64,000 nt of DNA from positions 42,485 through 106,484 of the forward strand of contig LSNK01000002.1 of assembly GCA_003056085.1 (NCBI GenBank), given 5' to 3'. The translations under genes were made by a program, and so were the position numbers. The notes under the pieces were generated by a model, which saw only the letters and a program-made list of their open reading frames with translations, ran no database searches and was not told the origin of the DNA. Below, piece by piece: positions 1-64,000 of this stretch (the first letter of the stretch is position 1; each line of letters begins with the position of its first letter). Source of the stretch: Parcubacteria group bacterium M6-OD1-1 (GTDB taxonomy: Bacteria > Patescibacteriota > Minisyncoccia > GWC2-36-17 > M10-OD1-4).

Positions 1-422
1 TTATGCTCTTGGGCTTCGTCCAAATTTTCTGCATTTTTCCAATAACCGCAAGTATAGACCAATCTTTCACCAAGCATTTTTTCGTAAAGATCATTTCCCG
101 CATCATAATGTTTTTCTCCTATGTTAAATGCCCTGCTTTTTCTGCCCACATTAGAAAGAACAGCCACAAAAAAAGGAAATATCAACTTCCAATTTTTTAT
201 TTTCTCTCCAAAATCAATTTTTAGAGCTCTTGCTATAACTTCATCCAAATTTTCAGAATCCCACCATCCATCCATATAAGCTTCACCCAAACCGAGTGTT
301 CCTTGACTCAAAATTCTCTTATAAAGATCCTCATTATTAACCTTAACATCATAGGGAGCATCTCCGTTTATTGTAATCCCGCTTCCCTCAAGTAAAGCCT
401 CTATTCTTTTTTTATAATTCAT
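1..422 (-). CDS. cfa: Cyclopropane-fatty-acyl-phospholipid synthase, N-terminal part (5' partial view: the gene continues beyond the window start). Start codon at 420-422 (minus); not in the ORF track because there is no in-window stop.
   Basis: Own translation of the minus strand gives MNYKKRIEALLEGSGITINGDAPYDVKVNNEDLYKRILSQGTLGLGEAYMDGWWDSENLDEV...GEKHYDAGNDLYEKMLGERLVYTCGYWKNAENLDEAQEH. It is colinear with the E. coli Cfa N-terminus (INGSAPADIRVKNPDFFKRVLQEGSLGLGESYMDGWW...[37 protein letters not shown]). Confidence 0.8.
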   Translation of the reverse strand, partial: MNYKKRIEALLEGSGITINGDAPYDVKVNNEDLYKRILSQGTLGLGEAYMDGWWDSENLDEVIARALKIDFGEKIKNWKLIFPFFVAVLSNVGRKSRAFNIGEKHYDAGNDLYEKMLGERLVYTCGYWKNAENLDEAQEH

Positions 423-606
423 CCTATCTTTAACAAATAAATAATAATTTCATTACATTTATATTTTATATTGTGGATAATTTTATGTCAAACAAAGCAA
501 AAAATTGTTATAATTTAAAGACAAGTTAATAATTAATAAGAATTTACTCTCACTTAATAAATTTTGTATTTTTTGAAAAATTATATGAGAATAAATCTTT
601 AAAAAT

Positions 607-888
607 ATGGAATGCAATGTAGGAAAAACCGAAAAAATTGTCAGATTAATTTTGGGACTCGTATTTGTGTGGCTTGGCTACGCAGGAAGCCCATGGTGGT
701 ATCTTGTTGCTATTATCTTGATATTGACGGCATCAATAGGTTTCTGCCCGCTAAGCAAGCTTTTAGGTATTAATACCTGTAAGCAAAAAGAAACAAAAGG
801 AGAGGATAAAACCTCTATTCCGGAAAAAACGGAACCTCAGGAAGAACAACAAACAGAGTCGGAACAGAAAACAGAAGAAAACAACTAA
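607..888 (+). CDS. Small two-TM membrane protein, DUF2892/YgaP-like (GxCP...TC motif), with an acidic Q/E-rich tail
   Basis: ORF track 93 aa; hydrophobic helices LILGLVFVWLGY and YLVAIILILTASIGFCPLSKLLGINTC. Confidence 0.5.
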   Translation: MECNVGKTEKIVRLILGLVFVWLGYAGSPWWYLVAIILILTASIGFCPLSKLLGINTCKQKETKGEDKTSIPEKTEPQEEQQTESEQKTEENN

Positions 889-898
889 GAACGAAAAA

Positions 899-936
899 AT
901 CCCTTTACTTAATATTAGATAAAGGGATTTTTTTAT
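899..936 (+). terminator. Rho-independent terminator (atcccttta...taaagggat followed by T8)
   Basis: 9-bp perfect stem plus T-run immediately after the 607..888 stop. Confidence 0.6.
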
Positions 937-1114
937 TTAAAAATAATCTTATAAGTATTAGGACTCTTCAAACTCCTGCTCTTTCCCGCACCAAGGACAA
1001 AACCAAATATTTCTTTCACTCGGCGGATCGCCTATCCCCCACCATTTATTACAAACATGGCATCTGAAATGATTAAAATGCTCTACGGATCTTTGTCCTT
1101 TCTTTTTTTTCTTA

Positions 1115-1711
1115 TTATTTTCCATAACTTATCTTATTAAATAACTCTTTTTCATTTTCTTTTAAAATTTCTATTATTTTATTAAAATATTCTTGCGCAT
1201 CTTTTGAAATTGAAACTTTATCTTTTTTGCTTTCAATAAGCATACTTAAAGTAATATCTTTTTCTTTCCATGTTCTTCCGCCATCCATATAAATATTCAA
1301 CACGGGCTGAATCTTATCTAACGCATAAATAAATTTGCTTTCTTTATCTTTTTTATTTTCGTATTCATCAATTAAATCATGTAATTCAGAAAACTCAGAA
1401 AATTCTTTTTTAAGACGTTCTGCCGCGTCTTTTTCTCTTTGCTCCTTGCTTGCTTTAAGTTCTTCATCTTCTGAATACACATAAGTGTCTCCAGCATAAA
1501 CCTCAACAAAGTCATGAATAAGAGCGTATTTTATAACCAAATCAATATCTAAGTCCAAATCTTTCAAACTAACAATATACCAAGCAAGCATAGCAAGCTG
1601 GTAACTATGCTCAATGTCATTTTCCATCCTGTTTTCGCCATTAACTAAAATCGTTCTTTTGACTTGTCCAAATTCATTTAATATTTTCTGAAATTTTAGA
1701 ATGTCTAACAT
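1115..1711 (-). CDS. HD-domain phosphohydrolase (YfbR-like 5'-deoxynucleotidase family)
   Basis: H...HD motif: HSYQLAMLAWY...LIHDFVEVYAGDT. Confidence 0.7.
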   Translation of the reverse strand: MLDILKFQKILNEFGQVKRTILVNGENRMENDIEHSYQLAMLAWYIVSLKDLDLDIDLVIKYALIHDFVEVYAGDTYVYSEDEELKASKEQREKDAAERLKKEFSEFSELHDLIDEYENKKDKESKFIYALDKIQPVLNIYMDGGRTWKEKDITLSMLIESKKDKVSISKDAQEYFNKIIEILKENEKELFNKISYGK

Positions 1712-1715
1712 AATT

Positions 1716-2198
1716 TTATTTTTTGTAATTTGAAAATAATTTCTCTAAAACCATATCAAACCCAGGCAATAAATCAAAATTTCCAATATCCTCCAAACTA
1801 ATCCATTTATAATCTTGTGCTTCCCAATCCATAACTATCTTATTTGTTTTTACTCCAACCAGTACGGGATGAACTATCCATGTTTTATTGTATTTTGGCG
1901 CATCTTGATGAAATATTTCTTTCATTTCAATAAATGTTATATCCTCTTTTTTTATACCTAATTCCTCTTCTATCTCATCTTCAACTTTTTGATTAAAGCT
2001 TCTATCATCATCTAAAAAACCTGAGATGCCATTCCAATGCTCTGGATAAAAATTTAACTCCTTGCTTCTTTGTACAATTAAAAATTTTTCTTCAAATTTA
2101 AGCACACAATTAATAACTGGCGCCCATTTTATATTAGTATAATCAACCTGTCCCGGTTTCAATTTAAATTTTGATTTTTTTATACCCTTATTTCCCAT
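1716..2198 (-). CDS. NUDIX hydrolase. The start is probably the internal Met (MGNKGIKK) rather than the track start at 2285, which would overlap secA by about 100 nt.
   Basis: Nudix-box-like GFLDDDRSFNQKVEDEIEEELGI. Confidence 0.6.
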   Translation of the reverse strand: MGNKGIKKSKFKLKPGQVDYTNIKWAPVINCVLKFEEKFLIVQRSKELNFYPEHWNGISGFLDDDRSFNQKVEDEIEEELGIKKEDITFIEMKEIFHQDAPKYNKTWIVHPVLVGVKTNKIVMDWEAQDYKWISLEDIGNFDLLPGFDMVLEKLFSNYKK

Positions 2199-4827
2199 GA
2201 CATTTTTTATATTTTTTTCCACTACCACAAGGACAAGGGTCGTTTCTCCCCACTTTTTCTTCTTTTTCTTTCTGTTCATTTTCATTTTCTCTTCCCATTA
2301 CGGCATTTTGCGGCATTGCCTGTTGCGCCTGTGCAACCGGACCGATTTTGTATATTGTATTTGCTATATTCCTGCCAACAGAATCCAAAAGACCTTCAAA
2401 CATCATATGAGCTTCATTTTTAAATTCTACAAGCGGATCTTTCTGTCCGTAAGCTCTCAGTCTTACCGAATCTTTCAAATAATCAACTTCTTCTAAATGA
2501 TCCATCCAAAGAGTATCTATGCTTCGCAGCATCACTACTCTTTCAGCTTGCCTCATTATATCTTCGGACATTTCTTTTTCTTTCCATGTATAAGCCCCCC
2601 TCGCAACATCTTTTAAATATTCTTTAATTTTTTCTCTTCTTTCCTCCGGAGAAACAGACTCTTTTGAAAGATCTATTATCTTCCTCCTTGAGTCGTTTGG
2701 CGTCGGCATTATTGTATTTATATCTTCTGATATTTCCTCCAGATTCCATCTTTCAGAATAATCTTCTTGAGTATGCGCAGTCACAATTTTATCAATTTCC
2801 TCATCAATAAAACCTAAAACTTTTTTCTTGGTGTCTTTTACTGTCAGCATATCTCTCCTTACAGAATAAACAGCTTCTCTTTGCCTGTTCATAACCTCGT
2901 CGTACTGCAAGACATGATTTCTTGAATCAAAATTAAATCCTTCAACCTTTTTCTGAGATGCTTCAATTGATCTTGTAATTATTGAATTTTTAATCGGCTG
3001 ATCCTCGGGTACTCCTAAAGTATCCATCATTGCTTTTATTTTATCCGCTCCGAAAATTCTCATTAAGTCGTCCTCCATAGAAATGAAAAACTGAGAAGAA
3101 CCGGGATCGCCTTGTCTTCCCGCTCTACCTCTCAACTGGTTGTCTATTCTTCTTGACTCATGCCTCTCTGTACCAAAAACAGCAAGCCCTCCAAGCTCTT
3201 TGACCTTCTTCGCTTCTTCTTCAACAAAAGGACTTCCGCCCAAAATAATATCAACACCACGACCGGCCATATTTGTTGCAACGGTAACTGCGCCCACTTT
3301 TCCGGCTTGAGCTATTATCTCTCCTTCCCTTTGATGATTTTTTGCATTTAAAACTTCGTGCGGTATTCCTTCTTTTTTTAAAAGCTCCGCAAGATATTCA
3401 TTTTTTTGAATTGATCCCGTACCTATCAAAACCGGCCTGCCGGATTCGTTTAATTTTCTTATTTCTTTAATTAACGCCTTAAACTTTCCTTTTTCAGTTT
3501 TGTAAACCAAATCATGGTGATCCTTTCTTATATTTTCTTTATTTGACGGAATCTGAATAACATCCATGCCAAAAACAGACCTAAACTCCTCCTCAGATGT
3601 ATATGCGGTTCCGGACATTCCGGAAAGCTTATCATAAAGCCTAAAATAATTTTGAAATGTAATAGAAGCCAATGTTCTTGACTCTCTTTGCACCATAACA
3701 CCTTCCTTTGCCTCAAGCGCTTGATGAAGCCCTTCGGAATATCTTCTTCCGGGCATTAGTCTTCCTGTAAATTCATCAACTATAATAATCTCCCCATCTT
3801 TCACCACATAATCTTTATCTTTTTTAAAAAGAGTTTGTGCCCTTAAAGCTTGCTCAAGATGATGAACATACCTCAAGCCTGACCCCCCGGATATTGTGGT
3901 GTCGTAAATATTATCAATTTTTAAAATACTTTCAATTTTATCAATCCCGGCTTCTGTTAAAGAAACGGCTCTCATTTTCTCATCTATATTGTAATGCTCA
4001 TTTTCTCTTAAGTTTGGAATAATACTTGCAAACTGGGCATAAAGATCAGTTGAATCTTCATGCGGAGCGGATATTATCAAAGGCGTTCTTGCCTCATCTA
4101 TTAAAATAGAGTCAACCTCATCAACTATTGCAAAATTATTTCCTCTGCCGACAACTTCCTCCAAAGACGGAGCCATATTGTCGCGCAAGTAGTCAAAACC
4201 AAGTTCGTTGTTAGTGCAAAAAGTTATATCAGCGGCATACGCTTCTTTTCTTGTACAGGTTTTTAAAAATTCATCTACAATTTTAAAACTTCCCTCTTCG
4301 TCATGTTTTTCATCAAGCTCTTTTGCATTTTCTGTTTCCGGATTCGTATAAAGATAAGACATCGCATGATTAACGCAACCAACAGAAAGCCCAAGAGCAT
4401 CATAAACCTGCCCCATCCAAACCGCATCTCTTTTTGCTAAATAATCATTAACCGTCACGATATGAACCCCCTTTTCAGAAAGCGCATTTAAATAAGCAGG
4501 CAAAGTAGCCACTAAAGTTTTTCCTTCTCCGGTTTTCATTTCGGCAATATTTCCGCGATGAAGCGTCATCCCACCCATAAGCTGAACATCATAATGCCTC
4601 AAACCCAGGGTCAACTGCGAAGCTTTTCTTACCAATGCAAAAACTTCCGGTAAAATATCGTCTAAAGTTTCACCCTTTTTTAATCTTTCTTTAAATTTTT
4701 CAGTTTCCTTTTTTAAATCTTCCACAGAAAAAGACTCAAACTTTGATTCAAGTTCATTTATCTTGTCTACCGTACCTTGTAATTTTTTTACATTTTTTTT
4801 ATTAAGACTTCCGAAAATTGAAAACAT
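2188..4827 (-). CDS. secA: Preprotein translocase ATPase SecA
   Basis: 879 aa; LMGGMTLHRGNIAEMKTGEGKTLVATLPAYLNAL, DEVDSILIDEARTPLIIS, C-terminal zinc finger CPCGSGKKYKKCHG. Confidence 0.97.
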   Translation of the reverse strand: MFSIFGSLNKKNVKKLQGTVDKINELESKFESFSVEDLKKETEKFKERLKKGETLDDILPEVFALVRKASQLTLGLRHYDVQLMGGMTLHRGNIAEMKTGEGKTLVATLPAYLNALSEKGVHIVTVNDYLAKRDAVWMGQVYDALGLSVGCVNHAMSYLYTNPETENAKELDEKHDEEGSFKIVDEFLKTCTRKEAYAADITFCTNNELGFDYLRDNMAPSLEEVVGRGNNFAIVDEVDSILIDEARTPLIISAPHEDSTDLYAQFASIIPNLRENEHYNIDEKMRAVSLTEAGIDKIESILKIDNIYDTTISGGSGLRYVHHLEQALRAQTLFKKDKDYVVKDGEIIIVDEFTGRLMPGRRYSEGLHQALEAKEGVMVQRESRTLASITFQNYFRLYDKLSGMSGTAYTSEEEFRSVFGMDVIQIPSNKENIRKDHHDLVYKTEKGKFKALIKEIRKLNESGRPVLIGTGSIQKNEYLAELLKKEGIPHEVLNAKNHQREGEIIAQAGKVGAVTVATNMAGRGVDIILGGSPFVEEEAKKVKELGGLAVFGTERHESRRIDNQLRGRAGRQGDPGSSQFFISMEDDLMRIFGADKIKAMMDTLGVPEDQPIKNSIITRSIEASQKKVEGFNFDSRNHVLQYDEVMNRQREAVYSVRRDMLTVKDTKKKVLGFIDEEIDKIVTAHTQEDYSERWNLEEISEDINTIMPTPNDSRRKIIDLSKESVSPEERREKIKEYLKDVARGAYTWKEKEMSEDIMRQAERVVMLRSIDTLWMDHLEEVDYLKDSVRLRAYGQKDPLVEFKNEAHMMFEGLLDSVGRNIANTIYKIGPVAQAQQAMPQNAVMGRENENEQKEKEEKVGRNDPCPCGSGKKYKKCHGK

Positions 4828-5008
4828 GCCAATATTATTTAAATTTATAAACGAAACTCAATACGCAGTGTTAAATTTAACTACAATATTGAGCACCCCT
4901 TACTTGGACCGCTAAAAAACAAATTATAAAATTCTAATAAATAATTTATTTTTTAAACTAAAGTTAATAGATAAGGTTTTTAATCCCGCTGAAATGAGAA
5001 CAAAACCC

Positions 5009-5416
5009 TTATTTTTCCTTACCAAACCAAGCCATAGGAGATATGGAAGTCAGTCTTTTTAAAAGCCTCGCTCCCTTTTTGCTTTGTGTTTGTTTTTTGC
5101 TCTTGCCTTCCGTTAATTGTCTTTCCATTATATCTTTTGCAGTATCCAACGCCACTCTTATATCTCTATCTTTTGCTTCTGATCTTAAAAGCTCTCCTTT
5201 TACTTTCATATTAATTTCAGCTCTTAAAACATCTCCGTGTTTGTGATGTTTTGTCGTTCTTGCTATTTCAACAAATGCTTCTACTGGTGCGGTCTCTCCT
5301 GTTTTAACATCCTCTGAAATATTAATAAATCTTTCCAAAGAGCCTATTTTCTCATTTATATATGTACTTATAGCCGGCGTAAGTTCTAAATTTGTAGATT
5401 TTATATCTATTTTCAT
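5009..5416 (-). CDS. hpf: Ribosome hibernation promoting factor / RaiA (long form with a basic tail)
   Basis: MKIDIKSTNLELTPAISTYINEKIGSLERF...VEIARTTKHHKHGDVLRAEINMKV matches the sigma-54 modulation / YfiA family. Confidence 0.85.
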   Translation of the reverse strand: MKIDIKSTNLELTPAISTYINEKIGSLERFINISEDVKTGETAPVEAFVEIARTTKHHKHGDVLRAEINMKVKGELLRSEAKDRDIRVALDTAKDIMERQLTEGKSKKQTQSKKGARLLKRLTSISPMAWFGKEK

Positions 5417-5522
5417 AAGAATATATTAATGATTATATTTTCATATTACTCCAAAAAAACTAATTTGTAAATTAAGAGCCTAAATGTTAAAATATTGACA
5501 GTAATAATTAATTTTTAAACTT

Positions 5523-5801
5523 ATGAACCTTGAAGCAATACCTAATAATAATGAGGAGTCTTCTGAAAGAGAAGACCTCAAAAGTGAGCACGAAGCAAAC
5601 TCTGCATTAAGTCATGGTCAAGAATTAATGACAGAAGTTCTTAAAGGAGCTTCTCCGGAGAAAATGGAAGACCCTCAGTTCAGACTTGCTGCAGAAAATA
5701 CATTGAGTGAGAAATTCAACGAGCTTGATCAATTGGGAAAAAGCGACGAAGAAATAAAAGTGGCTCTCGAAGACGAATTAAACAAATTATCTCAATTCTA
5801 A
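5523..5801 (+). CDS. Hypothetical acidic protein
   Basis: ORF only; followed by a terminator. Confidence 0.35.
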   Translation: MNLEAIPNNNEESSEREDLKSEHEANSALSHGQELMTEVLKGASPEKMEDPQFRLAAENTLSEKFNELDQLGKSDEEIKVALEDELNKLSQF

Positions 5802-5802
5802 A

Positions 5803-5843
5803 AAACAAAAAAACCGGTGAAATATTTTAGCCGGTTTTTTTGT
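5803..5843. terminator. Bidirectional rho-independent terminator (A-run, aaccgg...ccggtt, T-run)
   Basis: Hairpin flanked by an A7 tract and a T8 tract between convergent genes. Confidence 0.65.
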
Positions 5844-5856
5844 TTGTCTAAATTTT

Positions 5857-6429
5857 TTATTTAAATAATTCCGGATCTTCAATAACTTCAGCTTCTAAAA
5901 TCTCTTTTGTGTCTTTTTTTTCAGAATGCTTTTTTGAATAAAAAGCTCCTTTGTACTCTTTTGCTTTTGACAAGACATACAAACCCAAAACACGCGTTCC
6001 ATATCTTAAGATGATAAATGACATTATACTCAAAAGAAACTGCCATTCTCCTGTAATTAAGGTTAGAATTATCGCCACTATAGAAACCGCTTGAAGGAAA
6101 AATATTGCAAGAAAACCCCAACCTCCCCATAAATAAAATATTACTAATATGGAATACAAAAACAGAAACGCTACATAAAAGTAAGAAAGAAACATGAGCG
6201 AAATACCGGAAAAAATACGGGTTTTTTCAAAAAAAGATGCAGGCAGTAAAACAAATACTATTATAAAAGCTAAAACTGAGCTTACTGCATCCAAAAGCGG
6301 TAAAATTTTATCTGCGAGCGCAATCCCACCAAACAACAGTAAAAATGGAACCGCTAAAATCGCAACAAAAATAACAATAGAGGTATTGTTTAAAAAAAAG
6401 AATCTTTGAAATATTTGAAACTTACTCAT
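5857..6429 (-). CDS. Polytopic membrane protein, unknown function
   Basis: 190 aa, 4-5 hydrophobic helices. Confidence 0.5.
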   Translation of the reverse strand: MSKFQIFQRFFFLNNTSIVIFVAILAVPFLLLFGGIALADKILPLLDAVSSVLAFIIVFVLLPASFFEKTRIFSGISLMFLSYFYVAFLFLYSILVIFYLWGGWGFLAIFFLQAVSIVAIILTLITGEWQFLLSIMSFIILRYGTRVLGLYVLSKAKEYKGAFYSKKHSEKKDTKEILEAEVIEDPELFK

Positions 6430-6677
6430 TTATTTTTATATAAAACTCTCCACCAATACTTGCCTTGAAAAAAACCAAACAAAAGCCCTCCTCCTAAAGT
6501 AATGCCCGCCCATATCTTGTGAATAAAAAACCAATTATTTACTGAGAAGCCTAAACTGTATTTTTCAAAGTCACCAACGAGAAGATCTATGCCTGCTATT
6601 TCAATCACCGAGTGAATTAAAAAACCCAAAAGTAAGCCTAAAAAAGAAAATGATATTATATAAACTAATTTTTTCAT
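6426..6677 (-). CDS. Small membrane protein
   Basis: 83 aa, two TM helices, 4-nt overlap with the downstream gene. Confidence 0.4.
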   Translation of the reverse strand: MKKLVYIISFSFLGLLLGFLIHSVIEIAGIDLLVGDFEKYSLGFSVNNWFFIHKIWAGITLGGGLLFGFFQGKYWWRVLYKNK

Positions 6678-6710
6678 ATTTACCCAAAAATAAATAGCTT
6701 TAATTTAAAA

Positions 6711-7832
6711 TTATATATTTTTGTAATTAGTCAAAAATAAATTTATATCTTCTACATCTGCTCTTATATTTTCATTTTTTAATTCTTCAGGAGAAATATT
6801 TTTCATATCATCACAAACCCAAAGATAAGTTATATATTCATCAATAAATCCATCTTGAGACTGCCTCACGAGCTCCACAAGAGCTCTTGTTCTATGTTGA
6901 TCTATCTTGTAAGATCTTCTCTGTTCCAAAGCTTGCTGCACATCCGCCAAATGAATCACATCGGACAACTTTAAACTAATAGACAAAGATGTTGTAGAAA
7001 TAGGTATTTTCAATTGATCTGTTTTTTTATGTTTATAATTGTGATGTTGTCCTGCAAGTTTTGCTTCTACTGGTAATCCTGCATCATTTAAAATTCTCTT
7101 TGAGATCTCTTCATGCGCCTCCATTATTTGTTTTAAAGACATTTTAGAAGAAAAACCTTTTTCTTCAAGCGCTAAAATTTCTTTTTCTGACAAAACATTT
7201 TTCATAGGAACAAACCTCATAGCCCTTATATGTTTTTTTATTAAAGATGTTTTTAAATCATCTTCCTTAGGAAAACTTTCTTGAGGCATGTTTATTTCAT
7301 CAAAAAGAATTTGTTTTATATGATTGTCACTGTCTTTGCCATAAACTATCTGACACAAATTATTCATCCATTCAGAATCTGTCAAACTGTTATGCAAAAC
7401 AAAACTTGGTATTTCAACCTTACCAATATCATGAAAGAGACAAGCTCTATAAAAAACTTCCAGCTCCATACCCTCATTTTTTATGAGGTCAGCTATAACG
7501 ATTTGATCTCCGAGCATCTTTTCCACTTTTTCCTTGGCAATCAAGTATGTCTTAACGCAATGCTCAAATGTTCCTTTATCGTACAATTCCATAACAGCGA
7601 GCATTTTCCAATCATTTTCCGTCAAAAATTCAATAGAAACTACACCTTGAAGCCGCTCTATTTGTTCATAAAGTAAATCTTTTTCTTCAAGTTCTTCCAA
7701 TATAGCGTCATAATCGCCTTTTTGAGCTATATCACGAGCAATTTTTTCACGATGTAATTCTTCTTCGTCTTTGTCTTCCGAATTTTCATCATTAAAATCC
7801 TCATCTGGTAATTCCAAATTTTCAACTGACAT
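6711..7832 (-). CDS. HD-domain protein (metal-dependent phosphohydrolase) with an acidic N-terminus
   Basis: ACLFHDIGKVEIP HD signature, later AGQHHNYKH. Confidence 0.55.
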   Translation of the reverse strand: MSVENLELPDEDFNDENSEDKDEEELHREKIARDIAQKGDYDAILEELEEKDLLYEQIERLQGVVSIEFLTENDWKMLAVMELYDKGTFEHCVKTYLIAKEKVEKMLGDQIVIADLIKNEGMELEVFYRACLFHDIGKVEIPSFVLHNSLTDSEWMNNLCQIVYGKDSDNHIKQILFDEINMPQESFPKEDDLKTSLIKKHIRAMRFVPMKNVLSEKEILALEEKGFSSKMSLKQIMEAHEEISKRILNDAGLPVEAKLAGQHHNYKHKKTDQLKIPISTTSLSISLKLSDVIHLADVQQALEQRRSYKIDQHRTRALVELVRQSQDGFIDEYITYLWVCDDMKNISPEELKNENIRADVEDINLFLTNYKNI

Positions 7833-8136
7833 TATTTTATGAGTTACTATTTCACACTCTCAATGTACCCATATTATACCATAAAAAGACCATATAAGTA
7901 AAATAATGATATCCACTTTAAAAAAGAGCCGGCCCCAATCAGGACCAGCTCTTATAATTAATTAAAAATAAAGCCTTTTGGAACTATTGTAATTCCATCT
8001 TTTATTATTAAACCTCTTTCTTTAATTGTTTGTTGTTTTTATTCATGTTTAAATTATATTTTAAATATGAATATTGCAACTAATTCTTAAATTTATCATC
8101 TCTATACGTTCGTTTATTATGTTCATACAAGAAAAA

Positions 8137-8168
8137 AGGTCAACCCTGTTAGATTGACCTTTAAAACT
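8137..8168 (-). terminator. Terminator for the 8180..8395 gene (aaggtcaa...ttgacctt plus T-run on the minus strand)
   Basis: 8-bp stem, T6 on the minus strand. Confidence 0.5.
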
Positions 8169-8179
8169 ATTTGCAAATA

Positions 8180-8395
8180 CTATGCATATTTACCCCAATT
8201 AATCTCTCTAGTCTCACGAATTACAGCTTCAGGGGTTAACCTCGCGCGTAATTTTGGTATGATTTTGTTTGCCCAAATCTCAAACTGCTTTTCTTCTTCT
8301 TCCGTTCTTAGACAACAATAAAGGTAAACTGTTTGCAGAGGACGAGCTACTAATCTATTTGCAGCCTCTATATTTATCATTTCTATTCTTTCCAT
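8180..8395 (-). CDS. Hypothetical 71-aa protein, locally higher GC, flanked by an imperfect 20-nt direct repeat
   Basis: ORF with its own terminator; the direct repeat is catacaagaaaaaaRgtcaa at 8125-8144 and 8443-8462. Confidence 0.4.
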   Translation of the reverse strand: MERIEMINIEAANRLVARPLQTVYLYCCLRTEEEEKQFEIWANKIIPKLRARLTPEAVIRETREINWGKYA

Positions 8396-8673
8396 AGTAA
8401 ATCTCCAATTACTAACTACATATCTACGCTCACACTATTGCATACAAGAAAAAAAGTCAAGCTTTTAAATAAGATGAGATATCTAAGAGTCCAAACATAC
8501 TGAGCTACTCATAAATAATTACAAAAAAAACCGATTAAATCGTATGATTTGGTCGGTTGAATAATACTGTATATTAAAAACCAGATTTAAATATCCAATC
8601 TGCAATAAAGAGCATAATCATAAATAACGTAGTGAAATATGGATAACAATAAAAAAACATTCTTAATAAAACA

Positions 8674-9003
8674 CTATATACAACGGAAGTTTTGGCATAT
8701 AATTCTCCCGAGTAAAAAACCTGAATTAAAGCCGATATAAACTAAAATCCAAATACCAACAGTAACAACAAAAAACAAATAAACAGAAATCATAACTGGA
8801 AAATCTTTATTTTTTCTCTTTTGATTGATTTTATAAACCGAGTGACCTCTTAACACTCCAAGATCGGGTGATCTTTCGTACGTTTCCGGCTTTCCTATAA
8901 AAATATTGCAAACATCACAAAACAAAAGTTCGTTTTTTATTTTTAAAATATTATTGCAAATTTTACAAAAATATTTTTTATTTTGTTGTGATTTTTCCTC
9001 CAT
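8674..9003 (-). CDS. Zinc-ribbon (CxxC...CxxC) protein with a C-terminal TM anchor. The Met at MEEKSQ is preferred over the track's TTG start at 9069.
   Basis: FCKICNN...CDVCNIF plus hydrophobic VYLFFVVTVGIWILVYIGF. Confidence 0.5.
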   Translation of the reverse strand: MEEKSQQNKKYFCKICNNILKIKNELLFCDVCNIFIGKPETYERSPDLGVLRGHSVYKINQKRKNKDFPVMISVYLFFVVTVGIWILVYIGFNSGFLLGRIICQNFRCI

Positions 9004-9065
9004 AAGCTTTTTTTTTAAATTATACTCTATATTTTCTAAAAAATAAAAAACATTGATAAAAATTA

Positions 9066-10028
9066 TCAATGTTTTTTAGAAAGTTTATGAAATAAAGCTC
9101 TCACTTTTTCTATACTCTCAGGATCATATATTGAAACCGGCATAACATTGGGAGAAATTTTCTTTAAAATTTTTAATTTTTCTTCTATCTCCTTTGGTGT
9201 GAAAATATCATGTTTTGTTAAAAATATATATTCTTCCCTGCCGGCAAGCTCAGTGTCATAATCTTTCAGCTCATTTTTTATAATATTATAATCTTCAACT
9301 AAGTCTTCTGATTCCGAGGAAATAAAATGCACCAACGTCCTCGTTCTTTTTATATGTTTTAAAAACTTAATACCAAGCCCCTTGCCGGAAGATGCCCCCA
9401 AAATAAGACCGGGAATGTCAGCTAAAATGATTCCATCTAAAACCCCGAGATTCGGCTCAAGTGTTGTAAATTTATAATTTGCAACTTTTGCGCTTGCTTC
9501 CGTAAGTTCATTTAACATACTTGATTTTCCTGCATTTGGAAAACCAACAAAACCAATTTGCGCTATAAGTTGAAGTTCTAAAAATATTTTAAAATACTCC
9601 CCTTCTTTTCCTTCTTCAAATTCTTTTGGCGAAGTGTTTCTTGAGGACTTAAATTCAAAATTCCCCCTTCCGCCAATGCCGCCGGAAGCCATTTTTATAG
9701 TTTCTCCAACTTTTAAAATTTCTTGTTTTTCTTTTGTGTCCAAGTTAGCAACTATCGTGCCTATCGGAAGTTTTAATATTATGTCCTCTCCGTTTCTTCC
9801 ATGCATTTTTTTTGTCATGCCGTTTTGTCCTTTTTCCGCTTGAAAGCTTTTTTTAAATCTAAACTGATTTAAAGCTCCAAGATCAGAAACTCCAACAGCA
9901 AAAACAGAGCCGCCATCGCCGCCGTTACCGCCATCTATTCCCTCCTTGGACTTGCTTCCATCAAAGTGAGCGCGTCCGTCTCCTCCGCGTCCGCCTTTAA
10001 TTTCTATTGTTACCTCATCTACCAACAT
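9066..10028 (-). CDS. obg: GTPase Obg/CgtA
   Basis: Glycine-rich Obg fold (GGRGGDGRAHF...GGNGGDGGSV) plus G-domain GFVGFPNAGKSSMLNELT. Confidence 0.95.
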   Translation of the reverse strand: MLVDEVTIEIKGGRGGDGRAHFDGSKSKEGIDGGNGGDGGSVFAVGVSDLGALNQFRFKKSFQAEKGQNGMTKKMHGRNGEDIILKLPIGTIVANLDTKEKQEILKVGETIKMASGGIGGRGNFEFKSSRNTSPKEFEEGKEGEYFKIFLELQLIAQIGFVGFPNAGKSSMLNELTEASAKVANYKFTTLEPNLGVLDGIILADIPGLILGASSGKGLGIKFLKHIKRTRTLVHFISSESEDLVEDYNIIKNELKDYDTELAGREEYIFLTKHDIFTPKEIEEKLKILKKISPNVMPVSIYDPESIEKVRALFHKLSKKH

Positions 10029-10163
10029 AACATTTAGCTTAATAAAGCTTAAAAATTTAATTTCTTAGCTTAATCAGCTTATAATAAAACAATACAAATA
10101 ACAATACTGGAGCTATAAAAAAACAGCCCCTAAAGATGCGGGCTGTTTTCTTAAAAAACTATT

Positions 10164-10400
10164 TTATTTCTTTCTTTTTACAGTTTTTTTCTTAGCAACT
10201 CTTTTTTTAGGAGCTGCTTTTCTTTTTATAGTTTTTTTCTTAGCAGCTGCTTTTCTTTTTGGAGCAGCCTTCCTCTTTACTACTTTCTTTTTAGCAACTC
10301 TTTTTTTAGGAGCTGCTTTTTTCTTTACTACTTTTTTCTTAGCAACTGCTTTTCTTTTTGGAGCTGCTTTTTTTCTTGTTGTTTTTTTCTTTACTGGCAT
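10164..10400 (-). CDS. Histone H1/Hc1-like lysine/alanine-rich DNA-binding protein built from tandem KKRVAKKKVVKRKAAPK-type repeats
   Basis: 78 aa, about 45% Lys; the underlying DNA is a tandem repeat with a period of about 60 nt. Confidence 0.55.
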   Translation of the reverse strand: MPVKKKTTRKKAAPKRKAVAKKKVVKKKAAPKKRVAKKKVVKRKAAPKRKAAAKKKTIKRKAAPKKRVAKKKTVKRKK

Positions 10401-10670
10401 TTTTTTATCAAATTTATTTCGTAATAATCTCTTTTATTTTTTGCCTTAAGGCCAGTTCACTAAAAGTGAAAAAATTATACGTTATAAATCTAAAACATTA
10501 TTTTAAAAACATACGACCTTTGAAAAAATTATTAAACTAAAAACTTATAAAAAACTTTTTCCTAACTTAATTATACTATAAATTAAAAATAAAAATAACT
10601 GTGGACAACTAAAAATTATTAATTTGTAATATTTTTTACCAAAATTAAAATTTAACTTCAATATTTTACC

Positions 10671-10706
10671 CGTAGCATATGGTGACGGTCGTCACCATAT
10701 GCTACG
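10671..10706. repeat. Perfect 16-bp-stem palindrome cgtagcatatggtgac-ggtc-gtcaccatatgctacg
   Basis: Read directly; shares the apex tgacRgtcgtca with the neighbouring hairpin. Confidence 0.6.
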
Positions 10707-10763
10707 TTAAATTAAATTTTAATTAAAACAATGAAATAATTTTTCAATTAAAATTTTAACTCC

Positions 10764-10817
10764 TAAAAAAATAACAACATTTCTGACAGTCGTCAGAAAT
10801 GTTGTTATTTTTTTATT
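10764..10817. terminator. Bidirectional terminator for murB: 18-bp perfect stem aataacaacatttctgac-agtc-gtcagaaatgttgttatt flanked by A7 and T8
   Basis: Read directly. Confidence 0.65.
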
Positions 10818-10857
10818 TTATTTAATTTAAAGTAAAATAACTTGCTTAAAATAAATT

Positions 10858-11817
10858 CTAAAAACCAAGAAATCTTAATTCTTCCTCCAACTCCACACCA
10901 AACTTTTCTTTGACTATTTTTTTAATTTCAAAAATTAGTTTATGAATATCTTTTGCTTTTGCATTATTTTTATTTACAATAAAGTTTGCATGCCTTTCTG
11001 AAACTTTAGCCCCGCCAATTTCAAAGCCTTTAAGACCTGCTCTGTCTATTAAAAAGCCAGCAGGCACGACTCCCCTCCTGACAAAAATAGAAAACTCGGG
11101 AATTTCTTTCCAAATATCCAAAGGAACATCTTTTCTTTCTGAAAGATCAATATTTTTAAAAACACACCCTTCTGATTTTTCAGAAAGAGGTTGATGACTC
11201 CTTCTAAAAAGCATATTTTCCGCCATTTTATCCATAATAACAACCGGATCATCTTTTTTAAATTTAAGTTTTGCTCCCATTATTAAAAGTCCGTTTTTCT
11301 TAAACGAACTTCCTCTATACAAAAAACCGCAATCTTTTAATGCCACGTTTTTAAAAGTTAGAGTTATTGGATCCAAAACTTCTACAAAATCAACATTATC
11401 TGCTATTTGACCTCCGCAGGATCCGGCGTTTCCAAATATAGCTCCGCCTAAAGTTCCTGGAAGTCCGGCCGCCCATTCAAGTCCTGACAATCCATTTTTC
11501 TTTGCGCTATTTACCAAAGCTCCCATTGGAACTCCGGAGCCGGCAAAAACAGATTCCTCCTGACAATCAAAATCGATATTTTGAATTTTATTTTTTATTA
11601 TTAAACCGTTAAAACCTTTATCAGATGCCAAAATATTCGTTCCTCCGCCCAAAATATAATACTGCATGTTATTTTGGTTTGCAAAAAAAACAGCGTCTTT
11701 TAATTCTTCCTTTTTTTCAGCTTCAATAAAAATATTAGCATTTCCTCCAACGCCAAAAGCGCTATGTTCTGATAAAGGTATATTTTTATATATTTTTTTG
11801 AATTTATCCAATTTCAT
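10858..11817 (-). CDS. murB: UDP-N-acetylenolpyruvoylglucosamine reductase MurB
   Basis: FGVGGNANIF...YYILGGGTNILASD FAD-binding domain; C-terminal MurB fold. Confidence 0.9.
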   Translation of the reverse strand: MKLDKFKKIYKNIPLSEHSAFGVGGNANIFIEAEKKEELKDAVFFANQNNMQYYILGGGTNILASDKGFNGLIIKNKIQNIDFDCQEESVFAGSGVPMGALVNSAKKNGLSGLEWAAGLPGTLGGAIFGNAGSCGGQIADNVDFVEVLDPITLTFKNVALKDCGFLYRGSSFKKNGLLIMGAKLKFKKDDPVVIMDKMAENMLFRRSHQPLSEKSEGCVFKNIDLSERKDVPLDIWKEIPEFSIFVRRGVVPAGFLIDRAGLKGFEIGGAKVSERHANFIVNKNNAKAKDIHKLIFEIKKIVKEKFGVELEEELRFLGF

Positions 11818-11841
11818 AATTATTTATTTGCATTTTACAAT

Positions 11842-13545
11842 TTAAAGAAATATATCAAAACCTTCCTTATATAATTTTAATTCATTTCTTGAGATTTTAA
11901 AAACCGAATCAAAGGTTCTTCCGCCTTTTAAAAACTTTTCTGCAGTCATATTAAGCCAATGCTTCGTGCCGTCCGGGTTTATTTGATAAACTTTAAAATC
12001 TCCTTCCGCCAAAACAAGAGAACTCTCTTTATAAAAATCAAATTCTTCTCTGCTTAAAACAACGATAGACGACGCATCATAAAAATTTAATATTTTCTCA
12101 TTTTTTATATGTCTTAAATACCCACCCTTTACAACATAAACCTTAAAGTCCCAAGCCGGTCTCACAAGCGACCCGTCCGGCAGTAATTTACGCTGAATTT
12201 TTTGAGTAACTATATTAGTTTCTGAATTTTTACTTTTTGTTGTAATTTTAATAATGAAATTTCTTTTTGGTTCATCATCGGAAAAATCACTTAACTTTGT
12301 TTTTGAAGTTGGAATTAAAATAATATCTTTAATTTTACTTCCAAGACCCAAAAGCGCAAGAGACCCTTTATTGTTTTTTATATCCATATCACCGATTGAA
12401 ATATTTCCATTTTTTTCATTTAAAATATAAGTCATATCAAAAACTCCTTCATTTTTTCCTTCAAATTCAATATTTAAAAATTCTGTATTACCAAAATACT
12501 TTATCCATGACTGTTGCCAGTCTTTTAGGAGATAACTAAAACCTTTAGTGTCTCCATCAGACACCTGATAAGAAACTGCCGGCTCTATTTGAAAACTAAT
12601 ATTGGGATTTAAATATTTTGAATCCTTCAAAAAAATATTTTTTTGACTTAAATAATTTGTAATTTGCCATTTTTTGAAAACATCAGAAAAAGAAACAGTG
12701 TACCCGAGTTTTTTTAGAGCATCATTTATGCTTGCTATCCCAACACTGTCACTTTGAATCATTTCTTTAAATATATTATCTCCGTAATTATCGGCTAAAT
12801 ACTGCGAAAATACACTAACAACAGCATAATCTGCTGAATCGTTTTGCCATTCGGTTAAAGAATCCCACGGACTTTTTGAGAAATTCTTTACTCTAGATTC
12901 CAAAAAACTATTTTTATAAGGAGAATTATACCCTAAAAACTCCAAAGCATATTCACTTCTTAATTCATTTAACCAAATATCCTCTGCTATATTTTTTTGT
13001 ACTTCTTTATTATTAATACTTATGAGATGTTGAAATTCATGAGCAAAAAAACTATACACGTAATCTTTATTTATAAAATCAGAATTTAAATAAATAATCT
13101 CTTTTTCATTTGTCGCGTCCCTATTGACTTGAGTTTTCAAAAAAGCATCCGCAGTATTTACATAACCTCCATTGCCTTTTTTCAAATCAAAAAATAAAAT
13201 ATACACCTTCTCATCTCCGTCTATACCGGGACTTCTTATATTGCCGAATTTCTCTGTTAATATCGGATAAATTTTTTCATTATACTCTTTTGAAATCTTT
13301 TTTAAAGAATTTAAAACTTCGGAAGTTTCGTTTGAATTTAAAGAATTAAAATACTCATCATCAACAAAAAAATGAGCGCGCGGACCCTCAAACCTAAGCG
13401 TCGCTTTAAGCTCCGTTTTTCCATTTTCTGAAAATTCAGAATCAACAAAAAAACTCTGCACCTGACCTAAAGACGCGGCATTTGCCAAATTAAATTGAGC
13501 AAAAACAGCTAAAAATACAAATATTGGTAAAAGTTTGAAATTCAT
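11842..13545 (-). CDS. Secreted protein with a signal peptide and an HExxH motif (putative zinc metallopeptidase-like). The start is taken at MNFKLLPIFVFLAVFA.
   Basis: Signal peptide ...FAQFNLANA; FAHEFQHLI. Confidence 0.5.
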   Translation of the reverse strand: MNFKLLPIFVFLAVFAQFNLANAASLGQVQSFFVDSEFSENGKTELKATLRFEGPRAHFFVDDEYFNSLNSNETSEVLNSLKKISKEYNEKIYPILTEKFGNIRSPGIDGDEKVYILFFDLKKGNGGYVNTADAFLKTQVNRDATNEKEIIYLNSDFINKDYVYSFFAHEFQHLISINNKEVQKNIAEDIWLNELRSEYALEFLGYNSPYKNSFLESRVKNFSKSPWDSLTEWQNDSADYAVVSVFSQYLADNYGDNIFKEMIQSDSVGIASINDALKKLGYTVSFSDVFKKWQITNYLSQKNIFLKDSKYLNPNISFQIEPAVSYQVSDGDTKGFSYLLKDWQQSWIKYFGNTEFLNIEFEGKNEGVFDMTYILNEKNGNISIGDMDIKNNKGSLALLGLGSKIKDIILIPTSKTKLSDFSDDEPKRNFIIKITTKSKNSETNIVTQKIQRKLLPDGSLVRPAWDFKVYVVKGGYLRHIKNEKILNFYDASSIVVLSREEFDFYKESSLVLAEGDFKVYQINPDGTKHWLNMTAEKFLKGGRTFDSVFKISRNELKLYKEGFDIFL

Positions 13546-13712
13546 ATTTTTATTATACCATAAGAAAAAAGAAAAATTTGCCAAAAACAAAAAGCCAGCC
13601 GGAGGCAACTCTAAATTCCAAATGTAATAAAAGAGTTCAATCCAGCTGACTTACATACAAGTTTAACAAAAAAATAAAAAATATTTAAATAAAGATATCC
13701 ACAACCTAAATT

Positions 13713-15011
13713 TTAATATCTCAGCAATTTATGAGCCTCTTGCCATATGTCCCCCGCACCCATAAAAATCACGACAGAATCTTCATTTAAATATTTTTTG
13801 CAATGCTTTATTATATCTTCTTTGTTTTTTACATAAATTGATTTTTTGCCTATTCTGTCTGATATTTCTTTTATACTTACATTTTTATCTATAGATTCTC
13901 TTGCCGAAGAATAGACATCCATCAAAACAACTTCATCTGCCAAATCTAAAGCATTAGAAAAATTATCAGAAAACTTTTTTGTTCTTGAATAAGTATGCGG
14001 TTGAAAAACCGCTATTATTTTTTTACTAAAAAACATATTTCTTACTCCGAGTAAAGTTGCCTTTATTTCAGACGGGTGATGAGCGTAGTCATCCACTATT
14101 GTTGTTTTTTTATTTTTACCTAAAATCTCAAATCTTCTTGCTGTTCCTTTAAATTCTTCTATGTATTTTTTTGCATCATCTTTTGAAACATCCAATTCCA
14201 AAGCAGAAAGATAAGCGGCGTTTGCATTATACAAGTTGTGCTCCCCGGGAATCTTTATCTTAAGATCAACCAATTTATCTTTCCCGTAAAAAATAACCTT
14301 ACACTTTAAATTTTTTGTTATTTTTATAATTTCCTCGTAGTCTCTGTTAGCCACCAAAAAACCATTTTCTGAAATACTTTCTGCAAATTCTAAAAATACA
14401 TCTTCATACTCTTCTTTTGTTTTGTAACAATCAGGATGATCATAATCTATACTTGTTATAACAGCCGCCTTTGGCTTGTATCTTAAAAATGCTTTTTTAT
14501 ATTCATCCGCCTCAAGAACAAATATAGCATCGTTTTTTTTAATATCATTTATTTTGGCGCCGCTTCCCCATTCATTAACCTTAGAACCGACTATTGCATT
14601 CACATTTTTCCCCGCCCTATCCAAAATATAAGCCAGCATCGCCGTTGTTGTAGTTTTTCCGTGGCTTCCTGAAACCGCAACCCCAAATTTATTATTAAAA
14701 AACCAAGAAATAACTTCCGGGTATGTAAAAACAGGAATGCCTAAATCCTCCGCTTTTTTAATGTCAGTGTTGTTTTCCTTGTTGTAAGCCACCGACCTCA
14801 CAACAGCATCAACCGCAGAGAAATCATTCTCCGAAAAACCAAAAACAGAAATTCCAGCTTTTTTTAAAGCCGAATCTGTCATAAACTCTTCCGGCACATC
14901 AGAGCCTGAAACCTCACACCCGCTATCTTTTAAAAATTCTGCAAGCGCAGCAACCCCCACTCCCTTTATTCCTACAATATAGATTTTTTTGTATTTTTTA
15001 GAATCAAACAT
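13713..15011 (-). CDS. murC: UDP-N-acetylmuramate--L-alanine ligase MurC. The start is at MFDSKKYKKIYIVG, which avoids overlap with the upstream gene.
   Basis: IYIVGIKGVGVAALAEFL..., VAVSGSHGKTTTTAMLAYIL. Confidence 0.92.
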   Translation of the reverse strand: MFDSKKYKKIYIVGIKGVGVAALAEFLKDSGCEVSGSDVPEEFMTDSALKKAGISVFGFSENDFSAVDAVVRSVAYNKENNTDIKKAEDLGIPVFTYPEVISWFFNNKFGVAVSGSHGKTTTTAMLAYILDRAGKNVNAIVGSKVNEWGSGAKINDIKKNDAIFVLEADEYKKAFLRYKPKAAVITSIDYDHPDCYKTKEEYEDVFLEFAESISENGFLVANRDYEEIIKITKNLKCKVIFYGKDKLVDLKIKIPGEHNLYNANAAYLSALELDVSKDDAKKYIEEFKGTARRFEILGKNKKTTIVDDYAHHPSEIKATLLGVRNMFFSKKIIAVFQPHTYSRTKKFSDNFSNALDLADEVVLMDVYSSARESIDKNVSIKEISDRIGKKSIYVKNKEDIIKHCKKYLNEDSVVIFMGAGDIWQEAHKLLRY

Positions 15012-15012
15012 T

Positions 15013-16509
15013 TTATTTAAATTTTCTCCTAAGAAAAAAACCTCCCACAAAACCAATTATTATAAAAAATGAAAGAAAAAGTAAATTATCAAAAGCAAAA
15101 GAACTTACATTTGCGCTTAAATTTACACTACTTCTTTTATCCGGCAGCGACTCCTCCTCACCTAAAACCATAGCATAAGCGGGCTCTGCCAAAAAACTTT
15201 TCTGTCCGCCTACTTTTACAAAAGATGCCCAATTTTTTGATATTAAATTTTTGGAGACTCCTTTATTTAAATTCACCTTTGCAGGCTCAAGGCCAACATT
15301 GCTATCGTCAAAATAAGTAGTCACATTTTTGAACCCCGGCGTTTTATTTTTTGTTAAGACAAATTCTTTCTCATTTTTTCTTGAAGCGGAAAATTTATCA
15401 TCTGAAAAATCGTACTCCACCTTATCAATCGCCTGTCCGTTGGGATACAAAAAAGCCAATTCTCCTTTTTGTCTTATTATATCGCTTCCTAAAATATCTT
15501 CAGAAAAAACTAAATATGAAAATGAAGCTAAAAAAGTCCCATCCGGGATTATAAATGTATTTTCTCCATTGGTGAATTTCCAACCGGAAACATCAATAAA
15601 ATTTTCTGAATCATTATAAACTTCCAGCCAACCATTTTTGTTATTCTCCCCAGAAAAAAATTCCGAAATATACACTCCAACAGGATAAATAGTTACCTCT
15701 ATCTGACTTTGGCTCCTATAAGCTCCTTGTTGGACAAAAAGCGTAACTAAATATTTCCCCGGGAAATTATAACCATACAAAAAACTTTCTCCTTTTTTTA
15801 CATTCCCATTCCCCATATTCCAAGAAAAATCTAAATTATTTCCTTCTGACTTTGAACCGTCAAAAAATATATTCTGCCCCACTTGCGCCACAATATTTTC
15901 TCCGGCATCCGCTCTCACAAAAACAGAGCTTCCAGCCCCTGTTGCAACACTTTTTACATCAATAACTTCAAAATTATCTGTTTTTTGTATTTCTTCTTGT
16001 TGTAAATTTTCCTTAAGTACTGTATTTTTATTTTCAGCTCTTGGAGTTGAGGTTGCGCTAATCCACCCGCCCGAAACTCTCTGTGCCGTTTGTTTTGTCT
16101 CATTGTCCCCAAAAGCGGCTTCCCAGCTATTTGACCCGTCTACTCTATCAACTTCAACTCCGATTGAGTTTTTTAAAATCAATATTTCTCCCGAATTTGA
16201 AAGAGCGCCGGAATATATCTTGTCTGCCGCAACATTTGGCACTGTCTTGTCGTCCACTCTTTCAAGTAAAAAATATCCGTTTCCTTCTATGTTCCCCTCA
16301 AGCTCTATTTTTGGACTGCCGTCTTGCGCCTCCAAAACCCAACCGGAAACATCAACACTACTTGAGCTTGTATTTTTTAACTCTATCCATTCGTCATTTG
16401 CAGACACCTCTGTCCCCATCCATGCAATCTCGTTGATAAAAACTTGAGCGTTCACGCCAAATGGAATAATAAATATTGTAAAAAGTAAGATACTGTAAAT
16501 TATCTTCAT
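15013..16509 (-). CDS. Cell-surface protein with two lamin-tail domains (LTD) and a C-terminal TM anchor
   Basis: Signal peptide; VFINEIAWMGTEVSANDEWIELKNTSSSSVDVSGWVL and YISEFFSGENNKNGWLEVYNDSENFIDVSGWKF LTD signatures. Confidence 0.65.
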   Translation of the reverse strand: MKIIYSILLFTIFIIPFGVNAQVFINEIAWMGTEVSANDEWIELKNTSSSSVDVSGWVLEAQDGSPKIELEGNIEGNGYFLLERVDDKTVPNVAADKIYSGALSNSGEILILKNSIGVEVDRVDGSNSWEAAFGDNETKQTAQRVSGGWISATSTPRAENKNTVLKENLQQEEIQKTDNFEVIDVKSVATGAGSSVFVRADAGENIVAQVGQNIFFDGSKSEGNNLDFSWNMGNGNVKKGESFLYGYNFPGKYLVTLFVQQGAYRSQSQIEVTIYPVGVYISEFFSGENNKNGWLEVYNDSENFIDVSGWKFTNGENTFIIPDGTFLASFSYLVFSEDILGSDIIRQKGELAFLYPNGQAIDKVEYDFSDDKFSASRKNEKEFVLTKNKTPGFKNVTTYFDDSNVGLEPAKVNLNKGVSKNLISKNWASFVKVGGQKSFLAEPAYAMVLGEEESLPDKRSSVNLSANVSSFAFDNLLFLSFFIIIGFVGGFFLRRKFK

Positions 16510-16522
16510 AAAATTAAAAATT

Positions 16523-17098
16523 CTATTTTGAAAGTTTTTTCAAAATAGTCGGTATTTTTTTAAAATCTTCTTCTAATGTTTCTCTTAACCCTCCATTGTA
16601 AAGTGCGGCGGCAGGATGATAAAGCGGGAGAATATTAAAGGTTTTTTTTGTTTTTTTATTTACAATCTTCTTAGGCTTTCCATGAACATCAGAAATTTTA
16701 AAAGTATTAGGCAAAAAACGATACATAGAATGCCTGCCTAAAGTTGCCACCAAAAGAGGATTTATAAGCTCCAATTGTTTCCATAAATATAAATCTGAAC
16801 ATATATCAGCTTCATCATCCTGTGGATCTCTGTTGTTTGGCGGACGGCATTTTACGATATTTGTTATAAAAACATCTTCTCTTTTTAAACCTATAGACTC
16901 TATCATAGAGGTTAAAAATTTACCGGCGGCGCCGATAAATGGTTTGCCTTCCAAGTCTTCCGCTTTCCCGGGAGCTTCACCGATAAAAACAATTTTAGCC
17001 TTAAAATCTCCATCTCCAAAAACAGCATTGGTTCTTTCTTTGTAAAGCCTGCACTTTTGGCATTTTTTTATCTGTTTTTCCAAATCTTTTAAGTTCAT
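16523..17098 (-). CDS. Uracil-DNA glycosylase, family 4
   Basis: CQKCRLYKERTNAVFGDGDFKAKIVFIGEAPGKAEDLEGKPFIGAAGKFL. Confidence 0.85.
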   Translation of the reverse strand: MNLKDLEKQIKKCQKCRLYKERTNAVFGDGDFKAKIVFIGEAPGKAEDLEGKPFIGAAGKFLTSMIESIGLKREDVFITNIVKCRPPNNRDPQDDEADICSDLYLWKQLELINPLLVATLGRHSMYRFLPNTFKISDVHGKPKKIVNKKTKKTFNILPLYHPAAALYNGGLRETLEEDFKKIPTILKKLSK

Positions 17099-17164
17099 GC
17101 TTTAAAGAATAACAAAAAAAAGCAATCATAGCAAAACTCATACTTAAGCACTCAATACTTAAAT

Positions 17165-17196
17165 AAAATACAATTAAAAAAGCGGGTTCAATAGAA
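17165..17196 (-). terminator. Terminator (agcgggttctattgaacccgct plus T6 on the minus strand)
   Basis: Read directly. Confidence 0.6.
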
Positions 17197-17455
17197 CCCG
17201 CTATGAAGAATCTTTCTCGGCGTAGGAATAAATGGCGATAATCCATTATGCTCTAAGCATGGTTTTAATATGCTTCACTGGCCTTATTGACTCAGTGTGA
17301 TCAAGGGTGTCTATCCCCATCAACAGATTATCATTTATTTACATTCTTCGTGCCTACCCATTCACCTGATGTCGGAGTAGAATGGTCTCCGTTATTACTA
17401 TTATCGTAACATAAGAACCCTCCTTTTTGCATCCTGGCATTAACTAATCACTTAA
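17165..17455 (-). ncRNA. Candidate small RNA or leader of about 290 nt with its own promoter and terminator and no ORF longer than 28 codons. It contains a consensus SD (AAAGGAGGG) 7 nt upstream of a 3-codon mini-ORF (ATG TTA CGA TAA).
   Basis: -35 TTGACA/-10 TAACAT with a 17-nt spacer at 17489-17461 (minus); terminator at 17165-17196; GC above the local background. Confidence 0.3.
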
Positions 17456-17460
17456 GTAAA

Positions 17461-17489
17461 ATGTTAGCATATTTATCAAAATTTGTCAA
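17461..17489 (-). promoter_or_regulatory. Sigma-70-like promoter TTGACA-17nt-TAACAT
   Basis: Read on the minus strand. Confidence 0.4.
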
Positions 17490-17523
17490 TAGTTTTGACG
17501 AAAAATACAATCATCACAAAAAA

Positions 17524-17546
17524 AATCGCTCAAGTTGAGCGATTTC
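17524..17546 (-). terminator. Terminator for the 17548..17823 gene (atcgctcaagttgagcgat plus T8 on the minus strand)
   Basis: Read directly. Confidence 0.55.
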
Positions 17547-17547
17547 A

Positions 17548-17823
17548 CTAATAGCACATTTTATCTGTTGGAAGCAATTTATGCATAGAAAAAATTGTTT
17601 CAATTACACCAAGAAGGTAATATGCTTTTTTTATATCCCCATTTTCATATGACTCTTCTGCAAGAAATATTAAGAAGTGAGCATGCATAAGCGCAAATCC
17701 TCCATTGCAGAGAAAATTTATATCGCTTTTTGGCATTTCTTGAGAAACTATGCATGAGCTCTTAAAATAATCTTTGTATCTGTCTAATCGTGCTTCAAAA
17801 TCTTTATGGTCTGCAGTATTCAT
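17548..17823 (-). CDS. Hypothetical 91-aa protein (GC-richer islet)
   Basis: ORF with its own terminator. Confidence 0.4.
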   Translation of the reverse strand: MNTADHKDFEARLDRYKDYFKSSCIVSQEMPKSDINFLCNGGFALMHAHFLIFLAEESYENGDIKKAYYLLGVIETIFSMHKLLPTDKMCY

Positions 17824-17924
17824 AATATTTCTCCTTTTGCATTTTTGTAACGCGGATACTCTACTAACTCATAGTTAAATTTTTTCTTGTATTTGTCAAG
17901 CGTTTAAATAAATTTCAAAAAAAA

Positions 17925-17952
17925 GCGGCCGGGAAGCAAAGTCCCGGCCGCA
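17925..17952 (-). terminator. GC-rich terminator gcggccgggactttgcttcccggccgc plus T8 (minus)
   Basis: Read directly. Confidence 0.7.
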
Positions 17953-17959
17953 ACACTTT

Positions 17960-19780
17960 CTAACTGCGTAATTCTCCAAGCTGTTGAAGCTTAACGAGCT
18001 TCGCATAAAGTCCATTGTGAGCCACTAATCGCTTGTGGTCTCCCTCCTCAATTATACTACCTCTATCCACTACACATATTTTATCCGCCATTTCAATAGT
18101 AGACAATCTATGCGCAATAGCCACAATTGATATGGACATTTCTTGTCTTAACTTCCCTATCATTTCTTGAATCGCCTTTTCCGCCTCGCTATCCAAGCTT
18201 GAAGTTGCCTCATCCAAAATAAGCACTTTTGCGCCATTTAAAAGAGCGAGGTATGCACGGGCAATGCCGACGCGTTGTCGTTCTCCTCCTGAAAGCCTGA
18301 CTCCTCTTTCGCCAACCTGCGTATTTAGACCATCGGGAAATCTACCTGTTTTTTTAAGCACAGAAACAAGATGAGCTGCATTAACTGCTTTAAGTATCTG
18401 ATCTTCTGATGCATCTGGACAAGCATAAGCGATATTTTCTCGCAAACTTAAATCAAAAATATCTACATCTTGCTGAACAGTTGCAAAAAGTCCGCGATAC
18501 CAGTTGCGATCAAGAGTACGGATATCTCTTCCGTCCAATGTTATACTTCCATCAGAAACATCATATACTCTGGCAAGCAAACGAACAACCGTAGATTTTC
18601 CTTCTCCACTTTTTCCGATAATTGCTGTCATCTGTCCTTGTGAAATACCCATATCAAAACTCTCAAGAATAAGTCTGCTTTTTTTGCTATAATAAAAACT
18701 GACATTATTAAATATAAACTCGCCACGATATTCACTCAAAATACCTGTTTTCGCATCGAGATTATTGTTTTGTACATCAATATTTGCACTCAATAAATCT
18801 TTCATGCGATATACCTCTACGATATCTTGCATCATTTTAGAGTATATTCTCACAATATTCTGCAAAGACCCCATAGATATGCCACCCGTTGCTATAAGAT
18901 ACACAAGAGTTCCAATATTAACCTCACTAAGAGAAACAAACCAAATGCCGGTCAGAAGTGCCGTTGAAAAAGCACCGCGCAAAACAAACCCAACAAAAAA
19001 CATCTCTTTTTGCATAGACAAGTGAATGCCAAGGTCAATTTTTTCCATACTGCCTCTTACTTCCTCCATGCGCCTTTTTTCCGTTTCTTCTTGTATAAAC
19101 CCCTGGACTGTAGCTACATTGATTATAGACTGACACAAAAATCCATTAGACGTTTCATTTTTACTTGACCATTCATTCCAGCTTGGAACACGCTTATCAT
19201 ATATACGCTTCACCAAGACAGCCATAGGAATAAATGGAGCAAAAAATATCAATGCCAGCACAGGACTTAGTGTCAGCATAATTACAAAATTTATCAGAAG
19301 ATAAAATACATTCGGCAAAATACCATCTAAAATGTTGCCTAAAAGCTCAATCATCTTGTCGCAGCCTTTGTTTATTTTTGTTACTTTTTTACCTGTATTT
19401 TCTTTCTCATGATACCCTTGGTGTAAAGCAAGCATTTTTTGCTGCACAACAACAGGCCACCAATTTTCAAGCCGTATAATACTTTTGAAAAAAATCGGAT
19501 TCTTAAAAAAATGATTCAAAATAAGTGCAAAAACAGGAGCAAGCGTCGCCATGACAAGTAAGAGTATGAATTGTTTATCATACCCATGCTTAATTACATT
19601 TGGCAATGCATTAACCACAAGATTAAGTGTATAAGGAATCATAAGAAAGACCACCTCAACACACAATATAACGAACACAAGCTTAATAATTCTTCCTTTC
19701 TCATCTCCAAGTAAATCCCATAAAATAGACAAACCTTTGATAAAAAATGAGCTGCTCCTATCTTCTTTTTTATTCTCCAT
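17960..19780 (-). CDS. ABC exporter, fused permease-ATPase (MsbA/type-1 exporter family); atypically GC-rich
   Basis: 6-TM domain plus GKSGEGKST Walker A, LSGGERQRVGIARA signature, ILDEATSSLD. Confidence 0.9.
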   Translation of the reverse strand: MENKKEDRSSSFFIKGLSILWDLLGDEKGRIIKLVFVILCVEVVFLMIPYTLNLVVNALPNVIKHGYDKQFILLLVMATLAPVFALILNHFFKNPIFFKSIIRLENWWPVVVQQKMLALHQGYHEKENTGKKVTKINKGCDKMIELLGNILDGILPNVFYLLINFVIMLTLSPVLALIFFAPFIPMAVLVKRIYDKRVPSWNEWSSKNETSNGFLCQSIINVATVQGFIQEETEKRRMEEVRGSMEKIDLGIHLSMQKEMFFVGFVLRGAFSTALLTGIWFVSLSEVNIGTLVYLIATGGISMGSLQNIVRIYSKMMQDIVEVYRMKDLLSANIDVQNNNLDAKTGILSEYRGEFIFNNVSFYYSKKSRLILESFDMGISQGQMTAIIGKSGEGKSTVVRLLARVYDVSDGSITLDGRDIRTLDRNWYRGLFATVQQDVDIFDLSLRENIAYACPDASEDQILKAVNAAHLVSVLKKTGRFPDGLNTQVGERGVRLSGGERQRVGIARAYLALLNGAKVLILDEATSSLDSEAEKAIQEMIGKLRQEMSISIVAIAHRLSTIEMADKICVVDRGSIIEEGDHKRLVAHNGLYAKLVKLQQLGELRS

Positions 19781-20335
19781 TTTATTCTACCTCTCAGTGG
19801 TTTTATGCAAAATTACGCAATATATATTTACCCGAGACAATTTCAGGTAAAATTTAAAAAGAACAACGCCTCGAAGAGCGAGACGTTGTTTAAATCTTTT
19901 ATTTATACTATGCAAAATTAGTTTTATCTATAAAATTTATTTTTAAAAATAAATAACTGTAAAAAATTTAAAATACTTCCCGCCCTGAAATTTTGAGCTG
20001 TCATATATGAAATTGTTGATGATAACATCATTCTTGGCATAAAAATGCGTACTAAAACAGAAGACGCAAAAAATACACCAAGACTAAAAGCACTAGAAAG
20101 CGCTCTCATCCAATTCATATTCATTTTTACATTATTTATTTCCATTATTTTAAATTTATATTCATTCAATACAATCTTCATTGCGTTAAATACTAATATA
20201 TCTTATATAACACAAAGAAAAAAATATGTCAAATTAAAACATACTAAAATTCCCTAATAATAACTTAGTCAAATATTTAATTTACTTTTGATCAAACTTT
20301 TGATATAAATACATCAAAGGCATTAACCTAAAATT

Positions 20336-20908
20336 ATGTTAAATTACAACGAACTAAAACCGGGCATATTTATAACCTTCAAAGACAATCCTTATGAAAT
20401 TTTAGAATATGATTTTTTAAGAATGCAGCAGAGAAAACCGGTTGCTCAAGTAAAAATGCGAAACTTGATTACAAAAAATACTCAAGCACACACTTTTCAC
20501 CAAGGAGACAAAATAGAAGAAGCTGATATTTCTCATGAAAATATTAAATTCTTATACTCCAATAAAGATGAGTTTTGGTTTTGCAAGGAAAATGACCCCA
20601 AAGAAAGATTTAATTTTACAAAAGACCAATTGGGACAAAAAACTAATTTTTTAAAAGAAAATACACTCGTTGATGCCTTAATTTTCAACGATAAAATTAT
20701 TGACATAAAACTCCCTATAAAAATAGACCTTAAAATAGTTGAAGCACCTCCGGGAATTCGCGGAGATACAGCTCAAGGCGGAACAAAACAAGCCACGCTT
20801 GAAACAGGGGCCTCGGTTAATGTGCCATTATTTATAAACCAAGATGACATAGTAAGAGTCAACACAGAAACCGGACAATACATGGAAAGAGTCCAAAAAT
20901 CAAAATAA
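20336..20908 (+). CDS. efp: Elongation factor P
   Basis: KPGKxxA-like ...RKPVAQVKMRNL..., GIRGDTAQGGTKQATLETGA matches the EF-P GDTAGTGGKPATLSTGA. Confidence 0.95.
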   Translation: MLNYNELKPGIFITFKDNPYEILEYDFLRMQQRKPVAQVKMRNLITKNTQAHTFHQGDKIEEADISHENIKFLYSNKDEFWFCKENDPKERFNFTKDQLGQKTNFLKENTLVDALIFNDKIIDIKLPIKIDLKIVEAPPGIRGDTAQGGTKQATLETGASVNVPLFINQDDIVRVNTETGQYMERVQKSK

Positions 20909-20982
20909 AAAATATCAACTACACACCATTTTATATTAAGAAATGATAATTGATATCAAAAATATTCAAATTTTTCAGGAAA

Positions 20983-21010
20983 CAAAAAATCGCCTTTAGG
21001 CGATTTTTTG
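20983..21010. terminator. Bidirectional terminator (aaatcgcc-ttta-ggcgattt, A-run and T-run)
   Basis: Read directly. Confidence 0.65.
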
Positions 21011-21019
21011 TTTTAAACT

Positions 21020-21193
21020 TTACCTTCCTTCTTCCTCCTCTACGTCCACCTCATCAAAAGCTCCCCAATGTTCACCGTCAATACAATTACACTCTTCTAA
21101 AGTATGTCCCTCCAAAGAACATCCTTCTGTTTGGCAGACCCCCGGAGTATCTGAAACTCCTTTGCATCCGCCTGTACAAATATAATGCGGCAT
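21020..21193 (-). CDS. 57-aa cysteine-rich small protein (MPHYICTGGCKGVSDTPGVCQTEGCSLEGHTLEECNCIDGEHWGAFDEVDVEEEEGR); below the ORF-track length cutoff
   Basis: Own translation; 8 Cys in the N-terminal 37 aa, acidic tail, GC-richer than the surroundings, last gene before the terminator. Confidence 0.45.
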   Translation of the reverse strand: MPHYICTGGCKGVSDTPGVCQTEGCSLEGHTLEECNCIDGEHWGAFDEVDVEEEEGR

Positions 21194-21233
21194 ATTTTTA
21201 AAAATTAATTATTATTAATTTTATACTAATAAA

Positions 21234-21824
21234 TTAATTTAATTTTTTATATGTCATCTTTTTCAAATCTTTCCACCAATCTGTAAATTCAGTATCTTTC
21301 ATTATTTTTATAATTTTTTTTGCAGATTCCGTCTCAAGCGCCTTCTCTACATTATTTATCCAATCCTGAGACGATTTATAACCCATGTCTAAATACTCTT
21401 TTGCTTGAAACGCCACTTCAAGCCAATCAGCATCTTTTGCCACGACTCCCTCCTTGGTATTTCTATTTTCATATTCCAAAAAATATTCTGTCCATTTTTT
21501 CTCTATTTCTTCTCCTAACCCTTGAATTTGTTCTGAAAATGCGGTTTTTTCACCTTCTTTTTGCGAAAAATAACGAGCAGACACCTTATGCTGGTCTCCC
21601 ACTCTCGCTTCTCCATTATCATGAATTATCATCATAGATGCAACTTTTTCAGGGTTTGCATCTCCTTCCATAACCGCCAAGATGTACCCTATTTGCGCGG
21701 CTCGCAAAGAATGCTCTGCAACAGTATCAGGATTTTTCACTCCGGCGAGTAAAAACCCTGTATGCCTTTGACGCTTAAGCTGACTTAATTCAAATATAAA
21801 ATTAACTATTTTTTTTGTATTCAT
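21234..21824 (-). CDS. HD-domain phosphohydrolase (YfbR-like)
   Basis: HSLRAAQIGYILA...IIHDNGEARVGD. Confidence 0.7.
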   Translation of the reverse strand: MNTKKIVNFIFELSQLKRQRHTGFLLAGVKNPDTVAEHSLRAAQIGYILAVMEGDANPEKVASMMIIHDNGEARVGDQHKVSARYFSQKEGEKTAFSEQIQGLGEEIEKKWTEYFLEYENRNTKEGVVAKDADWLEVAFQAKEYLDMGYKSSQDWINNVEKALETESAKKIIKIMKDTEFTDWWKDLKKMTYKKLN

Positions 21825-21840
21825 ATTTTATATGATAAAT

Positions 21841-23577
21841 TTAAAACTTAACAGTTTGCCCCGGTTTTAAAACCCCTGATTTTTTATCTTCCTCCTTTTT
21901 ATCACTTATTTTCTTTCCTGAAAAAGTTCTGGCACCCATCTTAAAAGCTTCTGCAAGAGATACTTCTTTGTCACCCGTACTTATAACTTTAAGATCCCCT
22001 TTTTGTATTTTATGAGCGGGCGCTGTTGCTTCTGAAGCCTCTTTTTTTATTTCTTTAGCCTCTTCTTCTTTCATATCTTCTGTTTTTTTATTTTCTGAAA
22101 TATCAGTTTGAGGTTTATTTTCCTTTTGAATTTTAGGTTTTTTAGCTTCTTCTTTTGCTTGTTCTTTTTGAACCTCAGCATAACAATCTTTGCAAAAAAC
22201 ATCTCTTTTTGGGTCCGGCTCAAAAGGCACTTGCGTTATCTTCTTGCACCTTGAACATGTAGCATCATAAAGTTTAACATTTGGTTTTTCTTCCGCCCCT
22301 ACCGGACTGCTCCATTCTGATATCTCTTTTTCCACATCTTCCCTTTTTGTGCTGTATTTTTTTCTTGATAACTCTATTATCTCTTTGGCGAAACTTTCTT
22401 CGTTTGGAATTGCCGGAGGCAAGGTGTCCGCAGAAAACGCGCTTGAAGAAACGCCGTCTATCATCAGTTTTAAATAGATTTTATAATTTGGCAAGTTTAC
22501 AAGGCTCTGCAGGTCAACCTGCGGAGCAAATTCTTTTTCAAAAAATTCAGCATCCTCAGCTCCGATTCTAAATAAAACCAAAGTCCCGACATTCCCCATA
22601 ATAGCCTCTTTAACTCCTGTATCGCCCAACTGATCCAAATACTGATGTGTTAATATTAAATTCAAACGATATTTTCTTGCCTCAGACAAAATATCAGCAA
22701 AAGATTCCGTTGAAAAGTTTTGAAACTCGTCTATGTACACAAAAAAGTCTTCTCTTTCTTCTTCGTTTGCTATATCAACTCTGGACATAGCGGCAAGTTG
22801 AATTTTGGTAATTATCATAGCACCTAAAAGCTTTGCCGTATCTTCTCCTATTCTTCCTTTTGAAAGATTTACTATAAGGATTTTCTTTTTGTCCATTATT
22901 TCTCTTATATTTATAGACGATTTTTTTTGTCCTACAATATTTCTTATCAAAGGATTAGTCAAAAACTGCCCGACTTTATTTTGTATTGGAGCTACCGCCT
23001 CAACTTCAAATTTTTGAGAATACTTTGAATACTCATCCAACCAAAAAGCCTTTATAACCGGGTCTGTCACCTTATCTATAACACTTTTTCTGTACTCTTT
23101 GTCAGAAAACATTCTCATAATACCCAAAAGAGTGCTGTCCGGGTCTTCAAGCAATGCCAAAATAGTATTTCTTAAAACATATTCAAGTCTTGGACCCCAA
23201 GAGTCCGCCCAAAGCTTCTTAAAAATTCCTATAAGACCGGATGCCACAAGGTGCCGTTCACTCATACCGACGCTTTCTGCGATATTAAATGCCATCGGAT
23301 TATCAATGTCAGCGGGGTTAAAATACACGATATCATTTTTTCTGTGCTCCGGAACATAATCCAAAATAGACTCAGCAAATTCACCATGAGGATCTATAAC
23401 AGCAACTCCATGTCCTGCTCTTATGTCTGCCACCATCATATTTTTCAGCAAAGTTGATTTACCTGCTCCGGTTTTCCCAATCGTATACATATGACGCCTT
23501 CGGTCATCTGTTTTGATGCCAAAAACTTGTTCTTTGTTTCTGAAATTTGTTTTTGCAAATGGTACTACGTCTTCCAT
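21841..23577 (-). CDS. HerA/FtsK/TraD-superfamily P-loop ATPase (DUF87-like) with a C-terminal CxxC...CxxC zinc ribbon and a K/E-rich tail
   Basis: Walker A IGKTGAGKSTLL, Walker B FFVYIDEFQNF, ARKYRLNLILTHQ arginine-finger region; CSRCKK...CKDC. Confidence 0.7.
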   Translation of the reverse strand: MEDVVPFAKTNFRNKEQVFGIKTDDRRRHMYTIGKTGAGKSTLLKNMMVADIRAGHGVAVIDPHGEFAESILDYVPEHRKNDIVYFNPADIDNPMAFNIAESVGMSERHLVASGLIGIFKKLWADSWGPRLEYVLRNTILALLEDPDSTLLGIMRMFSDKEYRKSVIDKVTDPVIKAFWLDEYSKYSQKFEVEAVAPIQNKVGQFLTNPLIRNIVGQKKSSINIREIMDKKKILIVNLSKGRIGEDTAKLLGAMIITKIQLAAMSRVDIANEEEREDFFVYIDEFQNFSTESFADILSEARKYRLNLILTHQYLDQLGDTGVKEAIMGNVGTLVLFRIGAEDAEFFEKEFAPQVDLQSLVNLPNYKIYLKLMIDGVSSSAFSADTLPPAIPNEESFAKEIIELSRKKYSTKREDVEKEISEWSSPVGAEEKPNVKLYDATCSRCKKITQVPFEPDPKRDVFCKDCYAEVQKEQAKEEAKKPKIQKENKPQTDISENKKTEDMKEEEAKEIKKEASEATAPAHKIQKGDLKVISTGDKEVSLAEAFKMGARTFSGKKISDKKEEDKKSGVLKPGQTVKF

Positions 23578-23613
23578 AAATTTAACTTATTATTTTAAAT
23601 TACAAACACCACC

Positions 23614-24867
23614 TTAAACAATCGGCAAATCTGAAGGCGGTTGTACTTTTTTAGTTTGAATTTTTGGTAAAGAAGGAGCCTCAACTATAACAGAAGGAAT
23701 GTGATAAACCGTTGCCAATTCTTCAACATTTAAAATTATACCTTTACTGGAAAATAATTTTCTTCTCGCATTCCTATAAAGTTTTCTTTTTCTTAAATAA
23801 TTTCTGGTTTTAGCGAAAAAATAATCAACATTTGGAGACACTTTAAAACTTGGCATAAAACCATTTAAATTAGCTGAAGAAAATTGATTAAATGTCCCTA
23901 AAATTGCCGGAATATTTGCTCTTGAAAACACGCCTCTCCTTCCAATATACAATATTCTTATATTTGTATGAAACCCATGCTTGGAAATACTCTCTTCTAA
24001 TATTTTTACAAGCTCTATTTCACCAGGAGAAAGTTTTTTATCTTTTTCTTGACCTTCTTCCTGCTTTTTTTTGTCCTCCGGGACTCTGCCAAAAAGATAC
24101 CAAACCATATCATAAAAAAACATAAATACCTCTTCAACTACATTGTCGGCGGGCTTTTTTTTATTTTTCCCTAAAATCCTATCTATAAGATCTCTGCCTT
24201 TTTTCTGCCACGCATCTCCAGCCGGCCTTACCATATAATGAACCCATATCTGCTCTCCTTCACCTATTTGAGCCAAAGCCTCCATCAAAGAAGACATTGG
24301 GTCTATAAATTGAGCCTTCGCCTCAATACTCAATTGAATATCTTCTTTAAAATTTTTGTATGTTTTTATGGGGTATGCATCTTCTTTTGTAAAAACAAGT
24401 TCCGTCCCCCACATATCATAATCCTCATTTGGGATATCCGCCGGTAAGTTAAATGTATAATCATCCACCTCTACAAAATTAGCGTCCGAATAATAAGCCA
24501 AAAATTGAGATGTTATTAAACTTTTAAATTGACTTGGAGTTCTTATAAAAAGATGGATGCTGCCATTTATGCTTGCAACTTCAAAAGAAATTTCCGGCTG
24601 ATGCTTGCCATGGATATATTTTTCTATTATAGTCGATCTTGACCTTATAGAATAAATACCCGTGAAAATATGCTCCATAACCTTCGGTGTTTTTTCCACA
24701 ACCTGAGGAATTTTTATCTCAAGAACCAACCACTTGAGGTTAAGACTATACTTTAATCTAACATAATCCATCCATAAGTTTTTCCACACCAAAAAAAGAA
24801 GGATAGGCAGCACCACCCATCCCCAACTAAACAAAAGATCAATAAAATCTGAGAAACCTACTTCCAT
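23614..24867 (-). CDS. Membrane-anchored protein (N-terminal TM, large soluble domain) cotranscribed with the HerA-like ATPase
   Basis: WGWVVLPILLFLVW TM; 36-nt gap to the ATPase gene. Confidence 0.5.
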   Translation of the reverse strand: MEVGFSDFIDLLFSWGWVVLPILLFLVWKNLWMDYVRLKYSLNLKWLVLEIKIPQVVEKTPKVMEHIFTGIYSIRSRSTIIEKYIHGKHQPEISFEVASINGSIHLFIRTPSQFKSLITSQFLAYYSDANFVEVDDYTFNLPADIPNEDYDMWGTELVFTKEDAYPIKTYKNFKEDIQLSIEAKAQFIDPMSSLMEALAQIGEGEQIWVHYMVRPAGDAWQKKGRDLIDRILGKNKKKPADNVVEEVFMFFYDMVWYLFGRVPEDKKKQEEGQEKDKKLSPGEIELVKILEESISKHGFHTNIRILYIGRRGVFSRANIPAILGTFNQFSSANLNGFMPSFKVSPNVDYFFAKTRNYLRKRKLYRNARRKLFSSKGIILNVEELATVYHIPSVIVEAPSLPKIQTKKVQPPSDLPIV

Positions 24868-24936
24868 AAGTTATTAGAACCCTTTTAGACAATATTTTTC
24901 TTGCGATAGGAAGAGCTACATCACACAGCGGGTTTA

Positions 24937-25995
24937 CTATGCTTTATAAATATATCTTCCATCTTCTATTTTCTCAAAAATATCATTATTTTGCAAGTTT
25001 AACATCACCGTATTTTCTTTTACATCTCTTTCTTTTAAAACGGCGTTTAATATCTCTTGCTTTTTCATAGGTTTTTTGCTGTCTTTTAAAACTCTTTTTA
25101 AAACATCCGAGACAGTTCCTGACTTGTATCCCCACTCCGACAAAGCATATGTACCCCTGCCAACTAAGATAAATTTTTTGTCTTTTATAAGTTCATTATG
25201 CACTGTTTGAGGATGCGCCTTTTTCTTATCATTAAATTTTTCATTTATCTTATCAACCACAAATCTGAAATGCATCGGTTTTTTGTGTTTTTTCAACACC
25301 AAATAAGCCTTATCACGAACCCCCTTGGTTGATATTTCAGACCAATGCTTAATACCGTAGTCCTCATAAACATTTGAAGAAATGTTTTTTGACATAACAA
25401 GATATGACTCTAAAGTTTTTTGAGTAGCTCCGTCAGAAACAATTTGAGAAAGCCAATCCAATAGTTCTTTTTTTGTTATAGTATTTTTATGAGCTTCAAT
25501 CTTTTTTATTAAAGACTCTAAAGATTTCTTTGTTATCTGAACTACTGATTTTTTTGTTGACCAAACACCATGAAAATCAGGATTCTCCGGAGTTTTTATA
25601 AATTTATTTCCAATATTCAATAGAAAATACATCAAAGCCTCAGCGTCCTTTTTCGCCGCTTTTTTTGAAAAAAACATATCAAGATCAGAATTTAAAAAAT
25701 GATGCTCAACCCTCAAGCCTCCGTGTTCTTCTATATGACTTACCAAGGCGTCAAAAAAAGAATCTAAATTTTTTATTTCTTTAGATTTTAAAAACGCTGC
25801 TTTGGCATCGTTTTCTATTTGCCTAACTCTTTCTCTTGTAATATTGTAACCGCGTCCTATTTCCTCAAGAGTTTTTCTTTTTCCATCGGAAAGACCGAAT
25901 CTTTTTGTTAAAATATCCCTTTGTTTTTTAGATAAAGATAATAAAATATTTTCTGTTATTTTTTTGACATCAATTTTTCCTGTTTTGTTGCTCAT
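24937..25995 (-). CDS. Sigma-70 region-4 HTH domain protein with a C-terminal HARE-HTH (RpoE-delta-like) domain
   Basis: TLEEIGRGYNITRERVRQIENDA (sigma r4); C-terminal PMHFRFVVDKINEKF...FILVGRGTYALSEWGY (HARE-HTH pattern). Confidence 0.55.
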   Translation of the reverse strand: MSNKTGKIDVKKITENILLSLSKKQRDILTKRFGLSDGKRKTLEEIGRGYNITRERVRQIENDAKAAFLKSKEIKNLDSFFDALVSHIEEHGGLRVEHHFLNSDLDMFFSKKAAKKDAEALMYFLLNIGNKFIKTPENPDFHGVWSTKKSVVQITKKSLESLIKKIEAHKNTITKKELLDWLSQIVSDGATQKTLESYLVMSKNISSNVYEDYGIKHWSEISTKGVRDKAYLVLKKHKKPMHFRFVVDKINEKFNDKKKAHPQTVHNELIKDKKFILVGRGTYALSEWGYKSGTVSDVLKRVLKDSKKPMKKQEILNAVLKERDVKENTVMLNLQNNDIFEKIEDGRYIYKA

Positions 25996-26097
25996 ACTTT
26001 TGTCTCTTTTTATTTTTATAAATAAGGTAGCTTTTACTTTAGCACAAAGACTAATATTAGTCAAGAGAAATTATGAAGTTAAGCTAAATCTCAAAAC

Positions 26098-27012
26098 TTA
26101 GTTATCTTTTTTTAATTTTTTTTCCATAGTAACCAAAAGATTGCTTCCTATAAAGATAGACGAGTACGTTCCTGCTGTTACGCCTATAGCAAGCGCCAAA
26201 GCAAAATATTTAATAGATTCTCCTCCAAACATAAAAATAGCAACCAGCACTAAAATAACCGTCAAAGATGTATTTAAAGACCTGACAAAAGTCTGATTTA
26301 TAGAAATATTCACAGTATCCTCAAAGTCTTTTCCAATATGCCTCATTAAATTTTCTCTTACTCTGTCAAATACTACAATGGTATCATTAACAGAATAACC
26401 CAAAACAGTCAAAATAGCCGCTATAAAGGCGCTTGATATTTCAATATCATAAAAATTCCCTAAAAAAGCAAAAACTCCGACAGGAATAATAACATCATGA
26501 AACAAAGCAACTAAAGTGGCAAAGCCGTATCTCCAAGAAGCTAAAGGATACGAAACTCTTCTAAAAGCAAACGCCACAAACAACACAACCGCAACTAAAA
26601 CAAATATTATTGCGTTAACGGCCTTCTTTGAAAGCTCTGCACTTACAGACGGACCTACAGATTCATAGCTTTTTTGTAAAAATCCATTTCCTTCACTCTT
26701 TTTTTGCGCCGCCTCGTTTAAAGTTACTAAAATCTCCTGGTGAACTTTCTCGCTAATCTCCTTTGTTCTTATAAAGACACCTTTGTCTCCTGAAGACTGT
26801 ATTGTAATATCACCAAGTTTATATTTTGCTAAAGCATTGGAAATGTCTTCTTTTGAAAGTTGTTCCGTTTTAAATTCACCCAAAAGTAAAGACCCGCCTT
26901 TAAAATCCACTCCAAGATTCAATCCCCAAAGAAGTAAAGACAAAATAGAAAGAGCAACTAAAACTCCTGAGATAGAATAATATATTTTTCTGTATTTTGT
27001 TATTTGTACCAT
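26098..27012 (-). CDS. secF: Protein-export membrane protein SecF
   Basis: SecF topology and motifs; overlaps secD by 13 nt. Confidence 0.9.
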   Translation of the reverse strand: MVQITKYRKIYYSISGVLVALSILSLLLWGLNLGVDFKGGSLLLGEFKTEQLSKEDISNALAKYKLGDITIQSSGDKGVFIRTKEISEKVHQEILVTLNEAAQKKSEGNGFLQKSYESVGPSVSAELSKKAVNAIIFVLVAVVLFVAFAFRRVSYPLASWRYGFATLVALFHDVIIPVGVFAFLGNFYDIEISSAFIAAILTVLGYSVNDTIVVFDRVRENLMRHIGKDFEDTVNISINQTFVRSLNTSLTVILVLVAIFMFGGESIKYFALALAIGVTAGTYSSIFIGSNLLVTMEKKLKKDN

Positions 27013-28445
27013 AAAAATTTTCCTCTTTCTAATTTTAATCCTGAAAATATCTTAAGCATCATTCTTGTAATAAAGACAGCTGAAAACATTGAAACTACAA
27101 CTCCTAAAAACAAAGTCAAAGCAAAACCTTTTATTACACTTGTTGTGAAAAGATACAAAATAACGCAGGTGATTAAGGTTGAAGTATTTGAGTCGCGTAT
27201 AGAAGGCCATGCTCTCTTAAAACTATCATCTATAACAAGACTGAACGACTTCCCTGTCTTAAATTCTTCTTTCATTCTGGCAAAAATCAAAATATTGGCA
27301 TCAATAGCCATCCCCATGGACAAAATAAACCCTGCGATACCGGCAAGCGTCAGAGTAACCGGCAGAAGTTTAAAAATCGCCAAAAGTAGAACAGCATACA
27401 TCAAAAGTGAGAAAACAGCTATAATTCCGGGAATTCTATACCACAAAATCATAAATATACCTATGAGTAAAAACGCCCAAATACCAGCTGTTAAACTTTT
27501 ACTTAGGTCTTCTTTACCTAAAGAAGCCTCCACTGTCTGCTGAGAAACAAGCTTCATAGGAACGGGCAAAGCTCCGGATTTCAACCTTCCAACAAGCTGT
27601 TTTGCCTCCTCTACTGAAAAATCTCCGGTAATAACGGCCCTTCCTCCGGAAATAGCCTCATTAACAACAGGATTGGAAATAGGAACTCCGTCAAGATAAA
27701 TAGCCACAGTTTTACCGACATTTTCCGATGTAAGCGACTCAAAAAGACCAGCTCCCTCTTCGTTAAAATATAAATTTACAACTGGAACATAGGTGTTTTG
27801 ATCAAAAGTCAACTCTGAATTTTCTAAAAATTTACCATTTAGAGGCGTGGAAACATAATAAGGATCCTCAGTAAGCCTCTCTCCGGCTTCTTGCGCTTTT
27901 AATATCTTATCTTTTTCCTCTTTTGGTCTTTCCGTTTTAAATTCCAAATAAGGGGTATCCCCTATCATTTTTATTGCAGCAGATACATCTTTTATACCCG
28001 CAAGCTCAACTATAATTCTATATTCTCCCGCAACTTGAGATGTTTGAACCACAGGCTCTGCCACACCAAATAAATTTACTCTTCTCTCTATAACATCACG
28101 CATCCCGTTAAGAGCATCTTTCTGCTCTTCTTTCGGAACATTTGACATATCCGCAACATAAACAAGATGAGTTCCTCCCTGTAAGTCCAAACCAAGACTA
28201 AAAGGAATATTTTTAAAATTTGGTATGCTTACCTCATATTTTTGATTTAAATAAGACGCCGACTTATTCCAATACGAAGGAAAATCCAAAGCGAAAGCAA
28301 AAAACGAAGCGATAATAACAACGAGTAATATATATCCTGCTTTCTGTCTTTCTCCTTTTGGCATAAATAAAAAACCGAAGATCAATCCAAGGCCTTTCCA
28401 AAAATATTCAAATGGTTTTAATAATAATTTATACAATTTATTCAT
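27000..28445 (-). CDS. secD: Protein-export membrane protein SecD
   Basis: SecD periplasmic domain plus 6-TM C-terminus (LTLAGIAGFILSMGMAIDANILIFAR). Confidence 0.9.
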   Translation of the reverse strand: MNKLYKLLLKPFEYFWKGLGLIFGFLFMPKGERQKAGYILLVVIIASFFAFALDFPSYWNKSASYLNQKYEVSIPNFKNIPFSLGLDLQGGTHLVYVADMSNVPKEEQKDALNGMRDVIERRVNLFGVAEPVVQTSQVAGEYRIIVELAGIKDVSAAIKMIGDTPYLEFKTERPKEEKDKILKAQEAGERLTEDPYYVSTPLNGKFLENSELTFDQNTYVPVVNLYFNEEGAGLFESLTSENVGKTVAIYLDGVPISNPVVNEAISGGRAVITGDFSVEEAKQLVGRLKSGALPVPMKLVSQQTVEASLGKEDLSKSLTAGIWAFLLIGIFMILWYRIPGIIAVFSLLMYAVLLLAIFKLLPVTLTLAGIAGFILSMGMAIDANILIFARMKEEFKTGKSFSLVIDDSFKRAWPSIRDSNTSTLITCVILYLFTTSVIKGFALTLFLGVVVSMFSAVFITRMMLKIFSGLKLERGKFLWYK

Positions 28446-28527
28446 AAAAACTGTTCTTTTTTCATTTAGAGCGATATACGATGGTTAATAGTCTACAACA
28501 AAACACCCAAATTAGTCAACTGCTCCG

Positions 28528-28554
28528 TAACGTTCGAGGTTGAACCTCGAACGT
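28528..28554. repeat. REP-A copy 1 (aacgttcgaggttGaacctcgaacgtt)
   Basis: Palindrome family gttcgaggtt[S]aacctcgaac. Confidence 0.8.
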
Positions 28555-28566
28555 TAATCTCGAACA

Positions 28567-28607
28567 TAAAAAAGAAAGGAGGTGATATATCATCACCTCC
28601 TTTTTAA
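28567..28607. terminator. Bidirectional terminator aaaggaggtgat-atatc-atcacctccttt
   Basis: 12-bp stem flanked by A/T runs. Confidence 0.6.
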
Positions 28608-28610
28608 AAA

Positions 28611-29550
28611 TTACTCTTTTTTGCCGTGTAATTCAAAAATAACATCATTGAGCCTGCTAAGATTGTCCTGGCATTTTTCAATTCGTTTTTTGATTTCCAA
28701 AACATCTTCAGGATTTATTCTTGAAACAATATCTTTTAAAGAACTCTCCGGCATCATATTTACAGCATTTACTTCCTTATTTATTCTTTCAACAAAAGAA
28801 ACAAATTTCTGAATATTACTGCTTATCCTTTTTCTTCTTTTGATAACCATATGACTATCAGGAAGCCCTTCAACCACATTATTTACAAAACTCTGCCTTT
28901 CCTTCCCGCTTTTTAATGTCAGCATTTTTTCGTATATGCTTTTTTGATGTTCACAAGACACTTTTGCAAGAATTAAAGCCGTAGTAAATCTAAGCCTCTT
29001 GTCGTCCGAAACATTAGGATGCATTAGACTTTGGAGTTCCGGAGATAATCTTTGCAAAGAAAGATATTGAGAAACCCAAGAACCAGACTTGCCAAGACCT
29101 ATTGCAATTTCAGAAATAGACCTGTTGGCTACCACTTCTTTTTTTAAAGCATTTGATATCTCCATATTCGTATGGGGGTTTTTTGTGAAAATTCAAAATA
29201 AGAGAAGCTGAAAAAAGATCATCAACGCTCTTTATATCCATATCTATATAGATTTTGACACGCCTTACATCGGCATGCACACAACCTCTCCATCTGCTTT
29301 CACCATCAATTATGACATATTTTACGCCGGGAATACCGCAAACCTCCACAACAGAAACGGGGTCTTTCAATCCCTTGGTTATTATACTTTCTGAAAGTGA
29401 AATAATCTCCTCCTCACAAAACCAGTCTCTCGGCTGTCCTTTGTAAGGAGCTATTTCTTCAATATTTGCCATTGTAGGCAATATATGACAATCGGGATTT
29501 TGTATAACAATGTTTTCATCCTTCAAATCCACCGCTTCAGAAACATTCAT
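28611..29550 (-). pseudogene. parB-like gene split by a frameshift. An N-terminal ParB/Srx nuclease-like domain (29110..29550) is followed, after a frame change at a T7/A7 homopolymer (29139-29145), by the HTH part (28611..29165).
   Basis: GQPRD...YVIIDGESRWRGC ParB N-domain; ISEIAIGLGKSGSWVSQYLSL HTH; the two ORFs overlap 56 nt in different frames across the A7 tract. Confidence 0.6.
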
Positions 29551-29683
29551 AGATAGTTTCCTCCTTTATTGTTAAAGTTCTTTTTTTAAAAAAATCAATC
29601 CAAAAAATTTGACATTTTTTTATTCATATTACATACTCAATTTATTAGCACATTAAAAACCAAAAAACAAGGAGATTGCCGTT

Positions 29684-30409
29684 ATGAACCGCCTATCAGA
29701 TGAAGAAAAATTGGTTAAAAAACATAGATTATTGGTAAAAAATATAGCCTATAAAATATCATTAAAACTGCCAAAAAGCATTGCTCTTGATGATCTTATT
29801 CAAGATGGCATGATCGGACTTTTAGACGCTGCTAAAAAATATGACTCTTCTCTTGGGTCATCATTTGAAACTTACGCCAGCATACGCATTCGCGGAAACA
29901 TACTTGATGGATTGCGCAACAGCAATATTCTTCCAAGAGGAATCATTCATCTTTCTCAAAAAATAAAAAAAGCAGAAGAAAAAGTTCAAAACAAAAAACT
30001 AAGACCCATCACAAATAGTGAAGTAGCAAAAGAAATGGATATTCCAATAAAGGAATTTCATAAAATACTAAATGACATTCAACAAGGCAACATGATATCA
30101 ACTGAAAATTCACGATTTACCAATGACTCAAAAGGAAGATCAGTTCTTGACTGGTATGAAGACAACAACTTCAATCCGGAAGTAATTTTAGAAATAGAAG
30201 AATTCGTTGACTCATTAAGCGCATTCGTAAAGTCATTACCGGAAAGAAAACAGGCTATTTTCACATTGTCTGAAATAGAAGGTTTAAGCGAAAGAGAAAT
30301 AGGAGTACTGTTTGGTATATCAGAATCAAGAGTAAGTCAAATCTTAGCTAAAGTACGAAACGAATGGAAAGCGGAACAATTTGCAGCAAACTTAAAACTG
30401 ATTGTTTGA
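29684..30409 (+). CDS. Sigma-70 family sigma factor (FliA/sigma-28-like group 3) with a strong SD (AAGGAG) 10 nt upstream
   Basis: Region 2 FETYASIRIRGNILDGLR; region 4 LSEREIGVLFGISESRVSQILAKV. Confidence 0.85.
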   Translation: MNRLSDEEKLVKKHRLLVKNIAYKISLKLPKSIALDDLIQDGMIGLLDAAKKYDSSLGSSFETYASIRIRGNILDGLRNSNILPRGIIHLSQKIKKAEEKVQNKKLRPITNSEVAKEMDIPIKEFHKILNDIQQGNMISTENSRFTNDSKGRSVLDWYEDNNFNPEVILEIEEFVDSLSAFVKSLPERKQAIFTLSEIEGLSEREIGVLFGISESRVSQILAKVRNEWKAEQFAANLKLIV

Positions 30410-30420
30410 TAAACAAATCC

Positions 30421-30458
30421 AAAGCCCCTCGTTGCCTTAAGGCAACGAGGGGCTTTTT
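30421..30458 (+). terminator. Terminator: 16-bp perfect stem aaagcccctcgttgcc-ttaa-ggcaacgaggggcttt plus T5
   Basis: Read directly. Confidence 0.75.
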
Positions 30459-30475
30459 CATTCTCCCATAGATTC

Positions 30476-30498
30476 TCCCATAGGTGTCACCTATGGGA
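30476..30498. repeat. REP-B copy 1 (tcccataggtgTcacctatggga), preceded by a partial duplication ctcccatag
   Basis: Palindrome family cccataggtg[W]cacctatggg. Confidence 0.8.
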
Positions 30499-30534
30499 AT
30501 TCCTTGTTCGAGGTTCAACCTCGAACAAGGAATT
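30498..30534. repeat. REP-A copy 2 (37-nt palindrome aattccttgttcgaggttCaacctcgaacaaggaatt), directly abutting REP-B1
   Basis: Read directly. Confidence 0.8.
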
Positions 30535-30535
30535 T

Positions 30536-32161
30536 TTATTTTTTCAAAAGAAGTCTCGCAACTCTCAGCTCATCAAAAGAAAAATCACGACCAAGTATGT
30601 CACGAACAGGCACAAGCTTTGTGTCTTTTGTTTTTAAAAAAGCATTTTTTATCTCCTTTAGTCTGCTTTTTTTAAACTCCGCCTCCAAATATTTTAAATC
30701 CAACTCCTCCCCACCTGCTAAAATCTTTTCCAAATACCCCACAACTGTCCTCTCTTTTATACCTCTTTTTTCTGCAATTTCAGAAATAGAAAGTTTTTTT
30801 TCAACAAGCAGTTTAGTTTTTTTTAGCGTGGAAACATTTTCTTTTTCAGTTTTTTCAACCTTGCCCAAAAATTTATTCAGTTTATCTTTTTTTTCTTCAT
30901 CATCTAACTTCTTAAGCTCGCTTAAAGCTTTCTCTGACGCCTCTTTCAGCTCTTTGTCTAAAAAAAGCGCTTCTTCATTAACTTTAAGAGCCATATTATT
31001 AAGTCCCAAAAGCTTAAGCCCGGAAAGTGAAGAAACGCGCGATAAAGCGACATAGCCCATCCCTTCTACAAATGATCTTGAAAGATCTATTTCAGCGGCG
31101 TCCAAAGTCATCCCTTGGCTTTTGTGTATGGTTATCGCCCAAGCTAAACGCAAAGGTATTTGCCTTACCTGCGCTCGAACTTTCCCATCTTCCTCAACGC
31201 TCCACTCCGCCGGCTCCGCCAATATATTTTTTCCGCTGAAAGTTTTTACCAAAGGCAATCCGGAATCGGAAAATCCAATAACCTCACCAAGCGTTCCATT
31301 GGCATATCCGGTATCAAAATTATTTTTCGTAAACATTACAAAAGCCCCCCTCTTCAAGATAAGTCTTTCAGGCGAAAGACAGCTGTTTTTTAAGCTTTCC
31401 GAAAGCTTTTTATTTCCGGAAAGCTGCATTTGGTAGGACTTTGCCGTCTCAGATATCTTCCTAAGTTCTTTCTCATTAACTCTATCCACATCAAAATTAT
31501 GCGTATGAAGTTTTGTCGCAACAGAACTTTCAACAACTCCATCAAACCTTTTTTGTAAAATATCAAGAGTATTTTTCCTAATTTCTCCGGAGCGAATATC
31601 CTCAAGTACTCCCAGAAGCTCATCTTTATTTTGACGATGCTGTTCACTTAAATAACAAACCTTCAAGTCCATACCGCTCCAAACCTTGGATTTGTTTATA
31701 AAATCCGCTTTTTTACTGCCTTGGCTGATGGGAGGCAGCTGAAAAAAGTCCCCGCAAAGCACAACCTGTAAACCGCCAAACGCAAGATTATTTTCAAAAA
31801 AAGCCTTTAAAACCTCATCCACCAAATCCAATCTAAAAGAGTGAAGCATAGAAACCTCATCAATTATCAAAACTTTAGTTTTTTTAAAACGCCGCGCAAC
31901 TTGCGGTTTTTTAAGCACCTTAAAAACCTCCTCGGGAGAAAGAAAATCACGGATACCAAGCCCGGACCAGGAGTGAATAGTCATCCCGTTCATATGAGTT
32001 GCGGCAACTCCGGTTGAGGCGGTAACTCCAACCCCGACTTTATTTTCTTTTAAAAATTTAATGTATTTATTCAACACAAAAGTCTTCCCGCTCCCGGCAG
32101 AACCCGTCAAAAAAACATTATGCCCCATTTTCAAAATTTCAAGTGTTTCTTTTTGCGTCAT
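30536..32161 (-). CDS. PIF1/RecD-family DNA helicase with a C-terminal HTH domain. The start is taken at MTQKETLEIL; the track start lies inside the REP-adjacent C-run.
   Basis: VFLTGSAGSGKTFVL, VTASTGVAATHMNGMTIHSW, LIIDEVSML, ...ITIHKSQGMT. Confidence 0.8.
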   Translation of the reverse strand: MTQKETLEILKMGHNVFLTGSAGSGKTFVLNKYIKFLKENKVGVGVTASTGVAATHMNGMTIHSWSGLGIRDFLSPEEVFKVLKKPQVARRFKKTKVLIIDEVSMLHSFRLDLVDEVLKAFFENNLAFGGLQVVLCGDFFQLPPISQGSKKADFINKSKVWSGMDLKVCYLSEQHRQNKDELLGVLEDIRSGEIRKNTLDILQKRFDGVVESSVATKLHTHNFDVDRVNEKELRKISETAKSYQMQLSGNKKLSESLKNSCLSPERLILKRGAFVMFTKNNFDTGYANGTLGEVIGFSDSGLPLVKTFSGKNILAEPAEWSVEEDGKVRAQVRQIPLRLAWAITIHKSQGMTLDAAEIDLSRSFVEGMGYVALSRVSSLSGLKLLGLNNMALKVNEEALFLDKELKEASEKALSELKKLDDEEKKDKLNKFLGKVEKTEKENVSTLKKTKLLVEKKLSISEIAEKRGIKERTVVGYLEKILAGGEELDLKYLEAEFKKSRLKEIKNAFLKTKDTKLVPVRDILGRDFSFDELRVARLLLKK

Positions 32162-32180
32162 AATTTTATTTCCAACCCCC

Positions 32181-32211
32181 CCCATGTTCGAGGTTCAACC
32201 TCGAACATGGG
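32181..32211. repeat. REP-A copy 3 (cccatgttcgaggttCaacctcgaacatggg)
   Basis: Read directly. Confidence 0.8.
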
Positions 32212-32225
32212 AAAATTGAATTAAA

Positions 32226-35200
32226 TTAGAATTTTTGAGCGGACCACAAAATAAAAGATATATTCCCTGCAATTTCCGCACCTTTGCCGTCTAAATTTAA
32301 AGCGTTATTAAATGGACCTGACTCTTCTCCCCACCAATTGTTTTTTGCACTTATAGGTAAAGATCCTCCACCTCTTACCGTGTATTTACTGATTATGCTT
32401 GGATAAATATTTGAATTAGAAATTGTAATCTTAGACTCTCCTTGAGTATAAAGACTTTCATTTGAAATATTTTTAAATTCTGAATTTAATATAACAACCT
32501 CTCCATCATCTAAGGCAACTATACCTCCTGTATTTTCTTCAAAAACAGTATTAGACATCTCTATACTTCCCCCTCTTGCGAAAATAACTGCCGACTGAAA
32601 AGACCCTTGTAAAGAAAAATTACCTCCATAAGAAAATACAACATTATCAAAAACTGCTATCTTGCTTTTTTCTGTGATGTTTAAAGCCCCCCAAAGTCCG
32701 GCTCGATAACCATTTTCCTCCGTATTTGGAGTTGATAAAGCTGTAAAATATATTTTATTTTCTTTTGTTCCTACAGCTTCTATTTCGCCATTAATTACAA
32801 ATACAGCATTTTGCATCATACTCAAGGTTACCCCGGAAGCTATTGTTAGTTTAGCATTCTCGCCAACACTTAACCAATCAATAACATAGGGAATATCTTT
32901 TTCAAATACAAAATCATCATCAATATTTGCTAAAATTCTTACTCTGCTTTTTTCATCAAAATCATTATCTAAAATAGTCAATCTGCTTCCAATATTCCCT
33001 CTTATAAAAATATTATCCTTATCTCCCTCAAAATTATTTTTTTCTATCTTGAACTCAGAAGTTGTTGCAGTTTTTAAATAAATATCAATAATATTTCCGG
33101 AAAAATTATTTTCTGAAATAACAGAAGATGACTTTTGATCGCCTGCATATATACCATATCCATTGAATTCTCTATTGGAATAAACATTTGGTTCTGTATT
33201 TTTAATTTCACAACCGGATATTTCAGGATAAGAATTTTCTTCTATATTTATTCCGAACGCTTTACTTTCTTCAATTCTACAATTTAAAATTTTAGGACTT
33301 GAATTTTTAATATACAAAGAACCTTTATAATCATCTGAAGAATACCTATTTGAAGCTCCCCCATATCTTATAATAACATTTTCCAAAACAGAATTAGATG
33401 CTTCTTCTCCAAATATTTTAATATTTCTCCACATACCTGACTTTGTTTCTACATCCTGTTTGTCGCTATTATATCCATCCACCTCATCATCTGATATATA
33501 TGTAAAAATAATTTTTTCTTCTTTTGTTCCTTTAGCGCTTAAAGTTCCGTATACAATGATTGGAGTTACTAAAGAATCTTGATAATTCCTATTCCGAGAG
33601 GACTTAATAACGACCCCGGGATCAATTTCAAGCTCTCCGCCTTTTTGAATCGTTATGCTTGACTCCACAATGTACGACATATCATTTTTTGAAAAAATTG
33701 CTTTTGTGCTTGAAGCTATCGCGCCAGCTATATATATCCCGTCTTCTTTATTTTCATCTTTATTATTTTTTATCTTAATATTAAAAGAATTTGAATATAT
33801 GTCTATATTTCTTTCGTTTCCGGAAAAAATATTATTTTTTATTATCAATGGAGTACTTGATGCTGATTTAGAAACTATACCTTTGTTATTATTTTCAAAA
33901 ATACTATCCAAAATTTCTGCTGTTGAACTTGCATCTTTTATATAAATTCCATATCCGTTTTGCGCTTTGTTGTTTATGTAGCTTGCATCAGTATTCTTTA
34001 TAGAACAATTTGCTATTTTGGGGTTCGAACCATCTTTTATATAAATTCCATATCTACTCGAATTATCAATAACACAATTTTCTATTTTTGGACTTGAGCT
34101 GAATACACTTAAAGCGCCCTCGGACACAAAACTCATCTGAAATCTTTTTGCCGCTCCTCCATATTTTATTTGAATATTTTTCAAAACTGACTCCTCTCCT
34201 GTATTTTCGAAAACTATCCCTCTCCAATCTCCAAAAACAGGCTCTCTATTTTCCAATTGGTCAGAATTAACTCCGTCTGCTTCATCATCAAAAAATGAAG
34301 TAAATATTATATCTTCATTTTCCACTCCTTTAGCATCTAAAATTCCATTTACCAATAAAAAAGACTCTGTATTTTGATTTGACTTTACACCTCCAAACTT
34401 AACTGTCACTCCCGGCTCTATGATTAAAGTTACACCTTTTTGAATAGCAATTCCATAATTTATATAATAAGGACTCGCTTCTTTTGACCAAAAAGTATCT
34501 TTTTCTATATTTTTACCTATATGTGTATAAAGCCCTGAAACGCTATTCTTTCTTCCTGGAGTCCCCAAAATTTCATTTTCTGAAGCATCTTTTGCAAAAA
34601 CATCACCAGAAAAATCAAGCCAGTTTAAAGCATCGTCACCTTCTGAATAAACACTGACACGCTCCATTGTTCTTTTTTCTGAATTATCACCGGCATGCCA
34701 CTTATTTGTAAAATCAATTAAATCTCCTTTATTATCTCTTAAAAATAAATCCGATCCCAACCCAATATTATTCATAGCTCCGGTATAAAGTTGATTTTCT
34801 TTAATGTCAGTCGTTGTGCTTGCTGTTCTTTCAAGTAGATAATATCCTTTCGGCTCTATCACACCGGTAAGTTCAATAGAAAAATTTTTTGAATTTTTAA
34901 GAGTCCAACCGGAAAGATTTATTTCATAGTCCATTTTATTGTAAAGCTCTATCCACTCATCACTTGAGTCTGCACTTGTCCCCATCCATGCAATTTCATT
35001 TATAACCACCGGGACTTTATAAGACAAAAACTGCATTAAAGCCCAATTTGATTCTATCTTATTTTCTATATTTTTTGCCTTTACCCGAAAAATATATTTT
35101 ACATCATCTCCTGTTGTTAAAAACTCAACTGTCGTTGAGCTTGTTTGATCCTCTATATCCTGCCAATCCTCTTGAAAATTTGTTTTATATTGCAAATCAT

Positions 35201-37028
35201 AAACTATACTTTCTGTACTTGAGGCATTCTCAAATTCCGCTCCAAAACTTAAGACCACTTTCTTTTTACTAACATCATAACTGCTTAATATTAAAAATGG
35301 ATCTCCTAAAACTAAAATCTTTTTAGTCGAAGATGCTATTTTATCAAGTACATCTTCAGTAGAGGATGCTATTTCTCCTGCGAGAACACTCTCCGTTGAC
35401 GATGCTATTTCGTTAATTATATTTTTGGTTGACGACGCTGTATCTTCAGCTAAAACATCACCCATTGGATCTTCTTTTTGTTTTTCAACTTCAATAACCA
35501 AACCGGCAGAGGCGCTGGCCGAACCACCGGAAAAAACAGGTACCACATTAACACCACCCAAAAAATTAGCTGGCACCTCCACAATATCATATTCACTCTC
35601 CACCACTTCATCCTTAGTCACCACTTCAACCTCATCATTCTCCACTAAAACACTTTCATCCCCCACTTTAACATCGTCTTCCACCACTTTAGTCTGAGTA
35701 GTTTCTTGGGTTAATGGTAACGCTTCGGGAACAAGAACATCAAAATCAACTTTCGGAGCGCTCTGTTTGGCGTCTTTTGCACTCTCAACCACTACATCTA
35801 TAATCTTCTCATTAATAATTTTAGAATCTTCTTTTTGATTTTTATTAACTTCTAATAAAACATTATTTTTTACATTATTTTGAGTGTTGTTTGGAAAAAT
35901 AGAAATAAAACTCGCAGATAATTTACTATTCATGTTACTCGCGAAACTTTTAACACCATCAAAAATATCAATAGCTTCATCTTTAATATTTTCAACAACT
36001 TTTACAATTAAACTTTTATTTTTATTATATAAAGCAAATGTTTGTTTTTCTTTTTTAACCTCTTTAAAAAATAACTCAATCACACCGGCACCGTGTAAAA
36101 CAGCTTGCTTGGAAAGAAGATTCCAATAATCATTTAAAATTAAATCATCGTAATCTTTCAAAGAATATAAATCTTCAAAATCAAGTATCGCAAAATTAAA
36201 TTCTCTTTTAATTTTAACAAGTAAGTAGTTGTCTTTATAAAGAAATCTATAACTTTTTCCATCACTTAACAAAATTTCTTTTTCATTTTTGTTTATAACT
36301 GGCTCAATAAATATATCATTATTTATTGTATTCCTACTAAAAAAGTTATTATTTGAATAATTAGCAATACTATCAAAATATTCATCCAAAGAATTTAGTT
36401 TTATCTCTTCTTGACCTTCCAACTTACTTGCAATATCTATAGTTGATAAACTAAATTTTTTAGCCCAATTTTCATAAATACTTCTTTGATGAAAAACAGA
36501 ATCTAAAATTGGAGGATGAGCATCATTTCTTGTATGCGCAGGAACGGACGCATCTTCAATTAAGTGTAAAATATGTCCTAAAGATTTCATTGCCCTTTGT
36601 CTATCTCCATAAACATACTCATAAATAGCTCTGTCCCAGGAAAAATCAGAACCAAAACTAAAATAATCACGCAACAAATTGAAAAGACCTGCCTGACTTT
36701 TTGATAATGAAGCCTGCTTTTCCGTGCTTTGTGCCCAGATTTTTGAGGTAACACCACCTTTCATGGCTTTATTATTAATTGGATCATAAAAATGATTTAA
36801 AGCTCTTGTCCCTGGACTATCTTCATCTACGCTCCCCTGCATAATATTAATCTCGTCATTCTTACTAATTTTTTCAGGATATTTACTTTTATAAAATTTT
36901 ACCATCTCTTGAGTTAGCCCTCTATGTGTAGTTTCCGGACTGTAAGCATACAAAAAAACAGGAATAGTAAAAAATATTATTCCCACAAAAACATATTTTA
37001 TTACATTTATAAGCTTTCTATTTTCCAT
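32226..37028 (-). CDS. Giant (1600 aa) secreted/surface protein: zinc-dependent phospholipase-C/P1-nuclease-like domain, a Ser/Thr-rich linker with ASSTE repeats, a lamin-tail domain, and multiple right-handed parallel beta-helix (PbH1) repeats
   Basis: N-terminal TM/signal; HLIEDASVPAHTRNDAHP; VINEIAWMGTSADSSDEWIELYNKMDYEINLSGWTL; repeated NCxIxNS..YGIYI.D/ISGCEIKNT motifs. Confidence 0.75.
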   Translation of the reverse strand: MENRKLINVIKYVFVGIIFFTIPVFLYAYSPETTHRGLTQEMVKFYKSKYPEKISKNDEINIMQGSVDEDSPGTRALNHFYDPINNKAMKGGVTSKIWAQSTEKQASLSKSQAGLFNLLRDYFSFGSDFSWDRAIYEYVYGDRQRAMKSLGHILHLIEDASVPAHTRNDAHPPILDSVFHQRSIYENWAKKFSLSTIDIASKLEGQEEIKLNSLDEYFDSIANYSNNNFFSRNTINNDIFIEPVINKNEKEILLSDGKSYRFLYKDNYLLVKIKREFNFAILDFEDLYSLKDYDDLILNDYWNLLSKQAVLHGAGVIELFFKEVKKEKQTFALYNKNKSLIVKVVENIKDEAIDIFDGVKSFASNMNSKLSASFISIFPNNTQNNVKNNVLLEVNKNQKEDSKIINEKIIDVVVESAKDAKQSAPKVDFDVLVPEALPLTQETTQTKVVEDDVKVGDESVLVENDEVEVVTKDEVVESEYDIVEVPANFLGGVNVVPVFSGGSASASAGLVIEVEKQKEDPMGDVLAEDTASSTKNIINEIASSTESVLAGEIASSTEDVLDKIASSTKKILVLGDPFLILSSYDVSKKKVVLSFGAEFENASSTESIVYDLQYKTNFQEDWQDIEDQTSSTTVEFLTTGDDVKYIFRVKAKNIENKIESNWALMQFLSYKVPVVINEIAWMGTSADSSDEWIELYNKMDYEINLSGWTLKNSKNFSIELTGVIEPKGYYLLERTASTTTDIKENQLYTGAMNNIGLGSDLFLRDNKGDLIDFTNKWHAGDNSEKRTMERVSVYSEGDDALNWLDFSGDVFAKDASENEILGTPGRKNSVSGLYTHIGKNIEKDTFWSKEASPYYINYGIAIQKGVTLIIEPGVTVKFGGVKSNQNTESFLLVNGILDAKGVENEDIIFTSFFDDEADGVNSDQLENREPVFGDWRGIVFENTGEESVLKNIQIKYGGAAKRFQMSFVSEGALSVFSSSPKIENCVIDNSSRYGIYIKDGSNPKIANCSIKNTDASYINNKAQNGYGIYIKDASSTAEILDSIFENNNKGIVSKSASSTPLIIKNNIFSGNERNIDIYSNSFNIKIKNNKDENKEDGIYIAGAIASSTKAIFSKNDMSYIVESSITIQKGGELEIDPGVVIKSSRNRNYQDSLVTPIIVYGTLSAKGTKEEKIIFTYISDDEVDGYNSDKQDVETKSGMWRNIKIFGEEASNSVLENVIIRYGGASNRYSSDDYKGSLYIKNSSPKILNCRIEESKAFGINIEENSYPEISGCEIKNTEPNVYSNREFNGYGIYAGDQKSSSVISENNFSGNIIDIYLKTATTSEFKIEKNNFEGDKDNIFIRGNIGSRLTILDNDFDEKSRVRILANIDDDFVFEKDIPYVIDWLSVGENAKLTIASGVTLSMMQNAVFVINGEIEAVGTKENKIYFTALSTPNTEENGYRAGLWGALNITEKSKIAVFDNVVFSYGGNFSLQGSFQSAVIFARGGSIEMSNTVFEENTGGIVALDDGEVVILNSEFKNISNESLYTQGESKITISNSNIYPSIISKYTVRGGGSLPISAKNNWWGEESGPFNNALNLDGKGAEIAGNISFILWSAQKF

Positions 37029-37603
37029 ACTTTATTATTTTTTAAAAATATAATTGTATTACTAATTTTTTCTCCAGCAGGTATTGTAAATATAACATTA
37101 CCATCCTCATCCATTAATGGCTTTGTTTTTTCTACTATGTATTCTAAAATATAAACCATATAATCATCTGAATTTAAGGAAGAATTGGATTTTATTAATA
37201 CAGATTTTTCTAACTGATTAATCTTTACTTGCAACTCATTATTCTCTTTCCCAACCTTAAATTGCTCAGCCATTTGCTGCTGCTTCTCCACAATAAAATA
37301 TTTAGCCGCCAATTCTGTGTTCCCAGCTTTTAAAGCATTAATAAAAAGCTGTAAAGTCTCTTTCGGAGTACTTCCACCATATGTATCTTTCTCATACTCT
37401 TTTTTTAATCCTTCATAATATTCTAAATATTCTTTTTGAGAAGAAAATCCAATATTTTCTGAAGGTATAAATTCTTCTTTTGTTATACTTTCTAAAAAAA
37501 CAAATATCAATCCTCCAACTATTAATAACAATACAAAAACTATTGATATTATTTTGATCTTTAAATTTTTAATAATTTTCTTTTTCTGTATATTCTCTTT
37601 CAT
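37007..37603 (-). CDS. Membrane-anchored hypothetical protein (198 aa)
   Basis: N-terminal TM; overlaps the giant gene start by 22 nt. Confidence 0.45.
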   Translation of the reverse strand: MKENIQKKKIIKNLKIKIISIVFVLLLIVGGLIFVFLESITKEEFIPSENIGFSSQKEYLEYYEGLKKEYEKDTYGGSTPKETLQLFINALKAGNTELAAKYFIVEKQQQMAEQFKVGKENNELQVKINQLEKSVLIKSNSSLNSDDYMVYILEYIVEKTKPLMDEDGNVIFTIPAGEKISNTIIFLKNNKVWKIESL

Positions 37604-37704
37604 GTCCTTTAAAATTAATATTTAATATTTATTTAAAATTAGTTATATTATTTAAAATTAATATCAATCCCAAAACATCATTACTCCCATCTATATTCGA
37701 TGTC

Positions 37705-37731
37705 TATGTTCGAGGTTCAACCTCGAACATA
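37705..37731. repeat. REP-A copy 4, immediately downstream of the RAYT-1 stop
   Basis: tatgttcgaggttCaacctcgaacata. Confidence 0.8.
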
Positions 37732-37752
37732 TAAAAGATATTTGATTTTTCT

Positions 37753-38448
37753 TTATTCCAATATTAAATCTTTTAAAAATTTCTCATTATTTTTCCCTAT
37801 CCAATTTCTTATAAATTCCATCATTTCCTCATTATTTTTCCAATAATTAGGAAAAGTTTCCTTGTTAATTATTTTATCTGAAAAATCATCTTTTAAATAA
37901 TTTTTATAACTTGACCATTTATATCCCTCTATAAACTTAATTGCATCATCAATATTTAAAATTCCATTTTCCTTCCATTTTGACTCCACCAAATCCAGTG
38001 GATTTATATGAATATATACAAATAAATGCCTCAAATACTCATCCTTGCTAATATGAACAGCTTTAAATCTTCCCTCAAACAAAGATCCCGTTCTTTTATT
38101 TTTTTTATTAAAATACATAGTGTATCCAGTGCCAAGCTTTCTCATGAACTCAGTGATTCCTCCCTCTTTATTTTCCCTAATCAATAAATGAAAATGATTT
38201 GGCATAAAGCAATACAAAACAACATCAACTAATTTTTCTTGATCCCCTCCCATCCCAAGGTCTTCATGTTCGAGGTTCAACCTCGAACATGAAGACCTTG
38301 TAAGTTTTGAAGGCTTATTAGAATTAAACTCTCTAAGTCCTAATTTAAATCTTTCATAAAATTTCGGACCTAAAAAAATATTGCGCTTGTCAACACCTCT
38401 ATTATATATATGATAGTATTCTCCTTGTTCAAATTTATGTTTTCTCAT
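37753..38448 (-). CDS. REP-associated tyrosine transposase (RAYT, IS200/IS605 TnpA Y1 family), paralogue 1; carries an in-frame REP-A copy inside the ORF
   Basis: YHIYNRGVDKR, HuH motif MPNHFHLLI, catalytic-Y region GSLFEGRFKAVHISKDEYLRHLFVYIHINP; colinear with E. coli TnpA_REP (HMHCIW...QPRFWEHAIRNTKDYRHHVDYIYINPVKHG). Confidence 0.8.
   Translation of the reverse strand: MRKHKFEQGEYYHIYNRGVDKRNIFLGPKFYERFKLGLREFNSNKPSKLTRSSCSRLNLEHEDLGMGGDQEKLVDVVLYCFMPNHFHLLIRENKEGGITEFMRKLGTGYTMYFNKKNKRTGSLFEGRFKAVHISKDEYLRHLFVYIHINPLDLVESKWKENGILNIDDAIKFIEGYKWSSYKNYLKDDFSDKIINKETFPNYWKNNEEMMEFIRNWIGKNNEKFLKDLILE
38257..38301. repeat. REP-A copy 5: 45-nt perfect palindrome caaggtcttcatgttcgaggttCaacctcgaacatgaagaccttg located inside the RAYT-1 coding sequence (codes ...RLNLEHEDLG...)
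   Basis: Read directly. Confidence 0.8.
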
Positions 38449-38490
38449 AATATTTTATTATCATTATTCCCCTCCTATGCTCTACCCTTT

Positions 38491-38515
38491 ATGTTCGAGG
38501 TTGAACCTCGAACAT
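38491..38515. repeat. REP-A copy 6, immediately upstream of the RAYT-1 start
   Basis: atgttcgaggttGaacctcgaacat. Confidence 0.8.
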
Positions 38516-38526
38516 GGGAGATTTTT

Positions 38527-40614
38527 CTATTTAATTTTTCCTTCTTTTATGTCTTTAATAAATTGAGTAGCACGAGCTCTTTCCTTCGGGAAAAGCTCTA
38601 TTATTTTTTTAGTGGTTTTTATGGCTCTTTCTTCCTCGCCCATTTTTGCAAAAGCGACAGCCACGTCTATATATTGCTTCGTTGAGAGCTTTCTTGTATT
38701 TAAAATATTATTATAAACATCTATGGATTTTTGTTTTTGACCAAGTTTTGCATAATTAAACGCGAGCGTCATTTCAAATTTAAGACTACCCGTAAGTTCT
38801 GCCGCTTTTTTTAAGTTTCTAAGCGCTTCTTCATTTTCTCCCAAAAGAGCCTTTATTCTATACCTTTGAAGATACAAAGTTGGTTTTTGCGGAGCAAATT
38901 CCAAAGATTTTTCCAAAACTTTGTCGGCTTCCAAAAGAAGATCTCTGTTTTCTCTATCCACCGCTGCCATACTTGAAAGAAATAGATAATATCTAAAATT
39001 ATCCGGCTCTTCTTTTGCTGTTTTTCTTAACTCTTCTTCAGTTTTATCAAAAAATCTCCTTTTTTGTTCTTCCGGCATATTTTTTATTTTTGTGATTTTC
39101 TGAGCGTATTCAACCATCCTTGAACGCATTTCAGGCTTTCCCATAAGAGCTGTTTCTAAAGATTTCTCAAAATATCCCAAAGCTTCATCTGACCTTGAGG
39201 GATGCAGCTGTAACGCCTGGATGCCAAAATAAGAAGACTGAGCGGGTTTGACATTGAAGCCATAGATCAAAAAACCCAAAATAACAATAAGCAAAACAGC
39301 CGGTTGTATCGGAATATTTGCTTTTTTGTCTGCAATTTCCTCTTTTTCTGATGTTAAAAATACAAAAAATGCGAGTAAAAAGAAAAATGATAAATAAGTA
39401 ACCAAACTGTCAAAAACAAATATATTTTGGAAAAAATAAGCAAAAAGCAAAGCCATAAAAAGATAACTCACAAAGAAATTATCTTCATTTTTCCTCCTGT
39501 ACTGCAAAAGCAAATAGATAGCCGCGGCAAATATAGCCAAGTAACTTAAAAGACCCACAAAGCCGGCTGAAGACAAAGTGTCAAAAATTATATTATGCGC
39601 ATGATCAAACCAACTCTCTGCCGGATAAAGTCTTGGGTCATAGTATTTGTCAAAAATCAAATTGTAATTTTCCATTCCCCAACCCAAAACAGGATGCTCT
39701 TTAACCCCTTCCCAGCTTACACCGGCTGACAAAATTCTTGTTTTTGTGGTTGAATCTGTTAAAGATATGGAAGTTAATCTTTTTATAGGCTCCAAAAACG
39801 CATTTGCATTAAACAAAGCCAATATCAAAACCAAAAATAACCCCTTCAATATCCAATTAAATATTTTATTTTTTGCAGGATTAAGCCATTCTTTCAAATT
39901 TGATTTGTTTTTAAAGAAAAATGCTCCGCCCAAGAACAAAAATGACGCTAAAACGCCCAAAATAGCCCCTCTTGTTGAACTTAAATACAAAGCCAACAAA
40001 CTCACAAATAAAGAAACTCCATAAAAATATTTGAACTTATTTTTATCCGAAAACAGCAAAAACATCGCGAAAAAAGCATTAAACATCATATAAGCCGAGA
40101 AAAATGCGGCGTTTCCTATTGTGGCGTCTATTCTATTGGTCCCGGAGTTATATAAAAAAGAAAATCCTATTTTTTGTCCAAGCCCATACAAACCGACGAT
40201 AAAACCTGCCGCCAAAAAAGACCTGAAAAGAAAAATCCAATCTCTTTTTTTTAAAAATATAGATTTTGCAATCAAAAAAAGCGCCACAAAATGCGCTAAA
40301 TTAAAAATCCCCAGCATCCTTTCAAATGTTCCAAAAAAACTTCTAAAAATATTTTCTCCAAAAATTGCAGCTATAGTAAAAACGCCAAGAAAAACCAAAA
40401 CACTCTTTGTCAGCACATCAAACTTAGGAAGATAAGATTTATTTGAAATCGCTAAAATAATATATAAAAACAGCGCCACCTCTATCAAAACCTGAAAAAC
40501 CAATGTTTTAGGAACTATAAATGGAAAATAAAACTGATCCAAAACAATAAGAGGAGTGAAAAAAGACGTCGCAATAATCCATTTTATTATATTTACGATG
40601 GTTGATTCTTTCAT
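38527..40614 (-). CDS. O-antigen ligase-like (Wzy_C) polytopic membrane protein fused to C-terminal TPR repeats, paralogue 1
   Basis: LSSTRGAILGVLASFLF motif in a roughly 12-TM domain; C-terminal TPR-like helical repeats; about 50% identical to the neighbouring gene. Confidence 0.7.
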   Translation of the reverse strand: MKESTIVNIIKWIIATSFFTPLIVLDQFYFPFIVPKTLVFQVLIEVALFLYIILAISNKSYLPKFDVLTKSVLVFLGVFTIAAIFGENIFRSFFGTFERMLGIFNLAHFVALFLIAKSIFLKKRDWIFLFRSFLAAGFIVGLYGLGQKIGFSFLYNSGTNRIDATIGNAAFFSAYMMFNAFFAMFLLFSDKNKFKYFYGVSLFVSLLALYLSSTRGAILGVLASFLFLGGAFFFKNKSNLKEWLNPAKNKIFNWILKGLFLVLILALFNANAFLEPIKRLTSISLTDSTTKTRILSAGVSWEGVKEHPVLGWGMENYNLIFDKYYDPRLYPAESWFDHAHNIIFDTLSSAGFVGLLSYLAIFAAAIYLLLQYRRKNEDNFFVSYLFMALLFAYFFQNIFVFDSLVTYLSFFFLLAFFVFLTSEKEEIADKKANIPIQPAVLLIVILGFLIYGFNVKPAQSSYFGIQALQLHPSRSDEALGYFEKSLETALMGKPEMRSRMVEYAQKITKIKNMPEEQKRRFFDKTEEELRKTAKEEPDNFRYYLFLSSMAAVDRENRDLLLEADKVLEKSLEFAPQKPTLYLQRYRIKALLGENEEALRNLKKAAELTGSLKFEMTLAFNYAKLGQKQKSIDVYNNILNTRKLSTKQYIDVAVAFAKMGEEERAIKTTKKIIELFPKERARATQFIKDIKEGKIK

Positions 40615-40645
40615 TTTTTATTTTAGAGTTTATGCGTTCAATGGT

Positions 40646-40676
40646 TACCTCCCATAGGTGTCACCTATGGGAGGTA
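40646..40676. repeat. REP-B copy 2 (tacctcccataggtgTcacctatgggaggta) between the two Wzy-TPR paralogues
   Basis: Read directly. Confidence 0.8.
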
Positions 40677-40691
40677 AAGGAAAATTTTATT

Positions 40692-42809
40692 TTATTCTAT
40701 TTTGAAATTTCCGTTCAAAAACCTGCCTTTCTCAATCTCCTTTATAAACAATGGTCCGTCAGACTTAAAATCAGGGTTATTTTCCATTATTTTCTTTATT
40801 ATTGTTATTGCTTTATCATTCTCCCCCATACTTGCCAATTCAACCGCAATAGTAATTTGTTTTTTTAAATCTATACCGCCTCTTTCAAAAATCTTTTCTA
40901 AAAGCTCAATTGACGCCTTAGTATCTCCTATTTTTCTGTAACTTGACGCCAAAACAATACTTATATCAGGATCATAATACAAATCCATAGCTTGTTTTAA
41001 TTCACTAAGCGCCTCTTCATTTTTTCCTAAAAGAGCCTTCACCCGATATTTTTGAAGGTGTAGTGTTGGTTTGTTTTTAGCGAGTGGAGTAATCTTATCT
41101 AAAGCTGCGTCTATTTCTTTTAGAAGCTCCTTGTTCTCTCCGTCTATAAATGCCGCATTAGTAAAGTATGAATAATACCTAAAATTTTTCGGCTCTTCGG
41201 AAATCGCCTCTCTTGCCCTCTCTATAGTTTTTTTTGCAAATCTTGTTTTTGCGTCACCTGATATATTCTCATTACGCGAAAGATTTATAGCGTAATCCAT
41301 CATTCTTGAGCTTATTTCAGGCTTCCCCTGTAATGCAAAATCAAATGCCTTTTTAAAATTCTTAAGAGCATCATCAGAATAATTAGGAGATGTAATTATA
41401 GCATTAGTTATGTAGTGAGCAGCCATAGCCGGCTTAATATTAAAAAAATAAACAACAGCTATAAGCGTAATCAGTAAAACCCCAAAAGAGGCGGGGTTGA
41501 TGCCGGACTTATTACCGGTATACGTGCTTTTTTCTCCTGTTGATAAAAATCCAACAAATGCCAATAAAATAAAAAATGGCAAATACGTAGCAAGCGCATC
41601 AAATACAAAAAGATTTTGAAGAAAATAAGCCAATATTAATGCCATAAAGATACGACTGACAATAAAGTTTTCTTCTTCTAATTTTCCATAACAAAAAAGC
41701 AAATAAATAACAACTCCCAAAAGAAATAAATAACTTAAAAGCCCAAATGCTCCGGCAGAAATTAAATTATCAAATATTATATTATGCGCATGATCAAACC
41801 ATTCTTCTGCAGGATATAGTCCCGGATCATAATATTTATCAAAAACCAAGTTGTAGTTTTCAGGCCCCCACCCCAACAAAGGACGCTCCAAAAAACCATT
41901 CCAACTCACTCCTGCCGCCAAGATTCTTGTTTTTGTCGTTGTGTCATTAAGCGATATAGAACCTATTCTTTTTAAAGGATCTAAAAGAATATCTTTATTA
42001 ACAAAAAATAAAATAATAATTATTGCAAAAAATCCAAAAATCCAAGCCAATCCTTTATTACTCTTAATGTTTGAAAATTTTATATTCTTCCTATTATGCA
42101 AAAGCCAAGCACCGGCTAAAAATAAAAATGCGAAAAAAGCCCCTAAAATAGCTCCTCTGGTTTCACTTAAATAAATACCTAAAATACCAATAATAAATGA
42201 AAATTTATAAAAATAATTAAAAAATTTACTTCCTCTGTCAATAAACATTAAAGCCATTGCGAAAAAGGTGTTAAATATCATATAAGCGGCAAAAAAAGCG
42301 GCGTTTCCTATAGTTGAGTCTATTCTGTTTGTCCCTTCATTATACAAGGAAGAAATACCAAGCTTTTGTCCAAATCCATAAAGCCCTACAATAACACCAG
42401 CAAATAAAAATACTCTGAAAAGCTTTATCCAGTCTTTTTTATTTGTAAATACAGCTCTGAGTATAAAAAATAAAACAACAAAATGCGCTAAATTAAAAAC
42501 CCCGAGCATCCTTTCAAATGTTCCAAAAAAACTTCTAAAAACATTCTCTCCAAAAATCCCTGCTATTAAATAAACCCCGAAAAAAAGCAAAACTGATTTT
42601 GCCAAAATATCCATTTTTGGTAAATATGATTTGTTGGATATCACTAATAAAATATAAAAAAACAAAGCCACTTCTATCAAAACTTGAAAAAAGATAGCTT
42701 TTGGAACTATAAATGGAAAAAAGAAATAATTAACTATAAGAATTGGAGCAAAAAATGAGGCAAATATTAATCCTTTTATTATTTTTAAATTTAAGACTTC
42801 TCCTATCAT
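40692..42809 (-). CDS. O-antigen ligase-like (Wzy_C) membrane protein with C-terminal TPR repeats, paralogue 2
   Basis: LSETRGAILGAFFAFLF; same architecture as 38527..40614. Confidence 0.7.
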   Translation of the reverse strand: MIGEVLNLKIIKGLIFASFFAPILIVNYFFFPFIVPKAIFFQVLIEVALFFYILLVISNKSYLPKMDILAKSVLLFFGVYLIAGIFGENVFRSFFGTFERMLGVFNLAHFVVLFFILRAVFTNKKDWIKLFRVFLFAGVIVGLYGFGQKLGISSLYNEGTNRIDSTIGNAAFFAAYMIFNTFFAMALMFIDRGSKFFNYFYKFSFIIGILGIYLSETRGAILGAFFAFLFLAGAWLLHNRKNIKFSNIKSNKGLAWIFGFFAIIIILFFVNKDILLDPLKRIGSISLNDTTTKTRILAAGVSWNGFLERPLLGWGPENYNLVFDKYYDPGLYPAEEWFDHAHNIIFDNLISAGAFGLLSYLFLLGVVIYLLFCYGKLEEENFIVSRIFMALILAYFLQNLFVFDALATYLPFFILLAFVGFLSTGEKSTYTGNKSGINPASFGVLLITLIAVVYFFNIKPAMAAHYITNAIITSPNYSDDALKNFKKAFDFALQGKPEISSRMMDYAINLSRNENISGDAKTRFAKKTIERAREAISEEPKNFRYYSYFTNAAFIDGENKELLKEIDAALDKITPLAKNKPTLHLQKYRVKALLGKNEEALSELKQAMDLYYDPDISIVLASSYRKIGDTKASIELLEKIFERGGIDLKKQITIAVELASMGENDKAITIIKKIMENNPDFKSDGPLFIKEIEKGRFLNGNFKIE

Positions 42810-42908
42810 TTTATTTTAAAATTAAGTTAAACAATCCAACAAAGTTAGGTTGGATGAAAAAAATTTCTATTTATTAGTTAATTATACATCAAATATTTAG
42901 AATATCAA

Positions 42909-43613
42909 TTAATCTATCCCATAGGTGACACCTATGGGATCTTTGGAATAATTAATCCAAAAGTTTACAAAGTCATCAAATTCATTCTTATTATTGAAAT
43001 AATCAGGAAAAACCTCTTTATTTATAATCTTGCCTTCTGTCCTGTGTTTGTCTGTATAATCAGGATAGCTGGACCAAGAATATTCGTCTAAATATTTTCT
43101 TATTTGGCTTTGGTTAGAAGAATTTTTTAACTTATTTTTCCAATCAATATCCATTATTTTAACCGGATTAAGATGTATATAAGCAAATAAATATTTAAGA
43201 TACTCATCATTGTCCACATGAGATGACTTAAACGCTCCTTCAAAAAGACTTCCGACTCTCTTGTTCTTTTTATTAAAATACATTGAATAAGCAGTGAGTA
43301 TTTTTTTCATAAATAAACTTATTCCACCATCAATTTTCTCTTTAATAAGCAAATGAAAATGATTTGACATAAGACAATACGCGCCTACATCAACAATCGT
43401 ATCACCTCTATTAAATTTAAAAACATCAGAGACAGCAAATCCATTCATAAATAAATCTCTTATCGTTATGTTTTTTGTGGTATTACAAAGATACAATAAA
43501 CAAATAAACCTAAAATGATCTTTAGGCTCCATAAAAATAATTCGCTTATCTACTCCCCTGTTGTAAATATGATAATACTCACCTGGAGCAAATGATACTT
43601 TTCTGTTTCCCAT
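42909..43613 (-). CDS. REP-associated tyrosine transposase (RAYT), paralogue 2; the 3' end of the ORF is formed by a REP-B copy
   Basis: YHIYNRGVDKR, HuH motif MSNHFHLLI, GSLFEGAFKSSHVDNDEYLKYLFAYIHLNPVK. Confidence 0.8.
   Translation of the reverse strand: MGNRKVSFAPGEYYHIYNRGVDKRIIFMEPKDHFRFICLLYLCNTTKNITIRDLFMNGFAVSDVFKFNRGDTIVDVGAYCLMSNHFHLLIKEKIDGGISLFMKKILTAYSMYFNKKNKRVGSLFEGAFKSSHVDNDEYLKYLFAYIHLNPVKIMDIDWKNKLKNSSNQSQIRKYLDEYSWSSYPDYTDKHRTEGKIINKEVFPDYFNNKNEFDDFVNFWINYSKDPIGVTYGID
42916..42940. repeat. REP-B copy 3 (atcccataggtgAcacctatgggat), overlapping the RAYT-2 C-terminal codons (DPIGVTYGI)
   Basis: Read directly. Confidence 0.8.
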
Positions 43614-43643
43614 AGCCTAAATTATACCATAATTCTCAATTCT

Positions 43644-43664
43644 ACATAGGTGACACCTATGGGA
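43644..43664. repeat. REP-B copy 4 (degenerate: acataggtgAcacctatggga) just upstream of the RAYT-2 start
   Basis: Read directly. Confidence 0.65.
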
Positions 43665-43690
43665 TGATGTTTGTGTTGTGTGTACACACA

Positions 43691-43729
43691 CAAAAACCCC
43701 GATCTTATAAAAAGAATCGGGGTTTTTGC
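43691..43729. terminator. Terminator aaaccccgat...atcggggttt flanked by A/T runs (3' of the large surface-protein gene)
   Basis: Read directly. Confidence 0.6.
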
Positions 43730-43800
43730 TTGCCTATTTTAAAGGCTTAGTCCCTACCTAACTTATAACTTAAAGTTAGGAAAGTACAAGACGGTTAGAC

Positions 43801-46800
43801 TTAGTCAAGTGAGTAAGAATCCGTTGGAATTCCTACAACCTTGTAATCGTTAAACCAGTCTGTAGTAGTTAGACTATGACTTGATGCAGATTTATCAGAC
43901 CAAATAAATGATCCTCCAGCACCTGCCAAACCTGACGTATATGCTGCTGCATTACTATGTGATGTACTTCTGTTTGAAATTGAAGTTTGTACATACGCAC
44001 TTGAGTCGATAGTACCACCGACAGTTGCCTTCAAGCTATAGGTCTTTGAGCCACCTGCTCCAATTTCCTGAGCACTTGTAGGAACTACCCTAATTGTACT
44101 TGTTGCATACTGTATTGTTGCTGTATCCGTAGGAACTAAAGTTGTTCCTTCGTAAAGCGCAATACTACTCAATGTAAGAGCGGTAGAAGTACTGTAGTTA
44201 AACAATATTTCTTTCCATGCGACAGTACCATTTGTGTCTGCAGATACTATGAACTTACCGATTGTCTGTGTTCCAGAACCAACCTGTAGTCCTGTTGAGA
44301 CATCTGCAGTAACCGTAGGAACTGTTTTAACAACATATTGAGCATTTCCTGAAACTGCAGGATATGCTGTTGTTGATGAACCAGTTCCATCTGATACTTT
44401 ATAACTGTTTAATGTAACTTTTACATTTAAATCAGTTGTTGCTGCTCCTACACCAACATCCGCCAATTGAAGATATACATCAACAACCTTGTCTTGATTT
44501 GCAGGAACTGAGAAACCAATTCCAGTTGATGTTGTTGCGTAGAAACCGTTAAACGGTTGCGTAGCAAGCGTTTTTCCAGAAGTATCCTTGAAGATTACAT
44601 TTTGAATTACATTTTGCGAACCTGATGCGACAGATGCTCCAAGTTGATCGATTGTGTAGTTTTGATTTGTTGAAGTAAATTTGAATGCTCCAACTTTAAC
44701 AGTATTATTTGCAACGTTAAGCGCAATAGCAGGCTTTGAAGCGTCCGCTGCAACAGCGAATGTTCCTGTTCCTATTGTCATTGTTTGTCCTACTGTTGCT
44801 CCAGCTGTTACAGATTGCCCTGAACTAACAGTTGTTCCGGCAAATGTTAAGCTTGGAATTACACTTTCTCCAGAAGTTATATCAGAAGAAAGATCGGCAT
44901 ATACTGCAACATTTATAGTTGTATTTGCAGAAAGCGTCTTACTTATAGACCATGACTGTGAATTTGCGCCTGATGCTTTTACAGAAGTTGTGTCTGGTCC
45001 GTACACAACATACAAATTAGTTATGTCTGTTGAAGTAGCGGAGAAACCTGTACCATTGTTATTCAATGTAAGAGTAATGGTATTAAGTGTTACATCTTCT
45101 GTGTCATCGGCTGTTAGTCTAAATTCACCAATCTTGTAAGCTGTCTGAGGAACAACTACTGTCTGTCCTGCATATGCTGTGTACTTAGCAAGACTCATTG
45201 AGCCTGAAACAACGGTTACAGTATTTGCAGTTGCTGCTGCAGAGCTTATATATCCAAGGGAAGATACTTGCTGAACATTTGAAGATCCTACCACAAGTGA
45301 AACCTGAAGAGTTTCATTTGCAACAAGACCATTTATTCCATCATCATCAAAGACGTCAGCCCTCACCTCAAGAGTTACAGGAGAACCAGGATTAACTATA
45401 AGAGATGAACCAAATGAATATTTAGTTCCAGCTGCAGCACCTTCTAAAGAAGCTGTGCTTCCAACCTGAACTCCATTTGCAAATAATGCTCCATTTCTAA
45501 GTGTCATTGTTGTACTTGCTGAACCATCATTTGTAACAGTTGCATACAAGTTTTCAATCTTCATAGATTCTCCAGCTGCTTTAAGTTCAAATTTAGCTAA
45601 AGTAACACCTGTTGCATTAAGAGTAACATCACCTGAAGGTGAGTCTGATGTTTTTGTTATTGTAAGAGTTCCTGAAGAAATACTCTGTGTCCCAGATGAA
45701 CGAGCACTGAATGTTGTGCTATTTGCCTGCGCAAGAATATTTGCTCCGTAGTCTTTGTCTACAACATCAACATCGGCTGTTTGTCTAAGTGAGAACAAGA
45801 AATTTCTACTTGAACCTCCTACGACATCACCAACCATTTTTATGGTTCTATTTCCTGTTTTAAGTTCAATAGGACTTGTTGATAAATCAAATGTCACATA
45901 TCCGTTAGCATCTAACTGTGCTACTGTATTTCCAACTTTTACTCCGTCAACAAAAAGCTCAAAATTAGCAAGGTCAGCAGTTTGTACAGACCCTATCATT
46001 CTAAGTCTGAATGATTTTAACATTGCGCTTCTTGTTCCGATAGCTACAGTATTTTTCCACATTATAAAATCATCTTGTGGTTGAAGACTTGTATTTGTTG
46101 CTGGTGTTGTTGTTGTGTTGAAACTAACTGAAGCAAGCGTAGCTGTTGCTACTGTATGCAAGTTTCCTGAAACTGGAAATGTTCCTGAAATTGCAGCGTC
46201 AGATGCAACGCCAGCAAGTGCTACTCCAACTGTCTGTCCTGATGTTCCTGTTGCGATGTCTGATTTAACAGTGATTGTTACACTTGAATTTGCAGGTACT
46301 GTTAAGATTCCTGCGCTATTTACAAAAGTAATAACACCTGAAGAAACAGTTGCGGAATCAGTTAATCTACTTATTCCATCAAACAAATAAACATTACTTA
46401 ATGTTGTATCTGCTGATACACCTATTCTATTAAGTGTTACTTTTGTAACTTTAGCATCTGTTGCTGTAGAATTTGTTAAAGTAAAGTGCGCAAGATCAGC
46501 TATTGACTGCCCTGCAATAAGAGTTCCTGAAGCTGGATTGTCGGATGCTAATGATACTGAAACCTCTGCGACAACTGGAGGTGTTGGAGTTGTTGTTACT
46601 ACTCCATAAACAGATCCTGTTGCGTAATAGTTAACTTCTCTTTCATTAACTGTAAAGATTTGGTCCCAGCTGTAACCTCTTGAATTGAAAGCTTCTACGC
46701 TCGCAATGTGATGTTTAACAGCTGATGATCCTTGTTCCTCAAGAGAGTAAACTCTTGGGTCAACGTCTGCCTTATAAAGGTCAGATGTTTCGTACGCGTC

Positions 46801-47109
46801 AACTGTTGACTGAGGAACGATTTTGATGTCACTCCAATTTAAGTGACCGTACATATTAAATACTTCCGGGTTGAAGATATGTCTCTTCCATCCCGCATAA
46901 GAACCGTGAGCTTTATCATTTATAATGTAAACCTCAGGTGCGTCAGCAGTCTTTATAAGACTACCCTCCGACAAATCTGAAGCTGCGTTTGCTGATATTA
47001 CAGGCATAAGCGCTGCAAGACCGGACAAAACAACTGTTGTTGCCAAAGTTAAAGCTATCGCAAGAAATTGCTTGAATTTCTCGTTAGCTCCACTTGATAA
47101 TGAATTCAT
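43801..47109 (-). CDS. Large (1102 aa) secreted Thr/Ser/Val/Ala/Gly-rich surface protein (adhesin or S-layer-like beta-rich repeats) with an N-terminal signal peptide; GC-richer than the neighbours
   Basis: Signal peptide ...VISANA; long low-complexity T/S/V/G-rich repeats; SD AAGGA 9 nt upstream of the ATG. Confidence 0.7.
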   Translation of the reverse strand: MNSLSSGANEKFKQFLAIALTLATTVVLSGLAALMPVISANAASDLSEGSLIKTADAPEVYIINDKAHGSYAGWKRHIFNPEVFNMYGHLNWSDIKIVPQSTVDAYETSDLYKADVDPRVYSLEEQGSSAVKHHIASVEAFNSRGYSWDQIFTVNEREVNYYATGSVYGVVTTTPTPPVVAEVSVSLASDNPASGTLIAGQSIADLAHFTLTNSTATDAKVTKVTLNRIGVSADTTLSNVYLFDGISRLTDSATVSSGVITFVNSAGILTVPANSSVTITVKSDIATGTSGQTVGVALAGVASDAAISGTFPVSGNLHTVATATLASVSFNTTTTPATNTSLQPQDDFIMWKNTVAIGTRSAMLKSFRLRMIGSVQTADLANFELFVDGVKVGNTVAQLDANGYVTFDLSTSPIELKTGNRTIKMVGDVVGGSSRNFLFSLRQTADVDVVDKDYGANILAQANSTTFSARSSGTQSISSGTLTITKTSDSPSGDVTLNATGVTLAKFELKAAGESMKIENLYATVTNDGSASTTMTLRNGALFANGVQVGSTASLEGAAAGTKYSFGSSLIVNPGSPVTLEVRADVFDDDGINGLVANETLQVSLVVGSSNVQQVSSLGYISSAAATANTVTVVSGSMSLAKYTAYAGQTVVVPQTAYKIGEFRLTADDTEDVTLNTITLTLNNNGTGFSATSTDITNLYVVYGPDTTSVKASGANSQSWSISKTLSANTTINVAVYADLSSDITSGESVIPSLTFAGTTVSSGQSVTAGATVGQTMTIGTGTFAVAADASKPAIALNVANNTVKVGAFKFTSTNQNYTIDQLGASVASGSQNVIQNVIFKDTSGKTLATQPFNGFYATTSTGIGFSVPANQDKVVDVYLQLADVGVGAATTDLNVKVTLNSYKVSDGTGSSTTAYPAVSGNAQYVVKTVPTVTADVSTGLQVGSGTQTIGKFIVSADTNGTVAWKEILFNYSTSTALTLSSIALYEGTTLVPTDTATIQYATSTIRVVPTSAQEIGAGGSKTYSLKATVGGTIDSSAYVQTSISNRSTSHSNAAAYTSGLAGAGGSFIWSDKSASSHSLTTTDWFNDYKVVGIPTDSYSLD

Positions 47110-48144
47110 ATTAATTTTCCTTAAATCGCAAACCTATCTGCCTTGCGGTAGATAAATTTACTTGAATTTAAGATTACTAAGCAATACTAAATAATTAAAA
47201 TATTCTCTCAATACAAACATGAATATAGAATCGAGTTGCCCCTTTCAAAAAAGAGGATCGACCTAACTCCGTTATTCACACGATTAGACTTAAAGTTTTT
47301 AGTTAGCCTCGCTAAGCCAATAAGGAAATTAAAGAAATTAATACTATTTCCTTATTAAAAATAGTATTTCCCTTTAAAAACTACTACCTGATACAGAAAC
47401 TTCAGCAATTTTAGTAAGGAGTTGTTATTAAGTTTTCAATGTTCTTTCTGAAACTACCTTATGAAACCTAACCGCCACTTTTTGAACCACTTTTTATTCA
47501 GTTCAAAAACTAACGACTAAAGATCTAAATTAACTTAAAAATAAGGATATCGACAAAACACTATAAAATTTCTTATAAGACATTCTAACACTTTTTTTAA
47601 AGTATATCAATAGCTTAAATGGTTTTACGCGACACAACAACCAAGCTATTTAAAATAATTATATCAAAAAAAAGCGTTACAATCAACATAATATTTAAAA
47701 AATCAAATTGTAAAAAATAAATTAATTTAAGATACTAAAATATCAAATAAAATCCCTATAAACAAAAGGCTTTTTAAAAGATTACTTAACACGCTTCAAA
47801 ATAAACTTTTAATTCCTTTACACTTTGTGGATAACTTTATTTAAAAAAATAATTTAATAAATTTTAATATAAAAAATAAAATAAAAGTTATTCACAGTAC
47901 ATATATTAACTTTAAACTAAATTTAAAATAAAAAAATAAAGAGCTTAAAATAGATAATTAATTTTATAATTTGAATTTTTATTTTGTTTTTTAAAATACA
48001 AAAACTTCAAAAAAATCAACGAATGGCAACTGAAATATTAAGGTGAAAATACCGAAGTTAAAACTTAAAAATTAAGGCTGAATATTTTTTAAAATAACGG
48101 ATTTATCTGCATCTTTTAATCGGCAAACATCAATTTATAGGAAA

Positions 48145-48215
48145 TTTCCTTATTATTTCCCTATCAATATTTAATTTCCTTATTATTTCCCTATTATTTC
48201 CTTATTATTTTTTAA
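48145..48215. repeat. Short tandem direct repeats of atttccttattatttccctat (2.5 units)
   Basis: Read directly; related TTCCTTATT/AATAAGGAA motifs recur at 47320-47356, 49085-49230 and 51474-51536. Confidence 0.6.
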
Positions 48216-48253
48216 TTTTTCCTAAAAGTTCAACACAGAAAGAATTTAAATTA

Positions 48254-48961
48254 TCATTGAGGCAAATAATAAAAACTTCCTTGCCCTTTTCCGTTTGATC
48301 TTAGAACCACCCCCATATTACATAAACCTTTAAGATCATTTCTTATCGTTCTGTCCGTATAATTTGGGAAAAGCTTCTTTACATCTTTTAGTCTTATTTT
48401 TTCATTTTTTCCTTCTTTGAAAAAATTAATTATCACTTCTTGTCTTTCGTTTATCTTGGTATTTGGTTTTGAATTTTCAAATTTAAAAGTTTTTGGATAG
48501 TTGTTCTTGTTTGTATTTGCACTGCTCTTTTCCTGATGAGGACTGTCGTGGCTTTTTTTTATTTTATCAATCTTAGTCTTTACATCTTTTTCTATAACCT
48601 CCCTCTTGCTTTCGTCGCCTATTTGACTTATTTGGCTTATTTCTAACTTTGATGATATATAAAATTTTATTTTTTTATATTCATTTTTTAAAATTAAAAA
48701 GTTTATTTCTCTTATGTTGCTTGTTTTTTGAGCTAAAGAAAGCAAAGCAATCAACGAGTCAATTGATTTGGTCATACTTTCGTCATAATTATTTTCTGAA
48801 ATATATGCAGTATATTTTGTCAGTATGTCACTTGAGAGATCTTTTATTTTATTTTTCAATAAATTACTCTCCAAAGAAACATCAACAACTTTCCAAACGG
48901 CATGCGTCAGATCTAATGCTTTTTGCCATTTTGAGTTTTCCTCAAAATCAAAGTTATACAT
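48254..48961 (-). CDS. Hypothetical protein with a C-terminal winged-helix HTH (DeoR-like ...DRTIRNDLKGLCNMGVVLRSNGKG)
   Basis: ORF; HTH-like C-terminus. Confidence 0.45.
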   Translation of the reverse strand: MYNFDFEENSKWQKALDLTHAVWKVVDVSLESNLLKNKIKDLSSDILTKYTAYISENNYDESMTKSIDSLIALLSLAQKTSNIREINFLILKNEYKKIKFYISSKLEISQISQIGDESKREVIEKDVKTKIDKIKKSHDSPHQEKSSANTNKNNYPKTFKFENSKPNTKINERQEVIINFFKEGKNEKIRLKDVKKLFPNYTDRTIRNDLKGLCNMGVVLRSNGKGQGSFYYLPQ

Positions 48962-49159
48962 TTTCTGATTTATAATTAATTTGAATTACTAAATGAAAAA
49001 TATTTCAATTATAATAAATTTAAATTAATTACTTTTAAATTAGAGATTAATTTTTAGGGAAATTATATATATTTAGATTTTCCCTATTCAATAAACAAAT
49101 CAAAAACTATTTCCTAATTCTTAAAGTATTGGGAAGTATAGATTATTTATAAGGAAAAA

Positions 49160-49197
49160 TCAATACCCCTCACTTGCGTGCAAGTGAGGGGTATTGA
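49160..49197 (-). terminator. Terminator: 17-bp perfect stem tcaatacccctcacttg-cgtg-caagtgaggggtattga plus T5 on the minus strand
   Basis: Read directly. Confidence 0.6.
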
Positions 49198-49268
49198 TAA
49201 GGAAATTTAATTAGGAAATGAAGTATTTTATCTTTATTTCTTTGAATCTTCTATTTTTTATTTAAAAT

Positions 49269-49994
49269 TTAATAAATAAACTCTTGAATGACATCGGAAG
49301 AAACTGCAAAGACATAACCTTCTGAATTAGCGAAGTTTATTCCCAAGACATTACCGCTTACATCTAAAAGAGGCGTTCCTGATGCCAAGTTAAGATCTTC
49401 TTTGATTGAAGTTTCTATTATGGAGTTGTCTATACTTTTTAAAATTCCCGCATTTACAAAATTAATATTTCCCTTTGACCCATTTTTATTTCCTATTAAA
49501 ATTACCTTATTTCCTAATGATATTTCCGTTATATTTTTAAAGGAAACGACAGGAAAATTTGAAGCATCTGTTTTTAATAAAACCAAACCGCGGTCATCTA
49601 ATTTTTTATAAATTTTAGCGGAAAAAATTTCCCCTTTACGCTGAATGGTTATTTCATCTCCGGGATTTGCCACAACTTCCCTTCTCGTTAAGACAAGTCC
49701 GTCTGAACTAACGATAAAGCCCGTTCCTTCAGATAAAAACTTTTTATTTTTAAAAGTTTTTATAAGCACTAAAGATTCTATGTTTTTTTGAATAATGCTA
49801 TTTAGAATCTCTGACTCTTCTATTTTTATTTCTTCGGTTTTATTTACAATAACTGTTTTGTCCCCTATGCCAAAATCTACTCCGGAAAAAATACTTAAAT
49901 TGGAAATTTTGGGCAATAAAATATTGGAGAATACAACCCCTCCAAAACCGCCTAAAATAAAGATTAAAATTAAATTCAATATATTTTTTTTCAT
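49269..49994 (-). CDS. Membrane-anchored trypsin-like (S1/HtrA-like) protease-domain protein, possibly catalytically degenerate
   Basis: N-terminal TM; SGTPLLDVSGNVLGINFA resembles GNSGGPL...GINTA, but Ser is replaced by Thr. Confidence 0.4.
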   Translation of the reverse strand: MKKNILNLILIFILGGFGGVVFSNILLPKISNLSIFSGVDFGIGDKTVIVNKTEEIKIEESEILNSIIQKNIESLVLIKTFKNKKFLSEGTGFIVSSDGLVLTRREVVANPGDEITIQRKGEIFSAKIYKKLDDRGLVLLKTDASNFPVVSFKNITEISLGNKVILIGNKNGSKGNINFVNAGILKSIDNSIIETSIKEDLNLASGTPLLDVSGNVLGINFANSEGYVFAVSSDVIQEFIY

Positions 49995-50062
49995 AAGATT
50001 TAAAATACAATACTTGTCTTTGAGTTGTAAAGTTAAATATTTAATTTTTCAGTTTAAAACTA

Positions 50063-50767
50063 CTACATTAATAATAGTTTAACTGTAATAAATATTGCAG
50101 TTAAAATCAACAGTAAAAAGGAGAGAACAAAATACATAGACTTTTTAGTTAAGCTTCCTGAGAAGTATCTTATGGTTATATCCCAAATTGTATAATAGAC
50201 AAGAAAAACTATAAACCCTGCAGTTATAAAATTGAAAGGAAGCTTTGAAACCAACCAATAAAATTCCAGCATTACTATTCCTAAAATAATAGAGAAATAA
50301 AAAAGTCTGAGTTTTAAGGAAAATGTTAATTTGAGTACAGCTGAGGATGAGGAAAAAAATAAGGAAAAAGATAATAAAAAAACGAGAGGAAGAATAAGCC
50401 AATAAGGAATTCCGTATAAGGCATGGAAAGTAAATAAAATGGATACGGCTAATATAAATTGGGCAAATGAAATTATTATTAAATGGGATTTTTTAACTTT
50501 TGGATTAAATAAAAGATAAAAGGCCAATGAGGAGATCAATGCGATGAAGTGTTCCGCCTGTTCGCCTCCAACTAAATAAATCAACGGAAATTGAATTATC
50601 GGGATTAAAGAAACTATAGTAACTATAGATGCTTTTTTTATAAAATACCAAGAAACTATTAATGCAAATAAAAAAGTTGGGGCAAAAAACCATAAAAAAT
50701 AACCATCTTTTAAAATAAAGATTTCTGATAAAATAAAAAATATTAAAGCAAGAACTATATTTCGCAT
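50063..50767 (-). CDS. Polytopic membrane protein, unknown function
   Basis: 234 aa, about 7 TM helices. Confidence 0.45.
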   Translation of the reverse strand: MRNIVLALIFFILSEIFILKDGYFLWFFAPTFLFALIVSWYFIKKASIVTIVSLIPIIQFPLIYLVGGEQAEHFIALISSLAFYLLFNPKVKKSHLIIISFAQFILAVSILFTFHALYGIPYWLILPLVFLLSFSLFFSSSSAVLKLTFSLKLRLFYFSIILGIVMLEFYWLVSKLPFNFITAGFIVFLVYYTIWDITIRYFSGSLTKKSMYFVLSFLLLILTAIFITVKLLLM

Positions 50768-50850
50768 TGTTTTATAAATTACTTGGAGCCTGTAAGATGT
50801 GTCTTTTTATAGAATAATTTAAATTGCAAAATTTTATAATTTAAAACTCA

Positions 50851-52020
50851 TTATCTTCTTAAATTTTCTACCGTCTTTTTTAAGATATCCACTGTTTTTT
50901 TAATGTCGTCTTCCGTTGTGCTTCTTCCTAAGGTTATCCTTATACTTGATTTTTTTTCCTCTTCCGGAAGACCTAAAGCGGAAAGCACATGAGACGTTTT
51001 TAAAGCTTTGGAATAGCAGGCGGCACCGGCAGATACTGCAATACCTAAAATATCTAAAGCAACTACAAGATCCTCTCTATCCACACCTAAAAAAGAAACA
51101 TTCAAGTTGTGGTGAATTCTTTTTTTCATACTTCCGTTTATCTTTGAATTTTCAATACTTTTTAAAATTTCTTCTGCAAGCTTATCTCTTAAAAAAGAAA
51201 TTTTTTCTATATTTTTTCTTTCTTTTTCTATAATCTCCAAAGCAGCGCCAACGCCTACTATGGCCGGTATATTTTCGGTTCCCGATCTCACGCCCGCTTC
51301 TTGCTTACTGCCTAAAATTAAAGGTTCTATCTCTGCTCCTTTTTTAACAAATAAAATACCGACACCTTTCGGTCCATAAACTTTATGCCCCGAAATAGTG
51401 AGCATATCTACGCCGAGTTCTTTTGTATCGCAATTTAAAAAGTTTGCAGACTGAGCGGCATCTGTGTGAAATAAAATTTCCTTATTATTTTCCTTATTAA
51501 ATTTCCTTATTAATAAGGAAATTTCCTTAATATTTTGAATAGTCCCTATTTCATTGTTTGCATACATAACAGAAACTAAAGCCGTTTCCTCTTTTAAGAG
51601 ATTTTTTAATTCCTCAAGAAGAACAAAGCCTTCTTTTGATACGGGAATAAAATCAGAAGTAATATAGCCCATCTTTGTATAATATTTTATAGGCTCTAAA
51701 ATAGATTCGTGTTCTATGGAAGATGTAATAATATGAGGAATTGCATTTTTATTTTGCTTTCTTATTTTTCTCATAACACCGACAATAGCAAGGTTGTTTG
51801 CTTCGGTGGCTGAGCCTGTAAAAAAAACTTCTTCTTGGTTGCAACTTAAAAATTTAGAGGCTTTTGTGCGAGCTTCATCTATTGCGGACTGCGCCTCCTG
51901 ACCAAAAAAATGAAGCGAGGAAGCATTGCCGTACTTTTCTGAAAAATACGGCATCATCTTTCTTAAAACTTCTTTAGCTGTCGGTGTAGATGCTGAATTG
52001 TCTAAATAAATTCTTTCCAT
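50851..52020 (-). CDS. iscS: Cysteine desulfurase (class V aminotransferase, IscS/NifS-like)
   Basis: SGHKVYGPKGVGILFVKKG (PLP-Lys), ...SAGAACYS active-site Cys loop. Confidence 0.9.
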   Translation of the reverse strand: MERIYLDNSASTPTAKEVLRKMMPYFSEKYGNASSLHFFGQEAQSAIDEARTKASKFLSCNQEEVFFTGSATEANNLAIVGVMRKIRKQNKNAIPHIITSSIEHESILEPIKYYTKMGYITSDFIPVSKEGFVLLEELKNLLKEETALVSVMYANNEIGTIQNIKEISLLIRKFNKENNKEILFHTDAAQSANFLNCDTKELGVDMLTISGHKVYGPKGVGILFVKKGAEIEPLILGSKQEAGVRSGTENIPAIVGVGAALEIIEKERKNIEKISFLRDKLAEEILKSIENSKINGSMKKRIHHNLNVSFLGVDREDLVVALDILGIAVSAGAACYSKALKTSHVLSALGLPEEEKKSSIRITLGRSTTEDDIKKTVDILKKTVENLRR

Positions 52021-52045
52021 AATAAGATAACTTCTAATGCTTAAA

Positions 52046-52720
52046 TTAGAATAATGAGTAATTTCTGTTTTGTGTATCTTCTTGAGAAATTATAGTTTCT
52101 TTTTCCGGTTCGTTACTTGATTTGTCTGATAAATTATTTTCATTGATTATTGTTTTGCGATTAAAGTCATAATCATAATCCTCCCAATAAACAGGGAAAG
52201 ACAACTTCTCATCACTTCCCTTTTCGTTGTAAAAAAGTTTTTCATATTTTCTGCCGTAATCAAAAAGATCTCTTGTTATTCTAACATCATCTTGGCAATA
52301 ACTTTTTAATTCGTTCATCCTTCCTTCTCTAAAATATTTTATGGCATCAAGTCCGTGCCCACTCTTTTTTACTCCTAATGTTGTCGTTGCTATCGCGTTA
52401 AGCGAAAGCCTATGCCCTAAAACATTAGCAGCGTCTTCCATGATGTCACAGGAAGGTACTTTTTTTAGATCAACCTCTTTAAGATACGGCTGAAGCACCG
52501 CGTAGTCAAAATATTTTGTATTGAATCCAATAACCAAAGCGGAGTCTTTTATCATCTTTTCCAACTCTCCCATATCTTTTTCTTCTATCATAAAAAACTT
52601 ATCTTTTTTATAAGAATATACTCCGGCAACCGAAATTTTTAAAAGATGAGGGTATGCCCTACCCCCAACATCATCAAACGAGTTTTGTGTTTCTAAGTCT
52701 ATAACTAAATAATCTTTCAT
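52046..52720 (-). CDS. DEDD-family 3'-5' exonuclease (RNase H-like fold)
   Basis: VIDLETQN (Exo I DxE), later ...YCQDDVRITRDLF (Exo III-like). Confidence 0.6.
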   Translation of the reverse strand: MKDYLVIDLETQNSFDDVGGRAYPHLLKISVAGVYSYKKDKFFMIEEKDMGELEKMIKDSALVIGFNTKYFDYAVLQPYLKEVDLKKVPSCDIMEDAANVLGHRLSLNAIATTTLGVKKSGHGLDAIKYFREGRMNELKSYCQDDVRITRDLFDYGRKYEKLFYNEKGSDEKLSFPVYWEDYDYDFNRKTIINENNLSDKSSNEPEKETIISQEDTQNRNYSLF

Positions 52721-52730
52721 AAAAAAAATT

Positions 52731-52800
52731 AAGAATTAGGAGTTAAGAATCAAGTACGCCACTATATGTTTTACTTCTCAATTCTTAACTCCTAATTCTT
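52731..52800. repeat. 20-bp perfect inverted repeat aagaattaggagttaagaat ... attcttaactcctaattctt (30-nt spacer) followed by T8 on the minus strand. A terminator-like structure between xseB and the exonuclease gene start.
   Basis: Read directly. Confidence 0.7.
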
Positions 52801-52804
52801 CGTA

Positions 52805-53032
52805 TTACTTATGCTTCTTTTTTATCTCAATAATCTTATTTTCAATCTTTTCTATATATTTTTTACACCCTTCTGCTATTGCAATTCCTTTTTCAAACTT
52901 TTCCAATCCGTCTTCCAAAGACAACTTGCCGGATTCAAATTCTTCCGCTATGTCTTCCAGCTCTTTGTATGATTTTGCAAAATTAAAATTCTTTTCTTTG
53001 GAAGATTTTTTGCTGTTTTTGTTTGTTTTCAT
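52805..53032 (-). CDS. xseB: Exodeoxyribonuclease VII small subunit
   Basis: 75 aa; FEKSYKELEDIAEEFESGKLSLEDGLEKFEKGIAIAEGCKKYIEKIENKI, typical XseB coiled-coil. Confidence 0.75.
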   Translation of the reverse strand: MKTNKNSKKSSKEKNFNFAKSYKELEDIAEEFESGKLSLEDGLEKFEKGIAIAEGCKKYIEKIENKIIEIKKKHK

Positions 53033-53235
53033 AATTTTGTATTTTAAATATTTTCTTTATAACTTTATAATCTACAAATTAATTGTAGTATTTTCTATGA
53101 CATTTATCAACTTTTCAATATTTTATGCAATCTCCAAATAACAATGTTAAACTTTAATATTTTTAAATTACATTTAGATAAATAGATAACTGCCAGATCT
53201 AATTGCTTTGTTGTAAAATTCTAATTTGCCGATGA

Positions 53236-53278
53236 ATTTAACACGATAAAAAGACGACCTCTTTTTATCGTGTTAAAT
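53236..53278. repeat. 18-bp perfect hairpin atttaacacgataaaaag-acgacct-ctttttatcgtgttaaat downstream of the lipase-like gene
   Basis: Read directly; no clean U-run. Confidence 0.5.
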
Positions 53279-53415
53279 CTCCAAAGGCTGCACTTTTAAG
53301 AAATTCTCTTTTAAAAAACTGTTTTTTATTTTGATATTTCTTGCTTTGGTTTATTGATTTGCTTCTTGTTATCACCCTTTTTTATATCTAAAATCAAAAA
53401 CTGTCCAATGACACA

Positions 53416-56268
53416 TCAGAGCAGTTTTAGTTTAGTTTTTGTTTTTTGTATTTTATAAATGGTATTTCTATTTTTTTCTCCATCTTGAGACTTTGTGTAT
53501 TTTAAAATTTTATCAAAGCTTATTGATATTTCAGGAGGTGTTGTATCATAAGTTGTTTCTCCGCTTGGTGATGCCGGAATGCTTTTATCTATAACTCCAT
53601 CATTATTAAAGTCAATCTTAAGTTTTGAGTCCTTTAGATTAAGGTTTGGCGTTATGTTTAAAGTTGCTATTGTTGAGCTTGATGTTGGAATGGCTGAGAA
53701 TGTTGTTGATGCTGTTATTGTGTCACCCTCCAGTCTTTCTATGTCTAAGGAGAAGCTTCCTTGTGAGTAGCCTTCTAATTTTAGATACTGAGCTATATTG
53801 GCATCTGCTATTATGTATTTTGTATCACCTATTTCACGATATCTTGTTCCTGGGATATTTTCTTCAACTTTTCCCGTTGTTTTTGAGATGCCTGTGCGGT
53901 TTCCTTGGTTGTCGTAGAGATTAAGAGTTAGGGGAGAATGAAGTTCGTACTTAATGACTGATTTTGAATTTGATGGTTTTATTATTGAAATATAATCTAA
54001 AACTGAACTGATATTTATTATTTTATTTTTAATTAATTGTCTTAATGGATTAATTTCTAAAATATCTCTATGATTTCTAGGGAAATGAACTCCTTTTGGA
54101 GGATTGAATTTATCTAAATCCACCCACCATCTCTCAACGCCAGCAATATTTTTGTTGCTTAAATAATGAGCGCTATCAGAAACCACTGTTCCGTCTCCGT
54201 TTATTGTTTGGACATCTTTAAGTTTCTTTTTTTGTCCATACTCATCACAAACATAAATTTCTTTAAAAAATCTGACTTCTATATGATAGCTTTTACAATA
54301 AATTTCTGATTCATACTTTAGTCCCGCTGTTGTATATTCTCCCCAACCTGCTATTTCTATCACTTTTGTTTTTTTGTTTGGTATCCATAAATCAAGTTTA
54401 TCATGAAACAAATCGGCAGATGAAAGAAGTGTGTCGTTTGCTTTTTCCGGACTATTTAAATCGCTGTAACTTGGCTTTGTTCTACCCTCTACTCCTAAAA
54501 GATAGCCTGTAAGCTTACTGTTGTCATTCACGTAATTTCCATAATTTGAAACCTCATTTGAATAAAGTCCTGAATTATCAAACCATGCTATTGGTATGTT
54601 TTGTGATATGTTTGTAGTGAAATACTCAGATGACGGCAAAAGATTATAAGCTGTTGGCATATTTTGACTTAGGTATCTTGTTTGTTTTTCGTCGGAAATA
54701 AAACCGGTAAATCCTATGTTGGTTCCATGAAGCAGTGTCGCCACAGCCTCGGGAGTGCCGACTTGCGGTGAAGCGACAAGTATAAGCTTATCTATAAGAT
54801 TTCCTTTCCCCTTAAGCTCTAATCTTCTTGTCAGCTCTTTTGCAATAAGTCCTCCATTTGAATGCCCCACTATTATCACTTTTCCGTTTGCTGAAGAGCT
54901 TGCCATACGCATAAGTTCACTTATTATGTATGGAGTTTCACCTGCTGAAAGATTATTTAAATAACTTATATATCCATCTATATTTTTCTTTCCTTTTGTT
55001 AAAATATCATTTACTGAAAGTCTCCAATCATAGGCGATAACAGAATAATCATTTATAATATTTTCTGTATTTTTCCAAAGATTAAGATTATTTAAAAAAG
55101 AATTATATATGTATGAAACTCCAAAAGCTTTATCAAGTACATCTTTTGTAACAATATTATTTATACTTTTACCATTTGGATCTAAATAAAGCCTCTCATT
55201 ATCGCAGTCTGTAAATGGCAGCCAACGTTTAAAATAACTGTTGCCAAAATCATAAACACAGCCTTTTGTGCTAACTTCATAAAGACGACTTCCTGCAACC
55301 CCCGGCAAAAACATCACATTTGAATACCCTGCTTCAAAACCAAGCTCTCCGGTTTCTGGAAGTCTTATCGTTGTTATTCCGTCTGATGCTTCAAAGTGAT
55401 ATTGATATTTCCCTTTTTGTTTTGTACTTTGATATATGTATTGTTCTTTGTTTGTATAGTTGTTGTCATAAAGCCGAGGAGTTGTTGTTGCGTTTAAGTC
55501 TTTTATCATCGGATAAGTTGAGGTTGATGTTCCGTCGCCTATTATTACATTTATGCTTTGTGGAGCTGTGTTGTTTTGACTTTCATAAACTGCTTTAAAT
55601 GTAAAAATTGTTGAGCTTGCTGTTCCTTTATTTGGTTCTATTCCTTGGCTTGTTTGGTCGTTTTGATAGCCTTGTTCTTGTGAATATGCGAAGGTTGGGA
55701 GTGTTTGATTTGTTAGAACTTCAAAGCTTATCATCCCCCAGTTTGTCGGTGGTTGAATGAATGAATTTAAAGTACCGCCGTTTAAAAACCAGTCTTGTAT
55801 GTTTTGTTGTGTCGGGAAAAGACAAAAATCCCCCAAAAAACCGCAGTCTGCTGAGATCTCGTATACGACAACAAAATATTTCCCGTTTTGCGGGAACGAG
55901 CTTAGAGCACTTGCTGTTCCTGAGTTATCTGTTTTTACAGACAAAACAAGCTGTGAGTTATTTAACTCTCCTTTGTATATCTCTGCATAAACTTCTCCTT
56001 GTATATTTTGAGGATATGTAAAATATGCAGACTTTAAAATATTTAGAGGAATGTTGTTTTGGCTTCCTTCTATTATTTGGACATTGTCAAAAGAAAAAGA
56101 AATACTCCAGTTTGGAGCTGGAGTAAGACCTGGTATTATAACTTGAGCATTTGCCGAATTTGAGAGAATTAAAAAACTAAAGAAAAATGATGCAAAGAGA
56201 ATCGCAAAACATGACTTAAACTGCAGTTTTTTGAAGTTTATATTTTTAATATTTTTACTTACTCTCAT
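53416..56268 (-). CDS. Large (950 aa) secreted alpha/beta-hydrolase (lipase/esterase, GHSNGG nucleophile elbow) with extensive extra domains
   Basis: Signal peptide; VIIVGHSNGGLIAKELTRRL. Confidence 0.65.
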   Translation of the reverse strand: MRVSKNIKNINFKKLQFKSCFAILFASFFFSFLILSNSANAQVIIPGLTPAPNWSISFSFDNVQIIEGSQNNIPLNILKSAYFTYPQNIQGEVYAEIYKGELNNSQLVLSVKTDNSGTASALSSFPQNGKYFVVVYEISADCGFLGDFCLFPTQQNIQDWFLNGGTLNSFIQPPTNWGMISFEVLTNQTLPTFAYSQEQGYQNDQTSQGIEPNKGTASSTIFTFKAVYESQNNTAPQSINVIIGDGTSTSTYPMIKDLNATTTPRLYDNNYTNKEQYIYQSTKQKGKYQYHFEASDGITTIRLPETGELGFEAGYSNVMFLPGVAGSRLYEVSTKGCVYDFGNSYFKRWLPFTDCDNERLYLDPNGKSINNIVTKDVLDKAFGVSYIYNSFLNNLNLWKNTENIINDYSVIAYDWRLSVNDILTKGKKNIDGYISYLNNLSAGETPYIISELMRMASSSANGKVIIVGHSNGGLIAKELTRRLELKGKGNLIDKLILVASPQVGTPEAVATLLHGTNIGFTGFISDEKQTRYLSQNMPTAYNLLPSSEYFTTNISQNIPIAWFDNSGLYSNEVSNYGNYVNDNSKLTGYLLGVEGRTKPSYSDLNSPEKANDTLLSSADLFHDKLDLWIPNKKTKVIEIAGWGEYTTAGLKYESEIYCKSYHIEVRFFKEIYVCDEYGQKKKLKDVQTINGDGTVVSDSAHYLSNKNIAGVERWWVDLDKFNPPKGVHFPRNHRDILEINPLRQLIKNKIINISSVLDYISIIKPSNSKSVIKYELHSPLTLNLYDNQGNRTGISKTTGKVEENIPGTRYREIGDTKYIIADANIAQYLKLEGYSQGSFSLDIERLEGDTITASTTFSAIPTSSSTIATLNITPNLNLKDSKLKIDFNNDGVIDKSIPASPSGETTYDTTPPEISISFDKILKYTKSQDGEKNRNTIYKIQKTKTKLKLL

Positions 56269-56280
56269 TGCTTAATCTTT

Positions 56281-57522
56281 TTAATTTTTGATATCAACTA
56301 CTTTTGATGTAAATTTTCCATCGTATAAATTAACACTTACCAAGTCTTTCTTCTTTATATTTTTTATACTTTTAACAACTTTGCCTTTGACTTTAACTAT
56401 ACTATAACCTCTTTTTAAAATCCCGTTTGGGCTTAAGCTGCACAAAAGTCTTGTAATGTCATTTATTTTTGATTTTTGTATTATAAGTCTTTCCTCAAAG
56501 ATTTTCAAATTATATTTTAAAATCCTGTCTATATTTTCTTTATGAGAATTTATTTTCTCTTCAAAGAACTTAAACCCTGAAAGCAGACGCGCATAAGTAT
56601 TTTTAAAATCATTTATTTTGCTTGATAAAAATCTTTCCAATTCAAAAACAAAACCGTTTATCGTTGCTTTCTTTTCGTTTATTAAATTTTCCATTAAAGA
56701 ATTTATTTTATATATTCTCCCATCTATGTGAGTTAAAATATCTTTTCTTTGCGGGGACACGAGTTCAGCTGCATTTGAAGGAGTTGAGGCTCGTAAATCT
56801 GCGACATAATCCGCCAAAGAGACATCTTGCTCATGACCAACCCCGCAAACCACAGGGACCAAGGAACCAAAAACGGCGTAAGCAACTTCCCGAGAATTAA
56901 AAGATTTTAAATCTTCCAAAGAACCTCCTCCTCTTGTTAAAACTATCAAGTCCAACCCTTCTTTTTCCTTATTAAAATATTTAAATGCCTCAACAATTTC
57001 CGTAATAGAATTTTCCCCTTGAACGGAAACATCATAAAGATAAAGCTTCATTCCTCCAAATCTTTCCGAAAGCACTTTTTTAAAGTCCTTGTATGCTGCC
57101 GATTCTTTTGAGGCAATTATTCCTATTTTATTGGGAAATTTAGGAATTTCCCTTTTACGCGATAAGGAAAAAAGTCCTTCCCTTTTAAGCTCCTCTCGTA
57201 AAAGCTCAAAAGCTCTTTTCAAAGCCCCTTCCCCGGAAGCTTCAGCCCATGCAACATTTAAGCTAAACCTGCCTGACTTTGCATGTATTTTCGGTGTCCC
57301 GTAGAGTCTCACTTGCATGCCGTCTTCCAATGGTGTTTTTAGTTGAAATACGGTGGAAAAACAATCCAATACGGAATCTTCATCTTTTATTTTAAAAAAT
57401 ATCCACTTCCCTTGGCTGACTTTATACTCAGAAATTTCCCCTTCCAAAACAGCAGAATAATTGGAAAGTCCTTCATTTAAAATTTCAATATATTGTGTTG
57501 GAGTAAAAACTTTAAATTGCAT
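56281..57522 (-). CDS. xseA: Exodeoxyribonuclease VII large subunit
   Basis: N-terminal OB fold; VLTRGGGSLEDLKSFNSREVAYAV...PVVCGVGHEQD. Confidence 0.9.
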   Translation of the reverse strand: MQFKVFTPTQYIEILNEGLSNYSAVLEGEISEYKVSQGKWIFFKIKDEDSVLDCFSTVFQLKTPLEDGMQVRLYGTPKIHAKSGRFSLNVAWAEASGEGALKRAFELLREELKREGLFSLSRKREIPKFPNKIGIIASKESAAYKDFKKVLSERFGGMKLYLYDVSVQGENSITEIVEAFKYFNKEKEGLDLIVLTRGGGSLEDLKSFNSREVAYAVFGSLVPVVCGVGHEQDVSLADYVADLRASTPSNAAELVSPQRKDILTHIDGRIYKINSLMENLINEKKATINGFVFELERFLSSKINDFKNTYARLLSGFKFFEEKINSHKENIDRILKYNLKIFEERLIIQKSKINDITRLLCSLSPNGILKRGYSIVKVKGKVVKSIKNIKKKDLVSVNLYDGKFTSKVVDIKN

Positions 57523-57532
57523 TTTGTTTATT

Positions 57533-59326
57533 TTAATTAAGCCCTATATGTAAGTTGTACAACTCATGATAAACGCCCTTTTTTATCTTCATTAATTCGT
57601 TATGACTACCCTCTTCTACTATTCTGCCTTCTTTAAAAACCAAAATTCTATTTGCTTTGCGAACCGTACTTAGACGATGCGCCACTATAAACGTTGTTCT
57701 ACCTTGCATTAATTTTTCAAGAGACTCAGTAATAAATTTTTCTGACTTAGAATCCAAAGCGCTTGTAGGTTCATCCAGTATAAGTATTTTCGGATTTCTT
57801 AAAATTGCCCTTGCTATAGCTATTCTCTGTTTTTGACCAACTGAAAGCTTAACCCCCATATACCCGACCTCTTGATTATATTTTTTTGTAAACTTTTCAA
57901 TAAATACATCAGCGTACGCTTCTTTTGCTGCTTGTTTTATTTCAATAGTTGTGGCTTTAAGATTTCCATACTTTATATTAACTTTTATAGAATCGTTAAA
58001 AAGATCTATCTCTTGCGAAACAACAGCAATATTTTTTCTCAAAAATTTTAAATTTATTTTTCTAATATCTACATCATCTATAAATACATTTCCTTTTTGA
58101 GCAAAATAGTAAGCAGAAATTAATTCTATTAAAGTACTCTTACCTACACCTGATTCTCCAACTAAAGCAATGGTTTCACCTGCAGAAATTTTAAAATTTA
58201 TATTTTTTAAAATATCTCCATCTTTTTTATTATAATGAAAATTAACATTTCTAAACTCAATATCACCTTTTATCTCTTTCATCATTACGGCATTTTCTGG
58301 TTTATACTTCTCGTGACTTATCTGTAATATATTATCTACAGCTTCTAAATCTAATAATCCATTTTGTACAGATTGCCAGTTTTTCCCCAAGATTACAAAT
58401 GGACCGAATATCATAGCGGAGTAACCATTTAAAGTTATGAGTTCTCCTATTGTTATCTCTCCTTTTTGTATTAAAAAGACAGATACTGTAAAAACCAATA
58501 TCTGCGTTACTAATATAACGACTCTTTGATAAAAATCTATATCTGCTCGAAGGTCATTAACTTTATTCCAAGTCTTCCCAGCAATGTTTACAAATTCATT
58601 ATATATTTTTTTAATTTCCCCACCTTCTGTGGTGAATTTTTTTACAGCATCTATATTATCAATGCTCTCATATGATGTATTATGCGCCTTATCCCATGCC
58701 TTATTTCCATCCCTTATTAACGAATCCAAAGAGGTAGACAGTCTGCTTAAAATAAACACATACAAGCCGACAGCGACAATAAAAATAAAACCAACTTCAA
58801 CGCTTATAAAAAAAGAAATGGAAAATCCAATAAATATACTTAAAAACTGTGGTATTAATGGCAATATTGTATTGTCTACTATGCTATCTAAAGAACTTGC
58901 ACCTCTATTTATCTTTTCATGCATCTCGCCAATTTTTTTACCAGAATGAAAACTCATCGGTAATCTTAGAAGATGAGATTTAATCTTTACTAAATACATT
59001 GTATACAAAACCATTGCCAGTTGCTGGCTTTTTTTAGAATTTATCCAATCAACGAAACTAGCTACCATCTGAACAAATCCAAATAAAACCAATAAGACAG
59101 CCCAGAGGGGTGCTTGTAAGGTGATGCCGGGGAGAACAATATATTGTCCGTTTAAAATAGCATCAAAAAAACTACCGACTATGTATGGTATAGTACCATT
59201 AGCAAGAGCGGACACTACACCTAAAAATGAAAGAAATAATATCTCCTTCCTGTATTTAAGAATAGATCCCATGAGTATCTTAAATCCTTTTTTCTTTATT
59301 TTTTTTATACTTGTTTTATTAGGCAT
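57533..59326 (-). CDS. ABC exporter, fused permease-ATPase (typical AT-rich composition)
   Basis: GESGVGKSTL, LSVGQKQRIAIARAIL, ILDEPTSALD. Confidence 0.9.
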   Translation of the reverse strand: MPNKTSIKKIKKKGFKILMGSILKYRKEILFLSFLGVVSALANGTIPYIVGSFFDAILNGQYIVLPGITLQAPLWAVLLVLFGFVQMVASFVDWINSKKSQQLAMVLYTMYLVKIKSHLLRLPMSFHSGKKIGEMHEKINRGASSLDSIVDNTILPLIPQFLSIFIGFSISFFISVEVGFIFIVAVGLYVFILSRLSTSLDSLIRDGNKAWDKAHNTSYESIDNIDAVKKFTTEGGEIKKIYNEFVNIAGKTWNKVNDLRADIDFYQRVVILVTQILVFTVSVFLIQKGEITIGELITLNGYSAMIFGPFVILGKNWQSVQNGLLDLEAVDNILQISHEKYKPENAVMMKEIKGDIEFRNVNFHYNKKDGDILKNINFKISAGETIALVGESGVGKSTLIELISAYYFAQKGNVFIDDVDIRKINLKFLRKNIAVVSQEIDLFNDSIKVNIKYGNLKATTIEIKQAAKEAYADVFIEKFTKKYNQEVGYMGVKLSVGQKQRIAIARAILRNPKILILDEPTSALDSKSEKFITESLEKLMQGRTTFIVAHRLSTVRKANRILVFKEGRIVEEGSHNELMKIKKGVYHELYNLHIGLN

Positions 59327-59377
59327 TTCAAATATTTAAATATCTTATTCATTTTATTCTAACATATAAAAAAGAAA

Positions 59378-59413
59378 TAAAGCCCAAAAAATACAATTGT
59401 ATTTTTTGGGCTT
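59378..59413 (-). terminator. Terminator: 18-bp perfect palindrome aaagcccaaaaaatacaa/ttgtattttttgggcttt
   Basis: Read directly. Confidence 0.6.
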
Positions 59414-59418
59414 TGGGT

Positions 59419-59625
59419 TTATGCTTGCACATCCATTATGGAAAGCGCAACGTCATTTATAGAGGAGCTATTTGTGCAGATTGGTTCAACCCCAATTTTT
59501 TTCTTTACTTCCTCCTTTACTCTTTCGGCGCCGTAGATAATCTTTTCACAAGACGCAAACGGCTCTCTGTTGAAAACATCATAAAAAGCACCATGCACAA
59601 CTGCTAAAGCTTCATCAAAGTTCAT
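59419..59625 (-). CDS. Small hypothetical protein (68 aa), weakly DUF1858-like
   Basis: ORF with a terminator; MNFDEALAVVHGAFYDVFNREPFASC... Confidence 0.35.
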   Translation of the reverse strand: MNFDEALAVVHGAFYDVFNREPFASCEKIIYGAERVKEEVKKKIGVEPICTNSSSINDVALSIMDVQA

Positions 59626-59695
59626 AACGAACCTCCTAAATTGTTTTAAAAAAAACTACTGAGTAAATAAAACATATTTTTCTAAAAACACAAAT

Positions 59696-60898
59696 TTAAA
59701 TATTTTTATATTTCTCCAAAAATTCTTTTTTGTATTTTAAAAAACTGTCTTGTTCTATTGAGTCTCTAATATTTTTCATTAGTTCCATCATAAAATAAAG
59801 ATTATGTATTGAAGAAAGCCTGTGTCCGAGCATCTCCCCCGCTCTGTGCAAGTGATGCAAATATGCCTTTGAATAATTTTTACAGGCATAACACCCACAC
59901 CCATCAACAATTGGTTCAAATTTTTCTCTGTTTATTATTTTTTTGATATCATATTTCCCGTTTTTAGTAAAAATCACTCCGTGTCTTGCAAGACGTGTCG
60001 GTAAAACACAGTCAAAAAGATCTACTCCTCTTTGGACTCCCTCAAAAATATCTTCCACCTCGCCTATACCAAGCATATGTCTTGGTTTTTCTTGAGGCAA
60101 TATTTTGTTTACAAGCTCCACCACCTCTTTCATATCGTCTTTGTCAAAAGAACCCCCGATGCCAAAACCTTCAAATGGAAGCGAAGCAATGTATCTTGCG
60201 CTTTCTTCCCGCAAGTCTTTGTATCTTCCTCCTTGAACTATTCCGAAAAGAGCTTGGTCTTCTCTTGTCCTTGTGTCAAGACATCTTTTTGCCCACCTAT
60301 GAGTTCTGTTTAACGCTTTTCTCATATATTCTTTTTGCGCAAGCGGTGAGGTGCATTCGTCAAATACAAATATCATATCTGCTCCTAATTTTTCTTGTAT
60401 AGCTATTGAGCTTTCCGGAGTAAACCTATGCTCTGTTCCGTCAAGATGAGACTTGAAAGTTACTCCGTCGTCGTCTATCTTTGCAAGAGCCGAGTGTTCA
60501 GAAATATGCTCGCTGTTTCCCTCAAGCTCCGCTTCCGTTGGCGACTCCTTTGCTATTTTACTTACCCCTTTTTTATATGCAAAACCTAAAGAAAAAACCT
60601 GAAAACCACCTGAATCCGTCATAGTTGGACCTTGCCAATTCATAAAACTTCCCAATCCTCCCGCTTTTGCAACAACATCTTCCCCCGGCTGTAAGTAAAG
60701 GTGATAAGTATTTCCTAAAACAACTTGCGCCCCCAAACTAGCAACATCTTCCGGGCTGAGCGCTTTTACAGCGGCAAGCGTACCCACAGTCACAAAAGCC
60801 GGAGTTTTTATTTCTCCATGAGGCGTGCTCAAAACACCTGTTCTTCCTAAAGAACCCGGGATTTGTTTTTTTATCTTTAGATGAATAGATTCGTTCAT
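59696..60898 (-). CDS. tgt: Queuine tRNA-ribosyltransferase (tRNA-guanine transglycosylase)
   Basis: TPHGEIKTPAFVTVGTLAAVK..., VLGNTYHLYLQPG, C-terminal zinc site CGCYACKNYSKAYLHHL. Confidence 0.93.
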   Translation of the reverse strand: MNESIHLKIKKQIPGSLGRTGVLSTPHGEIKTPAFVTVGTLAAVKALSPEDVASLGAQVVLGNTYHLYLQPGEDVVAKAGGLGSFMNWQGPTMTDSGGFQVFSLGFAYKKGVSKIAKESPTEAELEGNSEHISEHSALAKIDDDGVTFKSHLDGTEHRFTPESSIAIQEKLGADMIFVFDECTSPLAQKEYMRKALNRTHRWAKRCLDTRTREDQALFGIVQGGRYKDLREESARYIASLPFEGFGIGGSFDKDDMKEVVELVNKILPQEKPRHMLGIGEVEDIFEGVQRGVDLFDCVLPTRLARHGVIFTKNGKYDIKKIINREKFEPIVDGCGCYACKNYSKAYLHHLHRAGEMLGHRLSSIHNLYFMMELMKNIRDSIEQDSFLKYKKEFLEKYKNI

Positions 60899-60901
60899 AC
60901 C

Positions 60902-61174
60902 TTATTTTATATCTATCTTTAAATCCAATACATCTGAGACTTTTACTAAAAAAGAGAGTGTTGGGTTATATGTGCCTGACTCAAATCTGGATATAGCTGA
61001 TTGTTTTGTTCCTATTGATAAAGCAAGATCTTTTTGTGTTAGACCTTTTTCTATTCTCTTTTCTATTATTTTTTTAATTAAAGAAAATTCAAAATCAAGC
61101 TTTTTATATTCACGTTCAACTTCTTTATTCTTTAGTAATTTTGTTTTAATTGTTTTATAATCTTTCATATTCAA
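60902..61174 (-). CDS. XRE-family HTH antitoxin (HigA-like)
   Basis: LTQKDLALSIGTKQSAISRFESG HTH; sits immediately downstream of the toxin gene. Confidence 0.7.
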   Translation of the reverse strand: MNMKDYKTIKTKLLKNKEVEREYKKLDFEFSLIKKIIEKRIEKGLTQKDLALSIGTKQSAISRFESGTYNPTLSFLVKVSDVLDLKIDIK

Positions 61175-61200
61175 AATATAACATATATGTTATATAAAAG

Positions 61201-61509
61201 TCAACGAATTTGTCTTAATTTTTGCAAGGCAAAATTTAAATCCTTTTTTGGTATTTTCATGGATTTTTTTACAAAACCGTGTATCAACACAGCTTTAGAT
61301 TTATGAAAAGTATATAATATTCTAATTTTCTGCACACCATGTATTCGCAACTCAAATAAATTTTCTGCAATCTTTTTACTATGAGGCATACTTAGCTTAT
61401 AACCAAAAGCTTCTAATAAATCTATTGTACGCAGTATTTTAGCAACAGATGAATTGTCTTGGAATTCCAAAAATTTTTCAAGAGAATCATCAAAAAATTT
61501 TATTTCCAT
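61201..61509 (-). CDS. RelE/ParE-superfamily toxin (HigB / phage Gp49-like)
   Basis: ...ENLFELRIHGVQKIRILYTFHKSKAVLIHGFVKKSMKIPKKDL pattern of Gp49/HigB toxins; toxin-first operon. Confidence 0.7.
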   Translation of the reverse strand: MEIKFFDDSLEKFLEFQDNSSVAKILRTIDLLEAFGYKLSMPHSKKIAENLFELRIHGVQKIRILYTFHKSKAVLIHGFVKKSMKIPKKDLNFALQKLRQIR

Positions 61510-61512
61510 ATT

Positions 61513-62349
61513 TTATTTAACCAAATCCTTTCTTAACTTTTTAATAACCTTAAAGTCTTTTTCTCTGTCTCCCGGAGTTTCTAAAACAAAATTTATATTT
61601 TGCAATCTTTTGTCTGAAAATATAGCTTTAAAGCCCTCCATCCCTATATAACCCTCTCCTATATGCTCATGCCTGTCTTTTTTCTCGTTTATATCAACTT
61701 TAGAATCGTTTAGGTGACAAAGCTTTAAATTCTTAAATCCGACAATTTTGTCAAAGTCATCAAAAACTTTTGTTACGGCTTCTTTTGTTCTCAGGTCATA
61801 CCCCGATGCAAACATATGCGCCGTGTCTAAACAAATTCCAATTTTGTAATCTTTAAGCTCACTCAAAAAGTAAGCAAGTTCTTCAAACTTGGAGCCGACT
61901 ATCTCCCCGGCTCCTGCGGATATTTCAAGCAAAAGCTCTGTTTCGTATTCTTTGTCTAAGATTTTTTTTAAAGCATCTGCGACCATTAAAGGCCCCTCAA
62001 GCTCGGTATCTACATCTTTATATGAACCAAGATGCGTCATGGCGTATTTTACACCAAGCTTACTTCCGCGCTCAAGCTCTTGTTTTATTATTTCTATAGA
62101 ACCATATCTTATTCTGTTATTTACCGAAGCCAAGTTTATTATATATGGAGTATGAATATACGCTTCCTTCTGCTCAAATTTTTCCATATTCTTTTTAAAC
62201 AAGTCTGCGATTTCGTCTGTTATGTCGGGCGCCTTCCACATTTGAGGAGATCTTGAAAACATTTGAAAAACCTCACAACCTTCCTGCTGCGCTCTCTCCG
62301 GAGCTTTGTCCACTCCGCCCGCTGATGATACATGTGCACCTAATAACAT
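61513..62349 (-). CDS. nfo: Endonuclease IV (AP endonuclease, TIM barrel)
   Basis: MLLGAHVSSAGGV...; ...HLNDSK... ; 278 aa. Confidence 0.92.
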   Translation of the reverse strand: MLLGAHVSSAGGVDKAPERAQQEGCEVFQMFSRSPQMWKAPDITDEIADLFKKNMEKFEQKEAYIHTPYIINLASVNNRIRYGSIEIIKQELERGSKLGVKYAMTHLGSYKDVDTELEGPLMVADALKKILDKEYETELLLEISAGAGEIVGSKFEELAYFLSELKDYKIGICLDTAHMFASGYDLRTKEAVTKVFDDFDKIVGFKNLKLCHLNDSKVDINEKKDRHEHIGEGYIGMEGFKAIFSDKRLQNINFVLETPGDREKDFKVIKKLRKDLVK

Positions 62350-62370
62350 TTTTATGGTTTATTAGATAAA

Positions 62371-63042
62371 TTATTTATAAATATTTTTTAACCAGTTTAT
62401 TATATAATCTTGAAACTCCGGATGAGTCTTGAAAAGATTTGTTCCATGTTCTGCATCTTCAAATATTTTTATTTCTTTTTTAACCGATGCTTCTTCAAAT
62501 AACTTTCGGATTGTCTTTCTTGAATAGTCGTCTTTATCTCCTCCCGAACAAAGAAGCACCGACTGACCATCGGTAAGATCTTTTATCTTATCTTCTGAAG
62601 TAACACCCCTATAGTCAAGCCCCGGCGACATTAATATGGAAGTTTTAATATTACTGTTTTCCGACTGATATTGCAACGCCAAATTTGCTCCGATAGATGC
62701 TCCCACTAAAGAAATATTTTCCTTTAAAATTTCTTTGTTTTCAAAAAACTTAACCGCAGCCTCAACGTCATAAATTTTATCTTGTTGTTCTTTGTCTGTA
62801 AAATTTTGGTAGTCTATTGTTTCTCCGTCTTTTAAGACAGATTCTCCGTGCCCGCGAAAATCAATCGCAAGCGACTGAAACCCCGCCTCGGCTAATTTTT
62901 TTTGAAAATCATACCAAGATTCTTTTTCAGCAGGCATCATATGAAGCAAAACGACTGCAGGAGCTTTTTTGTTTTCGGTTTGAAAATAACAAGCTGAAAG
63001 CTTCACGTCATCTTTTGTTGTAATTGTTATATTTTCTTCCAT
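62371..63042 (-). CDS. Alpha/beta-hydrolase (dienelactone-hydrolase-like)
   Basis: ...ISLVGASIGAN (GxSxG-like nucleophile), ...DAEHG. Confidence 0.55.
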   Translation of the reverse strand: MEENITITTKDDVKLSACYFQTENKKAPAVVLLHMMPAEKESWYDFQKKLAEAGFQSLAIDFRGHGESVLKDGETIDYQNFTDKEQQDKIYDVEAAVKFFENKEILKENISLVGASIGANLALQYQSENSNIKTSILMSPGLDYRGVTSEDKIKDLTDGQSVLLCSGGDKDDYSRKTIRKLFEEASVKKEIKIFEDAEHGTNLFKTHPEFQDYIINWLKNIYK

Positions 63043-63084
63043 ATAACTTATTTTGAATATTTAACTATCTTTAAATTTTTTTAA

Positions 63085-64000
63085 TCATTCAACCGTAACG
63101 CTTTTTGCTAAATTTCTTGGTTTATCTATATCTTTTTTTAAATATCTTGCGACAAAATAAGCAAAAAACTGCATTGGGATAACCGATAAAATAGGTGAGA
63201 GCATTTCGGAGGACTTTGGAATAAACACAACATCATCGGCAATTTTTGATATTTTTTTATCACCGGAGGTTGCGATACATATAACTTTTCCTCCTCTTGC
63301 CTTTACTTCTTCAATAGTCGCCAGCATCTTGTTGTACGAAGAACCTTTTGTAGCTATACAAAAAACGGGAAAATCTTTATCCACCAAAGCAATCGGTCCA
63401 TGCTTTAACTCGCCTCCGGCATACCCTTCGGCATGAATATAAGAAATCTCTTTTAACTTCAAAGCTCCTTCAAGAGCAATCGGAAAATTATATTTCTTGC
63501 CTAAATATATAAAATTTTTGTATTTAAAATATTTTTTAGCTATATTTTCTATATTTTTCTGATTTGAAAGAATTTGTCCGATTTTACCATGCAAATTTTT
63601 TATTTCTAAAATCAATTCTTTCCCCTCAGAAAGGCTCATCGTCTTTTGTCTTGCAAAAAACAAAGTTAAAAGAGCAAGTACGGTTGCTTGGGAAATAAAT
63701 GCTTTTGTTGAGGCAACGCTTATTTCCGGACCCGCCCTATTGTAGATTCCGGCATCTGTTTCTCTTGAAATAGTTGAACCAACAACATTAACTATCCCTA
63801 AAGTTAAGATTTTTTTCGCCTTAACTTCTTTTAAAGCTCCGATGGTGTCTGCGGTTTCTCCGGACTGGGAAATAGCAATCAAAAGAGTGCTTTTGTCTAT
63901 GGAGGCCTTCCTGTCTTTAAACTCTGAAGCAATTTCAACAGTCGTTGGGATTTGAGCGAAATCTTCAAGCCAATATTTAGCTAAAAGCCCTGCATAATAA
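63085..64000 (-). CDS. glmS: Glutamine--fructose-6-phosphate aminotransferase, C-terminal SIS domains (3' part of the gene; the 5' part lies beyond the window end)
   Basis: IAISQSGETADT, C-terminal ...PRNLAKSVTVE. Confidence 0.9.
   Translation of the reverse strand, partial: YYAGLLAKYWLEDFAQIPTTVEIASEFKDRKASIDKSTLLIAISQSGETADTIGALKEVKAKKILTLGIVNVVGSTISRETDAGIYNRAGPEISVASTKAFISQATVLALLTLFFARQKTMSLSEGKELILEIKNLHGKIGQILSNQKNIENIAKKYFKYKNFIYLGKKYNFPIALEGALKLKEISYIHAEGYAGGELKHGPIALVDKDFPVFCIATKGSSYNKMLATIEEVKARGGKVICIATSGDKKISKIADDVVFIPKSSEMLSPILSVIPMQFFAYFVARYLKKDIDKPRNLAKSVTVE

Follow-up and report, generated by a model that had tools for sequence, protein, structure and literature searches.

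The window analysed here, a stretch of 64 kb, contains two genes coding for transposase-like proteins of the Y1 (HuH) type, both on the minus strand and both with an intact ORF: RAYT-1 (37753..38448, 231 amino acids) and its paralogue RAYT-2 (42909..43613, 234 amino acids), which are 47% identical. The original prediction of two Y1 proteins with the expected signatures was borne out, since both exceed the gathering threshold of the Pfam Y1_Tnp family (PF01797; 32.7 bits for RAYT-1 and 35.3 bits for RAYT-2, threshold 23) and carry the NHFH and YIH[IL]NP motifs, the latter in the form YIHINP in RAYT-1 and YIHLNP in RAYT-2. RAYT-1 keeps all the invariant columns of the family alignment and the catalytic HuH and Tyr residues are invariant across the family, which argues that the nuclease/ligase chemistry has probably been retained. 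A profile search against the PDB sequences gave no match. The best fold match in the PDB of the AF2 model of RAYT-2 (pLDDT 82.8) is 4er8_A, i.e. the E. coli TnpA_REP with a REP hairpin, followed by the TnpA of IS608, ISDra2 and IS200. With the NCBIfam equivalog model for REP-associated tyrosine transposases (NF047646) the two proteins score 40.3 and 41.3 bits, below the cut-off of 80; a subclass-2.1-like relative from Rhodospirillum reaches 77.4.

Two families of palindromes surround these genes. The core of family A, GTTCGAGGTT[S]AACCTCGAAC, has six exact matches (at 28532, 30506, 32186, 37708, 38268 and 38493) and that of family B, CCCATAGGTG[W]CACCTATGGG, has three (at 30477, 40651 and 42918), plus a match with two mismatches at 43643; six A and four B copies had been announced, and all are present except that the fourth B copy is imperfect. 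Core A was not matched in 100 shuffles of the sequence, shuffles gave no match to core B either, and the chance expectation is 0 for both. The A copies are perfect palindromes of 25-45 nt, as described initially, and the reported change of the centre base was also found (G, C, C, C, C and G in family A; T, T, A and A in family B). The ATG...CAT flanks, said to be usual for family A, are seen in four of the six copies and are absent from the other two.

Nine of the ten copies are intergenic. The first A copy (28528..28556, 29 nt, centre G) lies between genes and is directly followed by a partial duplicate of one arm (AATCTCGAACAT, 28556-28567). The second (30498..30534, 37 nt, centre C) is situated between convergent genes, 42 nt beyond an intrinsic-terminator hairpin (30421-30456), and adjoins a B copy (30476..30498, 23 nt, centre T), ahead of which part of an arm is duplicated (CTCCCATAG, 30463-30471). 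The third (32181..32211, 31 nt, centre C) sits in a 40-nt gap between the start of a PIF1-helicase gene and the stop of a 1600-aa ORF, and a B copy (40645..40677, 33 nt, centre T) is found in the 77-nt gap separating two tandem Wzy_C-TPR paralogues. The other copies are attached to the two RAYT genes. One A copy (37705..37731, 27 nt, centre C) lies 21 nt past the stop codon of RAYT-1 and another (38491..38515, 25 nt, centre G, -12.2 kcal/mol as a single-stranded DNA hairpin) ends 42 nt upstream of its start codon; the B copy at 42916..42940 (25 nt, centre A) runs over the final codons of RAYT-2 (...PIGVTYGID and stop) and the imperfect one (43643..43663, perfect over 43645-43661) lies upstream of the same gene, its end 29 nt from the start codon. 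Each gene thus has its own palindrome family about 30-40 nt upstream of the ATG and at or just after the stop codon, A for RAYT-1 and B for RAYT-2, as originally predicted. One A copy had, however, been misjudged: it was given as starting at 38257 and as bracketing RAYT-1, while it starts at 38256 (38256..38300, 45 nt, centre C, -24.7 kcal/mol) and lies in frame within the RAYT-1 ORF, over residues T50-G65 (TRSSCSRLNLEHEDLG).

According to folding predictions, the hairpins of the window are stable as single-stranded DNA (-10 to -25 kcal/mol). Their stems end abruptly, the complementarity just outside being at chance level (24%). The two families had been described as unrelated; this view has to be abandoned, since the hairpin apex, AGGT-N3-ACCT, is common to A and B, so that both present AGG-N5-CCT at the tip. 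All ten copies are located within about 15 kb (28.5–43.7 kb of the window), where repeats are present in seven of the nine non-coding gaps (28.4 to 43.8 kb), versus none of the 30 gaps elsewhere; the remaining 49 kb have no copy of A or B. Given this confinement to 15 kb out of 64, the label 'dispersed repetitive element' is unsupported for this genome. Among 185,579 representative genomes scanned, core A was found in only three places, one of which is a convincing solo A copy that lies in a different Paceibacteria MAG and has no RAYT gene closer than 8 kb. We found no clean filled-versus-empty insertion site.

The clade to which these proteins belong amounts to about 370 clusters at 50% identity (E <= 1e-30). 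From metagenomes we retained 78 distinct homologous loci, which were the best tblastn matches to RAYT-2 and thus do not constitute a random sample of the clade. A GC-rich perfect palindrome was present within 200 nt of the gene in 70 of these 78 loci, and in 32 loci the same family occurs on both sides; the downstream palindrome often extends over the stop codon. The AGG-N5-CCT element is centred in 120 of 134 near-gene palindromes. Over the 90 kb surrounding the genes it was counted 227 times, for about 22 expected. Copies with a stem reach a 23-fold higher density in this region than in the 343 kb lying further off, and at a distance from the gene one is met about every 12 kb. Distances between hairpin cores correlate with distances between proteins (Mantel r = 0.27, a value reached in 0 of 2000 permutations), and the cores found with the closest relatives of RAYT-2 are of the CATAGG type, as in family B. 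One could still suppose that two transposase pseudogenes have some unrelated palindromes in their vicinity by coincidence, or that the arrangement was created by assembly, all the more as these palindromes are frequent break points of metagenome contigs. This is hardly conceivable, because the shuffles gave zero matches for either core, both ORFs are intact, independent Logan and NCBI contigs agree at 99.9-100% identity, the sequences were also assembled in a second, related strain (L092), and some 70 independent loci show the same association.

An internal hairpin is not limited to RAYT-1. It exists in 33 of the 78 homologous genes, at one shared site and always in one reading frame; the internal A copy of RAYT-1 occupies that same site in a different frame. 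The hairpin is hosted by a clade-specific insertion of about 25-32 amino acids, between helix A and strand 2, before the HuH motif. Its core is the same as that of the flanking hairpin in 22 genes and in 28 the difference does not exceed 1 nt, to be compared with 5.9 mismatches between loci. Strain L092 has an identical copy of the 38256..38300 hairpin. In a RAYT-1 orthologue (63% identity), the three sites are all occupied by another hairpin. Strain L092 also presents a tandem B-core doublet where the window has the single copy 43643..43663, and, judging from the sequences, the latter resembles a hybrid between the units of the doublet. Finally, in two other loci with orthologous copies, L028 and L032, the outer-arm lengths differ through coordinated changes, with no one-sided change in length.

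The upstream regions of the genes have features of promoters. A -10-like GATAAT ends 8 nt before the ATG of RAYT-1, and a candidate extended -10 element of RAYT-2 (TGGTATAAT, 43621..43629, minus strand) ends 7 nt before the ATG, which suggests that the RAYT-2 transcript may be leaderless. A -10 of that type precedes 44 of 77 homologous genes, versus 7 of 42 control ORF starts. The palindromes could alternatively be host regulatory hairpins, acting as DNA or RNA (promoter -35, terminators, operators), the Y1 protein being a domesticated binder or regulator, and their spread would result from template switching and gene conversion rather than from transposition. The upstream copy does end 7-18 nt before the -10 hexamer, itself about 6 nt from the ATG, and in the TCAAGG...CCTTGACA types one arm provides TTGACA at the right spacing; several copies are terminator-like or beside terminators, the copies are few and local, and the perfect, abrupt-ended stems together with the L028/L032 comparison fit templated correction. 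Nevertheless, we regard this explanation as unlikely: it accounts poorly for the invariance of the HuH and Tyr catalytic residues across the family and for the solo copies found away from any RAYT gene, and a concerted turnover at three sites, one of them in the interior of an ORF, is hard to obtain by passive processes.

Another possibility is that the gene and its two flanking hairpins form an autonomous IS200-like insertion sequence, with one hairpin marking each end, left and right, and with solo palindromes that would be either remnants of such ends or miniature versions of the element. The unit is indeed compact and stereotyped (a hairpin, about 20-40 nt, the ORF, and a hairpin at the stop codon). 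The fold is like that of the IS608 and ISDra2 TnpA. Moreover, three homologous loci (L009, L010 and L017) with syntenic flanks have divergent gene-plus-hairpin modules at one place, as if these were exchangeable. What is shared with the TnpA of the IS200/IS605 family (IS608, ISDra2) is the HuH/Y1 fold, although as a lower-rank match, and presumably the recognition of DNA hairpins adjacent to the gene. But the low identity between the two genes of the window is not what would be expected of such an element, and the protein clusters are each found on 1-3 contigs, so that nothing points to identical elements in multiple copies. Few copies per genome, with low identity between them, are characteristic of class 2 RAYTs, and the two genes of the 64 kb conform to this. 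Furthermore, the tyrosine motif is Y---NP, which characterizes TnpA_Y1 class 2 and is RAYT-like, instead of the Y---Q of IS200 (PMC6006769). The same perfect palindrome is found at both ends, with as many cases of same as of inverted orientation (13 versus 13), whereas in IS200/IS605 elements the left end differs from the right and both are on one strand. Cleavage at tetranucleotide-guided sites, as in that family, is not seen here either. An IS200-like element is thus very unlikely.

One of the closest known systems is that of the E. coli TnpA_REP, a RAYT of subclass 2.2 (Bertels group 2; 4ER8). Both consist of a single-copy Y1/HuH gene flanked by cognate hairpin repeats (a REPtron), both proteins have the Y---NP motif, TnpA_REP is the top structural match of the RAYT-2 model, and the E. 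coli REP/BIME repeats are likewise in intergenic gaps, often at the 3′ ends of genes. The layout is that of REP–RAYT, as originally predicted, but it cannot be called classic. The 5′ GT[AG]G guide expected at the foot of the hairpin is absent from all 10 window copies, and in homologous loci its frequency (3 of 268 feet) is no more than chance would give; the stems are perfect instead of bulged, with copy-specific outer arms, and the conserved element is the AGG-N5-CCT tip. The proteins are also about 70 amino acids longer, with a WSSY tail, and the 64 kb covered contain ten repeat copies, all within 15 kb.

By their motifs, the proteins of the window and of the clade (NHFH, LFEG, YIHLNP, WSSY) resemble subclass 2.1, defined by NH[YF]H, F/W-[EQ], Y[IV]HLNP and an SS (WSSY) tail, and this likeness is at the level of motifs only. 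Subclass 2.1 proteins are about 238 amino acids long, against 231-234 here, both within a range of about 225-238. They can be aligned with five such proteins (from Rhodospirillum, Pseudomonas, Legionella, Collinsella and Sporomusa), with an identity of only 24-31%. Two insertions distinguish the CPR proteins, the one that hosts the hairpin and another of about 16 amino acids after the NP motif, and they are devoid of the long HTH-containing C-terminus. This subclass, which corresponds to the Bertels group 1 RAYTs and includes the TIRYTs, was reported to lack REPs (Quentin et al. 2018; PMC6006769), whereas most genes of the CPR clade are flanked by hairpin repeats. Subclass 2.4 (Bertels group 4, from Cyanobacteria and Bacteroidetes) offers two other parallels: frame-preserving REP copies inside the tnpA_REP gene, and 'double-foot' REPs whose two-fold symmetry recalls the palindromes described here. 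However, its insertions are between the HuH and Tyr motifs while our hairpin is before the HuH motif, and it differs from our clade by its WQ and YIxNNP motifs and by the GT[AG]G feet of its REPs. Lastly, the inverted two-unit palindromes present in about eight homologous loci (L009, L010, L013, L030, L031 and L040 among them) resemble REPINs, the REP doublets of Bertels and Rainey (2011); by contrast, the window has single palindromes throughout and contains no inverted doublet of one family.

We estimate at about 80% the probability that the window contains two adjacent REP-RAYT modules of a CPR/Patescibacteria-specific clade. As the same layout is present in dozens of related ultra-small CPR/Patescibacteria, this is, on sequence grounds, a real but non-canonical form of the known REP–RAYT system. 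Each RAYT would be a single-copy HuH/tyrosine (Y1) single-strand-DNA nuclease/ligase, whose substrate would be its own short perfect palindrome, in the hairpin form that it takes in single-stranded DNA. The AGG-N5-CCT tip would be common to the whole clade, and the stem below it would be lineage-specific and co-evolve with the protein. The hairpins would occupy the -35/spacer region of the promoter, the stop codon (at or over it) and a few nearby intergenic gaps, with, in many members, a further copy in frame within the clade-specific protein loop. On single strands exposed by replication, the protein may bind the hairpin tip, then cut and rejoin the DNA, and this would copy or replace hairpins, mostly locally, and keep those around its own gene identical; the arms would be kept perfectly complementary by hairpin-templated resynthesis, i.e. 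template switching.

In-frame REPs within RAYT genes are already known from subclass 2.4, though at a different site. We propose only tentatively that a large CPR-wide clade exists in which the RAYT gene holds its substrate hairpin in three positions, in frame in an inserted loop, over the promoter and over the stop, the copies being identical within a lineage and turning over between lineages. The repeats around subclass 2.1-like genes contrast with the absence of REPs reported for subclass 2.1. If the proposal is correct, recognition would take place at the hairpin tip (AGG-N5-CCT) and not at a GTAG foot, and resident hairpins would be subject to an enzyme-driven replacement, or 'homing', together with a hairpin-templated perfecting of their arms. 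The gene would then be permanently linked to the master copy of its repeat, and probably autoregulated by it.

Core A, GTTCGAGGTT[S]AACCTCGAAC, matches the 64-kb window exactly at six places, the number given in the original prediction, and core B, CCCATAGGTG[W]CACCTATGGG, at three, with a fourth match carrying two mismatches; neither core was found in dinucleotide-preserving shuffles of the window. The A copies lie at 28528-28556 (29 nt), 30498-30534 (37 nt), 32181-32211 (31 nt), 37705-37731 (27 nt), 38256-38300 (45 nt) and 38491-38515 (25 nt), and the exact B copies at 30476-30498 (23 nt), 40645-40677 (33 nt) and 42916-42940 (25 nt). A separate search for perfect palindromes also picked up nine of the copies, each an exact inverted repeat around one unpaired central base. 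The fourth B copy (43643-43663), which had been counted as perfect like the other three, pairs perfectly over 43645-43661 only. Its irregularity is explained by comparison with a related strain (L092, GCA_003056185.1), which is 96.5% identical over RAYT-1 and shares the three A copies found there: ahead of RAYT-2, this strain carries a tandem B-core doublet, of which the single copy in the window looks like a hybrid. At the centre, family A has either G or C and family B either T or A, as had been noticed, and such swaps are expected of one element read in two orientations. Folded as single-stranded DNA, the copies reach -10 to -25 kcal/mol (z-scores of -5 to -12). Of the ten copies, all but one are in non-coding gaps; a copy is present in seven of the nine gaps of the 28.4-43.8 kb stretch, against none of 30 elsewhere in the window. 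The window has a GC content of 33% and nearly all its genes are on the minus strand; GC content and skew are uniform, and no compositional island was found in it. Partial duplicates of an arm adjoin two of the copies (28556-28567 and 30463-30471). A ParB-like gene on the minus strand (28611-29550) appears to be split into two overlapping ORFs, one with the ParB_N domain (146 aa) and the other with the KorB/HTH part (184 aa), possibly through a frameshift or because it is a pseudogene. Near it are a sigma-70 gene (29684-30409) and a PIF1-type helicase gene (30536-32185); the stretch looks like mobile-element cargo, though its composition is not distinct.

RAYT-1 (37753..38448, 231 aa) and RAYT-2 (42909..43613, 234 aa), both on the minus strand, encode proteins that are 47% identical. 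Both pass the gathering score of the Pfam Y1_Tnp profile, which bears out their assignment as Y1 transposases, and both match the NCBIfam model of REP-associated tyrosine transposases at 40-41 bits, under its cut-off of 80. They retain all the residues that are invariant in an alignment of 25 family members, among them NHFH and the YIH[IL]NP tyrosine. A sequence-profile search of the PDB gave no match; for the AlphaFold model of RAYT-2 (pLDDT 82.8), the top solved structure was 4er8, the E. coli TnpA_REP with its REP hairpin, followed by the IS608, ISDra2 and IS200 transposases. Homologues of about 220-235 aa number in the thousands, an exhaustive search giving 373 clusters (50% identity) at E <= 1e-30, and the named sources are Patescibacteria/CPR: Paceibacteria, Minisyncoccia, Nomurabacteria, Vogelbacteria and Yonathbacteria. 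The window can thus be assigned to a CPR bacterium. In the classification of Quentin et al. 2018 (PMC6006769), class 2, or RAYT-like, proteins have a Y---NP motif and IS200 proteins Y---Q; judged by the motifs in their sequences, RAYT-1 and RAYT-2 are class 2 and not IS200. At the level of motifs (NHFH, LFEG, YIHLNP, WSSY, about 230 aa), the CPR proteins resemble subclass 2.1 (Bertels group 1), but this largest subclass is reported to lack REPs after automatic and manual searches (PMC6006769), whereas the genes of the CPR clade are accompanied by hairpin repeats.

The association of hairpins with these genes extends well beyond the window. Eighty metagenomic loci encoding relatives of RAYT-2 were fetched, which represent 78 distinct loci and are the best matches to RAYT-2 rather than a random sample. 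With thresholds under which imperfect copies are missed (arms of at least 8 nt, GC of at least 35%), a GC-rich perfect palindrome occurs within 200 nt of the gene in 70 of the 78, and the same palindrome family is found on both sides in 32. The upstream copy typically ends 12-40 nt ahead of the ATG, the downstream copy frequently overlaps the last codons, and the two have the same orientation in 13 cases and inverted orientations in 13. A centred AGG-N5-CCT characterizes 120 of 134 near-gene palindromes; most of the others consist of two such units in a doublet or are ordinary terminators. Both window families have this signature at the hairpin tip, contrary to the original view that they are unrelated. 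Without the palindrome filter, the 90 kb surrounding the genes contain 227 occurrences of AGG-N5-CCT where about 22 are expected; when at least three further pairs are required, such copies are 23-fold denser around the genes than in 343 kb further away, where one is still met every 12 kb or so. Below the tip, stems are locus-specific and correlate with protein divergence even when the protein segment encoded by a hairpin is excluded (Mantel r = 0.27, a value reached in 0 of 2000 permutations); cores of the CATAGG type, which are B-like, are found in the nearest relatives of RAYT-2. Spread only downstream of the gene, true for all five dispersed copies in the window, was rejected as a rule since homologous loci show both directions. 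The 5' tetranucleotide guide that was to be looked for, GT[AG]G, is present at no copy in the window and at 3 of 268 feet in the homologous loci. The repeats differ from canonical REPs in lacking this foot, in their perfect stems and in having the conserved element at the tip. Paired systems like that of the window recur, as a CPR contig (L032) carries two adjacent, convergent RAYT paralogues (5001-5672 and 6575-7225) with different hairpin families, AAGGCGAAACCTT and AAGGTTTAACCTT. Three other contigs (L009, L010, L017) are syntenic around the gene at 77-81% identity, both upstream (about 4.8 kb) and downstream, and have divergent RAYT genes with different hairpins in one and the same place; such a unit of gene and hairpins may be swapped as a cassette or may change far more rapidly than the DNA around it. 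Perfect palindromes of other kinds are also present in the window. Two of them (10671-10706 and 10764-10815, with 17- and 24-nt arms), separated by 58 nt within a non-coding gap of 829 nt, have the common centre TGAC[G/A]GTCGTCA and are unrelated to A and B; a lone one with 19-nt arms (49159-49198, ATCAATACCCCTCACTTGC..GCAAGTGAGGGGTATTGAT), in a 307-nt gap, is single-copy and without the AGG-N5-CCT tip.

Copies of the same family, in the window and at all the loci, have a common core and differing outer arms, and yet these arms are perfectly complementary; just past the perfect stem, complementarity drops to 24%, the chance level. The outer arms could possibly come from templated extension, or else be those of an older hairpin into whose tip the core was inserted. 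No empty insertion site was found. In two loci, L028 and L032, the orthologous upstream copies differ in arm length: one side shows an indel and the other three substitutions without change in length. This one example would favour hairpin-templated resynthesis (template switching, as in the correction of quasi-palindromes), which fits it better than insertion into a pre-existing hairpin.

The bracketing of RAYT-1 by A copies and of RAYT-2 by B copies, as first described, stands, with two corrections: the final codons of RAYT-2 run through the B copy at 42916-42940, and the A copy at 38256-38300 lies in frame inside the RAYT-1 ORF, where it encodes T50-G65. At the site of this internal copy, AGG-N5-CCT is present in 33 of 78 genes, always in the frame xxA GGn (33/33); the frame of RAYT-1 itself is exceptional, AGG being an Arg codon. 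The internal core is identical to that of a flanking copy in 22 of the 33 and has at most one mismatch in 28, against a mean of 5.9 mismatches in a between-locus control. Conserved peptides such as IQGLPLD or xEG[RL][ST]F are encoded by these hairpins. A simple net insertion of the hairpin within the clade was rejected, because the region is of the same length with and without it (31.5 and 30.0 aa); it is the whole segment of 25-32 aa, between helix A and strand 2, that is a clade-specific insertion when compared with five non-CPR relatives. P0272, a RAYT-1 orthologue at 63% identity, has the same exceptional frame and a different hairpin, GAGGaAGTC-C-GACTcCCTC, which recurs upstream of the gene, inside it and downstream. 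The three hairpins of a gene thus change together over evolution. In-frame REPs within tnpA_REP genes have already been described in subclass 2.4 (PMC6006769), so that the phenomenon as such is not new; there the site lies between the HuH and Tyr motifs, whereas the CPR site is elsewhere.

The position of the upstream copy points to the promoter. With ORF starts called mechanically, 44 of 77 genes have a -10 hexamer (5 or more of 6 positions matching) whose end is 4-9 nt ahead of the ATG, most often 6 nt, against 7 of 42 control ORF starts from the window; for RAYT-2, TGGTATAAT ends 7 nt ahead of the ATG. Such positions suggest that RAYT transcripts would be leaderless. Since 7-18 nt separate the upstream hairpin from the -10 element, this hairpin covers the -35/spacer region, and in the TCAAGG...CCTTGACA types it supplies TTGACA at 16-nt spacing. 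Autoregulation through the promoter-overlapping hairpin is therefore plausible. Just upstream of the B copy preceding RAYT-2 is a (TG)n/(CA)n palindrome, TTGTGTGTGTACACACACAA (43670-43690), followed by a terminator-like hairpin (43699-43728 region); it is kept in the related strain.

Between the two RAYT genes lie tandem paralogues with Wzy_C (O-antigen-ligase-like) and TPR domains (38527-40614 and 40692-42809, minus strand), and the related strain has one Wzy gene there (2014-4104 of L092). The extra gene being bounded by two B copies, a REP-mediated indel was considered and rejected: the L092 gene is a chimera, its 5' end coming from one paralogue and the remainder from the other, and the difference is thus due to ordinary recombination between paralogues, not to the repeats. 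On the same L092 contig (5746-5918), the sequence downstream of RAYT-1, the A copy and the start of a DUF4878 gene are repeated after the first ~130 nt of the homologue of a 1600-aa ORF, with a junction about 8 nt from the A palindrome, at the contig end; this could reflect either a true duplication or an assembly error. Core A has three matches in representative genomes. Two, in a Scalinduaceae MAG and a Nitrospiraceae MAG, probably arose by chance or have no relation to the element, and only the third (L008) resembles it: this is a solo A-type copy in another Paceibacteria MAG, which has a perfect outer arm of its own and no RAYT less than 8 kb away. Neither A nor B had a match in viral contigs, and a search of Rfam was negative as well. 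In independent assemblies of the population represented by the window, short contigs (L015, L002, L005, L089 and others) stop a few tens of nt at most from an A or B palindrome; the repeats thus break metagenome assemblies of CPR genomes.

Altogether, the interpretation of the window modules as REP-RAYT systems is upheld, with a probability that we put at about 80%. No description of such systems in CPR/Patescibacteria was found in the searchable literature. To our knowledge, work on REP-RAYT systems has been confined almost entirely to Proteobacteria and Cyanobacteria, and the evidence on how RAYTs mobilize or preserve REPs is as yet indirect. If the modules are REP-RAYT systems, CPR/Patescibacteria, with their reduced genomes, harbour a distinct and very widespread version, with short perfect hairpins, a family-wide tip signature and three copies per gene that are kept identical while their sequence turns over between lineages. 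Such repeats account for the breaks of CPR assemblies at these sites. Because the hairpins are short and perfect, simple oligonucleotides could serve as substrates, and the predictions are that recognition would take place at the hairpin tip, that each protein would be specific for its own hairpin family, that one hairpin would be replaced by another, and that the promoter-overlapping copy would mediate autoregulation.

Follow-up and report, generated by a model that had tools for sequence, protein, structure and literature searches.

The question raised by this locus is why the gene of a RAYT-like enzyme, RAYT-1, contains within its reading frame a perfect copy of the palindromic repeat that surrounds it. 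How RAYTs recognise, spread and co-evolve with palindromic repeats is unsettled, and no description of RAYTs or their repeats (REPs) from the Patescibacteria (Candidate Phyla Radiation), which have small, gene-dense genomes, was found in the literature searched. The window, that is, the whole 64-kb stretch of DNA analysed here, contains two RAYT genes, each with its own repeat family (Table 1). We assign a probability of about 0.6 to the reading that the palindrome is a third copy of the gene's own hairpin, situated in a linker slot common to the clade and kept by concerted evolution.

Table 1. Features of the RAYT-1 and RAYT-2 loci (positions in the window; U, L and S, upstream, linker and stop-side copies).
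Feature	Positions	Strand	Comment
RAYT-1 ORF	37753..38448	-	231 aa, intact, Y1 HUH enzyme
RAYT-1 HuH motif H85-F86-H87	38188-38196	-	
RAYT-1 catalytic-type Y145	38014-38016	-	in YIHINP
Linker coding region	38230..38322	-	residues 43-73, helix A to HuH strand
45-nt palindrome, L copy of family A	38256..38300	-	in frame in RAYT-1
Inner 31-nt unit TTCATGTTCGAGGTTGAACCTCGAACATGAA	38263..38293	-	contains 25-nt core 38266-38290
Outer arm CAAGGTC (gene strand)	38294..38300	-	partner GACCTTG 38256-38262
Family A, U copy of RAYT-1	38491..38515	.	42 nt upstream of the ATG
Family A, S copy of RAYT-1	37706..37730	.	22 nt downstream of the stop codon
Family A, dispersed	28530..28554	.	intergenic
Family A, dispersed	32184..32208	.	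intergenic, between two minus-strand genes
Composite cluster	30477..30534	.	intergenic, between convergent gene ends; family B abuts family A
RAYT-2 ORF	42909..43613	-	234 aa, 47% identical to RAYT-1
Family B, S copy of RAYT-2	42916..42940	.	encodes DPIGVTYGI
Family B, U copy of RAYT-2	43643..43663	.	29 nt upstream of the ATG, 2 mismatches
Family B, further copy	40645..40677	.	between tandem Wzy_C/TPR paralogues

The palindrome consists of two 22-nt arms (38256–38277 and 38279–38300), 100% complementary and separated by a single nucleotide. The earlier note had correctly described it as a 45-nt palindrome lying in frame inside RAYT-1, but had placed it at 38257–38301, one base off. It encodes T50-RSSCSRLNLEHEDL-G65, with residues 51–64 encoded entirely and T50 and G65 in part, and the HuH motif follows 21 residues downstream. 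As had been proposed, this is the longest family-A copy, the arms of the other copies being 12–18 nt. It folds with −43.2 kcal/mol (z −7.9) in the RNA form and with −25.3 kcal/mol (z −9.0) in the DNA form. A sense-strand intrinsic terminator was considered and rejected: the gene strand has no T-tract after the hairpin, and T-rich tails occur only in antisense. No known RNA family reaches its gathering score in the interval 27000–45000.

The trivial explanations, namely that conserved coding is palindromic by accident, that the assembly is at fault or that the gene is dead, have no point in their favour and may be practically disregarded. The 25-nt family-A core, ATGTTCGAGGTTNAACCTCGAACAT, has six matches in the window, whereas none of 100 shuffled sequences has any, and hence chance is excluded. 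Since the palindrome is unchanged in an independent, 99% identical assembly (L003, GCA_003056185.1) and identical in a metagenome contig (L094), an assembly artefact is excluded too. Finally, all family-invariant residues are retained, and the 231-aa ORF is intact; a copy of the REP-like repeat of this locus does sit in frame in the RAYT gene without destroying it, as the note had suggested.

By profile both enzymes belong to the Y1 HUH transposase superfamily (IS200/IS605 TnpA and RAYT), and for RAYT-1 the motifs and the modelled fold agree. RAYT-1 features the signature N84-H85-F86-H87 and Y145-I-H-I-N149-P150; an alignment of 121 sequences shows no variation at H85, H87, Y145 and N149, and conservation of at least 90% at N84, F86 and P150. 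The signature of class 2 Y1 HUH enzymes is Y-x-x-x-N-P (PMC6006769). The Pfam profile Y1_Tnp (PF01797) scores 32.7 and 35.3 bits for the two proteins (cut-off 23), and no other Pfam domain was found in these proteins. A search of the PDB sequences with the family profile yielded no match, and only the fold search succeeded. The AlphaFold2 (AF2) model of RAYT-1 (pTM 0.86, mean pLDDT 87.9) is closest to 4er8_A, the E. coli RAYT with REP (E 1.7e-5, target-normalised TM 0.66), followed by the TnpA proteins of IS608 and ISDra2. The equivalog profile of canonical RAYT / TnpA-REP (NCBIfam NF047646) yields 40.3 and 41.3 bits against the cut-off of 80, and RAYT-1 and RAYT-2 are distant relatives rather than equivalogs of the E. 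coli-type RAYT. A flanking repeated palindrome that is also dispersed intergenically, a trait of canonical RAYTs, is present here, as it is at 52 of 80 related loci. The REP-type 5' GT[AG]G at the stem foot is absent, as neither GTAG nor GTGG is found there in copies of either family; what recurs in its stead is a CCCAT/ATGGG motif.

Within the superfamily, the RAYT-1 clade appears similar to TnpA-Y1 subclass 2.1 / TIRYT (Bertels group 1), an assignment made from motifs rather than from a tree with reference sequences. The motifs of subclass 2.1 are NH[YF]H, FQ or W[EQ], Y[IV]HLNP and SS in the tail, at a length of about 238 aa (PMC6006769); those of the clade are NHFH, LFEG/LFQG, YIH[IL]NP and W-S179-S180-Y, at 218–250 aa. 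Subclass 2.1 / TIRYT proteins also have a C-terminal HTH-like domain, and REP-like hairpins are not associated with them, whereas here Y1_Tnp is the only domain and both flanking and dispersed hairpins are clear. A further distinction is the linker of about 30 aa, lacking in two subclass-2.1-like relatives.

Six family-A and four family-B copies lie in the window, none of them more than about 12 kb from its own gene. For canonical RAYTs, a high genomic copy number of the REP, tens to hundreds, is typical. The 25-nt core is the same in the U (38491), L (38266) and S (37706) copies of RAYT-1 except for the centre base, which in U is flipped relative to L and S. The composite cluster is formed by a family-B copy (30477–30497) directly abutting a family-A palindrome (30498–30534, core at 30504). 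The family-B REP at the 3' end of RAYT-2, previously described as supplying the last codons and the stop context, does encode residues near the C-terminus, but the stop codon (42909–42911) lies outside the palindrome, 4 nt beyond it.

The linker that holds the RAYT-1 palindrome is specific to the clade and of variable sequence, and the confidence of the AF2 model is low there: the block-mean pLDDT is 54 for residues 51–60 and 49 for residues 61–70, falling below 50 at residues 58–68. Hence the model supports the proposal that the segment is a tolerated loop. Hairpins are placed in the linker and in the C-terminal tail, the two stretches where the model is of low confidence; tolerance alone would predict such placement, which counts against the preferred reading. 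On the other hand, the claim that RAYT-2 lacks an equivalent segment had to be abandoned, since RAYT-2 aligns through this region with a gap of 2 aa only. With it falls the idea of a net insertion of about 15 aa relative to the paralogue, ruled out by the equal length of the linker in RAYT-2, which has no hairpin, and in all 120 homologues. In related genes, too, the linker length does not depend on the presence of a hairpin. The whole linker is missing in two relatives from outside the Patescibacteria.

The occupancy of the linker was surveyed at 80 loci, which are the best matches to the query family and are not phylogenetically independent. In 31 of the 80 genes the same genome-specific hairpin occupies all three positions, U, L and S, and in 21 it is present at the U and S ends only. 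In about six further genes the linker contains an imperfect version of the gene's own hairpin, so that the slot holds the genome's own hairpin in 31–37 of 80 genes. Only one in-gene copy is situated outside the linker. The hairpin centres are grouped 62–79 nt upstream of the NHFH codon, and the mean local folding energy at the slot is −6.4 kcal/mol compared to about −2.3 kcal/mol elsewhere in the gene. More distant copies are few: the 57 loci where a hairpin was detected have 27 in total (flanks up to 6 kb). Whether the U, L and S copies keep a fixed relative orientation, as in IS200-type ends or inverted REPs, was considered as well, but no consistent pattern was seen among the loci; the orientation can be read from the loop base only, and this base flips between close relatives.

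In the closest orthologue, P0002 (63% identity), another repeat, GAGGAAGTCCGACTCCCTC, takes all three places, upstream of the gene, in the linker slot and downstream; no orthologues between 63% and 99% identity exist in a collection of 5.8 billion proteins. An alignment of orthologues had been set beforehand as the refuting test, the danger being conserved coding that is palindromic by coincidence. A segment at the same position is indeed present in the orthologues, but it is not conserved as coding sequence, being in each genome that genome's own hairpin. Thus the slot recurs throughout the clade, and what is seen in RAYT-1 is not a unique event. At the same time, about half of the family, RAYT-2 included, has an intact gene and no recognisable linker hairpin, and one L copy (L071) is apparently decaying. 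Hence many lineages can do without the internal copy.

The identity of the copies is local. The L 17-mer has at most one mismatch to its own flanks in 29 of 30 cases, while the flanks of other loci are matched in 1.3% of comparisons. The linker hairpins are read in phase 1 (26 cases) or phase 0 (four cases), and in phase 2 in RAYT-1 and P0002, the latter by our own reading. In one subclade, gene pairs with 50–79% amino-acid identity have mostly saturated third positions (identity 0.22–0.51) and yet share the 15-mer CAAGGTYNNACCTTG with no or one change. These flank-identity and saturation tests are more informative than resampling of synonymous codons, which gives p≤0.05 in 21 of 80 genes; its power is modest family-wide because the codon pairs E/F, Q/L and K/F preserve the palindrome. 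For RAYT-1 itself, the folding energy is −38.2 kcal/mol, and the resampled mean is −17.0 kcal/mol. Since three phases are used and the sequence stays unchanged despite synonymous saturation, the conserved object is the DNA or RNA hairpin, and the encoded peptide RSSCSRLNLEHEDL rides along as a passenger in the loop.

The opposite view, that the loop encoded by the palindrome, or a weak [QE]G[RS][ST][LF] motif in relatives, is functional and the palindromic DNA a by-product, draws on the recurrence of a weak G-x-S/T motif in the linkers of many homologues. However, this motif is the translation of the CAAGGTNNNACCTTG hairpin, other hairpins and phases encode unrelated peptides (EVEP, SRLNLE, ERKSDS), and the same DNA recurs in non-coding flanks. 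Together with the pLDDT below 50 and the two relatives that do without the linker, this makes a role of the peptide highly improbable.

The structure of the RAYT-1 palindrome itself appears nested. Its outer arms correspond to the commonest linker hairpin of the clade, CAAGGTC-N-GACCTTG (compared with L006, L008, L026, L059 and L066), and are preceded by the clade's AAA CTN (K-L) codons plus one extra base, which shifts the frame. Judging from these similarities, the family-A unit appears to be nested inside an older CAAGGTC/GACCTTG hairpin of the clade, and RAYT-1 may show one repeat family in the course of taking the place of another within a gene. This scenario of nesting and frameshift needs about three more small indels to produce the observed linker length. 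Alternatively, the outer arms may belong to a long form of the repeat. It is uncertain that they are a purely local flank, because similar arms are seen in mnmA.

In mnmA of another organism (L087, L091) the family-A core is also in frame, and the entire 31-nt inner unit TTCATGTTCGAGGTTGAACCTCGAACATGAA is shared with it. The core is in frame in mfd of another organism as well (L093). An empty-site orthologue of mnmA shows 24 nt replaced by 36 nt. The mnmA and mfd copies show that insertion of such repeats into coding loops is a general phenomenon. In mnmA the copy has outer arms, CAAAGT/ACTTTG, that are similar to the linker-type stem.

This generality, with the mnmA empty site, is what another account would build on: a one-off selfish insertion, in which a family-A REP landed in RAYT-1, in a tolerant loop, with no role and no deeper history. 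Such an event would follow from the action of RAYTs near the genes that encode them. Further points in its favour are the low model confidence of the loop, the absence of a linker hairpin from RAYT-2 and about half of the family, and the interpretation of the published precedent in subclass 2.4 along these lines (PMC6006769). However, a single event does not explain why the slot holds the genome's own hairpin in so many genes and a different one in the 63% orthologue, nor why just one in-gene copy is found elsewhere. Equally against it are the constant linker length, the conservation past synonymous saturation, and the resemblance of the outer arms to an older hairpin of the clade. We consider it rather unlikely.

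The preferred reading, a third copy maintained in a clade-wide slot, may be formulated as follows. RAYT-1, as a Y1 HUH nuclease of the IS200/RAYT superfamily, would be expected to recognise the family-A hairpin. In each genome, the slot contains that genome's own hairpin, and concerted evolution keeps its sequence the same as that of the copies upstream and at the stop codon, probably through re-insertion of the repeat into an existing hairpin or through short-patch gene conversion. In RAYT-1, the current 31-nt unit would sit within the stem of the older hairpin, and the one extra upstream base would place the palindrome in its only stop-free reading frame. Of this, the data show how the locus is built, that the arrangement recurs, that the copies within one locus are identical, that several frames are used, and that the segment has the character of a loop.

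Whether the internal hairpin acts in cis is a separate issue. The enzyme may bind it, on single-stranded DNA or on its own mRNA, and so stable a hairpin at codons 50–65 might lower or self-limit RAYT expression. By analogy with the IS200-like restraint of expression, such a role is conceivable, although we put it at somewhat below even odds; the remaining share belongs to the slot being simply the one internal place that tolerates repeated hairpin insertion. The stronger version, in which the enzyme would use the linker hairpin as its cis-site, so that the gene encodes its own recognition hairpin much as a rep gene may contain an origin, seems unlikely.

There are conceptual analogues. HUH initiators such as pT181 RepC and phiX174 gene A have the nick site or origin inside their own gene, the expression of IS200 transposase is under hairpin control, and these arrangements link the enzyme with its site and limit expression. 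The common feature is a recognition hairpin in or next to the enzyme's own coding sequence, but the enzyme families and processes are different.

The nearest precedent comes from TnpA-Y1 subclass 2.4 (Cyanobacteria, Bacteroidetes; motifs WQ and YIxNNP), where REPs have inserted in frame into tnpA-REP genes (Quentin, Siguier, Chandler, Fichant 2018, BMC Genomics 19:475; PMC6006769), a case described as unique to this subclass. As in that subclass, the cognate REP is both inside and flanking the gene, the frame is kept, and a peripheral variable region of the protein is affected. In contrast, the RAYT-1 motifs are subclass-2.1-like (NHFH, FEG/FQG, YIH[IL]NP, SS), and the hairpin lies upstream of the HuH motif, in a fixed slot of a linker with constant length. 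The hairpins lack the GTAG foot, and the host belongs to the Patescibacteria. Hence RAYT-1 is not a member of subclass 2.4; in-frame REPs in tnpA-REP genes are known, though from a subclass and a position in the protein that differ from those here.

REPtrons and TIRtrons, that is, RAYT or TIRYT genes bracketed by REPs or inverted repeats (Nunvar 2010 PMC2817692; Ton-Hoang 2012 PMC3333891; Di Nocera 2013), share with this locus the tight flanks of own hairpins, two paralogues with one repeat family each, and few dispersed intergenic copies at gene ends. What differs is the third, in-frame copy, the stop-side copy that often overlaps the last codons, and the small number of dispersed copies within the flanks examined.

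Intragenic REPs also occur in unrelated genes (Di Nocera et al. 2013, PMC3733652). The mnmA and mfd copies are of the same kind, in-frame palindromes at tolerant protein sites, often in repair or replication proteins. Rickettsia palindromic elements (RPEs) likewise lie inside unrelated genes. In those systems the sites are scattered, whereas here the affected gene is the enzyme's own, the position recurs in the clade, and the linker hairpin co-varies with the flanking copies.

For a subclass-2.1-like clade, a type reported without REPs, genome-specific hairpins at three fixed positions, one of them within the coding sequence, provide dozens of natural enzyme–hairpin pairs usable for specificity studies. 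A possible control of the enzyme by its internal hairpin is directly testable. Two practical cautions follow: a short motif that seems conserved in such linkers can be no more than a DNA palindrome in translation, and gene-dense genomes may conceal repeats within genes such as mnmA and mfd.

If the cis-site reading were true, this large RAYT-like clade of the Patescibacteria would be a natural system for studying RAYT–repeat co-evolution. The hairpin would tie the enzyme to its site, give feedback on RAYT expression, or act as a protected master copy. In the latter case dispersed repeats could be re-seeded from the linker copy, and the resemblance of the outer arms in mnmA to the linker-type stem is a hint in this direction.

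RAYT-1 and RAYT-2, two RAYT-like Y1 HUH genes in the window, are each bracketed by their own family of palindromic repeats, family A and family B, respectively. Both proteins match Pfam Y1_Tnp above threshold and retain the HuH motif (H85-F-H87) together with the tyrosine motif of class 2, Y145-IHI-N-P. Among solved structures, the AlphaFold2 model (pLDDT 87.9, pTM 0.86) is best matched by 4er8, the E. coli RAYT-REP complex, and next by the IS608 and ISDra2 transposases. Canonical-RAYT equivalog status is excluded by the NCBIfam score, 40 bits against a cut-off of 80. Judged by the motifs NHFH, FEG/FQG, YIH[IL]NP and W-SS-Y, both proteins resemble TnpA-Y1 subclass 2.1, for which no REPs were reported by Quentin et al. 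(2018) (PMC6006769).

Positions of the RAYT genes and of the family-A and family-B repeats in the window
Feature	Position	Strand	Description
RAYT-1	37753-38448	minus	intact ORF, 231 aa
RAYT-2	42909-43613		paralogue of RAYT-1, 47% identical
Perfect palindrome	38256-38300		inside RAYT-1, minus-strand ORF; 22-nt arms and one central base
Family-A upstream copy	38491		42 nt upstream of the RAYT-1 ATG
Family-A stop-side copy	37706		22 nt downstream of the RAYT-1 stop codon
Family-B (CCCATAGGTGNCACCTATGGG) upstream copy	43643		29 nt upstream of the RAYT-2 ATG
Family-B copy	42916-42940		in the last codons of RAYT-2
Remaining copies	28530, 30477+30504, 32184, 40651		intergenic, at gene ends

The palindrome that the earlier note placed in frame inside RAYT-1 does exist, but lies one base to the left of the position given there. 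It is translated as T50-RSSCSRLNLEHEDL-G65, and its arms are the longest of family A, those of the other copies measuring 12-18 nt. Its folding energies, -43.2 kcal/mol for RNA and -25.3 for DNA, correspond to z-scores of about -8 and -9. The 25-nt family-A core ATGTTCGAGGTTNAACCTCGAACAT has six copies in the window and none in 100 shuffles. Since the palindrome is unchanged in L003, an independent 99%-identical assembly, and in the metagenome contig L094, it is not an artefact.

RAYT-2 had been thought to lack an equivalent segment. In fact, its alignment with RAYT-1 runs through this region with a gap of 2 aa, and all 120 homologues carry a linker of comparable length from the N-terminal strand-helix unit to the HuH strand, the spacing from YH-x-x-x-RG to NHFH being 59-86 aa, mostly 65-70, and 72 in RAYT-1. 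Hence a net 15-aa insertion in RAYT-1, relative to either the paralogue or the orthologues, is ruled out. Two subclass-2.1-like relatives outside the Patescibacteria, one from Collinsella and one from Rhodospirillum, lack all of this linker of about 30 aa. The peptide encoded by the hairpin has loop character; the confidence of the AlphaFold2 model in the linker is low, RAYT-1 residues 51-70 having block-mean pLDDT of 54 and 49, with a drop below 50 at residues 58-68.

The closest orthologue, P0002 (locus L001, 63% identity), has a different, imperfect palindrome, GAGGAAGTCCGACTCCCTC, with copies close to the gene on its upstream and downstream sides and a further one within the same linker. 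As P0002 thus has its own palindrome at three places, we surveyed 80 genome loci encoding relatives, these being the best matches to the query family and not independent of phylogeny. The 13-mers common to a gene and the rest of its own locus are concentrated at the linker and the stop codon, and a search for perfect stems yields GC-rich hairpins whose centres lie 62-79 nt ahead of the NHFH codon, and others within about 35 nt of the stop codon. The local folding energy, averaged over 79 genes, is -6.4 kcal/mol at the linker versus about -2.3 elsewhere. The hairpin of the locus itself is found upstream, in the linker and at the stop codon in 31 of the 80 genes, upstream and at the stop codon only in 21, and in other partial combinations in five; no perfect GC-rich hairpin was detected in 23, and about six further genes carry their own hairpin in the linker in imperfect form. 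A single in-gene copy is situated elsewhere in the gene. Dispersed copies in the flanks examined are few, some of them doublets about 27 nt apart. What the survey shows is a RAYT-like gene unit in which a hairpin specific to the genome occupies three fixed positions.

Taken around its centre, the 17-mer of the linker hairpin recurs in the flanks of its own locus, with no more than one mismatch, in 29 of 30 cases, and in the flanks of other loci in 1.3% of comparisons; therefore the three copies evolve in concert. Their relative orientation shows no fixed pattern. The conserved object is the nucleic-acid hairpin, and it is at this level that the constraint operates. The linker hairpins are read in all three phases: 26 in phase 1, four in phase 0, and those of RAYT-1 and P0002 in phase 2 (for P0002, read directly from its sequence). 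The weak phase-1 motif [QE]G[RS][ST][LF] is translated CAAGGTNNNACCTTG. In gene pairs with 50-79% protein identity the third codon positions are mostly saturated (identity 0.22-0.51), and the 15-nt hairpin is kept with 0-1 changes. Synonymous resampling gave p<=0.05 in 21 of the 80 genes, the effect being strongest for RAYT-1 (-38.2 vs -17.0 kcal/mol).

The exact family-A core is also present in nine metagenome contigs; two represent the window organism, and the others different low-GC organisms, otherwise dissimilar to the window. In L087 (254-278) and L091 (387-411), a 43-nt palindrome with the family-A 31-nt unit lies in frame in mnmA (tRNA 2-thiouridylase) and is translated as SCSR[L/F]NLEHE, the centre base being the sole difference between these orthologues within the palindrome. 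An orthologue without it (P0122, locus L095; 75% identity) has 24 nt where these genes have 36 nt, a replacement that adds 4 aa net. The frame is that of RAYT-1, because the palindrome with a G centre has stop codons in the other two. In L093 (7886-7910) the core is in frame in an mfd-like gene (transcription-repair coupling factor), in another frame, and is read as QNVRGSTSNIDK; the loop containing it looks longer than that of E. coli Mfd. The mnmA and mfd copies therefore make in-frame residence in loops a general habit of the family-A repeat, and since the mnmA insertion left little net length change, the argument from the lack of an empty site is weakened. Both points keep alive the explanation that the RAYT-1 linker hairpin is a passenger. 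In-frame REPs inside tnpA-REP genes have already been published (PMC6006769), and REPs are known to lie within unrelated genes too, in many cases genes for repair (PMC3733652).

When the inner 31 nt (TTCATG...CATGAA) are removed from RAYT-1, the outer arms and their context read AAA CTT (A) CAAGGTC. GACCTTGG. In L006, L008, L026, L059 and L066, for example, the linker hairpin is CAAGGTC-N-GACCTTG after AAA CTN (K-L), the form that is commonest in the clade. From this likeness we infer that the family-A unit occupies the apex of an older CAAGGTC/GACCTTG hairpin and that one extra upstream base shifts the frame, so that GGT TGA is unread; we put it no more strongly, because about three more small indels are needed for the linker length. 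Alternatively, the longer form of the palindrome may be part of the mobile repeat itself, and not an older clade hairpin.

Binding of single-stranded DNA hairpins is known for Y1 HUH enzymes (E. coli RAYT, structure 4er8; IS608). By analogy, the enzyme would recognise all three copies, and the internal slot could be refreshed by re-insertion into an existing hairpin or by gene conversion. Candidate consequences are that the very stable mRNA hairpin self-limits RAYT expression, hairpin control of the IS200 transposase being an analogue, and that the internal hairpin is bound by the enzyme itself. We give a cis-acting role of the linker hairpin a probability of about 40%, because roughly half of the family, RAYT-2 included, either lacks the hairpin or has it in decay. 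Of the earlier interpretation, a tolerated in-frame REP in a loop stands, but neither the comparison with RAYT-2 nor the uniqueness of the event does. That the linker hairpin is a self-encoded working site of the enzyme is a testable possibility, more novel than a tolerated REP. New here are the clade, Patescibacteria with subclass-2.1-like motifs, a type said to be without REPs; the placing of the hairpin ahead of HuH, in a linker peculiar to the clade and constant in length; the regular unit of three hairpins evolving in concert; the use of several reading frames; and, apparently, the nesting in RAYT-1. No paper on RAYTs in the Candidate Phyla Radiation turned up in the literature search.

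Several features of the repeats deserve mention. Across the relatives, the hairpin tips have the form RAGG-N5-CCTY in common. Some relatives (L044, L036, L055) have much longer palindromes at the stop codon, with arms of 18-21 nt; that of L044 consists of two inverted hairpin copies and is REPIN-like. At 30477-30534, between convergent gene ends, a family-B copy directly abuts a family-A copy, a composite cluster reminiscent of BIME. The motif CTCCCAT/CCCAT (ATGGGAG on the other strand) is situated at a distance of 0-18 nt from the foot in several family-A copies (those at 32184, 37706, 38266 and 38491) and also within family B, where it forms the outer stem; it might correspond to the GTAG foot that canonical REPs have. 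In L003, the 3' arm (GAACCTCGAACATAGG) is partly duplicated, over 16 nt, beside the stop-side family-A copy (window 37690-37706; alignment columns 860-875), which suggests local instability at the repeat.

On the antisense strand (window plus strand), T-rich tails follow the internal (38256-38310) and upstream (38488-38528) hairpins and score as terminator-like (4 sites vs 0.3 expected); no such tail follows either hairpin on the sense strand of RAYT-1. A 9-codon upstream ORF, MIIKYYEKT* (38446-38475, minus strand), with a GGAGG Shine-Dalgarno sequence 6 nt ahead of its ATG, overlaps the start codon of RAYT-1, which has no obvious sequence of this kind; this may be a leader or coupling arrangement. 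Between RAYT-2 and RAYT-1 (38527-42809) lie two tandem Wzy_C/TPR membrane-protein paralogues separated by a family-B hairpin (40645-40677). In L003 (2014-4104) their place is taken by a single hybrid gene, which corresponds to the 705-aa gene over about its first 300 nt and to the 695-aa gene thereafter, the result of either recombinational deletion between the paralogues or assembly collapse.
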